Shown: positions 1 through 64,000 of the stretch, one piece after another
Numbering within the stretch: position 1 is the first letter of the stretch
How the letters are laid out: every line of letters starts with the position of its first letter
NCBI GenBank assembly: GCA_002269645.1
Contig: NIVC01003936.1
Location: 4,772-68,771, forward strand
DNA from: Macrostomum lignano
Taxonomy: Eukaryota
DNA: 64,000 nt
Direction: 5' to 3'
Made by a program: the position numbers and the translations under genes
The notes under the pieces: model-generated
Databases searched by the model: none
What the model was told of the DNA's origin: nothing
What the model saw: the letters and a program-made list of their open reading frames with translations, nothing else

Positions 1-640
1 CATAAAATAGATATCAAAACTCCTTTCCCTTTCTTTGCGGCTCAAAGGAACGAGCAGGGCTCGCCCATGGATGATAGCAAGATCTGCCAGGTGGTAGAAA
101 AAAAACGCCAAGTGAATGAAAAAAAGCGAAGCAGCCTTCTGTAATTATCCTCGCGAACGCATCCAGCGTACGTCGCTCCAAGCACACTTGCATTCGGGCG
201 GGTGCCCTTTCTGCAACAAAATGAGGCACGCTAACAGAGCAGTAGGTGATTATTCTGCTGAATACGACGATGGCCCGCTGAGCATGCCGCCGACTTGACT
301 CGAGAAAATGCGAGCAAATGCTTAAAAATTTTGTCTATGGCCAGAGTTTCTAGTATCTATGCTCGTGCGGCCTAGTGTTCAATAAACTGTCAAGTCATAG
401 CTGATCATTTGTAGTCTGCCTACACCAAAACCAGGGCATTTCAGAGTTCGTTAATCACATTTTTGCAGTTTATAGTCTTCCCAAAGAGCCCTAGATGGCG
501 CTTGACAGAGCTCAGCCCATCTACTCAAAGTCCGCCAATCTAAACCTCAAGAATATTAGATTTTTTAATATTCCCCGCTGCGCTTGAAGCCGCCAATCTT
601 GAACACGAACCCCAAACAGGAAATCCGCAGAGAAACTGAC

Positions 641-984
641 CGACACTGCATCGACGAGGTGGGGAAGACGATCCCCATGGTGAGGCAGACTTCTATCGCC
701 AGGCTGCCGATGGACAGCAGGTCCGCCAGCGAAATTGCCAAGAAGAAGCTGAAGATCGGCGATCGCCGCAAAAGGCCTCCGCGGGCCATCACGCTGATGC
801 CGAAGCAGTTGCCTGCGACACCCACCGCTGCCACCACCACCAGAGCCGTCACCACCAGCGGCTTCGACTTTTCAGAGGCCCACTGGCAACTTTCCTCGGC
901 TTCCACTGTGAGGTTTCCTCCAGACTCCACTGCCTCATTTTGTAGAGCGGTGAAATTCGTCATTGTGGGCTGCCTGAAATGCAA
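641..984 (-). CDS. Class A (rhodopsin-like) GPCR, 5' coding exon (N-terminus, TM1, TM2, start of TM3)
   Basis: N-terminal N-glycosylation sequons (NFT, NLT); TM1 ending VAGN; TM2 with ISLADL; Cys before TM3 (MQCR) followed by a GTCAGT donor at 640-635. A candidate next exon starts at 138 (RLLRFFSFTWRFFSTTWQILLSS, TM3-like) but soon hits a stop, so the 3' part is uncertain or outside the window. Confidence 0.65.
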
Positions 985-1793
985 CAGTGGCGCAGTCGGC
1001 GGAGTGGAACCCAGCTATAGAAGTCACTCTTAGGCTGCATGCAAATCCAACTCACCCGCTGCGGGAGACTTTGCTGGTGCGTGGATTTGCCTTTCAGTTG
1101 GGAAATCCCTCCCGCAGCTGTTCCCCTATTTATCGTTGCTGCCTAAACAGAAATCCCAAACCGTTGGTACAGGATGAACCCCGAGCAGCCAATAAGCAAA
1201 GCGGTGTCGCCCTGCCCTCGCGCTGGAAATTCTGCCTTGCTGACAGCCAGCTAATCCCGATTTCCGATGCCGAGCAGGGAGATGCTGCACAGCTCCATCT
1301 TTTGATTGAAGTTTGCTCGTCACTTTAGGGGTTCGGTTTGTCGTGCAAACACTGACCATCTGGCCAGTTTTGTCTCCATGGCAACAGTGCGACAACAAAA
1401 CTATCTCTAGTTCTGGTGAAAAGTTTTACATTGTCCCCACTATGTAAGCAGGTTTATTTGTTACCTCCGCTCCTGGTGGAAAGCCGCACGACTACTCAAA
1501 GAGGCATGTTCCACTTAATGCCCTCGAGTAAAATATTTGGGATGAGGCCGTCCGCAAACGAGAATTGATTTTGGCAACAGCCAAGTTCTCGTGCACTTAA
1601 GCAGCTTTTGGTGCACGCCTGCATCAGTTCTCTGTGTATTGTGTAAAATAGGAATTCAGGTTGACTAGTGCAGTTAAACCATACACATCACTGTAAGAAT
1701 GCCCAAGGGTTTGAAAAAGTCACGAAATTAGTTTATGAGTCTCATTGTAGGAAAACCTTCTCAAAGAAATGCTGACGCAGAGAGGAAAGGGTT

Positions 1794-2223
1794 GGTTTCG
1801 CCCATTCTGCGCTAAGAGACATCATATCCGATGGTTTCGCCCATTCTGTGCTAAGAGACATCGTATCCGATGGTTTCGCATATTCTGTGCTAAGAGACAT
1901 CATATCCGATGGTTTCGCATATTCTGTGCTAAGAGACATCATATCCGATGGTTTCGCCCATTCTGCGCTAAGAGACATCATATCCGATGGTTTTGCCCAT
2001 TCTGTGCTAAGAGACATCATATCCGATGGTTTTGCCCATTCTGTGCTAAGAGACATCATATCCGATGGTTTTGCCCATTCTGTGCTAAGAGACATCATAT
2101 CCGATGGTTTTGCCCATTCTGTGCTAAGAGACATCATATCCGATGGTTTCGCATATTCTGTGCTAAGAGACATCATATCCGATGGTTTCGCCCATTCTGC
2201 GCTAAGATACATCATATCCGATG
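1794..2223. repeat. 39-bp minisatellite, ~11 copies
   Basis: Unit GAGACATCATATCCGATGGTTTTGCCCATTCTGTGCTAA repeated head-to-tail; explains ORFs 1742-2305. Confidence 0.95.
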
Positions 2224-3089
2224 GGATGTGGCTAAACGTTTCTCGTGTGCGGCACAAAATGATTGTTATTGTACAATTTACAAAAATCTAAAAAGCGACA
2301 GATAAGTGTCGTGGTGTGTGCTGTTTGTTACGTAATCGGAAGCATTTACGATATCCGCCATTTATGTTCTTACTATTGTAAACGCTGGCCACTCTGATGT
2401 CATGCCCAGTTGAGATGCAGCTAAGCAATTCGAGCAGTCTTGGCGGATGCTGAACTTTATACGGGAGACGGAACTGTGCCTGCAAAGGGAAATAACGATA
2501 AACTTGATCCGGTTATTGCACTGCGCTCCCGACGTCCTTTAATCAGTTTACACGCATAGCAAGCTGAAATCAATCGCGCGCAATATCCGAAATACTCAGA
2601 GAGCACAAAACTCATTGGAGCGATTTCGGTGTTTCAACAGGCAGTTGCGATCGGAGCTGAAATAATTCCGGGCCAGCCCGAGCTGATGAGTAGTTGGAAA
2701 CTAGAGAAGCACTTTTCTGCTCAGAGCGTGCACCAAGTTTGCTGTCTTTGCACCCGGTCGCTCGGCTAGGCTAGCGCTTGTAAAAGACTTTATTTGTCCC
2801 TCCAGACACGAGATAAAACTCGGGGCAGCTGCTAAGGATATTAAGGACACCATTTTGATGTTTTTCCTATCCGGACTGAACTATACTTAACGAGCGCTCT
2901 GTGTCCAAACTGAGTGAGCAAAGTAACGCCTGCTCGGACACTTTTATACATGTAAGCAAATATGGTTTTCTGGCATAAAGTCAATTCCAAAAGTCAAACA
3001 TTTTTGTCCAGTCTCTTATTGAGATGATGCAGCAGCCGTCTCCCACACCCGTAATTCACGAGAGGTCGAGCTTGGGATGCAATTCGATT

Positions 3090-3425
3090 GAATCCCAACA
3101 ATGTGGCCGTGGAGAGCGAAGATTCTCAGGCGCAGAAAGTCTTGGGGAAGGTTCTGCCAAGTGCAATGACATGGGGCAGCTTGAAGAAGTCCCGGACATG
3201 CTCGATGGGGTTCATGTCTGGGGGGGAGCAGGGTGGTTGTGAGACTGGGAGTTTGACTAACATGCTGAGCTACGCGTATCGAGGTACCGACTGCCTTAAC
3301 GCGGGACTTTGTCAGCAGCCTTCGAATTTTGCTGCTCGCGTTCAACCAAAGCACCGTGCAGCCTCACTGATTGACACACCGTCTTCTAGCATTCCAACAG
3401 CTTGCCATTATTCAGCCTTCGTCAT
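3090..3425 (-). mobile_element. Degenerate, internally deleted Tc1-like (DD34E) transposase relic
   Basis: Minus-strand translation gives MTKAE*WQAVGMLEDGVSISEAARCFG (Tc1 N-terminal HTH), then PPCSPPDMNPIEHVRDFFK (cf. SPDLNPIEHLW) and WQNLPQDFL, with stops and frameshifts. Confidence 0.65.
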
Positions 3426-3593
3426 TTGCCGCACAAAAATTTTGCAATCGTGCGTGTGAATTGGACTAACATGTGGACTAACAGAACTCCATCAATCGGC
3501 TCGATGTGAAATTGTCTATGGCTTGAAGTCCGCCTAGCAAAAGATGATTTTGGAAGAAGCTCAAAACCGGCTTGAGCTCAGCCGAGTGCAGAC

Positions 3594-3983
3594 CATGGAT
3601 GAATGAATAGAATGGATTGCTATTCTGGCTCTGGCTATTTTCGTTTTTGACTCTTTTGCATCCGGTTCCCCCCCGTGCCTTTTCATTGGTTGATGATTGC
3701 CATAGACAATTTTCGGCCTTCGCCCCTTTCTTTCGATGCACAAGCGCAAAGAACTGAGAATGTCAGTTACTTGCAGAGAATATCGAGCGCTCGTAGGTCT
3801 TCCCCCTTTATTTCAAAACACGAGCGAAAGCGCTTGTGCATCGAAAGAAAGGGGCGAAGGCCGAAAATTGTCTATGGCAATCATCAACCAATGAAAAGGC
3901 ACGGGGGGGAACCGGATGCAAAAGAGTCAAAAACGAAAATAGCCAGAGCCAGAATAGCAATCCATTCTATTCATTCATCCATG
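3594..3983. mobile_element. 390-bp foldback MITE with 154-bp TIRs and 8-bp TSD (hAT-like)
   Basis: Arms 3594-3747 and 3830-3983 are reverse complements (mirror ORFs MHRKKGAK... on both strands); termini CATGG...CCATG; direct repeat GTGCAGAC at 3586-3593 and 3984-3991. Confidence 0.9.
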
Positions 3984-4058
3984 GTGCAGACTTGAACTAC
4001 ATAACATCTGCACGAGAGACGCGACTTCAAAACTTTGAAGAGTTTACCAATAATAGCC

Positions 4059-5858
4059 ATGGATTTCATACGCTTGTCCGTCTTGCCAACAGATCTCCTA
4101 CTTCAAGCCACCAATGAGGAATTCAAAGAGGAGCCCGAGACGACGCTTCCAGGCCGAAGGGTGTCGAATCTCAGCACAGGCTCGAACGATGATGCAACAG
4201 TTGTTCATCGGGTTTGTTCCAGCCGGTGTGTGGAGATAATGCCCCTCCTGATTAACTCCAGCTTCAAGTCTAAGTACTGGACCTTCAAGACAGTCGCCAT
4301 GCCAGACTGCTACGTATTCTCGCACAGGAGTTCGCGTTGCATTATCCTGGAAGTGGTCACCCGATTCCCGGAATCGCAGACTGAGAACCTGCACTCGTAC
4401 AAGTTTTCCGCGCACCCGTTTTTCGAGGACAAAGTGAGCACCTACACTAGGTGGAAAAGAAAGGACACTCCAAATCAAAACCTGGTTCGCTCCAGGACTT
4501 GGGATGTGGCACTGAATGTAGTGATGAAGATTGAGGCCGTGCCAGCTCCGTTTAACAAGTACCGGTACCTGCTGAAGCGTGAGTCGGAAATCCTGCAGTT
4601 TATGTGGGACAAGTACCTGGACTCTGGCGCCGACATCGATGAAATGACGGGGATTCCTATGCTCTTCGAATACCAGGAGGTGCCGAACGACACTTTCTAT
4701 GTGACAACAAGCTCCAACCAAGTCGACGAAATTGACCAGTTCGGCAAGATGAAGCCGATCAGCTTCCCGCCTGCCTCAGACCAGCGAACGACCCTGTCGT
4801 ACATGACGATGGAGAAGTTGGGGCCCAATCTCAGCTACTTGCAGCGGCTCGTCAAGGCCGCTCAAACACCGCCGTATACATTCGATTTGTGGACAGCAGC
4901 AAAGATATTCGACCAGCTCATTTGCCGCATCCTGCAGGTGCACAAGTCAGGCGTCGTGCACAATGACATCTCGCCGGAGAACATCTACATGGGAAACGGA
5001 GTCGCATTTGACGTGGTCTACCTGAACAACTACAAGCGCTCGTACATCGTGGCCGAGGGAGATAAAAAAGGTCCGTCCGGCTTGGCCTCCTCGTCCATCG
5101 GCTGCAACGTCCGGTTTGCCTCGGTAGGCCAGCTGAGTGGGTCGGTCTACAACATGAGCCCCATTGACGACATTGAGTCGGCATTCTACGTGTTGCTGGC
5201 CATGCTGAGCAGCGACTCTCTGCCTTGGGACGGCGTGCTGCGCTTAAAGCGAACTTCGGAGTATTCGCTACGGGGCGCTTCGTCCAACTCCAACGCTCGA
5301 GAGAACAACACCGTCACTGAGGAACAAAAGACGCAGATCCTGCCAACCCGAATTTCTAATGAGACTCTGAGAAAGGTGATGGATTTCAAAAATCGATTTT
5401 GGCAGTCATCTCAGCTTGTTAACCTTGTCCTGTCCAACTGTCACTGCCTGTTTTCGGGTGACGCAAAGCAGGCGTCGAGCATCGCGATGTTCATTACAGA
5501 TTTGTACCTCCGGGTGCGGGACTGGCGACAGAACTTCAAGTCCTTCGACGACTACTATCAATACTGCAAAAAGCTCAACCGCTCATCCAGCGAGGAGTTT
5601 CGCCAGTTCATGGAGCTGCGCAAATGCGCGCTAGTTTACTTCGAGTTTTCCGAAACTTTCGACATACTCAACGACATCACTTTCCGCAAAAAGGTGGACC
5701 AGCTCAAGAACGACTCGGTCACCCAGCAGCCATGGAATGCTTTCGTGTGGTGCTTCAATAATATTGAAATCACGACGCAGAGCAAGAGGTCCGTCTCGTT
5801 TGTCTCCTCGGTTGCGCAAGGCTTCCGGAGAAAGTCAGTTGCGCGCACCAGCAGGTGA
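4059..5858 (+). CDS. Intronless casein kinase 1-like protein, predicted pseudokinase (~599 aa)
   Basis: CK1-type motifs VVMKIE, LKRESEIL, GIP, MTMEKLGPNL, DQLICRILQVH, RFAS, SPIDDIES..Y, SLPW. Catalytic loop is HNDISPEN and DFG is replaced by NNY. First ATG at 4059. Confidence 0.85.
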   Translation: MDFIRLSVLPTDLLLQATNEEFKEEPETTLPGRRVSNLSTGSNDDATVVHRVCSSRCVEIMPLLINSSFKSKYWTFKTVAMPDCYVFSHRSSRCIILEVVTRFPESQTENLHSYKFSAHPFFEDKVSTYTRWKRKDTPNQNLVRSRTWDVALNVVMKIEAVPAPFNKYRYLLKRESEILQFMWDKYLDSGADIDEMTGIPMLFEYQEVPNDTFYVTTSSNQVDEIDQFGKMKPISFPPASDQRTTLSYMTMEKLGPNLSYLQRLVKAAQTPPYTFDLWTAAKIFDQLICRILQVHKSGVVHNDISPENIYMGNGVAFDVVYLNNYKRSYIVAEGDKKGPSGLASSSIGCNVRFASVGQLSGSVYNMSPIDDIESAFYVLLAMLSSDSLPWDGVLRLKRTSEYSLRGASSNSNARENNTVTEEQKTQILPTRISNETLRKVMDFKNRFWQSSQLVNLVLSNCHCLFSGDAKQASSIAMFITDLYLRVRDWRQNFKSFDDYYQYCKKLNRSSSEEFRQFMELRKCALVYFEFSETFDILNDITFRKKVDQLKNDSVTQQPWNAFVWCFNNIEITTQSKRSVSFVSSVAQGFRRKSVARTSR

Positions 5859-6876
5859 TCACTAATTGCTGCAACTACTTCTAAGTCTTCACAATGTACC
5901 GGGGGTATGAAAATTATTGACGCACTGTGTATGCTAATAATAAACAGCATACCTGTCTCTGTACTCTGGCCGTACGCTACCTACACAAATTATTTTATTC
6001 TGTTACTAACCAGTAAGCGCAAACCATGAAATGTATTCCTATGAGCGTACTGAAATCGCAATAAACTACTGACTGCAAGTGTAAAACAGCGCAGCGGATC
6101 TGCAATGCAGCCACTGCGCGGCTATTCGAGTACAAATAACTCATCTTTAAGCCTTAAAATCTACTTTTTTATAGTTTGTAGCAGTGTGGTTTCTGTATAT
6201 TAGAAAACGGCATTCGTTGTATTTCACTCAGCGGAGGCTGGAAGCATCAGAGCCGATCTCGCAGTTGAAAGCCGGCCGTTCATAGAAAACAAAATAGAGA
6301 ATCGGTGCTCAGTGTGCTCAAGAAAAGTCGCTGCAATGCACGGGAAAAATAAAACCAAGAGTATCCATCTCTATAAACTGATAGAAAATCTCGCGGCATA
6401 AATTAGGCACGTTAAGCAGACATTCGAACAAGGAAAATCCCTAGCGAAGGAAAGCGGCGGCCAGGAAAGCAATGGACTGCGAACAGCGCGTGCTGGTTGC
6501 CAGGGCTGAGAGCAGCGAGCGCGGAAGACTAACAGAGTTGCTGTGCTTTGAAGGTGAGCAGTGGAAAACAGGTCTACCAAGACAATTCTTAGAATAACAA
6601 TAAAAGGGCATCAAACGAAAGAGTTTGGTCAAGTACAGATATCGGGATCAGAAGTTACTACTGTGATACAGAACGTTTGTATGGTTTAAAATCCATACAA
6701 GGCAATATAAAAGCATTTATCTCTAAAAGTACTCGTAAGTTCAAATTCTCAGAGAATTTCTAACCCGCGCGATGTGCGCAAGAAATAATTTTATAAAGTC
6801 AGATTTTGATTTTTCAGTCTCGAAATTGCTGCAAATTTCAGTCAGCTTTTTTCAGCCCCACTCGCCATTGGCGGCG

Positions 6877-9800
6877 TCAAAGGGTGGCGTGGCACAGGGC
6901 GATCTTGTCGAAGGTCACAAATGTGCCTTGGTTCTGCTTGCTGCAATTGAGTTGAGTTTGGGTTTCAGTGCCAATCGCAAAACAGCTTAAAAAAGAAAGC
7001 AAAAAGTGGCAAATTTTCCTGCTGCCTCACCACTGGAAATACCGCCGCCCGTCGAACACTCCGTCGTGCTTCCCGGCCAGCCCGTCCGCCAGCTCCACGC
7101 CAACGTAGGTGCCCTGCCGGCCGTGCAGACTGCCGACATATCGGACGCGGCCGCGGGTCAGACGGCCCCGACTGCCGCAGAACTCAACAAGATCGCCTTG
7201 GTGGAGGTCTGACTCGCTGCGAGGCGCGAAGGTTCGCGGCTGGCGTTGCTGGTGCGCCGGTGGCGCCTGTGACAAGGACGGAGGCACCGTCGAGGACCAA
7301 ACTGGACGTCGCGGTTGCACCGGTGGCGGCAGCGGACTGGAAGCTGTCGCATCGACATCGCGATCGTCGTTCCGTCCCAGGATGTCATAGACAGCTTCAT
7401 CGACATCGTCGTCAAAGTCTGTGCGCGGTGGTCGTCGCCGGTTATTGCGCCGTCCAGGTGTCGTTCGACGAGGTTGCGGATCCTCGGCCAGTGAGGCGAC
7501 GTCGTCGCTCTCAATGTCGTCCAAATCCAGTCGGCGGCGTCGGCCAAGAGTTGATAAAGGAGGTGGTGGAGGCATCGGCGGCGGCTCCAGGATCCGGTAG
7601 CTTGGCTGTCGGTGGCCTGCGCGAATCCTCGGAGTCAGCGGCGGATCTATGGAGTTTTTATGCTTGAGTAGTTATGTATCATAGCTACACGTGGCCAGTA
7701 GAAACAAACAAATAAAATTATACAACTCCTATACAAGGTTAGGAAGCGCAATATTTACTGCAGAAAATAATTCGTTCCCTCTAACAATTAACTGCCACAG
7801 AATATACATATTCTGTGATTCACTGCTCTTAATTTACACACGGAATTAGTAGCAGAAAATCCTGGTACAGATGTAATACGATGGTCGATGTTTTAATGAG
7901 AGACACAAGCTAATGAATAAAAATATCCTTTGGGTATCATCAAAATTGGTTTAGTTACTCAAACGAGAGCTGAGTCGAGCCTGTGTCCAACATGCCCATT
8001 CGATGTTCAGCTCGACTGTACAACCCAGCCTCTCACCATAGTCGCTGCGATGAGAAGTCAGCCCGGACAGAAAGGTACGCTGCAGGTTCACTTCATCTTT
8101 GAGTCGAAGATTTTCCCGTTGAAGCTCATCGGAGCGAATTCGCGTTAGCTCCAGCTCGCGGCGCAGCTCGTCCAGCTCGACCTGCAGGTGGGCGCACTGG
8201 TCGTGGCCTCGGTGCCGCAGTCGGTTCAACTGCGGGTCATCGTGGGTGTCAGGGAAAACAGCTGAATGTTGAGAGGTGAATGACTAGCTTGTACGGGCAG
8301 AGATGCTGGTGGAGGAGGGGGCTTTTCGAAGCGCAACAGGTGGTTAACTGAATCGCATGAACCGACCAGCTGAATAGGACGAAGGGAGAACAGGGAATTG
8401 AACAGTCATTGATCAGTGAGGCCAAGCATGCAGGGTTCAGCAATCAAGCAAAGGCACCTCGTTCCGGAGCACCCGATTCTCCACCACAAGCTCGTCGACG
8501 GTGGCCTGCAGCCGTGCATCGCTTGGTGGCTCCCAGGCTGGAGGTGGGGGCGGCGGTGGTCCGCTGTAGTCGGGGTTAGCGCGCAGGCTCTGATTGGCAT
8601 CGCTCAGGTTCAGCACCTGCGCCTCCAGATCGGCTGGATGTAAGGAGCGCCGGGATGGGAAAAGAAAATTATACAAACTACGACGTAGCAAAGTAGGAGA
8701 GAATTGTTTGGGGAACTCGGTAACAGAGTAGCTACTCACCAATTCTGCGATGCAAGGCATCTGGTGAGATGAATGGCGGATCAGCTGCAGGTGGTGGCGG
8801 CGCTTCCTCTGCTGGAGGCTGCAAATAATCAGAGTCTTCGTTACTTTATACGCCTTAACTTGCACAAAATTTTGATTTTTAACTTACGTCTTCAACCGGG
8901 GGATCTTTAGAGTAGCTGGCCTTGCTTTTCCGACTGCTGCTCTTTTTGCTGCAGCTACTTCTGCTACTAGCACTGCTACTACTGCTGGTGGACTTTGCAG
9001 ATCTGTGAGAACTTAACTCTGCCTTCGCATCGACCTCATCCAACCCAGCAGACTTTTCTTGCTTGCCAAGGTTTTCACCTGCTATCTCTGCTACAATGGA
9101 TTCCTCATCAACAACTGATGGAGGCTTCGATGGCGTCTTTTGACCTTCGTCGACAACTGATGGAGGCTTGGATGACGTCTTCTGACCTTCATCTACAACT
9201 GATGGAGGCTTCGATGGCGTCTTCTGTCCTTCGTCGACAACTGATGGAGGCTTCGATGGCGTCTTCTGTCCTTCGTCGACAACTGATGGAGGCTTCGATG
9301 GCGTCTTCTGTCCTTCATCTACAACTGATGGAGGCTTCGATGGCGTCTTCTGCCCTTCGTCGACAACTGATGGAGGCTTCGATGGCGTCTTCTGTCCTTC
9401 GTCGACAACTGATGGAGGCTTGGATGGCGTCTTCTGTCCTTCGTCGACAACTGATGGAGGCTTCGATGGCATCTTCTGTCCTTCGTCGACAACTGATGAA
9501 GGCTTCGATGGCGTCTTCTGCCCTTCGTCGACAACTGATGGAGGCTTCGAAGGCGTCTTCTGACCTTCATCTACAACTGACGGTGGGTTTGATGGCGTCT
9601 TCTGTCCTTCGTCAACAACTGACGGTGGGTTTGATGGCGTCTCCTGTCCTTCGTCAACAACTGACGGTGGGTTTGATGGTGTCTTCTGTCCTTCGTCGAC
9701 AACTGATGGAGGCTTCGATGGCGTCTTCTGACCTTCATCTACAACTGACGGTGGGTTTGATGCCGTCTTCTGTCCTTCGTCAACAACTGACGGTGGGTTT

Positions 9801-10780
9801 GATGCCGTCTTCTGTCCTTCGTCGACAACTGATGGAGGCTTGGATGGCGTCTTCTGATCTCCATCTACAACTGATGGAGGCTTCGATGGCGTCTTCTGTC
9901 CTTCGTCAACAACTGACGGTGGGTTTGATGGCGTCTTCTGTCCTTCGTCGACAACTGATGGAGGCTTGGATGGCGTCTTCTGATCTCCATCTACAACTGA
10001 TGGAGGCTTCGATAATGTCTTCTGTCCTTCGTCGACAACTGATGGAGGCTTCGATGGCGTCTTCTGTCCTTCATCTACAACTGACGGTGGGTTTGATGGC
10101 GTCTTTTGACCTTCGTCGACAACTGATGGAGGCTTCGAAGGCGTCTTCTGACCTTCATCTACAACTGACGGTGGGTTTGATGGCGTCTTCTGTCCTTCGT
10201 CGACAACTGACGGTGGGTTTGATGCCGTCTTCTGTCCTTCGTCGACAACTGATGGAGGCTTGGATGGCGTCTTCTGTCCTTCGTCGACAACTGATGGAGG
10301 CTTCGATGGCATCTTCTGTCCTTCGTCGACAACTGATGAAGGCTTCGATGGCGTCTTCTGCCCTTCGTCGACAACTGATGGAGGCTTCGAAGGCGTCTTC
10401 TGACCTTCATCTACAACTGACGGTGGGTTTGATGGCGTCTTCTGTCCTTCGTCAACAACTGATGGAGGCTTCGATGGCGTCTTCTGTCCTTCATCTACAA
10501 CTGACGGTGGGTTTGATGGCGTCTTCTGTCCTTCGTCAACAACTGACGGTGGGTTTGATGGCGTCTTTTGACCTTCATCCACAAGTGATGCAGGCTTTAC
10601 AGGTGTTCTAAGGCCCTCGTCGATAGCGGACCGCTTTGGAGATATATTTTCTCGCTGGCTGTCAATGTCCGTAGCTCTACCACTAACTATGTGCAGCAGT
10701 GGTGGATCAGCTTCAATCCTGAAGTTTTCATCTTCTGAATTCTCTTGGTCTTCACCGAACTGTTGATCTTGAAAATCCAT
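6877..10780 (-). CDS. Repeat-rich coiled-coil protein with C-terminal CAP-Gly domain (6 exons, ~1006 aa)
   Basis: Exons 10780-8888, 8818-8740, 8633-8458, 8229-8037, 7646-7031, 6940-6877; all GT-AG and phase-consistent (3021 nt). CAP-Gly: GRVRYVGSLHGRQGTYVGVELADGLAGKHDGVFDGRRYFQC|KQNQGTFV. Heptad-rich exons 3-4. Confidence 0.9.
9105..10590 (-). repeat. Coding 42-bp (14-aa) tandem repeat, ~35 copies (SVVDEGQKTPS[K/N]PP)
   Basis: Direct inspection; stays in frame inside exon 1 of the CAP-Gly gene. Confidence 0.95.
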
Positions 10781-13700
10781 CTAATCGGAAACATTCAGTA
10801 ATTTTAAAGAATAAGTTCATATCTCTGGTCATTTATGAAAGTGGGTTCGGGATACCTTGTTAGTGATTTTAGATTAAATCAAACGCAAACAAATTTTCTG
10901 ACTCTAAAGTATTCCTAAAGATCCTAAAGTATTTTTGAGCTAGATGGAATTGAAACACATGCTTTAAAAGGTCCATAAATATATTGAATATGTACATGTA
11001 TTCTTATTAATACTTATACTATATGCCATGCAGTAAATACCATATAATCTACTAAAATTACTTAGTGACATTCTTTTCGACTTTTGGCATTAAGAACTTT
11101 TTCAATAAAGTTTCTAACTATTGATAAGTTTTAATCATAAGCCTTGATACTTAGTGTTGTCATAATATGATCCTCATATTTTTGGTACCAGTTATTTGCA
11201 ATAAATATACTTATAATTTCAAATGAAAGTAATGATAGAATTACATTAAAAATAGTTTAAAATTCTTAATTCAATTTTTTTAGCTTCTTTTTAGAATAAA
11301 GTATACAGAGTTTTTATTGAGAAACAAAAAAGAATCGTACTGATGTTTGTTGCTATGAAAATTCTATTCACAATGACAGCGTGCTGTCAAAGCTAATTGA
11401 AAAACTCTTCATCGACATTTAAGTCTAACTTGTACCAGAGTCCTCAAATTATTTATTAGGCATAGGCAATAGGCAGTCTATAATATCAATATTTTATCAG
11501 AGTATATTGCAGGCCGACAGGGCGAATCCCGAAAATTATATGGCCAACGGGCTCAAATTATAGAGAAAAATTACGTATTGGCAGGGTTAAAATGTATGAT
11601 TCGATTTCTTTAGCCATTGCTGGGGGGACCACAGCCCCTTGCCCACCTCCTGGATCTTCGCAGAGTTGCGTGATAAATGTTATAGTCACACAACTATTGA
11701 AAATTGATAATTAAATCTAAAATAAAATATTTTAAACTCTGAACTCACAAAATCACTGAGCAAACGCTACGCATCCATAGCAACAGAAAAGCTAAAAAAG
11801 TTTTACCCTTTAACTATTAAAAGTAAACTATTTTATTAAAATTCGGGTAATAAAATACCAAAACACTTTTTATAACATTTGGAATTGCAATGTGTTTGTT
11901 AAACCAAAGTAAATGTTAAACTTCACGATTTACTCAGCTATTATGTCCGCTTAATTTAGTCTTATGAATTCGTGGTCACCATTCGTCCATAATAAACTTT
12001 TATTATGTCCATTTTATGCTCTGTGTTCATTCATTCAGTTTTTAAGAAATCTTGTTATTTCTTACACAATATTTTTAAGCTACAATTTTGTTACAATGTT
12101 TTAAGCTGTCACAACAGTAGGACTCGGGGGCTCATTGCTCTCATTGGACTCATTGATCTTATTAGGCTCATTGGGCTCAGCAGCTCGAGACAAATCCAAG
12201 GACTACATAAGCATACGCGCCATAAACGACACTTAATAAGTACATGTATAGTCCGTGGACCAATTGATTGTCACAATTACTTGCATGGCTTGCGGAATTC
12301 TATTGCCTCGATCAGAATTGCCTCAAATTTAATGCTAGCTTATTACTTTACTCTGGCCTCGTCTCACCGTACTCCATGGCTTTGCCTCTTTATGTTACCT
12401 ATTCTGGGGAACTTCTAAGCCACGTAGGTAGTTATGGTACTTTACAATGGCACATTTAGATGCACTATAGATTTGTTAGCGACAGTCATTATTACCGTAA
12501 AAATTGATGGGTTTCGACCTTTCAGGCCCCTTGTGAGGAAGCCTTCGGGCCTCAGGCCTCAGAAGTAAATCAATTAGAGTCCTGGCCCCCCACTCCTGTC
12601 AGATGGTCAGCCCCATGGTAGCTTGATCGTGTGGCGAGCAGTCTAGGTCCTATAGCTAAGAGAGGGACAGCGAGAGACAAGCAGGGAGAATTTTGAAGGT
12701 AGAAATTAGTTAACCCGCAGACTAAGCTAACTCGCTGCCACCAGCCCGTACGTCCTGGCTCACCACACCGGGACTCTCGAAATCGGGCTTCCGACTATAG
12801 AAGGGGCTTTGCACTTACCTGCCAACTAGTGTATTTTTGCTGTCAATCTCGAAGTCATAGCCGATGATAAGGGACACTGCTGGGACTAGATCGCATTGGC
12901 CATGCAGGTACAGAGGGGACTTGTGCAGGGGATTCTTGCAGTGGCGAGTCTATGGGGTAGCTACATGTACTATATTACATTGCTAAATACGAAGGTATGT
13001 ACTTTTGGCCTTCAACGCGCCAACTAGCCTCTCATAGCGCTGATGATAGACTAACTCGAACTTCAGAGACCGCATGATTCATTACCCGAGCCGCTTGGCG
13101 AACCTAGAGTGCACAAAGTACATCTCTGGCGCCGATTCTGCACTTCTGGCAGTTTTGCTCACTGATTTGATTGATTGATCGACTGAGAACTGCCTTGCCA
13201 TTGGTCCACTGTGACCGGTGCCTAATAGCTTAGCCACTCGTCTGAGCCATCGGCGAACAAAGAAATAAAACCGATAAAAATAACTGTCAGATTTAAAAAC
13301 TTTCTCCTTAAATCACTTCACACTTCAGATTGAATTGGAGTTTCAGACTACTAGCAGTATTATTAAGTGATTTCTGCCTCAATAACAGCACTACTGAACA
13401 AAATGAGCAAAAGTGTGCGCCTAATCCAGCTACTGAAATAGGGGACAGACAGGGAATCACCCAATCAAGCAAGTCTAGATAGCCTCTCACCCAACCAATC
13501 AGAAACTCAACAGCCGGAGACCAGGAAATCCACAGTGACCGAATCGGCTTGATGCTTCGCAGCTGTAGACTCGGGATGATGCTGACACAATCTTCGCTGA
13601 TAGCTAGCAGGTGATGATCTTAACTTTGATGTTCGCTGCTGGTGACCGGGGGACTCGTCCTTGATGATGATGGGGGGGGGAAGTCGCAATCCGGGGATCA

Positions 13701-13858
13701 AGAAACGACGGTCGCGCTCCGGGAACCAGAAGTTGCGTGCTGGGCCCAAGCAAGTTGGATTCTTTAAAAAATCTTAAGGAGCATAGACTCTGAGACGGTG
13801 TGTGGTCAAATACCAGTTTAGTTGAAAAATCGTTATTGATCTTTTGAGCTTGTAAGTG

Positions 13859-14033
13859 TACGCTAGCTTCTCTGCTAAGCTTTGCCATAGACGGAGGCCA
13901 TAGACAATCTTCTGCGTAAGAAAAATGACAGAGCATGCATAGACTCTGAGACTGATCTAACGTTAAAATTTTTAAAGCAAAAGATTGTCTATGGCAGCTG
14001 TGTATGGCAAAGCTTGGCAGAAAAGCTAGCGTA
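13859..14033. mobile_element. Degenerate palindromic/MITE-like element with CCATAGAC motifs
   Basis: Imperfect ~53-bp inverted arms TACGCTAGCTT...CCATAGACAATCTT / AAGATTGTCTATGG...AAGCTAGCGTA. Confidence 0.65.
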
Positions 14034-15837
14034 CGCTTCTGTGCTCAATAACTCGCCTCTGGAGCAATTTTTCGCAACCAAATATTTGTGGGAAAAACTT
14101 AGAAATGTTTACTGTGAACCTGTTAAATTACTGTGCTATAGGCCTAACTGCTCACTCACAGTGAGCGCATAAAGTGTTACCTTTTTTTTGGGACACCCGT
14201 TATAATTAGGCCCTTAGGCAAATAATCAGGCAAATTAGGCGGCTTCACTATTGAGTAAAATACAGTAAAAGATACAGTATCACAATTGGCTCAGCTCTCT
14301 AATCTCTAATCTGCTATAGTGACGGCTATTATTTCTTAAAGTGTTTGAATTGAAGTTCTACTTGTTTCTTTTGAACAAGACTTTGTTCAAAATAGGGGGT
14401 AAAATGGTGTAATTAAAGACGTTTCATACTTGCACGTCACCTCGTCTGCTGCTTCAGTTGGATCGAAAATTCCTGGGGGCGTTTCATACGTCCTTGTTAG
14501 AAGCTACAAGCATGAATAGTGACAAGTTAAAAGTGAACTTCGTTTCAAAACTTTACAAGCGCATACAAGTTACAAGTAACTTGCTACAAGTTCTTCTACA
14601 AACGCCTTGTTCCATCCATAGACGCTCTGTGTAGAATAGTGCAAATGCTTTTAGAATGGACAAGTTTGAATATAGTAACTTGCCCTCTTGTTAGGACTTG
14701 AGTGAATTCTTTTTTCTTTAGTATCCTTTTTCTCTTTTTATTTTTTTCTACTACAATCTTCTTCTCCAAGATGTATCCTCCACTTGCCCCGGGCGACCGT
14801 CTATGGTCTCAGTGTAAATTTCATTTATTTGCATCCGTGCAAATAAACGGTTTATTTCACTGTGCAACTGCTCTTTCGATGCAAAGGTTTTAACCATAGA
14901 CACTTGTACCTTAGTAGATCGGCACTTGTAGCCTGTAGCTATTCGCTCAAACTTACATATTAAGTGGTGAAATATACCAATACCATAGACCTTGTGAGGG
15001 CAGAAAGATGGAAATCCTCGGGCCGCTTCGCGACCCTCGGATTCTCCATAATATATGCGCAGCCCTCGTATTTGTGCCGTTTCGGCCCTAGGAAGCATAG
15101 ACATTTTTCTATTCTGTCATACTTCGCGGGCCGCATCACTTCATTTCGGCCCGCTCCTAGATGCAGGGCTAAGCAAAGTATGCAGTTTTCGATATACCAT
15201 CTTTACCATAGACTATAATCCCGGGCCGAATCGTTGTTTCTGCCCGCAGCGTGGCTGAGTGCAAAAACTGGGGTGGGGGGCTTCGCCCCCACATTTTAAC
15301 CATAGATAAAATCAACCAGAGTCTGACTACAGTTAAGTAGTGGATATCAGAATTCTTTTCATTCTGAATTTAACTTCTTTTTTGTCAACCTGCTGAGCTA
15401 GAGAAAAATGATCAATTTGTCAAGAATTGCGACTGGAGATACCTCCGGACTTGACACTCTATGGATGAAATCAAGGCTGTAACAGGTCATTAACTGCCCG
15501 CTAATTTGCATTAAAGTAAGTTTGACTCCTGCAAGCGGGCTTAAATGTAGTCTATGGCATTAAAAGGCAAGAATAAGTGCCCAGCGGGCACAAAGGTCAT
15601 GGTACAATTCTCCATAATCCGCTATTCCTACCCTAATTTGCAAGGGCGGGCAGAAACGCCATTTCCTGCCCGGTCTATGGTAAATCCATACTATTTGAGT
15701 GTGAATCTTTTCTAATTTTCATTTCCTGCCCGCTGCCGATGTCTGTGGTAAAATTCACGGGTTAATGCTTCGTATATGTCTCAAGTTTACTGTAATTTCA
15801 GTTTCCTTGCTAAATATCTTGAATTTTATTAAAATAG

Positions 15838-16165
15838 AAGTATACTATCTGTTCAAGTTTCTGTCCAAGATATTCAGGCTGTAACTGAACACAAGCGCGC
15901 CTAGTCTGTACGTTACACAAATAGGATCAGTTCCGAGAAGAAGCAGAAGCAATCCAATTGTCTCAGTGAGTGTCTTCACCCGGAAAATCGCATTGATAGT
16001 GTTCAGATCTGCGATGCTCCGGCCACGGTTCCGACTGTCAGTGTCAATCCGGCATCTCCCAGCGTGTCAGGAGGTGCGACGACGACGGGTGCTCTAACTG
16101 GCCAGCCTCAACAGTTGGTTGGGCCTTTTAATAACTGTACCTTCAATTTTATTATAAGTGAGTGA
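15838..16165 (+). pseudogene. Crypton-type tyrosine recombinase C-terminal relic
   Basis: Frame without ATG: ILSVQVSVQDIQAVTEHKRA*SVRYTNRISSEKKQKQSNCLS...GPFNNCTFNFIISE*. Resembles the TGH(K/R)..S..RY catalytic tail and FxNCxFNF terminus of animal Crypton/DUF3504 proteins; one in-frame TAG at 15902. Confidence 0.55.
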
Positions 16166-17278
16166 TTGACCAGACATTTGCAGGTGAGTCATTACTCACG
16201 CAAGACTAGTTTTTGTTAGCAATTTTTTTCACTATTTAAATGGAAATTTAAAAACACCATCCTAACGTACTGAATAGCTAATCTCGTAAGTTTTTCGCGC
16301 TAAATTCTCTAATTATTTGTTTACAATATTAAATTTGACAATATGAAAATACCATCCATCATAACGTAATAATGCATACTGTTGTAACTTTTCACTTGTA
16401 GTTTGTAGTCTACAAGCTTGTAGCTTATAATTTGTAACTCGGTATGAAACGTAATTAAACGGGAAGTTTTTATTACCATGTGATCTGAATGACTTAAATG
16501 CTGCAGTAACATATACCTTGTCAGTGAAGTTCGCACATACGAGCTAGATTGCTAAAATTTCAAGTAAAAAATGTCTTTCCTCAGATTCAACATTTAACTA
16601 ACGAAACATTGACTCTTTTCAAATGTTTTATCTACTTTTTATATTGGAATGTAACATGTACGTCATTTTAATTTTGGATGCAGCTTGCAATTTAGTGAGT
16701 AAGAAATGACGCATGGAGGCAGTGCATTTGTCAAGAAGACATCAAATACAGCAAATATGGAGGTGAAGAGCTGCTTGGTGCTCGGCAAGTTTGTCGTTTG
16801 CAGAGAGATGGGGCTTACGGGACTGCGATTTAGCCTAGCAACTCTGTGCTCTCCCAGCTTTGCTGAGTGGACGGAAGTTAAAGTTATTATGTGGCTTTCC
16901 AGCCTGGCAGAATGAGCATGCAGCTGATACTAGCAGTGCTGAGTCCAACTCAATCCTGATTCGCTGTCGGTGGTTGAGCGGCCAGTAACTTCCCCTGAAT
17001 AAACACTAATAGCAGGCTCCTGCCGTGTGCACCCAGTGAGTTTCTCCTGCAGTCGTTAAAAGTTCCTATTTTGCAAGAAATCGTAGAAGAGCTGAGAATT
17101 CCAGCAAGAAAAAAAATCTTGCTCTCTACGACTTGCCTGCGCAGTTGACAGCTGTCTCAGACCGAGCACGTGAAGACGTGAAGTCAATTATATACAGTAG
17201 CTCGTATTGGTTGCATTAAAGCAGCAACAGCCACACGATCGAGTAATAAAATTTCAGACAACTGTTCAGTTGATCGAA

Positions 17279-18181
17279 ATGCACCACAGAAATGCCTTGT
17301 TTGCAGCCGCAGTGCTCAGCACATGCATTTGCCTGCTCCTGACCATCGGGGGATGCGGCAACGGAGCCAAACTATTAAAGGGCGCGCAAAGTTCGACACA
17401 GATGAACCCCGCAGCCAACCAATCAAGAAGAGACGCAAGCTTGAAGGCGCAAGCACGCGCAATCAATATCATCAAAATCTTGCACCAGAGCTGGAAGACC
17501 CGCCAGCTGCCGCCCCGAGCTGTGCGATGGAGCGCCAGCTGGAAGTCCTGCTTTCCCGACTGGGAGTGGCGCCTGTGGACCGACCAGGACAACCTGGCTC
17601 TGGTGCGAGACCATTACGCCTGGTTTCTGCCGGTCTACAACGGCCAGAGGTACAACATCGAGAGGGCCGACCTGGCCAGGTATTTTTATTTGTACCATTT
17701 TGGCGGCATCTACACAGATCTGGACACGGTGTGCATGAAAAACTTCGAGCACCTGCTTCACTCGGAGACTCTCGTGTTCGGCGCCATGGACACTCACCCA
17801 GGTGACGCAGTGCTTCCTGGCCAGCTGGTGCAGAACTCCTTCATGGCCTCCCTGCGGCCGAGACACCCATTCTGGATGCGTCTTCTCAGAAGGATCGAGC
17901 GAAACTTCAAGGCTGGAAAGAGAGGTCGGCCGGAGGACAACACGGGGCCCACGGTGCTCATGGAGGAGCTGCGGCTCTACGTGCGCAGCAACGCCTCCGA
18001 CGTGAAGGTTTATCCCGGAAAGTACTTCAACCCATTCAGCTGGACGCTGAGGAACAGCAAAATCTGCAAGGACTTCGGCCAGATGTCCGACTCGGTTGAA
18101 AAGACCTGCATAAATTCCTTTCCCGAGGCATTCGTTGTACAGCTGCACACGCAGAGCTGGGGCCGGGGTCGCATGAGGTGA
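17279..18181 (+). CDS. Intronless glycosyltransferase family 32 (DXD; SUR1/OCH1-like mannosyltransferase type), type II membrane protein, ~300 aa
   Basis: Signal anchor ALFAAAVLSTCICLLLTIGG; IKILHQSWK; W...WRLWTD; RADLARY..LY.FGGIYTDLDT; HPFW; TGP motif. Confidence 0.9.
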   Translation: MHHRNALFAAAVLSTCICLLLTIGGCGNGAKLLKGAQSSTQMNPAANQSRRDASLKAQARAINIIKILHQSWKTRQLPPRAVRWSASWKSCFPDWEWRLWTDQDNLALVRDHYAWFLPVYNGQRYNIERADLARYFYLYHFGGIYTDLDTVCMKNFEHLLHSETLVFGAMDTHPGDAVLPGQLVQNSFMASLRPRHPFWMRLLRRIERNFKAGKRGRPEDNTGPTVLMEELRLYVRSNASDVKVYPGKYFNPFSWTLRNSKICKDFGQMSDSVEKTCINSFPEAFVVQLHTQSWGRGRMR

Positions 18182-18489
18182 AAGCACTTTTGTACTGACT
18201 TAATTTAGCATGGACTTACACGGATCCGAAGTAGTGAAGGCAAGTATAAATTCTACTACTGTCCCAAGAGTAGTCACTTATGAACCCATGGAGATCAGAG
18301 GCCAATAGCTCGCCAATCGGTAGCAACAGATCCAGCACAAAGCCGAATTTTTAGAAGCTGCGTCACTAGCAAAAATGAATCAAATGAACATGAGATGCTC
18401 GGATGTTGTGCCACAAAAATTGGACCCGTATGAGCTAGCCTCGTCTCATTTTATGTCTCCCAGAGCAAAAAAATGTTGCTTTCAGGAGG

Positions 18490-18974
18490 GGGGGTGTTTC
18501 ATAAATGACTTGTAGTAGCTACAAGTGGGATCAGTGACAAGTTACGAGTGAATTTCGTTTCATAAACTTTGACAAAGCTACAAGTTCCTACAAGCTACAA
18601 GTGAGTAGTTACAAGTTCGTGCTACAAGCGTTTTGTTTCATATAGCGTCTATGGCTACGAGTCCCACCACGTGTAAGTGGCTACAAGTTGAAGAGTCGTC
18701 TTCTTTTGCTCAAGCTTGTAAATTTGCTTTGAAAGCGTATAGAAAGACGTATTGACTATTTTTTGCTTCGAGATGCTTTCTCTGCCTCCTCAGGGACGTA
18801 GACACTTGTACCATAGACGATAAAGTGAATAGCTACAAGCTTGTTATACTTGTACATTTTTGGCTAAAATTTACAAGCAGACTTGTGAAACACTCTTGCT
18901 TGTAACTTGTACCTTGTAGCTATTCAGCTTGTAGATTGTAGCTTGTGACTTGTACATTATATGAAACGCACCCC
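18490..18974. mobile_element. ~485-bp non-autonomous TIR element rich in (GC/GT)TACAAG / CTTGTA subrepeats
   Basis: Termini GGGGTGTTTCATA ... TATGAAACGCACCCC; subrepeats face inward from both ends; related fragments near 14417-14630 and 16395-16450; possible AGG TSD. Confidence 0.7.
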
Positions 18975-19425
18975 AGGCGGTGCAGAAGAAGAAAAATATT
19001 GGGGACAAATAGCTAATATAGTATATTGCAAGCTAGTAGAGACTACGAGCAAGCAATTTAATCCAAGATAGCAAAAACACATGCATTTTGAGCCTCACTG
19101 CTAGTTGTCTATGGTAAAAAGTGTGTCAAACCGGCAGGCAATTCAATCCTTGGAGCACTCATTTAAGCACTGAAATCCACAAACAGCGCTGTCTATGCCG
19201 CTCCACTTTCAGTTTTTTTCAACATGTCAGACGAAAGTGACCAAGCCAGCACCATTTTTGAAGACATCGACGGAATCGCTGCCCAAGATGCCGGAGCGCC
19301 ACCTGTGCAATATACTAAGATTAGCGACGAAAAGCATAGATTGATAATCGACGCTATCGACAGAGGCGATAACAGCAGAAGCATTGTTTAGCAATTTGAC
19401 GATCATTATTCACATTTTTAATGCA

Positions 19426-20445
19426 ACAACAACAACAACAAAATACGCTGTCATGATGGTAAAAGTCAGCGTCACAGGGCGCGCTTCATGGCTTGGGCGC
19501 GAACAAAGGCCGCGCCACCGGCAGTGTCCGGGGCGCCGGCGTCAGCCAGCAGACAGTCGACATAACGCCGAGTTCGCGCTTGACCTCGCCGGTAGGGTGC
19601 CTGCAGCGTGAGCAGCAGCACCTCCTGCACCGGCTGTGGGCAGTACGACTCGGCGCGGATGAGATGGCCTGCGAGCTGGAGTCGCCGACGGCGCAGTAGA
19701 TCACTTGGACGTGGCAGGCCAGCGCGGCGATAGAGTGCCGAGTTGGTGACTCGCTCGACGCCGATGTTGAAGGCGGCGCGCAGCAGACCAGCGTGCGCCG
19801 CATCGACTTGCTGTTCGAGTGAGTCCGTCAGCGTCCAGGTCTCGGCGTTGTACAGCAGGACGGTCTCGATTACCGCCTGGAACAGCGCCGCCCTCTGGCG
19901 GTCCGGTAGGGCCTCGGACTGCAGGACTGCCCTCACAGAACGAAAGGCAGCCCAGGCAAGCCCGCGGCGGCGTCGCAGGTCCTCGCGAGCGTCTGGAACC
20001 AGACCGCCGAGGTAGACGAACTGCTGACATCGCGGGAGTTCGGTCGCCTGCCCGTCAGCGCCTCGGCAAAATATTGCAGCCTCGATGTCGTCCGGCACGC
20101 AGAGCACAACGGTCTTCTGCGTGTTGACCACCAGGCCGACACTCGCCGCAACGGCAACCAGCCTGTCCAGCTGCCGTTGGGCGCCCTCGACGGTCGAGGA
20201 CAGCAGGGCGAGGTCGTCGGCGTAGCCAAGCACGCTGAGCCGCTTCTCCGGTTGACGTCGACCCACGCGTCGCTGCAGCAGAAAACCGTCGTCGTCGGTA
20301 GGAAGAGCAGTCCGCAGCATCCAGTCAAGCACCAGGACGAACAGGAACGGCGCCAGCGTATCTCCCTGAAGCACACCGGAGGATGTCTCAAAGGAGTCCG
20401 ATAGGCCGTCCGGTGTTGTCACAGCAGCTGTCACAACAGCAGCTG
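19426..20445 (-). mobile_element. 5'-truncated RTE-clade non-LTR retrotransposon, copy 1
   Basis: RT motifs GVLQGDTLAPFLF, YADD, FVYLG, LLYNAETW; (TTG)n tail at 19426-19440; 9-bp TSD TTTAATGCA at 19417-19425 and 20446-20454. Confidence 0.95.
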
Positions 20446-20519
20446 TTTAATGCAGAACAATCCATTACTACAAACAATGCATTGTCTGTAGGATCGTCAA
20501 ACAGAAAAACAATGCAAAG

Positions 20520-20613
20520 AATCAGCGGTCGCAGTGCGTGACAACGATTGTCTATGGCTCGCGCCTACCGGCGCTCGCCAGACAATCGTTATCACGCACT
20601 GGGACCGCTGATT
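20520..20613. repeat. Short hairpin/mini-palindrome, 34-bp arms
   Basis: AATCAGCGGTCGCAGTGCGTGACAACGATTGTCT (20520-20553) pairs with 20580-20613 with 2 mismatches; GTCTATGG at the arm end. Confidence 0.85.
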
Positions 20614-21072
20614 ATTTATCCATTGCCGACTTAGCACGCAGGCAAGAATTCGCGCAGGCTGCATCGCTGGGGAGGTGATTATGTAACTTACTGAATTGTC
20701 TAAACGTACATGCAAAAACTTTTCTGTCGTGTGTTTCTTTATATGCAGGTTTCGTTAAGTGAACTTTTCTTGCTGAACCATGTTCTACGTGGTAACTTTC
20801 TGATATGGAGCTTCCTGGTTGGTTTGGTTGGAGGCATGCATGAAATAAATGGAAAGGCCGAGCAAGACAGTGCTTAAATGAGTGCTCCAAGGATTGAATT
20901 GCCTGCCGGTTTGACACACTTTTTACCATAGACAACTAGCAGTGAGGCTCAAAATGCATGTGTTTTTGCTATCTTGGATTAAATTGCTTGCTCGTAGTCT
21001 CTACTAGCTTGCAAACTGCTATATTATTGGATGGGGAAGCCGTTCTGGTACATTATTTAGTCATTTTAATTA

Positions 21073-22315
21073 TTCGGTTGTCAAGAAAGTTCTCGGCAAT
21101 TCTCGAAAATTCTACGGCGCGGTTTAATGGAAAGTTCTAGAAACCTGGCGCATGTGGGTATATATAGGGGGTGTGAGTGTGCATATTTTCCAGCTTTTCA
21201 CTCATCCAGCGACTATTAACATGGCAGCAAAGAGGTCACTGCAAAAATCTTCTATTCGCATTTGCTTACTGTATGACTTTAAATCCGCCCTGAGCGGCTC
21301 CGAATCCAGTCGCCGTATCAATGCTGCATTCGGCGAAGGTACCGTGTCTGTGTCAACAGCCAACGGCTGGTTTCGACGATTTCGCGCTGGCGACGAATCC
21401 ATCCAAGATCAGCCACGATCGGGTAGGCCTTCCGAAGTTGATGACGAAGAAATCGGCGCCATGGTGGAAGCTGACCCGCATCTGACAACACGTGAAATAG
21501 CGGCTACCCTTGGGGTGTCTCATACAACTATATTCAACAAACTGCGTGCCATTGGCAAGGTTTCAAAACTCGACAAGTGGCTGCCCCACCACCTCAGCAA
21601 CTTTGACCGTCAGCGGCGGGAGGAGGCGGCAACTTCATTGCTCTCGTTCCGGCGTACCACAGCTTGGCTGGAGTCGATTGTGACTGGAGATGAGAAATGG
21701 GTGCTCTACGTCAACGAGAAGCGCCGACAATCTTGGGTCTCTGAGAATCAACCACCGCAGCATCATCCGAAACCGGAGTTGCACCCGCGAAAGGTCATGC
21801 TGTCTGTATGGTGGGACATCAAAGGTATCCTGTACTATGAGCTGCTTCCTCGCAACACCACTGTCACAGCCGAGGTCTACTGCCAACAACTGCAGAAGGT
21901 GGCTGAGAAAATCGACGAACTGCGTCCAGGGCACGGCAAAGTTTGTTTACTTCACGACCACATACGGCTAAGATGACCCGCCAGAAATTGCTGCAACTGG
22001 GGTGCGAGATTCTCCCACACCCACCATATTCTCCCGACCTTGCACCATCCGATTACCACCTGTTTTCGGCCATGAGCAACAGCCTGCGCGGTCAGAGCTT
22101 TGTTGATGACAATGAAGTCAATCAATGGCTCAAAAACTTCTTCTAATCGAAGCCAGCTAGTTTCTACAGTGATGGTATCAAAAGTCTGCCAGAAAAATGG
22201 CAGAAGGTCATTGACTCAGATGGGGACTATTTTGATATTTGATGCGATTCAGCATTTAAAAAACTCGGGCTGATGGAACATTCTAGAATTGCCAGGAACT
22301 TTCTTGACAACCGAA
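21073..22315 (+). mobile_element. Full-length mariner (DD34D) transposon with disrupted transposase
   Basis: ~31-bp TIRs TTCGGTTGTCAAGAAAGTTC..., TA flanks (21071-72, 22316-17). Transposase 21221-22242 with TGDEKW, SVWW, HPPYSPDLAPSDYHLF; frameshift near 21960 (HDNARPH damaged) and TAA at ~22144. Confidence 0.95.
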
Positions 22316-22697
22316 TAACTGCCTCGCCGCTGCTGCCCTTATGTACAAATGCAGCAGATTGGAGTAGGATTCTGCGCTCCTACTTCCTTGGCCTCCTGCT
22401 CCGTAATGCATTGAAAAATTTTGTGCCGTTTGATATTTAGACAAATACACATTTAATATTCTTGTTGTGGCTTTGTTCTTAAAAACACGTATAGTGCACA
22501 CAATGAAAATGTACTTTTGACAGATTCCTTTGCAGCAATCTTTTATTTCTGATCCTGTCGGGCTTTTTAGTGCGGTATTCAATAAGATGCTCAACCGATA
22601 TACTTACGATATGCTTCGTAGTAATATCTTTGATCAAAATCTAGGACGACTTGGGTTGTCCAAAAATCAAAGGGCCCGTCAACTATAGCTCATGGCG

Positions 22698-22966
22698 CCC
22701 GAGTAACCCATGTACACAACTGATACGTCATTCTGCTCACATTGACATCAGGAAGCTGGGTTTAACAAAAAACGAAAGTTGGACTCCTAACTAGTTTAGG
22801 GATAATTATGTCAACTTAAGCGCATTAAGTAGAGTCCCTAATTATCATCCTGCTTATTGTTCTCCCCTATCCTAAGTCTGATTTTTGTTGCTTTTTTGCC
22901 AAGCCCAGCTTCCTGGAGTCACTGTGAGCAGAATGACGTATCATTTGTGTACATGGGTTACTCGGG
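22698..22966. mobile_element. ~270-bp MITE with ~75-bp TIRs (CCC...GGG, piggyBac-like end)
   Basis: CCCGAGTAACCCATGTACACAA...CAGGAAGCTGGG is inverted at the right end; TTAA follows the right end but not the left. Confidence 0.75.
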
Positions 22967-23032
22967 TTAATTTTAAGGTGGGGCAATAAGTCACAAAGTT
23001 TTATTAGTACATGTAATTGGGTTGAAGACAAA

Positions 23033-23220
23033 ATGGCAGGCGCATATCCATATTTGGTCTGTCTGCAGCCAGTTCGCGATGAAAAAGAGGCAATGGAGTG
23101 TTCTCAGTGCCTGAATTGGCAGCACCGTGCATGCTACGTCGTATACGAGTAGTCGCATCCCAATCAATCAGTATGCTGCAATGAGAAATGTCGGTGTGAG
23201 TTTTCTGGCTTTGCAAGCAA
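23033..23220 (+). pseudogene. Degenerate PHD-finger relic, probably TE-derived
   Basis: MAGAYPYLVCLQPVRDEKEAMECSQCLNWQHRAC, then frameshifted IPINQY...FWLCKQ; first Cys mutated and a stop follows. Confidence 0.55.
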
Positions 23221-23702
23221 TCCAACGGATGGGCTCCTGCAGGTAACTTAGCAGGCAGGGTCCCAACCTGCAGATGCTGCTGTGGTACAAGCTTAAAGGC
23301 TGGACCAGCGTCTGTGCCTGCTGAAAATCCAGAACCAGTGCATCTGGATTCCAACACAAAAGGACATTTTTTTACCAGTATCCAGGTTTCAATGACCGCC
23401 CCTCAGCTCCCCTCCCCCAGCCCTTTGAGATTCTTACAGGTGCCGGGATGCAGTCACGGCAAAGACCTTCTGATGCAGTACGTCCAGCGAGACCTTGGCC
23501 ATCTGACAGTGCAGTTTATAAATTATAAGTATAAATTATAAACATTATGCGCTGATAGATTTGAAACCAGTATCTATGCTAAAAAAATCAAACTGATTGT
23601 GCTACTTGCTAGTAGTAGGATCACTCTACTCAGTGGTCCTTGTTACTTGATTTAGTGGGTAGTGCTAACTGCAGTAAAGGGAAGAGTTTCTTGTTTTACT
23701 AA

Positions 23703-24490
23703 TCAACGCGTGGGTCGACGCCAACCGGAGAAGCGGCTCAGCGTGCTTGGCTAAGCCGTCGATCTCGCCCTGCTGTCCTCGATCGTCGTGGGCGCCCAGC
23801 GCCAGCTGGACTGGCTGGTGAGCGTTGTGGCGAGCGTCGGCCTGGTGATCAACACACAGAAGATCGTCGTGCTTTGCGTGCCGGACGACATCGAGGCTGC
23901 AATTTTCTGCCGAGGCGCCGACGGACAGGTGACGAAGCTTCCGTGCTGTCAGCAGTTCGTCTACCTCGGCGGTCTGGTGCCTGACGTTCGCGAGGATCTG
24001 CGACGTCGCCGTGGACTTGCCTGGGCTGCCTTTCGTTCCGTGAGGGCGGCGTTGTTCCAGGCGGTAATCGTGACCGTCCTGTTGTACAACGCCAAGACCT
24101 GGACGCTGACGACTGAACAGCTGGTCGATGCGGCGCACGCTTGCCTGCTGCACGCACATCACCAATGCGGCACTCTATCGCCGCACCGGCCTGTCCCGTC
24201 CCAGCGAACTGTTGCGCCGTCGGCGACTCCAGCTGGCAGCCCATTTCATCCAAGCCGAGTCGCACTGCCCGCAGCCGGTGCAGGAGGTGCTGCTGCTGAC
24301 GCTGCAGGCACCCTACCGGCGGGGGCAGGCGCGGGTACTCGGCGTTTCATCGACTGCCTGCTGGCTGATGCCGGCGCCCCAGACACTGCTGGCGTGTGGT
24401 CTACGTTCGCGCCCAGGCCTTGAAACGCCCTGTATAACGTCTGCTGACTGACTTTTTGTATTTTGGCATTTTGTTTTTGTTGTTGTTGTA
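23703..24490 (+). mobile_element. Decayed RTE LINE 3' fragment, copy 2
   Basis: Homologous to copy 1 (QQFVYLGGLVPD, LLYNAKTW) with deletions and frameshifts; TTG-rich tail at ~24470-24490. Confidence 0.9.
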
Positions 24491-24914
24491 TAGTAGACCA
24501 CTAAAATTAGTTGTCTATATATCTGTGACCAGCTGTTGAAGCCCGCGGATTTTAAACCCGCTGAATTATAATCCCCGAAATCATTTTTTGCATGCACTCT
24601 AAAATCTGAAGTTATACTCAAACAGAACGTGTTAAAAGTTTGGGTGGGGCGGATACCGGTACAAAACTTAAAGTACATTTTAAATAGAAAGAATAGAATC
24701 TAGGACTCCGCAAACAATTACAGCATCAGTCAGGACAGTGCAGTTGTCTAACTGAGTAATTTTTGAAGTAAGGAAACGGAAATGAGATAAATTTGTAGCT
24801 TTTGAGTAAAACAAGAAGCGATAGTAACTGCTGCCCGCCCCCATCAGCTGGCAGAGCATGTGGCGCCCCTTGCCAGTAGGTATAGCGCCCCGTCTTTTCG
24901 GCTTGGTGCCGTTT

Positions 24915-25275
24915 CTCTCGTTTCTACTCTCTCATCTTTTCTCTCTACTCTCCTCTCAATTCTTTTTCCTCTTCCCTCCTTCTCCTCTCTAATCTATCCT
25001 CTCCTCTCTCCTCTCTAATTTCTTCTCTCTTCTCTCTTCTCTCGGCTCTCATCTCTTATCTCTCCTATCTTCTCTCTACTCCGTCCTTACTCCTCTCTCC
25101 TCTCCTCTGCTCTCATTTCTCATCTCTTATCTCTTTTTCTCCTATCTTCTCTTTACTCTCTCCTCGATCTCTTCTTTCTCCTCTCTTCTCTCTACTCTTT
25201 CCTCTCTTCTCTCTCTCCTCTTTACTTTCTCTTCTTTCTCATCCGTCCTCTCTCTTCTCTCTCCTCTTTCATACT
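24915..25275. repeat. CT-rich low-complexity tract
   Basis: Almost pure pyrimidine on the + strand. Confidence 0.9.
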
Positions 25276-26218
25276 CTCAAATTTCAAAATTCTAGTTGAA
25301 TTATATTATTTTAGTGCCAAATTTGAAGTGGTAAAAGACACAAATTGGAGCAACGCTATGGAGAATTTATTGATAAATTGCACTCTCAAAAGCTTTTTGC
25401 CCTTTTAGGTAGGAAGTCTTGAAAATTTTACGGTAGCTTAAGACATTGTCCGTAGTGACGATCGGGTTTAGGGTGGGGTGTAAAATTAAGCGGTTTGGTA
25501 CAGAGTTTTCATTTTATAGTTAGAGATAGATTTCAGAAGAAAAAACCCATAGACCTATTCCTATATATCCATTTAGCCCTTCAGATCGGGCTACAATTAG
25601 AAAAAACTTTTAGCATAATTCAAGCCACTGAAACACGTAAAGACAAAAGATCAACTAGCTTTACAGAAAGTTATTTGAGCAAATATTAAACTTAAGATTT
25701 TTTATTAAGAGCCGTACAAAGTGAAAAATAAAATTTTATTTTAAAACTTATTTATAACTGTGTTAAAAAAAGTAAGAATAACAATTTTTTTTCGAAATAC
25801 GATTCACTAAGTTTTTCACTTTTCAGAAAAATTCGCAACTTTGCGACGTCGCAAAATCGCAAAAAACCTGCAACTGCAGGCATGCAGTAGCAGCAGTTTA
25901 GTTAAGAAACGGTATACTTGTTTATCTGGTTCCATTCAAGTTTAGGTGCTTATTTGCTTATTAATATTATTAAGCTTGAATTTTGAAGAATTCCAACTAG
26001 GCAACAAATGAACGAGTGGCGACTGGCGACGTGGCGAGCTTAGTCAGATGTTGGATGAGCCTAGGCAGCCAAAGTAATAATATATATTATTTCTAATAAA
26101 TAGGACGAGGCCATTATAGTATTTTAATGTTTATAATTGCCAGCTGAGCATTTGCCAAATATTTTGCATTTGTTGGCTATAGTATCTACACATTCTAGTC
26201 TAGACCTATTTATTTAAG

Positions 26219-26653
26219 GCAGTTGTTATTGTTACGGTGACCATATAAATAGCGAGAGGGTTATTTTTACAGTTAACACTTAAAACAAATATCATCTAAA
26301 TGAAGTGACAAACTTGCTGTGCAAATACTATGATAGACGTGATGGTTAAATTTAAAAAATAAAGAATTATTTTATTAATAAATACAATGGTAGGCCTAAC
26401 TTCTAGTGGTTCTTGTCATGGTAGCTTACTGTAGGTAATTGTTAATTATTGCCTTGTAATTTAACAGAAATTTCTTCCACATGACCATAAAAATAGCCAT
26501 TTTGCTTCCTACCTATGGTGACCATAAAAATAACAGTTTTGTTTTTTATATGGTTACATTAGTAAAGACCATAGGCCTGGATAGTGTCTTATGCATTAAT
26601 GGTAAAAATAACCATTTTGTTATTTATATGGTCACCATAACAATAACAACTGC
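26219..26653. mobile_element. AT-rich ~435-bp MITE-like element with ~65-bp imperfect TIRs
   Basis: GCAGTTGTTATTGTTACGGTGACCATATAAATA... is inverted at 26585-26653; no TSD recognised. Confidence 0.7.
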
Positions 26654-26707
26654 TAGAATAGTTTTGGTTCCAGTATTTTTTAATTAGAAAAATTATAAAT
26701 ATATAAA

Positions 26708-28716
26708 TAGGGACTCCAGTGAGGTTACCGTAAAGCTGATAATTACACGAAAAATCGTAAAATAATGTTTTTTTAAAAATGAAATTGCCATGCATAGAAA
26801 ATGTTTATAGTAAAAACAAAATATACATGTTAAAGAAGAGTTTCTATTCTTTTTAATGAGATAAAGAAACAAAAAATATATACATTGTATGCCGAGTAAT
26901 GTCCCACTGAACTTCGTCTTTTTTTTAATACACTCGTTTTGTTGCCAAAAAAAGTGACTTTCGAAAGTTCGTTTTTTTGTTGGAAAGCAATTATTTTAAC
27001 AAAATATAACTATTTATTGATACAAACAACTATATTTACAAACATTTTTTGACATTTTGAGCAGAAATTTTTTTTCTTTTCTCCCCATTTAGACAGTATA
27101 AAAAAATTAAAGTTGAATAAAAATCGTACCCGCATTTCCGAAGCTTAGTAAAACCCGGAAATGAATGCTACTCCGTAATATGATTACATTAAAAAAAACC
27201 GCACATGTCTATCTACATCCGCCAAAAAGTTATTGAAGCCTGTTTTTTGCCTATCTCTTCAGTGTAAAATAGACGGATAAAACAGAAAATTTAAATTTTT
27301 TTCTAGCAGTAATTTCCGAAGACTATTCTTCTACTGCATTTAATAGAGGAACTTATAGGAATTCTTCACAGCACTTTTATATCTTTCCACATACATCCGC
27401 CGAGGAGCAGCAGCAATGTTTGCTTTTTAGTAGCGATACTACTTACATACTACTTATATAAAAAGTGGCTTATTATGGCTTTTCTTCACCAAAAAGAAGA
27501 CGTTTTACCATTGCAAATTAGTTTTGAAGGCAAAATAATACAAATAAATGTATGCTTTAGCTTATTGAGCTATAGCAATTGCAATCCCAATAAATGACCC
27601 CTTGAATGCACGTAACCTTGGTCTGCAATTCAAACTCCCATAAAAATGAACTGAATTTCATAAGAAATTGTGTTTTTTCCATTTGTAAGTTTAATAAGCA
27701 ACTTCACAATATACAATTTTAAGTACAATATATTTTTAAATACTTCTTTACACTTGTTTACAGAAATGTTCATTGGTAACTTTATTCACAATATACAATT
27801 TTACAATAAGGATAGGCTCAATCAAAAAATATACAAGACAATAGTATCAACAATTATTTACCTATATATGTTTTACAGTTAAAAAGCAAAGCAGACAATA
27901 TACATTATGTGTGTAAAGACAATAAGCATTAAATATATGCTAACTTCAGTCTTCAGTTGCAGCTACTCAACAAGCAATAATATTGGAAAAAAAAGAACAA
28001 GAGCTTTTAAATAAACCAAAGTACACAAAAAAAACATTTTCATATGTTTTTCATTAAAAAAACAAATCAAACTTTATATATATTCATTAGTCTAAAAAAT
28101 ATAATCATTCAAAGTTGAAAAATGTGCAATTTTAAGATATGCTATCAAGTTCCAGTAGCAAAAAAGTCACAAAATTGGTGAATTTTTTAACCTTTGTCAA
28201 TATATAGGAAAAATTGGTATAAAAATATATACTTTTGTATGTTGTGGAGTAAACAAATAAAAAAGATTTCAGAAAAAGCAATTAACTTTTAAATAATAGT
28301 CATTTGAAAATTTAATTTTGCTCTATTTTTGATATGCATTTTTCACTTTTAAAAAATTCAAATGCAAACCCCAAGAAAGATACATTAGAAAGAATAAAAA
28401 CAATTTGTTAATCTTATGTAGAACTGCTTGGTCTTTAAAATGATACCAGACTCAATATTGTATGTTGAATAGCAAAAAAGATATGACAACAAAAAGTGAA
28501 AAATTTTGTTTTCGTACATCTAATGGCAACAATCTATAATGTATTTTTCCTATCTAAAAAACGTAATTTTTTGGGCACAAAAAATGCTATAACTTTTTTA
28601 TTACTCAACTAAATTTAATAAGTGAAGCCATTTTGTGATGCTGTTATTGTCCTCTATCAGATACATATCTGAAAATATATAAATTTTAAAGTTTCAAAAT
28701 CTCACTGGAGTCCCTA
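26708..28716. mobile_element. ~2-kb AT-rich non-autonomous TIR element (TAGGG termini, hAT-like)
   Basis: Perfect 16-bp TIR TAGGGACTCCAGTGAG / CTCACTGGAGTCCCTA; ATATAAA on both flanks; no long ORF. Confidence 0.75.
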
Positions 28717-30194
28717 ATATAAATATATAATTTGCATTTCATTGCGTAAGTCTTCTTGCGTAAGGCAAGAAATAAAGAAATGTGAGGGGTTGTTTAGTTT
28801 GATTTAGATTTAGAATTTTTGGCTAGACTATGTAGCTCAGGCTTTTTGACTAGACTAGAGTTTGGACATGAAGCTAGCTAGAGCTAGAGTGAAGAAGAGA
28901 AGGGTGATTTACTAATGTACATTGGCGCTTTGTTTGTGTCCAACTTTCTCTACACCTGCTCTTATTGGACAAGCCATTTCTCCCCCTTTTAACCAAATCC
29001 CACGACCTTAGCTATGCCAACAACCCCATGAGCCAAGCCATGCCAACAACCCCATAGTTAAAACTGATATAGGAATTACAGAGTGAAAGCCATGGAGAGG
29101 GGGTTGAATGTTTTAACACAAAAATCAATTTGCAGGCCACTTTTACATTGTTAGATATGACACTCATAGTAAGAGTGCTGCGGGCCAGATCTTTCCTGCA
29201 GGCCGGAGTTTGCCAACCCCTACTGTAAAGTATATAATAGGCCTAATGCAATCAAACATATTGTAAAAGAATGTGCATTACATTATCTCAGTCTATGAGC
29301 TGCAATATTTTAAATTATTTTTTATATGTGATTCAGTTATAACTTAATGAGGTGCTATTTTCAACTTCTGTGTCCCATATTTAGGTCTTATTTAGACCTA
29401 AAATAAAGATCACCCAAGATTTCAAAGATCTTCAAAAAGATGTACCATTTTTGACTTCCAGTCTTAAAACAGTGATTACAGGGAGGGTGGTATAGTGGCA
29501 ACCCCATTTGGATAACCTAACCGTATTTCTTTGCCTAACCAAAGAAGCCTATATCCTTGGTTGGTAGAATAGTGTTGTAAATCTATTGTTATTGGTAGAA
29601 TATAAATTTTAAATATGGTATAAGGCTTGATATATATGCATTCAATCTAATATACCTATCTATGCATTGACCTCATTCTAATTTAATAAATGAGCATAAA
29701 GCAACATGTTATAATTAGATAAACAGATGCTAAAATTATGCTAATAAACAATATTTAATATCATTTTTTGATATACTGATATCTTTAATTGAAGTTCTCA
29801 AACTATACACTGCAAATTCTACTTCAAGTAATTACTAAAACGGTTAGACTGGCACTTTGAGCTAGTTTTAATTTTAAAAAAGAAATTACCAATTTATAAA
29901 CTTCGATAGATACCATACTTAATCTTTTAAATCTATAAGTTCCATAGCTTCAACTATATTTCTACTATAATTTTATTCACATATTTATTTTTTGATGTCG
30001 TTTGAAGTGGCTTCAACGCCCTAGCACCTGACATTGAATATGTCGTTAAGTGAGTTCTAGTTTTCCTTCTGCCCCATAATGTACTGCTAGCTCTGCTGCT
30101 TGCTAAGATTTTGTATTGCTGTTTTAGAAATTGTCTGAGGTCATTTAATAGTTCTTTGTGCGAATCAAAGTTTTGTGCTTCACTTAGAATCGCT

Positions 30195-31085
30195 TTCAAT
30201 CTGACCCTGAGACTCACCTTCAACCTGATCCTGAGAATCAGTCTCAACCTGACCCCGAGAATCTCCCTCAACCTGACCCCGAGAATCTCCCTCAACCTGA
30301 CCCCGAGAATCTCCCTCAACCTGACTCTGAGAATCGGTCTCAACTTGACCCCGAGAATCTCCCTCAACCTGACCCCGAGAATCTCCCTCAACCTGACCCC
30401 GAGAATCTCCCTCAACCTGACCCTGAGAATCTCCCTCAACCTGACCCCGAGAATCTCCCTCAACCTGACCCCGAGAATCTCCCTCAACCTGACCCCGAGA
30501 ATCTCCCTCAACCTGACCCTGAGAATCGGTCTCAACTTGACCCCGAGAATCTCCCTCAACCTGACCCTGAGAATCGGTCTCAACTTGACCCCGAGAATCT
30601 CCCTCAACCTGACCCCGAGAATCTCCCTCAACCTGACCCTGAGAATCGGTCTCAACTTGACCCCGAGAATCTCCCTCAACCTGACCCCGAGAATCTCCCT
30701 CAACCTGACCCCGAGAATCTCCCTCAACCTGACCCTGAGAATCGGTCTCAACTTGACCCCGAGAATCTCCCTCAACCTGACCCCGAGAATCTCCCTCAAC
30801 CTGACCCCGAGAATCTCTCTCAACCTGACCCCGAGAATCTCCCTCAACCTGACTCTGAGAATCGGTCTCAACTTGACCCCGAGAATCTCCCTCAACCTGA
30901 CCCCGAGAATCTCCCTCAACCTGACCCCGAGAATCTCCCTCAACCTGACCCTGAGAATCTCCCTCAACCTGACCCCGAGAATCTCCCTCAACCTCACCCC
31001 GAGAATCCCCCTCAACTGACCCCGAGAATCCCCCTCAACCTGACCCCGAGAATCTTCCTCAACCTGACCCCGAGAATCTCCGCCA
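30195..31085. repeat. 24-bp minisatellite, ~37 copies, ending ~15 nt before the GW182 splice acceptor
   Basis: Unit AACCTGACCCCGAGAATCTCCCTC with interspersed variant AACCTGACCCTGAGAATCGGTCTC. Confidence 0.95.
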
Positions 31086-31101
31086 ACCCTCTCTCCGCCA
31101 G

Positions 31102-34100
31102 GAAACGGAGCCGACAACGGCAACAGCGGCGGCAACGGCGGCTCCGGCGGCGGCTTCGGCAGCAGCAGCGTGTGGGCGCCAACCAGCGTCTCTGGCAGCG
31201 GCTGGAACTCCGAAGTGACCACCTCAGCGGCCGGCTCTTCCACCGGAGCCGATGCGGCCAGCCTGAAGGCGGGCGATGAGCCCGGCAAGGACGCCTGGCC
31301 GCAGCTGGACGGCGCCGCGGTCATCACCACGGCATCGATCGTCGACTCCGCCAATTCAACAGCTGACTCTTCTCAGCAGCAGCCGAGGTCCGCTGGCGGT
31401 GGAAGCGCCTGGGGCGGGGGAGTCGGCGACTCAGCCGGCGGCGGCTGGGATGCCACTAGCGCGGTATCGCCAACCTCAGACACGGCCAAGTCAGTTGGCG
31501 GGGCGATGGCTTCTTCTTCGACTGCGCCGCCGCCGCCGCTGTCCTCACAGGCGGGCGTCTGGTCCTCGGCGGGGCTCGGCGGCGCCGCGTCCATCTGGGG
31601 CACCGGGCCGCAGGCCGGAGACTCCGCCGCAGCTTCTGTGTCGTCGCCGACCACGCCAGCTGGCTCCATGGAGGCGGCCTGGATGTCCGGCGCCGGCTGG
31701 AAGCCCGCCGCTGTCCCGGGGCCCGCCGGCGCTCCGGCTGATGACTTCGGCAACCTGCAGCAGCAGCTCGGCCAGCAGCAGCAGCTTCCACAGCCGCCGG
31801 CCGCTTCTGGCGGGCCAGCCATGCCTGACGATCCGTCGGCTTCGGGCGGCGGCCAGGTTTTCGATGCCATCGTGAACAGCAACGATGGCTGGGGCAGCCG
31901 GCCGATCAACCAGACGACTCCCTGGGACCTCGGTGCCAGCGACGCGGCCGCGGCCACCGCCTCGATGAGGCCCGGCGAGAGCCTGGTGTGGAACCAGGAG
32001 CCCAACAACGGAACGGCTATCTGGGAGACGTACTACGAGAGCCGCGGCGAGCGGCCCGGCCGCTGGGATCGCGGCCAGCAGCAGCCGCCGCCTTCCAGCA
32101 TGGACGCCTTCCAGACTGGCGGACAGCCGCCCTGGACCGGCGGCTGGAACAGCGCCGAGGCGGACGAGCCGTGGTCGGGGCTGGGCGGTCACCAGGGCGT
32201 GCCGCCCATGATGCCGCACCCCAAGATGCACCAGCAGCCGCATCACCAGCAGCCGCCACCGCTGTCGGGCGGGCAGCCGCACAGCAAGCCGGAGATGCGG
32301 GCCACCCTCATCAGGCAGCTAGTGGAGTACGGGTTCAGCAGGGAGGAGGCCACCCAGGCTCTCATCAACAACAACATGAGTCTGGAGGGCGCCATGAACG
32401 AATTGCGGGCCGGCCTCGGTGGCGGTGGTGGCGGCGGAAGCCACCCGCACCAGCAGCGAGCTGCCGCTGCCGTTGCCGCCGCCGCTGCAGCCGCTGCCGC
32501 TGGCGGCTACCCTCCAAGCGGCGGAGGCGGCGGCGGCAGTGGTCGCGGTGGGGCTCCGCCGCCCCAAATGCGAGATCAAATCATGCGGCAGCTGCAGGCC
32601 GTGGTGCACCGCGGCATGATGGTGGGGCCGCCGCCGCTTCAGCAACAACAGCAGCAGCAGCAGCAGCAGATGGCGCCAGCAGTGCAGCAGGATGCCAAGC
32701 TAATGCAGCAGCAGCTCATGGTTGGCCAGAACCAGCTGAACCTGCTGACCAACCAGCAGCAGAAGCTGGTAGCAGCGATGCGACAGCAGGGCCAGATGAG
32801 CCCCATGTACGCTCAGCACGCCAGCCAGCTTCAGGAGCTGGTGGTCAAGTCCAACCAGCTCAAAACCAACATGCACCAGATCACCCAGCAGCTGCGCGCC
32901 ATGGAGCTCGGCGGTGGCGGAGGCGCCAGCGGACCCGACGGGCGCGCACTCGCTCCCGGCATGCCTCCGATGGGCCAGCAGCAGCAACAGCCGCCGCCTG
33001 CGCCGCCGCAGTCGCAGTCCCGCTTTGAGGCCTGGAGCGGCGGGCTGCGTGGGGACGAGCAGCGGGCGCCCGGCCAGCAGCAGCAGTCGCAGCTGCATGC
33101 CAGCCTGTCCAACCCCAACCTGATGGGCGGCCCGCACCCAGCCTTCCACCGGTCCATGTCGGAGATTGCGCCAGGAGGCGGCGCGAATCGGGGCGCCGGC
33201 GCCGGCGGAATTCCCGGCGTCATGGACGGCATCCCGGAGTTCGTGCCGGGCCAGCCGTGGGCTGGTGGCGTGGCCGGAGTCGGTGAGCTGTGGGCTCGCT
33301 GATATGACTACTTGGAGTAGATGGAGCTAAATCGGGAGTCCACGAGCGTATATTTAGATAACATATTCGCTTTTTAACTAGTGTGATCCACTCTCCCTTG
33401 GCTGCTGACCCATCTCACTTTTCACATTTCCCACTAGCTCCTGACTCATCTCTTTCTGGCTCCTGACCCATTTCCCTTTGGCTCCTAACCCATCTCTTCC
33501 AGGCTTCTGACCCATTTCCCACTGGCTTCCGACCCATTTCCCATTTCTGACCCATTGACCCATTTCCACTAGCTCCCGACCCATCTGTTCCTGGCTCCTG
33601 ACCCATTTCCCACTAGCTCCTGACCCATCTCTCCCTGGCTCCTGACCCATTTCCCTTTGGCTCCTAACCCATCTCTTCCAGGCTTCTGACCCATTTCCCA
33701 TTTCTGACCCATTGACCCATTTCCACTAGCTCCTGACCCATCTCTCCCTGGCTCCTGTCCCATTTCCCACTGGCTCCTAACCCATCTCTTCCTGGCTTCT
33801 GACCAATTTCCGACTGGTTTCTGACCCATTTCCCATTTCTGACCCATTGAGGCATTTCCACTAGCTCCTGACCCATCTCTCCCTGGCTCCTGTCCCATTT
33901 CCCACTGGCTCCTAACCCATCTCTTCCTGGCTTCTGACCAATTTCCGACTGGTTTCTGACTCATTTCCCATTTCTGACCCATTGACCCATTTCCCACCGG
34001 CTTCTGACCCATTTCCCATTTCCCATTGGCTTCTGACCCATTTCCCACCGGCTTCTGACCCATTTTCCATTTCCCCATTTTCCATTTCCCATTGGCTTCT

Positions 34101-34967
34101 GACCCATTTCCCACCGGCTTCTGACCCATTTTCCATTTCCCCATTTTCCATTTCCCATTGGCTTCTGACCCATTTCCCATTTCCCATTTCTGACCCATTG
34201 ACCCATTTCCCACTGGCTTCTTCTGACCCTTTTTTCCACTGGCTTCTAACCCATCTCTTCCTGCCTCCTGACCTGTTTTCCCTGGCTCCTGACACTATCT
34301 TGCAAAGGTTTTCCCTTAAATAAATGGAAGCCTATATTTCGCATAGTACTACAATAACTGGACAGTAGTTTGGTCGAAAGTTTCTCCTATTTAATATTAA
34401 CGCAGCCCTGCTTCCATCTCCTATTCTGCTCTCTTTGCAGGCGGCGCCGGCGGAGTCGGTCGCGACGTCGATATCTCGTTTGGTCAAGGCGGCGGCGGCG
34501 CAGGCGCTGGTGGTGCGGTTGGCGGCGGCCTGTTCTCCGTCAGCCACGAGTCGCTGGAGCAGCACCTTGGTGGCGGCTCTCGCACCCGCGGCGCCGGCGG
34601 CGGCAGCGGCGGCGGCGGCGGAGTCTGGCAGCAGCCGAGCATGGGCGGCCAGCGCTGCTGCCTGTTCATGCGCCAGCTCAGCCCGCAGCTCAACCGGGAT
34701 GTGCTGAACAAAATCTGCACCCAGCAGGGCCGGGTTCACCGCCTGCAGGTGCACCCCGCCAACCTGTGGGCGCTGATCCAGTTCAGCTCGCATGACGAAG
34801 CGGACAAGGCTCACAAGAACTTGCTGAGTCTGGCCCAGCAGCTGACCCTCGCCACCGTCCAGGAGGCTGAGCGCCTCATCCAGATGGACTCGGCACCGGC
34901 CCCTGGCGGCTGGAGCGGCGGCGGCGGCGGCTCGGCTGGTGTCTGGCCGGACATGGACCCGATTTGA
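31102..34967 (+). CDS. GW182: GW182/TNRC6 miRNA-silencing scaffold (exons 31102-33282 and 34441-34967; first coding exon not located)
   Basis: Many GW/WG repeats; IVNSNDGWGSRPINQTTPWD and NNGTAIW motifs; UBA-like LIRQLVEYGFSREEATQALINNNMSLEGAMNEL; Q-rich region; PAM2-like IPEFVPGQPW; C-terminal RRM (RQLSPQL...LCTQQG...ALIQFSSHDEADKA). Phase-1 GT-AG intron 33283-34440. Confidence 0.9.
33390..34290. repeat. Compound CTGACCCATTTCCC-based minisatellite filling the GW182 intron
   Basis: Dozens of ~11-22-bp units plus larger duplicated blocks. Confidence 0.9.
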
Positions 34968-36334
34968 GGCCCGGGCCGCCCTGCCGACTCACTCTGTCAC
35001 GTGACTTGTTCTCTGCTAATGCTGGGCTCAGTTTTGAATTAGCGCCTAGGAAAAGAAATCTGGAAGTACTTTTAACTAGTTTCTATTAGTTTTCTTAGAA
35101 CTTCAGACATAGGCACCTAATTTGTAGTTTTGGCGCGAGTTTAAATTGTGAGCACGTGACCGCCGATGCTTCTGTTTTGTCTGCCCGTTCCTGACTGCTA
35201 ACTTGATCCAAAGCAATTTCTCTCGCACCGTCTGTTTAACCGGTTCCGACTGTTTCATTCTCTTTCAAATCATGATTTTTTATGAGCTGCGAGATTGCCC
35301 TAACAAACTTTTATTGGTGTGTTTCCATAGCAACTGTATAAACGCCTAGCAACCAGCCTCTTTCTCTATTTTCTAATCTAAGTTCTCAATTTCAATTAAT
35401 TAGTAGAACTTTTAGCTTGCAAGTGTCTGTATCCAAGGTAAACAAAACCGTTCTATGCTGAAAAGTTTCAGTTATTTTAGCTAGAAATATTAGCTCAGAA
35501 AGTCGCTTTGCCTCATTAGGCTTTTTAGTAATTTAATATTATTCTTTTTTACCTGTTGAACCGCCCCGGCACCGGCTTGTTCACTAGAAATCTGTCAGTC
35601 CGCAGGCCAATGCTTTCTCTGCCGCCCCCGCTCCAGTGTTTGAGCCAGACGTGTCTACCTTCCTTTTTGCAATCGGCCTCCAGTATAGCAACTGCGGCAG
35701 TAGTGCGTGCCGCTCGTCCATTAATTTTTCCCATTTTGCCTGAGTCCGATTTTACTGTGCAAGCCTCCGCCGCCCCGTACCTGCACTTGTTAACCCCAGC
35801 GTCAGTACCGTATCGCTACAGAGTCTTTCAGCTAGCAGAGTGCCGCCCGCTCACAGCCGGAGACAGACGGCAGACCAATGCCCGACTATTGTGTAGAGTT
35901 GAATCCCTGCCAACTGAGTTGCTGAGTATTTTTTACACCTGCGTTTCCACGTTTATTCATTCATAATTAAATAAGCTCTGCGTGCAGACTAAAATGCCAC
36001 AAAAACCGTCTGTGTTTCGTTAGCAGATGTGTGTCTCTTTTGTATCGGTAGTGCATTTCCTACCGGACTGTTTGGGCCTGCGTGCGACACTGCGGCTCTG
36101 GCTGCCCCCGTGAACAAAGACTAGCAATCTTAGTCCCTCCATGTTAAACGATAAAGGAAAGATTAAGAAATTAACATTTTTGAAAAATACTGCATTTAAA
36201 AGCCTTGTAGGATCACTATTGTCTTGTTAGAGGTTAGTGGGTTTAAAGTAGAGAAGCATTAGCCCTTAGAACAAAGACTAGTTCTAGAACTCGTCTTTGA
36301 CTAGCTAGTTCTTAATCGCTTTAGAACAAGACTA

Positions 36335-36555
36335 GTAGGCTTAGAGCACAATGGCAAATCGCTCTAGAACAAAGACTAGTTAGGCTTAGTGCACAATGGC
36401 AAATTGCTCTAGAACAAAGACTAGTTAGGCTTAGTGCACAATGGCAAATTGCTCTAGAACAAAGACTAGTTAGGCTTAGTGCACAATGGCAAATTGCTCT
36501 AGAACAAAGACTAGTTAGGCTTAGTGCAATGTCAAATCGCTCTAGAACAAAGACC
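36335..36555. repeat. 45-bp tandem repeat, ~4.5 copies
   Basis: CTCTAGAACAAAGACTAGTTAGGCTTAGTGCACAATGGCAAATTG. Confidence 0.9.
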
Positions 36556-39549
36556 AGTAGGATCGGGGCGCAGGTCCGGGCGGCAGCCGGATGCCCCGCA
36601 CGCAGCGCCCATCCTCAGTTGCCCGCGGCAGCCTGTGCTAGCCAATACCGTATGCTCCAACCGCGTGAACTGTGCATTGCCCCCCCCCTTCCGGCCCCGT
36701 TTTTGCTGTTCGCGCGACTTTTGCGAGCCACCCTGTTGGTCCCTGCCCGGTCAATGCTGCAGTTCAAAGCCAAGCCACTTTCACCGAAGTCTCTGTTTAG
36801 ATCTCAGAAGCCCCCCCCCCCAGTCTCAGCAGCACTGCGAATGCATTTCCGTGCCCGCCGCTGTCTCCGTGTTTCAATTGCCGATCCGAGAAAGAAGCTT
36901 TTTTGTGCCCTGCGTCTCTTCTTCCTCACTGCGGCCCGCCTCCCAGTGTGTACATAGGCGGCCGGCTAAAGACAAGCTTATTTCTCTTTTATCTGTTATT
37001 TTGTCTGAAAAACTCGAACGCCTCGTCCTTGTTGTCAATTTTGTGTTAACACAGCATAAACTTTCCAGTCTCCATGTTTGTCCGTTGCTCACGGCAGCCT
37101 CCCAATGTACTGCTCTGCAATAGTTCAAGTAGCTGCCTGTCTGCACCCGAGTAGCCACCCAATACCGCCTCTCGCATTATCAATACAGTAGCCGCGTGTT
37201 TATTTATTATTTGTTACTCATATTCATAATTTTATTGCAAATTGTTTCGCTAGAGAGCAGCGATCGGCAGTGCCAGCCTTTTTTGATTCCTCGCTCCTCA
37301 TCGCCCTTAATTTATTGCAGTTATTGCTTTGCCCGCAGAGTTCTGGCTTTTCTGTTCTCTTCTCAAATCTTCCGCTTATTCAACCCGTCATTACGGCCGG
37401 CATGACAAATTTTACAGGTTCACTACTTTAGCTACTACTTACTTCGGACTGCCCCTATCTTCCAGTCAGCCTTTTGCCACGTGAAATATTTTTAATGATT
37501 GAACTGTTTGCTGTGCCGCTTTCTTACATATTAATTACTGCTACTACTAATAGTAATGCACCATTTTAATAGCTATAGCTTGAGCAGCTAGGGCAGCCGC
37601 ACCTCTGAGCAGCCACTCAGTGACCGAATCTGAAACAACACGCTGTGCTGCCAGCCGGTCGATCCTGCACCTCTCAGACTCATCCTTTTCGATTTACTGC
37701 ATTAATTGGCCCCGCAACAACCAACTGTCTCTTCTCTAGACTTCCTCGCCGCTTTTTCCTTTCCTTCATTTCGCCCAAAAATGGTGTTAAATGGTGTTAA
37801 TTGTTGTTTAGCGTTTTTCTCTGTTTGCAGCACAATTGGAAAACATGTAAAATCGTGTGTTAATCCTTGGCGTGTTTTTGTGATGCGGCTCGCCAGCGCG
37901 GTTGTAGCTCCTCCTTTTTCCGACTCTGTAGCCCTTTGTTCGTTTTGTTTCCTAGTTGTAAATATAGAAGTACTCGGCCGATTCACGTACCAAACAAAAC
38001 ATTTAAGTCTCACTGTCCGCTATTCCGACATCGTATTGAGAATTTTTCAAAAAATAAGCCTTTGTTCTTTGCTGATTTTGGCTGTGGGGGCTTTGAGTTG
38101 ATTCTTAATGTTTGCACAAGTATGAATTACGAGTATTTTTTCTTTCGGTGGCGCAACCAGAAATTCGGTGAAGCCCAGAGAGACCAGACAGCTCAAGGCC
38201 TGGAGGGTTATTATGGTCCAAAATCGCTTGCCCCTTACAAGTTTCCGAGTCTCCTCCGAAAGTGGCAGCCTGCTCTCGCCCTTCGTTGCACCAATGTTCT
38301 CTTTTAAAAAAGCTACATTCTAATCTACCTTTCCAGTAAATAATTAACTACAGTGTATTCTTCAAAAAGTAAACAGATGTCTTTAATATATGTACATATA
38401 GATTCAAAGTTTGCCATAAATTTTCATACGGTGAAACGCTCTCACTATTGAGACAGACCCATTATTGTAAACGCAGAAAACTGGTCCTACAGTGGTACTT
38501 TACTGTTACATCTAAACAACTGTCACATCTAGACACCCATTTGGACAATTGTACAGAAATCTTTAACAGAAGAAGATCCGTATATGCACATGCGAGTCGC
38601 GACAGATGCACGAACAAATATACTATTTGCGGATATTCTCGAAAAATAAGCTCAATTAAAAGCATGGACATTTGATTCTATCATAGTGTTTGTTAGTCTA
38701 CTCACAAAAGTTTAGTCGCTCAATTTTGACAACCTCAAAGTTATTCTTTAATAATTTGCACGTGCGACGTGCAGTCTTAGTTTGTAAAGAACTAATGAAA
38801 TTAGACTTTAAATTATAAAAAACTCAGACAAATCTTGTATTTTCATAGCAGAATCTGTTTGTTTACTTTATTTTAATACTTTATCAAGGTAAAATTTAGG
38901 CAAGCTTACCTTTAGTACATACGAGTGTATTTATTTGAGAAGTAGCTTCTAAGCATTAAAATAGTATTTTCGATTTTCTTAGTGTATTTTTGTGTAGTTT
39001 TTCTTCATTAAAATTTCAATATGTTTTTATACATTTATCAAAAAAAATTTCATAGCCCACTAGTCACTAGTACTTGATGCAACCTAGACCCCCAACATTC
39101 TAAACTCTTCATTAAGCTTTAAGTTTTTAGTTTTTAATTAAGTAAGTTATAGTCCTATATCAGTTATAGGAATTCAAATTATTGGTTTAAATACAAAAAT
39201 TGTTTTAAACACTAACTCATGGATATAGGGTTAGTTAAAGTTAAAGTTTAGATTCTGACTAGTATATCTTATCCTTAATAATGTGTATCAATATTAAAAT
39301 TAATATTTATTTAGTAGTCTATTTTATTTTTAGAACCAGGCCTACATTAATGGAAATTTGCTCATTTGTTTATTATAATGACTATATGACTATATGTATA
39401 ATGATATAATGACTTATGACTTATAATGACTTATGTACATGTATGTCTATAGCAGTGGTGTAGCCGGGGGGAGGGGGGCTTGGGGGGCTGCGCCCCCCCC
39501 CCCCCAATCACCTGGGGGTTGGGGTTAGGCGCGGCAGGTATCGCCGAGT

Positions 39550-41275
39550 CGCCGACGAGCTGGAGTCGCCGACGGCGCAGTAGATCACTTGGACGTGGCA
39601 GGCCAGCGCGGCGATAGAGTGCCGCGTTGGTGACTCGCTCGACGCCGATGTTGAAGGCGGCGCGCAGCAGACCAGCGTGCGCCGCATCGACTTGCTGTTC
39701 GAGTGAGTCCGTCAGCGTCCAGGTCTCAGCGTTGTACAGCAGGACGGTCTCGATTACCGCCTGGAACAGCGCCGCCCTCTGGCGGTCCGGTAGGGCCTCG
39801 GACTGCAGGACTGCCCTCACAGAACGAAAGGCAGCCCAGGCAAGCCCGCGGCGGCGTCGCAGGTCCTCGCGAGCGTCTGGAACCAGACCGCCGAGGTAGA
39901 CGAACTGCTGACATCGCGGGAGTTCGGTCGCCTGCCCGTCAGCGCCTCGGCAAAATATTGCAGCCTCGATGTCGTCCGGCACGCAGAGCACAACGGTCTT
40001 CTGCGTGTTGACCACCAGGCCGACACTCGCCGCAACGGCAACCAGCCTGTCCAGCTGCCGTTGGGCGCCCTCGACGGTCGAGGACAGCAGGGCGAGGTCG
40101 TCGGCGTAGCCAAGCACGCTGAGCCGCTTCTCCGGTTGACGTCGACCCACGCGTCGCTGCAGCAGAAAACCGTCGTCGTCGGTAGGAAGAGCAGTCCGCA
40201 GCACCCAGTCAAGCACCAGGACGAACAGAAACGGCGCCAGCGTATCTCCCTGAAGCACTCCGGAGGATGTCTCAAAGGAGTCCGATAGGCCGTCCGGTGT
40301 TGTCACAGCAGCTGTCGTATCACGGTACATCGCCATGACGGCGGAGATCAGCTGCTCAGGCACGTTGTACGCGCGGAGCACCATTGGAAGCACGGCTCTG
40401 ACAACCGAGTCGAATGCCTTCTTGAAATCAATAAAGATTAGAATCAGGATCGACTGACGAATCCGCGCCTCCTCGATGACTCAGCGAAGAGCCAGGATCT
40501 GCGCCACTGTGCCGCGATGGGGCCGGAACCCGTTCTGCTCTGGGCGCAGGTACGGATCCAGCACGGGCTGCAACCGCGAAAGCAGCATCCGGTTGAACAG
40601 CTTCGCTGCACAGGACTGAAGGCAGATGCCTCGATGGTCTTCAAGCCTAGTGGTGCCCGGCTTCTTTGGAACAGCGACGATGTGCGCCGTGGTCCATTCG
40701 TTGGGCGCCGCCTCACCGAAGAGCACGCGGTTCATCACTCTGGCGACCTCAGCGGCCACACAGGGGATGCGCAGCGCCTCGATGGGCACCTCGTCCGGAC
40801 CCAGCGCTTTCCCGCCCGGTGACTGCTGGGCGAGCTTGACAACGTCGGCTGCGTTGACTGGGGCTACGCTGAAACTCTCCTCTGCCGGCAGCGGCGTCTC
40901 CGGCGGCAGCGTCAGACTGTCTGGCAGCGGGGGTGGCGGCGCGTTGACGATGGCGGCGAAGAACTCGCGCAGCTCGTTCCTACGCTCGTCCGGCGTGTCA
41001 CCAGCCAGGTTCAGCGGATTGCGCCGCTTTCGTCCCGTCAGAGCGTTGATGGCGGACCAGGCCACGCGCCCTCTGGCATCGGGCCCAGCGGCAGAGACAG
41101 CCTGAATGGCGTCATCGACAGCCGCTTGTTGGCGCTGCAGGTAGACAGCTGCCAGAGCTGCCTCTGCCTCGCGGGTTGGTCGCCTGCTCAAGCGGAGCTT
41201 CTCCAGATCTTCCCTCGCTGCCTGAATCGCGGGGTCGTCCTGCCAGACCGGCTGCCCACGTTGAGCCGGCTGCAT
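39550..41275 (-). mobile_element. RTE LINE fragment, copy 3 (longest; RT domain nearly complete)
   Basis: K(A)LGPD, DHRGICL, EQNGFR, DFKKAFDS, QGD, YADD; in-frame TGA at 40481; near-identical to copy 1; 3' end replaced by an unrelated CAGTGGTGTAGCC/GC-run sequence (~39452-39545). Confidence 0.95.
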
Positions 41276-41431
41276 CATCGGGACTATCATCGGGACTACT
41301 ATATACACTTTAAACTTAAGTGTATATCAAAAGCTATAAAAAGCTTTAGCATATTTTATATACTATAATGCAAATCTTTACTAGTACTAGGAAATAAAAG
41401 ATATTAACTTTAGATTTTACTTTCATTTCAG

Positions 41432-53461
<12,030 letters not shown>

Positions 53462-53531
53462 CCGCTGGCCTCTGCCTGCCTGCATCCTGCTCTGCTCTGG
53501 GGCTGCGTGCGTTGCAGGGCTGCCGCTAGCC

Positions 53532-53775
53532 TTCCAGATCCCCAGTTGCTGGGCCAGCATCCCAGATCCCCAGTTGCTGGGCCAGCATCCCAGATCCTCA
53601 GTTGCTGGGCCAGCATCCCAGATCCCCAGTTGTTGGGCCAGCCTCCCAGATCCTCAGTTGCTGGGCCAGCCTCCCAGATCCCCAGTTGCTGGGCCAGCCT
53701 CCCAGATCCTCAGTTGCTGGGCCAGCCTCCCAGATCCTCAGTTGCTGGGCCAGCCTCCCAGATCCTCAGTTACTG
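53532..53775. repeat. 28-bp array just downstream of the ABCC stop codon
   Basis: CCCAGATCCTCAGTTGCTGGGCCAGCCT. Confidence 0.9.
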
Positions 53776-54144
53776 GCACCGTAACCCTAAACCCATTTAA
53801 ACCCGTATTAACATTCACATCATTTGCTCCCGGAGAGTAGTACAGTAGGAACTGTATGGACTTGTATGCCGGGCTTTCAGATTTATGTCACAAGTATCTG
53901 GCAACTGTCTGATGCATGCTTTGTCTGATTCTGTTTCCTTATACCCTCTTGCTCGCACAGCAGTACACACCATGGTGTGCCATGTCTCTGAATGCAATAA
54001 ATAATAAGAGTTTAGCTGCTTGAAGTGCCTTGATTGCTAAGTTTAACACGGATTTCAATATGAACTGCAGGTAGCGGCTTGTCAGTGTCAATCAGAACTC
54101 ACTTAGCAGAAAACTATGCTGTCATTTGGGTCTTCCAAAAACAT

Positions 54145-54821
54145 GAGCAGCGTCACAGGGTGGCGCCTCAGGGCCTCGGCGCGAACGCAAGCCGCGCCGC
54201 CGACATAATCCACGGCGCAGGTGTCAGCCATCAGGCAGTCAAGGAAACTCCGAGTTTGCCCCTGTCCCCGCCCCCGCCTGTAGGGCGCCTGCAGCGTCAG
54301 CAGCACCTCCTTCACCGGCTGCGGGCAGTGCGACTCGGTGCGGTCGCCGATGGTGCAACAGTTCGCTTGGACGGACTAGGCCGGCGCAGCGATGCATGTC
54401 GCATTGGTGATTCGCTCGTCGCTGTTCTTGAAGCGATCTTCGAGCGAGTCCATCAGCGACCAGGTCTCGGCGTTGTACAGCAGGACGGTCTCGACCACCG
54501 CCTATAATGATTAGCATAGCAGCCGATATAATCCTTAGTCCTAAAAATTCTACCTGTAGGATCTTGCAGTCTGGCAGTTACTCAATCACCTGCGGGAGTT
54601 TTTGTCAGTGTGAACTGAAAGTAGTTTTAAGAAATTCTCCTTAACAACTTACAGTTCACCTGTCAATCATCGCCAGGCAGTCGGCGCTCCGGTGAAATTA
54701 AATGGCGCAGAGTTCGAGTCGCTCGCTGGTCGATGCGGCATTGATTTGCTGCTCAGCAACGACTCGAGCTGAGTAACTGGCAAGCTGAAAATTGCCCCAG
54801 TCTCTCTACTCCATCACTTGA
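54145..54821 (-). mobile_element. Short decayed RTE fragment (54145-54502) fused to a ~320-bp non-LINE segment; duplicated at 57155-57700
   Basis: LLYNAETW-region homology; junction CCACCGCC|TATAATGATTAGCATAGC is identical in both copies. Confidence 0.85.
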
Positions 54822-55186
54822 CTGTTAGTGTGGAACAATGGTCAGAAAACTCCGCGCTCTGTCGTACGCTCACTACAACTCAGCTAGTTTGCAACAAATA
54901 CACCGTATAACTATCTGATTTACTTAAAGTTTTTGCTTTGGAAACGATTTTCCTGTTGCCTTTATTTTCGCTATGCATTTCTGGGATATATAAGAAAGCA
55001 CCAGGAAGTGTGGAGTGCATGTCTTGGCAGCTCATGTACTCGTATCCAGGTCACTCGTAGTTATGCTTTCTTGATTCGGAGTCAGGGCCAACTACTAGCA
55101 AGAGTGTCATCAAAAGACTTCGGCGGCAAAATAAGAGCGAAGAAGCAGGCCCTATCACCCTTAACCTGAGGGTTGATCGACAATCG

Positions 55187-56365
55187 ATGTGCTCAACCGA
55201 ATATGAACAATCACAAGAGGTGGAGGATGCTCAAATGGCTCAATTAAAGCCTCATGATGAAACAAACTTTGCTTCAATGACTGCCGAGACGCCTGGCAAA
55301 ATTCAGAGCCAACTTGCCAACTCAATCGGTACTCAGAGCCAAGCCGCGGGGACTGGAGCGCATCATCAGAGCCAGTCCAATGAAGCGCGAGCGGATCTTC
55401 TCAGCCAAGTCTCCGATTCTGGAGTCGTGGCGACTCAGAGCCAAGCCGCAGGGACTGGGGCGCATCATCAGAGCCAGTCCAATGAAGCGCGAGCGGATCT
55501 TCTCAGCCAAGTCTCCGATTCTGGAGTCGTGGCAACTCAGAACCAAGCCGCAGGGAATGGGGCGCATCATGAAGCGCAAGCGGATCTTGTGCGGCGGTGT
55601 CAAACCACAAACCGAGGCGAGCCAAGCAGGCAATCTTCCAGCCAAAGCAGTCAAACTGCCGATGCGGTCTCTCGGAGCTACCAAAGTGCACCTGCTGAAG
55701 ATTTGCCTCAGCCTCAAAGCAAAACGATTCTGCAAGAACGACGGGCTGACGTCTCAATTTCGTACGAAGAGGCTGCGCAGCCGCACTCAAACGAGCTCAC
55801 GAATCACGTCAGCAGCGACCTTACTGCAATCAAAGGTACGGTGATTGAGAATAAAGATGACAAGTCGTGCGAGCCGGAGCAAAGCCTATACCAGGGCTCC
55901 GATTCGCCTGAGCAGTTTTCCACGCTGGGAGAACTCAACTATAGCAGATATTTGCTGAGCGATGATTCACCCGAAGCCGCAAGCATGCAGCTTGTTGCTG
56001 TTCAACTCTCAGCATATTTTATGTCTCAGTTCATGGCTGCGTTCTCCCTGCAGGCTGCTCAGGGTATTGCTGGGTCTAACGAGGTCATTGCTGAATTGAC
56101 GCCTGGGCATGGAGAGCAGCAGCAGCTGCCGCCTTTACAGCCGCCTCCGCAACTACCATCAGATAATGCTCAGGACCCTGGAAATGCAGCTGGCGGCGGA
56201 GTTGAAGGCGGTGGAGGCGGCGGTGGAGGCGGCGGTGGAGGCGGCGGTGGAGGCGTGGGAGCAGCCGAGCCTTCACAACTCCCTATAAGCCGCGGACCGA
56301 TCTATATCCAGTATGGACACGGTAGCCACATGCATTTCTACAACGGGCAGCCGCCGTCTTCTTGA
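55187..56365 (+). CDS. Intronless 392-aa low-complexity Q/S/A-rich protein with 34-aa repeats, poly-Gly linker and C-terminal RHIM-like motif
   Basis: Long ATG-initiated ORF; 102-bp repeats at 55331, 55433 and 55535 keep frame; ends GPIYIQYGHGSHMHFYNGQPPSS. No recognised globular domain. Confidence 0.65.
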   Translation: MCSTEYEQSQEVEDAQMAQLKPHDETNFASMTAETPGKIQSQLANSIGTQSQAAGTGAHHQSQSNEARADLLSQVSDSGVVATQSQAAGTGAHHQSQSNEARADLLSQVSDSGVVATQNQAAGNGAHHEAQADLVRRCQTTNRGEPSRQSSSQSSQTADAVSRSYQSAPAEDLPQPQSKTILQERRADVSISYEEAAQPHSNELTNHVSSDLTAIKGTVIENKDDKSCEPEQSLYQGSDSPEQFSTLGELNYSRYLLSDDSPEAASMQLVAVQLSAYFMSQFMAAFSLQAAQGIAGSNEVIAELTPGHGEQQQLPPLQPPPQLPSDNAQDPGNAAGGGVEGGGGGGGGGGGGGGGGVGAAEPSQLPISRGPIYIQYGHGSHMHFYNGQPPSS

Positions 56366-57154
56366 CTGGACGTTGAGCTTCTGATGTTGAACGAAGGCAT
56401 GTACGCGCATACGGATCCAGTCGCTGGATTGAGAAGACAACAGGGTAATGACAAGCTAGATGTGACATGCTTTATAGAAAAGACACATTTCTGTTCTGAT
56501 TAAACTAGAGATCTGTTTACTCAATGTCTAAGATAAATGCGAATACCAGGGGAAATTTTACGTTAATTTACGAGTTTTTCAGCCGAAATTAATCTAAAAA
56601 GTTTCAATGGTTAATTAACGTAAGTTGCCTTTTTAAAAATTGTAACTGCGGTACATTAACCTACCAAAAGTAACTTTTCTTTCATTTACTTTCAAGATTA
56701 ACCCTTGTTTTCAACGGGATGGTACAAACAGGCGTTATGACGCTCTGTGTACGGGTAAGCTCGTTCTGGCGTGATGACATGCAGATCTCGCGTTGCTCAC
56801 AGAGATGTTGCGACACTCTGGTGCTTATACAGTGGGTACAGTATAAGAGTAAAGTATGGTATCCGCTCTCCTGGCGTTATGACGCTCTGCCTCTGGCAAG
56901 AAGGAAGCGCAGCCCTGCCTAGCAAGCGCGCTTTTATTTAGGTTATCGACGGCAATAATACATTAATACACGGGGCGGACTCGCTCGCAGGTCTCAAAGC
57001 GGTGATGATCTCCTGATCTCTTGACTAAAAGTCGCTGTTTACTGTCTGTTTCTCTGACCCGTTCTGTATCACAGGGGGTCACAAAAAAGGCGGGCGCAAG
57101 AGGGGAAATAGGGGGGTCGCATTGTGAGAAAAGGGCGCATAGCAACAAGTAGAA

Positions 57155-57700
57155 GCTTGGACGAACCAGGCCGGCGCAGCGATGCATGTTGCATTGGTGA
57201 CTCGCTCGTCGCTGATCTTGAAGGCGGCGCGCAGCAGACCAGTGTGCGCCCCCCGAACTCGCTGTTCAAGCGAGTCCATCAGTGACCAGGTCTCGGCGTT
57301 GTACAGCAGGACGGTCTCGACCACCGCCTATAATGATTAGCATAGCAACCGAGATGATCCTTAGTCCTAAATTCTACCTGTAGGCTCTTGCAGTCTGACA
57401 GCAGTTACTCAATCACCTGCGGGAGTTTTTTGTCAGTTTAAACTGAAAGTAGCTTGTAGAAATCTCTCAAAAAATCAACTTCAAGTCAAGTCCAGCTCAT
57501 CAAGCTGGCTTACCGAGTTCCAAAGCCTCACAGTTCACCTGTCAATCATCGCCAGGCAGTCGGCGCTCCGGTGAAATTAAATGGCGCAGAGCTCGAGTCG
57601 CTCGCTGGTCGATGCGGCATTGATTTGCTGCTCAGCAACGACTCGAGCTGAGTAACTGGCAGGCTGGAAATTTCCCCAGTCTCTCTACTCCATCACTTGA
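57155..57700 (-). repeat. Second copy of the RTE-fragment plus unique-segment direct repeat
   Basis: Aligns by eye to 54365-54821 with independent indels; both end CTCCATCACTTGA. Confidence 0.85.
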
Positions 57701-57829
57701 TGCTTTTGCGCCCATTCGTTGCTGCTTCTGCCCGCAAGTACTGAAGATGTTCAGTTTGTGACTCTGGGGCTCTCTGCTTCAATGCTTAGCTCAATTTGAT
57801 CTGATCGCCAGCTAAATCTGCTTTCCATT

Positions 57830-58075
57830 CATGCTCTTCTCTTCTCCCCCTCCTCTTCTGTCTTCTCTCCCTCTTCTCTTCTCTCTTCTCTCCCTATTCT
57901 CTTCTCTTCTCTCTCTCTCTCTCTCTTCTCTTCTCTCTTCTCTCCCTCTTCTCTTCTCTCTTCTCTCCCTCTTCTCTCTTCTCTCCCTCTTCTCTCCTCT
58001 CTCCCTCCCTCTTCTCTCCCTCTTCTCTTCTCTCTTCTCTCTTTCTTCTCTCCCTCTTCTGTCCCTATTTCCACC
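57830..58075. repeat. CT-rich low-complexity tract
   Basis: Direct inspection. Confidence 0.9.
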
Positions 58076-59106
58076 CTCTTCTGACCCTCTTTTCTCCATC
58101 TCCGATGTGCACTTGAAATTTGCGTGCTTCTGTTCGCATGTCTGCATGCACTGTTTGACATCTGACTACGACAGTTCCAATAAAATCTCTGCAGACGTCG
58201 AACAGTATTGGATGTAGTAAAATTACTTCTTTGTCAAGTAATTACAGTGTCTGCGAATTGGACGCTTGCAAAATAAATCATCTGTACACTTTTACGACTA
58301 AAGCGATTTTGCGCAGTGCATCGTGAAGTACAAAATATGAACATGAATGTATATTTAGCTCAGCACGAGGTCGTGCGAGCGTATTTGGGAAGGTACATTT
58401 AAGCACTGCATGCAGCTGTTTAGGAGTAGAGAACAGCGACAGCCAATCGTAGCGCGTTTAGGGAATGAAAATTTCTCTGCAGAGTGGGATGGCTGTCCAG
58501 GAGGGGTAGGGATTGGCGAAGGGTCAGAATGTACACTGAAGGCTGGCTGGGCTATCAACATGCAGAATAGCTAAGTGTACATTGCAGTACTTTGCTGCCA
58601 GCCAATCAGAGTTGAATCAGCTGTCATTTGATTAACGGGCGTATGAAAGTGTAATGTTTTCAATTGAGGTTCAAATTTCTGTAATGGTCACAGACCGGGA
58701 ATTGCTAGGAATCTTACAACTATACAGTTATTTGTATATGCGAATAAGAAAACGTACATGCTACTTATAGGAAGATTAGTCTCGCAACAAACTTCACTGA
58801 AATGTGAATTCTACGTCAGTTTTTTACAGAAAGTTTTCTCACCTTCAAATTACCTCCTCGAATTTGCAAATAAAGCTTAGTGCTTTTTGCTTGCTGTAGG
58901 ACTTTTGCAAATTTAAAAATCTGCTTGCGAGCGCATACTAGCTTCATCGGATGTTAGAAATTGCTGCTCAAGGAGACAAAACTTCAAGCAAAAAAAACTG
59001 ACAATTCCCTTCTCACCAATGCATTTCCCCTTAAACCGTATTCTCCCACCAGTCCAAGTTTAGCCGCTCTTCATACTCCAGAAGTCCTTGGCACGCAGAC
59101 GCCGGG

Positions 59107-60423
59107 CTACAACAGCAGCCTGTAGCTCTTGCACTCGCACAGTAGGAAGCCGTCCATGGAGGTCTGGCGGCAGCGTGCGAACTGCCGGCGGCTCCTTGGG
59201 CTGTCGGGCCGGCCGTCCGCGGTGCACTCCGAGCCGCCGAAGCAGAGCAGCCGCAGGCAGCTGCAGGCGGACGTGGGCGAGGAGTTCCTGCAGTCCATGG
59301 GCTGCTGGGTGAGTCGGCGCAGCGGCATCCGGTAGTGCTCGAGCAGCTCCTCGCTGAACTGATCGAAGCTTCTGGCGAGGTGCTCGCCGTGCAACTGCTG
59401 CTGCTGCCGCGGCTGCACCGAGCGGCGCTCCTTCACGCCGAACTTTTTCTTGAGCTTCATCAGGTGCTGCCGGTCTGAGCCGCCCGGGTTTGCTTCCTCG
59501 GATTCGTTATCGGAGAGCAGACCGTCGTCTGCGGTTTGGGCAGTTCGGGAGATGCCAGCGGTTCTGGGAGATGCCAGCGGTTCTGGGGAGATGCCAGCGG
59601 AGCCTGGGGAGATGCCAGCCGTTCTGGGGAGATGCCAGCGGTTCTGGGGAGATGCCAGCGGTTCTGGGGAGATGCCAGCGGTTCTGGGGAGATGCCAGCG
59701 GAGCCTGGGGAGATGCCAGCCGTTCTGGGAGATGCCAGCGGAGCCTGGGGAGATGCCAGCGGAGTCTGGGGAGATGCCAGCGGAGTCTGGGGAGATGCCA
59801 GCGGAGTCTGGGGAGATGCCAGCGAGGCCTGAGGAGATGCCAGCGGAGTCTGGGGAGATGCCAGCGGAGCCTGAGGAGATGCCAGCGGAGTCTGGGGAGA
59901 TGCCAGCGGTGCCTACAGCGGGATATTTGAGCTGGACTGGGCACGTATTTGAAGTGGGGTTGTCGGTGGGTGTCGGTGGGATGTCGGTGGGGTGTCGGTG
60001 GGATGTCGGTGGGGTGTCGGTGGGGTGTCAGTGGGATGTCGGTGGGGTGTCGGTGGGGTGTCGGTGGGATGTCGGTGGGGTGTCGGTGGGGTGTCGGTGG
60101 GATGTCGGTGGGGTGTCGGTGGGTGTCGGTGGGATGTCGGTGGGTGTCGGTGGAGTGTCGGTGGGGTGTCGGTGGGGTGTCGGTGGTGTGTCGGTGGGGT
60201 GTCGGTGGGGTGTCGGTGGGGTTCGGTAAGGTGTCGGTTTGATAACTATAGATGTATGGTATGTCGTCGTTGGGATGTCAGTAAGATGTCTGGGATTCGG
60301 TTGATCTTCAGGGGACGCAACTTCAGAGGACGTAAATGAAATTAATGAGTCAGGTCAGAGGGGCTCACAGATGTTGAAGAAGCCGACCGCGCCGATGAAG
60401 AGCAGCAGGCCGGCGGGGCGCAT
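59107..60423 (-). CDS. Putative secreted cysteine-rich protein (2 exons, 158 aa)
   Basis: Exon 60423-60369 (MRPAGLLLFIGAVGFFNI, signal-peptide-like) with GTGAGC donor; acceptor CCGCAG at 59529; exon 59528-59107 is in phase and ends with 8 Cys (C..CSC..C..C..C..CEC); GC3-rich codons. Confidence 0.7.
59545..60240. repeat. Two arrays filling the intron of the secreted-protein gene (21-bp GGGGAGATGCCAGCGG..; 10-11-bp GTCGGTGGGGT)
   Basis: Direct inspection: 59545-59910 and 59955-60240. Confidence 0.92.
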
Positions 60424-62407
60424 GCCGTGATGCGGTGCCACGTGCCGCAGCTCTGGCTCGGTGTACAGATGGCGGCTCGGGTGTACAGACGGCGGCTCGG
60501 GTGTACAGATGGCGGCTCGGCTGGTTCCGCTCGGGTTTCCCACTGCCTGGCCGAAGCGGAGCGGCTGCCTTCCGCCAATTTCAGCTTTCCGGGAAACGAC
60601 AGAACGACAGATCGGTCAGACGCCATTCGTTGGCCGCCTGCCCTATCCATGGACTTTTAAGCCAATACCAATCTGGATTGGAAACACCAGGCCCAGCTTC
60701 AAGCAACAGTTCGCGATGATCTTCACTTTCGCCTAAGCGCTTCGCATGAGTTCCGAAAAAGTTTCCCCAGCCTGAGCGAGTCAGCCATCCGCGACTGCGA
60801 CCTCCTGGAAAATATCAAGAAGAACGCTTCAGCCGGCGAAGAAGCGCCCACTTCTTCTTTTGTTTGTCCATGGACTTTTAAAAAAACCCGGATGCTTGGC
60901 TTCAGTGTAGGATTCCACGGCTGCGGAGCGGGTGGCATGGGGTGGCATGGGGGTGGCATATGGCACCGGGGGGGGCGCATAAGTGCCTGTCGCAGTGCTT
61001 GGCTGCGGCTGCGCCCAGGCCGGAGAGGCGGCAGGGCAGGCGGCCGCCCGGATATTCCTGCCTGCAGCTTTGGCCCGGAAGGGTCGCGGCGGCAGCTGCA
61101 CAGAGTTGGAAATTGTGCAACAAATTAACTGCGATACCCCCAGCAGCGGCGGGCGCAGCCATCATCCCAGCATGGAATTCTTCCCATCCCGGATCTGCGG
61201 GGCAGGGGGGGACATTTCCCAGGAGAGCTGGCGGGTCAGGCAGCTGGATGGGAAATCGATGCAGCTTTATTGGCGGGCAATAATTTCAGAATTTTATTCG
61301 ACCTCCCGCTGGGCTTCCCCAGCTGCAGCCCGAACCGCTGTTCTGCTTTTCGATTTCTGCGGTTGCGGGGGTAGCGGGCTACCAAAGTCTGCCTGGCTCT
61401 CATGCTCAGCGTCGCTCCTTGTAGCTCAGCTGCAACTCATTTTTGTCGGGGCCTGTGGCTTCCTGCATGCCGTTTTGGAGTTTTGGATAGATTTTCAAAC
61501 ATTATTAAGTATTATTGTTATTATCTGCAACTGGAAGTGGACAGGGCCCAATAGCACCAATGGTGCCCCATGGCTACGAAAAGGAGAAGTGGAAAGGAAG
61601 TAAAAGAAGACAAAGAAAAAGAGAAGCCTAAAAATTGATCAAGGCGGTCTTTGAGACACTTGGCTCTTGAAAATGGATGGCTTGATGCCAGGATTAGCTA
61701 ATGCTGCAGGTTGAGCATTCCATAATTTACAGTAAGTGGGGATGAAGCACCGCTTTTGTTAGCTAATTGATTTGAAGCTGGAGCTAAAGGAGGGAGGGAG
61801 CTGCTGAGGTTCACAGGAGCCTTGACGCCGCAGAAGTCCATGGACAAAGGCAAGTCCACCAACAGTCCTTCGAGTCCCAAGTCTATATGGAAACTTTAAG
61901 AAGTCACCAATGATCCTGGAAGCCTTCCGCTCGACAGATTTTAGTGAGAGCTGCGTTGCTACTTGCAGTATAGGTCAGTAAAATATGCACTTTCGATGCA
62001 AGGAATATAATTGCAGCGGTAGATTTCCACTCTGGTAAGGTGGACTTTATAATTAAGCTCGGTATTTCATGTCGTTAAAGACTTTCAGCAGCTTTCATTG
62101 GGTCGAATCCTCACAGAAAAAAATTTTTGCATTGTTCATTAGAATATTCGCTTCGCATTCTTTTATCTCTACTCGTAAGTAGCTAAACTATTGTGTGCGT
62201 AATTTTTGGGAATCAAGAAACTTTGACATGCAACTGACACTACCGTGCATCCAATGCGTCCTGTGTATAGCATTGAGAACATTGTGTGCAAGAGATTGAC
62301 ACGCCTGTCTCATTCTTGCTGCGCATTGCAGCATCGTGAAACCACAGCCCAAATCTTCTGGAAGATTTCAACTGGAGAAACTTCCTGTTCGGGAAGATGA
62401 TTCAGTA

Positions 62408-63935
62408 AGGGAAGATTCCAGTTGGGTAAGATTCCAGTTGGGTAAGATTCCAGTTGGGTAAGATTCCAGTTGGGGAAGATTCCAGTTGGGGAAGATTCCA
62501 GCTGGGGAAGACTCAGCTGGGGAAGACTCAGCTGGGGAAGACTCAGCTGGGGAAGACTCAGCTGGGAAAGACTCAGCTGGGAAAGACTCAGCTGGGGAAG
62601 ACTCAGCTGGGGAAGACTCAGCTGGGGAAGACTCAGCTGGGGAAGACTCAGCTGGGGAAGACTCAGCTGGGGAAGACTCAGCTGGGGAAGATTCCAGTTG
62701 GGGAAGATTCCAGTTGGGTAAGATTCCAGTTGGGTAAGATTCCAGTTGGGTAAGATTCCAGTTGGGGAAGATTCCAGCTGGGGAAGATTCCAGTTGGGGA
62801 AGATTCCAGCTGGGGAAGACTCAGCTGGGGAAGATTCCAGTTGGGGAAGATTCCAGTTGGGTAAGATTCCAGTTGGGTAAGATTCCAGTTGGGTAAGATT
62901 CCAGTTGGGTAAAATTCCAGTTGGGGAAGATTCCAGTTGGGGAAGATTCCAGCTGGGGAAGACTCAGCTGGGGAAGACTCAGCTGGGGAAGACTCAGCTG
63001 GGGAAGACTCAGCTGGGGAAGACTCAGCTGGGGAAGACTCAGCTGGGAAGACTCAGCTGGGGAAGACTCAGCTGGGGAAGACTCAGCTGGGGAAGATTCC
63101 AGTTGGGAAAGACTCAGCTGGGGAAGACTCAGCTGGGGAAGACTCAGCTGGGGAAGATTCCAGTTGGGAAGACTCAGCTGGGGAAGACTCAGCTGGGGAA
63201 GATTCCAGTTGGGGAAGACTCAGCTGGGGAAGACTCAGCTGGGGAAGACTCAGCTGGGGAAGACTCAGCTGGAGAAGATTCCAGTTGGGAAAGACTCAGC
63301 TGGGGAAGACTCAGCTGGGGAAGACTCAGCTGGGGAAGATTCCAGTTGGGAAAGACTCAGCTGGGGAAGACTCAGCTGGGGAAGACTCAGCTGGGAAGTT
63401 TCTAGTTGGGGAAGATTCCAGTTAGGTAAGATTCCAGTTGGGTAAGATTCCAGTTGGGTAAGATTCCAGTTGGGTAAGATTCCAGTTGGGTAAGATTCCA
63501 GTTGGGTAAGATTCCAGTTGGGTAAGATTCAAGTTGGGTAAGATTCCAGTTGGGTAAAATTCCAGTTGGGGAAGATTCCAGTTGGGTAAGATTCCAGTTG
63601 GGTAAGATTCCAGTTGGGTAAGATTCCAGCTGGGGAAGACTCAGCTGGGGAAGACTCAGCTGGGGAAGACTCAGCTGGGGAAGACTCAGCTGGGGAAGAC
63701 TCAGCTGGGGAAGACTCAGCTGGGGAAGACTCAGCTGGGGAAGATTCCAGTTGGGAAAGACTGCAGCTGGGAAGATTCCAGTTGGGAAAGACTGCAGCTG
63801 GGAAGACTCAGCTGGGGAAGACTCAGCTGGGGAAGACTCAGCTGGGGAAGACTCAGCTGGGGAAGACTCAGCTGGGGAAGACTCAGCTGGGGAAGACTCA
63901 GCTGGGGAAGACTCAGCTGGGGAAGATTCCAGCTC
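62408..63935. repeat. ~1.5-kb two-variant satellite (15-bp GGGAAGACTCAGCTG / 16-bp GGTAAGATTCCAGTTG)
   Basis: Blocks of the two related units alternate; explains all ORFs at 62454-63968. Confidence 0.95.
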
Positions 63936-64000
63936 CGAGCTGGCAGAGATTTGCACGATTTGACTCATTTGTTTATGACTCTCCGTCTGAAGCAGTTTTG

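Follow-up and report, generated by a model that had tools for sequence, protein, structure and literature searches.

What kind of protein, if any, is encoded where a long tandem array precedes a CAP-Gly domain on the minus strand of the window, by which we mean the whole 64,000-nucleotide stretch of Macrostomum lignano DNA analysed here? A preliminary description had proposed a novel architecture joining a neurofilament-like phospho-repeat array, a coiled coil and a C-terminal CAP-Gly. A gene model of six exons (coding span 6877..10780; this and all features below are on the minus strand) translates without internal stops into 1006 aa plus a stop, with five GT/AG introns of 69, 106, 228, 390 and 90 nt, and the span first described is bounded exactly by this model's stop codon and ATG.

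Exon 1 (8888..10780) carries the ATG, an acidic N-terminus, the array, an acidic segment and a Ser-rich linker, and ends in GAC followed by a GTAAGT donor. A TAG lies in frame immediately ahead of the ATG, and no minus-strand ORF of at least 60 aa is found upstream of it as far as position 12500. Exon 2 (8740..8818) encodes a Pro-rich spacer, after which conserved motif 1 begins (DPPFISPDALHRRI), and exon 3 (8458..8633) the remainder of motif 1 (ADLEAQVLNLSDANQSL), a poly-Pro insert and the start of motif 2 (VENRVLRNE). The main predicted helix resides in exon 4 (8037..8229), which supplies the remainder of motif 2 (LNRLR) and motif 3 (LDELRRELELTRIRSDELQRENLRLKDEV). Exon 5 (7031..7646) contains a disordered Pro/Arg-rich linker (aa 783-921) and, from RTFAPRS onward (7031-7236), most of the CAP-Gly, and exon 6 (6877..6940) adds the final CAP-Gly strands (CKQNQGTFVTFDKIALCHATL) and the TGA stop. 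The Pro-rich spacers noted previously are found at aa 626-650, at aa 679-701 and as a PPPMPPPPP stretch in the linker.

Four of the five splice junctions are the same in two UniProt M. lignano models, P0001 and P0002, and the conserved motifs of the family described below are restored only across the exon 2/3, 3/4 and 5/6 junctions. Within the gene structure that this analysis establishes, the exon 1/2 junction is not fixed: P0001 and P0002 bridge the repeats and the coiled coil by other, linker-skipping junctions. Comparison of the P0002 sequence with the DNA places an alternative GT donor at 9077..9078, from which ...EIA is spliced in frame to exon 3, bypassing both the Ser-rich linker and exon 2; a hand check of the frame gives 1702 nt and phase 1, which is also the phase of entry into exon 3 in our model. 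The matching UniProt M. lignano proteins are 90-91% identical, and P0001 shows 97.4% identity over 383 aa. A neighbouring kinase-like ORF gave a Pkinase match below threshold only.

The array itself (9119..10588) consists, once the minus-strand frame is parsed, of exactly 35 in-frame 14-aa units of 42 bp with the consensus SVVDEGQKTPSKPP (21 distinct DNA units), in agreement with the ~35 copies first estimated. Tandem Repeats Finder delimits it at 9111-10597 (period 42 bp, 35.4 copies, 88% matches, 0% indels, score 2141). The estimate of roughly 19 TPSK units is borne out by a count of 19, alongside nine TPSN units and seven units without TP; N stands in place of the +3 Lys in 12 of the 35 units. 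SPKR and TPVK, also singled out at the outset, occur once each, both in the unique acidic N-terminus (aa 1-64; 10589..10780; net charge −8). [ST]Px[KR] sites number 21 in exon 1 and 22 in the whole model, in which there are 44 PxxP matches; nearly all of both lie inside the array, which has a net charge of −14 and a Pro content of 20%. Beyond the array come an incomplete 36th unit (SVVDEE) and an acidic segment (aa 555-590; 9011..9118; net charge −7), and then the basic Ser-rich linker, which was correctly recognized (aa 591-625; 8906..9010; 54% Ser, net charge +9).

A variant pair, PS-SVVDEGQKM, had been reported to recur about 20 units apart, and is indeed present as KPS / SVVDEGQKM at units 6-7 and 26-27. 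The higher-order duplication deduced from it corresponds to a 237-bp exact self-match at an offset of 840 bp (10462-10226 = 9622-9386): copy 1 (10226..10462; units 4-8 and part of 9) is duplicated exactly 20 units downstream in the gene as copy 2 (9386..9622), and the offset of 20 units gives the lowest mean mismatch among all offsets. This exact duplication could be an assembly artefact. The 42-mer consensus matches within the array only (chance expectation 0), and a search with exon 1 against 5.8 billion clusters returned two M. lignano entries only. The 14-aa array is species-specific, being found in M. lignano only, and the repeat run is the only new part. The homeologous copy P0001 retains the 14-aa unit, and the M. 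lignano paralogue P0010 has no array.

Such an array might be an ordinary non-coding minisatellite, open by chance and misjoined to a neighbouring CAP-Gly gene: there are dozens of minisatellites within the window, the array is open in two frames, and 15% of the M. lignano genome consists of simple and tandem repeats (PMC5730564). However, 102 of the 118 non-consensus array bases fall on codon position 3, and in the SVVDEGQ frame, the only one with this bias, 90 synonymous changes stand against 28 non-synonymous ones (pN/pS = 0.13); units differ at ~34% of synonymous sites and at ~4% of non-synonymous sites. Five other minisatellites of 3n period in the window lack a comparable codon-position bias (p = 0.046-0.96, versus 2.9e-33 in the array), and there are zero indels across the 35 units. 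Furthermore, the frame opens at an ATG, passes through sequence outside the repeat and reaches a consensus GTAAGT donor whose phase fits exon 2; that exon lacks a Met, all orthologues have long N-terminal regions, and repeat and CAP-Gly are also joined in two independent database models. The array is coding, a status that we regard as established, and a misjoined non-coding minisatellite is very improbable. The plus-strand ORF at 8995-10611 was ruled out as coding (6 synonymous versus 112 non-synonymous changes).

At the other end of the protein, the terminal CAP-Gly with its GKHDG motif (7060..7074; peptide-binding loop), as first described, is supported by the Pfam PF01302 check (E=4.4e-18, 65.4 bits, cut-off 26.5). 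Within the non-repeat part of 452 aa, the match extends over residues 390-444, or aa 944-998 of the 1006-aa model, and CAP_GLY is the sole domain above cut-off in a Pfam scan of the protein. This single CAP-Gly ends within ~8 residues of the C-terminus, a position that matches family members. In the AlphaFold2 model, pLDDT is ~90 in the CAP-Gly, 70-90 in three helices and <50 in the repeats and linker; the helices, at model aa ~649-675, 695-722 and 727-774, agree with the heptads read from the sequence. The top 35 PDB matches in Foldseek are all CAP-Gly domains, most at ~2 Å rmsd and with TBCB structures first, and we consider the CAP-Gly fold, the predicted disorder and the predicted helices established at this level. 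A poly-Pro insert breaks the first coiled-coil segment; orthologues have no such insert.

Is this layout new? The preliminary description was right that no named CAP-Gly family fits, but the layout is not unique: it is a conserved module of an unnamed family, in which a coiled coil is followed by an extreme C-terminal GKHDG CAP-Gly. The module is present in uncharacterised proteins of Nematostella, molluscs, Lingula, nemerteans, a crinoid, amphioxus, elephant shark, frogs and Anolis, and spans Cnidaria to reptiles. Examples are Nematostella A7T153, Lingula LOC106169666, Mytilus A0A8B6E8N6, Branchiostoma A0A8J9VKE5 (auto-named 'CLIP2'), Callorhinchus LOC103186410, Anolis LOC132771751 and M. lignano A0A1I8FCT9. 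With the coiled-coil region alone as query, Mytilus (E=1.6e-10) and more than 15 further taxa are recovered, and phmmer detects a second domain at query 80-225 in at least 16 family members (best E=1.6e-10). When the M. lignano CAP-Gly is searched, scores are 60-91 bits for members of the family and ≤53 for other CAP-Gly matches, and the 55-60 bit bin of best-domain scores between the two groups is empty. Alignment A1 contains 21 invariant columns common to the CAP-Gly and the family, and a MAFFT alignment shows three coiled-coil motifs in common.

These motifs (D/NPxxPxALxRKIxDLxxQVxDLQEANE, AENxxLxxxI and LRxDxRxLRxRNxxLxEENxRLKEE) are joined in the family by a RPFAPR lead-in, LPGR, GKHDG and a terminal tail of the RYFxCKPNKGVFVxFxK type, and by a long, Ser-rich, low-complexity and disordered N-terminus. 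Ser is the commonest N-terminal residue in most members examined (12-16%), and reaches 16% in the M. lignano model. The N-terminal region is not conserved within the family, its length ranging from 84 to 1206 aa; the Mytilus and Argopecten orthologues have separate N-terminal repeats of 13 aa, in which every unit contains one S/T-P. Compared with its relatives, the M. lignano protein is the most divergent member seen (CAP-Gly identity 41-47%), with KQNQGTFV for KPNKGVFV, RTFAPR for RPFAPR and LHGR for LPGR, a poly-Pro insert that substitutes for part of the first coiled coil, and the 35 x 14-aa array in this protein alone. Because the back-half module is conserved, the gene is best classed, on sequence similarity, as a divergent, repeat-expanded member of an existing, uncharacterised family, and its membership is established by these comparisons. 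When the alignment of the CAP-Gly tail was used as a profile query, the matches were mostly short pieces of exons and their names were uninformative, and in a literature search we found no published function or description of any family member.

The earlier exclusion of CLIP, p150, KIF13B, CEP350, TBCB/E and CYLD holds, as Pfam finds CAP_GLY only and comparison of our CAP-Gly with all solved CAP-Gly domains gives no more than 23-40 bits. TBCB and KIF13B are the only proteins with a C-terminal CAP-Gly that emerged from the literature search. TBCB resembles the M. lignano protein in having a coiled coil and then a C-terminal CAP-Gly. It is ~245 aa long and carries a ubiquitin-like domain at the N-terminus as well as an EEY-like tail of its own, whereas the M. 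lignano protein has 1006 aa, no Pfam Ubl domain and a CHATL end. CLIP-170 and p150Glued, coiled-coil dimers in which the CAP-Gly is flanked by Ser- or basic-rich, phospho-regulated segments, give the best matches among solved domains (39-40 bits). In CLIP-170 and CLIP-115, a pair of CAP-Gly domains at the N-terminus is combined with a long coiled coil and with zinc knuckles or an ETF tail at the C-terminus; the polarity here is opposite, with a single C-terminal CAP-Gly, no Pfam zinc knuckle and no ETF tail. The CAP-Gly of dynactin p150Glued is N-terminal, and Pfam finds no dynactin p150 domain in our model. KIF13B/Khc-73 is characterised by a kinesin-3 motor and FHA at the N-terminus and a CAP-Gly close to the C-terminus; the model has no motor domain, nor does the interval ahead of the ATG up to 12500 offer a minus-strand ORF of at least 60 aa that could encode one. 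TBCE combines LRR and Ubl domains (and also has GKHDG), CYLD a USP domain with three CAP-Gly domains, and CEP350, a centrosomal protein of >3000 aa, has its CAP-Gly internally; Pfam detects none of their domains, and they score 23-32 bits.

The likeness to the KSP side-arms of neurofilament-H/M and to MAP2/tau lies in a long disordered region rich in Pro, Lys, Ser and Glu with repeated [S/T]P, its attachment to a cytoskeleton-binding module and, by analogy, the same proposed spacer role; in contrast, Pfam finds no filament domain or rod and no tau repeat, and the array is net acidic. The neurofilament resemblance is thus compositional, and may be used as an analogy only. The phospho-repeat reading depends on a single motif in 35 amplified copies: the N-terminal region has 30 [ST]P sites, compared with 23.8 ± 4.0 expected from composition (z=1.5), and with the array collapsed to one unit no [ST]P enrichment is found.

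On balance, we give somewhat better than an even chance to the following explanation of the locus as a protein-coding gene of M. lignano or a very close relative. The product would be a cytoplasmic protein of ~1006 aa built of two halves. Its C-terminal ~360 aa represent a diverged version of an ancient, unnamed module of Eumetazoa, comprising a ~130-aa three-motif coiled coil, a disordered basic Pro-rich linker and the extreme C-terminal GKHDG CAP-Gly; the N-terminal ~650 aa are lineage-specific, with an acidic head, the 35 copies of the unit and the Ser-rich basic linker. Unequal crossing-over would have generated the array, including a recent 5-unit segmental duplication. Dimerisation via the coiled coil may pair the CAP-Gly domains, which together with the Arg-rich linker would dock on C-terminal tails of the EEY/F type, those of alpha-tubulin and EB-type proteins, and the disordered, Pro-rich and net-acidic array would project from the microtubule as a spacer, comparable to the projection domains of MAP2/tau. 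Proline-directed phosphorylation of KTPSK, which is possible, would add negative charge to the array and extend it further. Most probably, then, though by a modest measure, the protein is a dimeric CAP-Gly microtubule anchor with a disordered acidic projection domain. In this scheme we infer dimerisation, tubulin-tail binding, the spacer role and phosphorylation. The charge and Pro content of the array, unlike those of the basic microtubule-binding repeats of classical MAPs, support a projection role, and we rejected microtubule binding by the array in the manner of basic MAP repeats on the grounds of its net charge. The third of units that have no +3 Lys counts against the favoured explanation, as do the lack of [ST]P enrichment, the variable exon 1/2 junction, the interrupted first coiled-coil segment and the chance that the exact duplication is an artefact. 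No SxIP-type EB-binding motif is found in the model other than one weak SPLP, nor is an EEY/F tail or a KEN box, and there is one D-box-like match.

The CAP-Gly of the family might also read neither tubulin nor EB tails and instead bind another ligand, as the CYLD CAP-Gly does, or the protein's own poly-Pro, of which there are several runs. In the alignment, a conserved LPGR stretch places a Gly, here and across the family, at the position of p150Glued Phe52, which is part of the aromatic pocket, so that tails may be bound in another way than by CLIP or p150. The position aligned with p150Glued Arg90 is not basic either, and CYLD CAP-Gly3 is among the Foldseek structural neighbours. Against such a change of ligand, the K and D of the binding loop are retained, and GK[H]DG, the position at which Tyr replaces Trp, RYF and GxFV are conserved; the best solved matches are p150Glued and CLIP, whose tail-peptide complexes have been solved. 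Furthermore, the N-to-H variant of GKNDG is conservative and reportedly leaves EE[Y/F] peptide binding unaffected (PMC3806363). We consider a different ligand doubtful.

Two further alternatives concern the array. It could serve as a multivalent docking platform, its 35 Pro-rich ligands (KTPSKPP / PxxP) concentrating SH3 or WW domains, Pin1, Cks or proline-directed kinases on microtubules, in line with the PxxP and [ST]Px[KR] matches clustered within it and with purifying selection on the whole 14-mer and not on composition alone. This too seems quite unlikely, as the array has no known partner, its motif is both short and degenerate, and the proposal draws on the same single amplified observation as the phospho-repeat idea. 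Alternatively, the array could be coding and have no sequence-specific role, as a recent disordered insertion that is tolerated while all function resides in the coiled coil and CAP-Gly. The variable N-terminal regions of the family, the array-less paralogue P0010, the lack of [ST]P enrichment and a genome prone to tandem expansion all favour a tolerated insertion. However, the ~34% synonymous versus ~4% non-synonymous divergence between units indicates that the array is not very young and that its peptide has been kept, the homeologous P0001 keeps the unit, and bivalve orthologues evolved arrays independently at the same place. We judge a tolerated insertion unlikely, although not negligibly so.

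The array alone is of modest interest, because it is a lineage-specific coding minisatellite in a genome with 15% simple and tandem repeats. CAP-Gly proteins form a small and well-studied set of readers of microtubules and tubulin tails, and the locus points to a further, animal-conserved family whose members are labelled 'uncharacterized' or auto-named 'CLIP2' or 'dentin sialophosphoprotein-like'. More speculatively, and with a probability that we put as low, the conserved half would define an eleventh, unnamed CAP-Gly family of coiled-coil dimers with GKHDG CAP-Gly domains at their very ends, one that extends from cnidarians to reptiles and is apparently missing from mammals. In it, disordered N-terminal S/T-P arrays would have evolved repeatedly (13-mers in bivalves and 35 copies of the 14-mer here) and would act as polymer brushes anchored on microtubules and tuned by phosphorylation, setting the spacing in microtubule-rich structures, for example flatworm sperm or cilia. 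RNAi is feasible in M. lignano. Transgenesis is established as well (PMC5730564). Because both are supported, M. lignano would be a practical organism in which to find a first function for the family. The full array, the linker-skipping isoform, the homeologous copy and the array-less paralogue constitute a natural length series for asking whether microtubule spacing is set by a disordered projection domain.

The CAP-Gly gene, on the minus strand of a window whose DNA is eukaryotic, encodes an uninterrupted protein of 1006 aa in six exons (10780-8888, 8818-8740, 8633-8458, 8229-8037, 7646-7031 and 6940-6877, all on the minus strand) separated by canonical GT/AG introns of 69-390 nt. The protein consists of an acidic head (aa 1-64, net charge -8), the repeat array (aa 65-554, 20% Pro, net charge -14), an acidic segment (aa 555-590), a Ser-rich basic linker (aa 591-625, 54% Ser, net charge +9), a Pro-rich spacer (aa 626-650), predicted helices at aa ~649-675, 695-722 and 727-774, with a poly-Pro insert separating helices 1 and 2, a disordered Pro/Arg-rich linker (aa 783-921) and the CAP-Gly domain (aa 918-1006; Pfam CAP_GLY, E=4.4e-18). 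An AlphaFold2 prediction, using the UniProt M. lignano model P0001 (A0A1I8J356) as input and a 26-sequence alignment, gives a folded CAP-Gly (pLDDT ~90), helices at 70-90 and repeats and linker below 50. All 35 Foldseek matches in the PDB at E≤0.001 are CAP-Gly domains, mostly at ~2 Å rmsd.

The domain is equidistant from all named CAP-Gly families when judged against solved structures (DCTN1 40 bits, CLIP-115 39, KIF13B 38, TBCB 38, CEP350 32, CYLD 31 and TBCE 23). HMMER, run exhaustively with P0001 against 1.84 billion representatives, gave 1971 matches, which split into two groups on local re-analysis: ordinary CAP-Gly proteins, matched through the domain only at ≤53 bits, and ~60 representatives with domain matches of 60-91 bits, in nearly all of which the domain lies at the extreme C terminus. 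At least 16 of the latter also match the coiled-coil region (best, Mytilus, E=1.6e-10), and alignment of this region reveals three common, heptad-rich motifs, D/NPxxPxALxRKIxDLxSQVxDLQEANE (DPPFISPDALHRRIADLEAQVLNLSDANQ in the M. lignano gene), AENxxLxxxI (VENRVLRNELNRL) and LRxDxRxLRERNxxLxEENxRLKEE (LRRELELTRIRSDELQRENLRLKDE), while the CAP-Gly signature reads RPFAPR...GHLPGR..YLGVELD..GKHDG..RYFxCKPNKGVFVxFNKVxMAW. Orthology to any named CAP-Gly protein was rejected (23-40 bits to solved domains versus 60-91 bits to the unnamed family).

The 30 members looked up come from the cnidarian Nematostella, bivalves, gastropods and one cephalopod, the brachiopod Lingula, the nemerteans Lineus and Tubulanus, the crinoid Antedon, the amphioxus Branchiostoma, the elephant shark Callorhinchus, six frogs, the lizard Anolis and M. 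lignano itself (canonical paralogue, A0A1I8FCT9 / A0A1I8IZN2), with none from mammals, insects or nematodes; Saccoglossus and Capitella were added from a separate profile search with the CAP-Gly tail alignment. Listed members carry only 'uncharacterized' or automatic names. No such protein is known among human CAP-Gly proteins (CLIP1-4, DCTN1, KIF13B, CEP350, TBCB, TBCE, CYLD), and in the searchable literature a C-terminal CAP-Gly is described for KIF13B/Khc-73 and TBCB only. By its sequence, the C-terminal half of the protein is thus part of a conserved, unnamed family, which is of greater interest than the array. The preliminary description had proposed a novel architecture; the layout indeed fits no named CAP-Gly family, but its C-terminal half is shared, and the architecture is therefore a variant rather than a one-off.

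The array lies inside a 633-aa ORF (8879-10780, minus strand). Tandem Repeats Finder places it at 9111-10597 as 35.4 copies of a 42-bp period, free of indels and with 88% matches, and the ORF resolves into exactly 35 14-aa units (10588-9119, minus strand) with consensus SVVDEGQKTPSKPP, to which 15 of the 35 are identical; the second K is replaced by N in 12 and TP is lost in 7. TPSK occurs 19 times, TPSN 9 times, and SPKR and TPVK once each, and the KPS / SVVDEGQKM pair of units 6-7 recurs at units 26-27. Every sequence element noted initially is thus confirmed. At the DNA level, an exact 237-bp duplication (10462-10226 = 9622-9386) has a spacing of 840 bp, and unit mismatch is lowest at offset 20 among all offsets.

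Since the window is full of minisatellites and 15% of the M. lignano genome is simple and tandem repeats (PMC5730564), it has to be asked whether the array is coding. In the SVVDEGQ frame, the third codon position holds 102 of the 118 non-consensus bases, and changes are synonymous in 90 cases and non-synonymous in 28, versus 6 and 112 in the long antisense ORF across the array. Nei-Gojobori estimates are pS 0.34 and pN 0.043 (ratio 0.13), for units that are not independent of one another because unequal crossing-over spreads variants; even so, no non-synonymous variants except K/N and P/A are common. A comparable positional bias is lacking in five control minisatellites of the window that also have a 3n period (p=0.046-0.96 versus 2.9e-33 for the array). 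The codon-position bias, the synonymous excess and these controls therefore indicate that the array is translated in the SVVDEGQ frame, with its peptide under purifying selection.

The consensus 42-mer has no copy elsewhere in the window. Exon 1 has no match outside two M. lignano entries in a protein cluster search and the canonical paralogue lacks the array, which is therefore a lineage-specific expansion, a coding minisatellite, within a paralogue that has diverged. N-terminal arrays also occur, at an equivalent position, in two orthologues from bivalves, with 13-aa rather than 14-aa units and one S/T-P per unit, namely Mytilus P0021 (aa ~313-429, DRRTPLDGSLHGS, ~8 copies) and Argopecten P0042 (aa ~780-935, GSPAPASYHGSAT, ~12 copies); N-terminal repeat expansion is thus recurrent in the family.

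A neurofilament-like phospho-repeat was also suggested at the outset. KTPSK does fit the CDK consensus, S/T-P-x-K, but the 19 TPSK copies are a single amplified motif, not 19 independent observations, and [ST]P in the N-terminal 648 aa does not exceed composition (30 observed versus 23.8 ± 4.0 expected from shuffles that preserve composition, z=1.5). Collapsing the array to one unit leaves no [ST]P excess (3 observed, 3.6 expected). Among family members, the bivalves and Tubulanus show [ST]P enrichment (z=3-5.7), and the deuterostomes and the M. lignano paralogue do not. Phosphorylation of the array is therefore plausible, although the statistics run here lend it no support, and a phospho-tunable spacer is best treated as a hypothesis.

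The elements shown for this coding gene, the folded CAP-Gly, the predicted helices with their conserved motifs and the disordered acidic array, could be combined as follows. The coiled coil would form a parallel dimer, whose paired CAP-Gly domains would engage EEY/F-type tails of α-tubulin or EB proteins, probably with help from the Arg-rich linker (RRRR, GRRNNRRRPPR). The array, Pro-rich and net-acidic, would be unable to bind the acidic microtubule surface and would point outward, as a spacer or docking platform. Lys and Asp are kept in the GKHDG loop, where Asn to His is reported to be conservative and to leave EE[Y/F] peptide binding unaffected (PMC3806363). Family-wide, alignments place Gly at the p150Glued Phe52 position and Tyr at the Trp57 position. 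Both residues have roles in the canonical CAP-Gly pocket, and these replacements speak against such a pocket.

Four of the five splice junctions are identical in P0001 and the second UniProt M. lignano model, P0002 (A0A1I8HXW2), and junctions 2/3, 3/4 and 5/6 are independently supported because they restore motifs kept in distant orthologues. The weak point is the exon 1/2 junction. P0002 uses an in-frame GT donor at 9078 (9077-9078, minus strand) inside exon 1, spliced straight to exon 3, which would drop exon 2 together with the Ser-rich basic linker (~90 aa in all) and retain array and CAP-Gly; P0001 splices SVVDE to AEEAPPPP, also in frame. The Ser-rich linker is absent from both. Three different gene models therefore support the array-CAP-Gly link, but the linker and first Pro-rich spacer may be optional. 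The non-repeat part has only three protein matches among 5.8 billion clusters, all from M. lignano (73-91% identity), and the 97.4% identity of P0001 to the gene model (383 aa) agrees with the known duplicated blocks of this genome (PMC5730564). A TAG lies immediately 5' of the exon 1 ATG, and the acceptor-like ...ttccgattag/ATG may represent a site of spliced-leader addition; trans-splicing affects 38.8% of M. lignano genes (PMC5730564).

Elsewhere in the window, a 39-bp x 11 tandem repeat (1793-2224, 95% matches), open on both strands (ORFs 1742-2257, minus, and 1769-2305, plus), has no Pfam match and no codon-position bias. Composition changes abruptly at 26001-34000, from ~4 kb of 30% GC to 4 kb of 62-64% GC; the GC-rich part contains a 24-bp x 37 minisatellite open on both strands (30196-31088) and a 710-aa ORF with a weak UBA-like match (31170-33302). 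Minisatellites are very dense and GC skew is strong at 42000-64000, where the many arrays include 14 bp x 70 (44270-45247), 22 bp x 31 (51488-52174) and 15 bp x 98 (62409-63926); those with a 3n period show no codon-position bias. Two 320-aa ORFs with reverse-transcriptase fragments (19472-20434 and 39431-40393, minus strand), 19,884 bp apart and 99% identical across 300 nt, represent either a segmental duplication or copies of a single retroelement; another such fragment lies at 40481-41308. Further ORFs encode a mariner/Mos1-type transposase (21152-21976, plus; HTH_48 and Transposase_1, E=1.4e-31) and a DXD-motif glycosyltransferase sugar-binding region (17207-18181, plus; PF04488, E=1e-17). 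Convergent with the CAP-Gly gene, and ending ~1 kb from its stop codon, is a single 607-aa ORF (4035-5858, plus) whose match to protein kinases is weak and below threshold (E=0.0098, 15.7 bits versus a cut-off of 31.7). In its catalytic-loop-like HNDISPEN the usual Arg and Lys are missing, so the product may be a pseudokinase.
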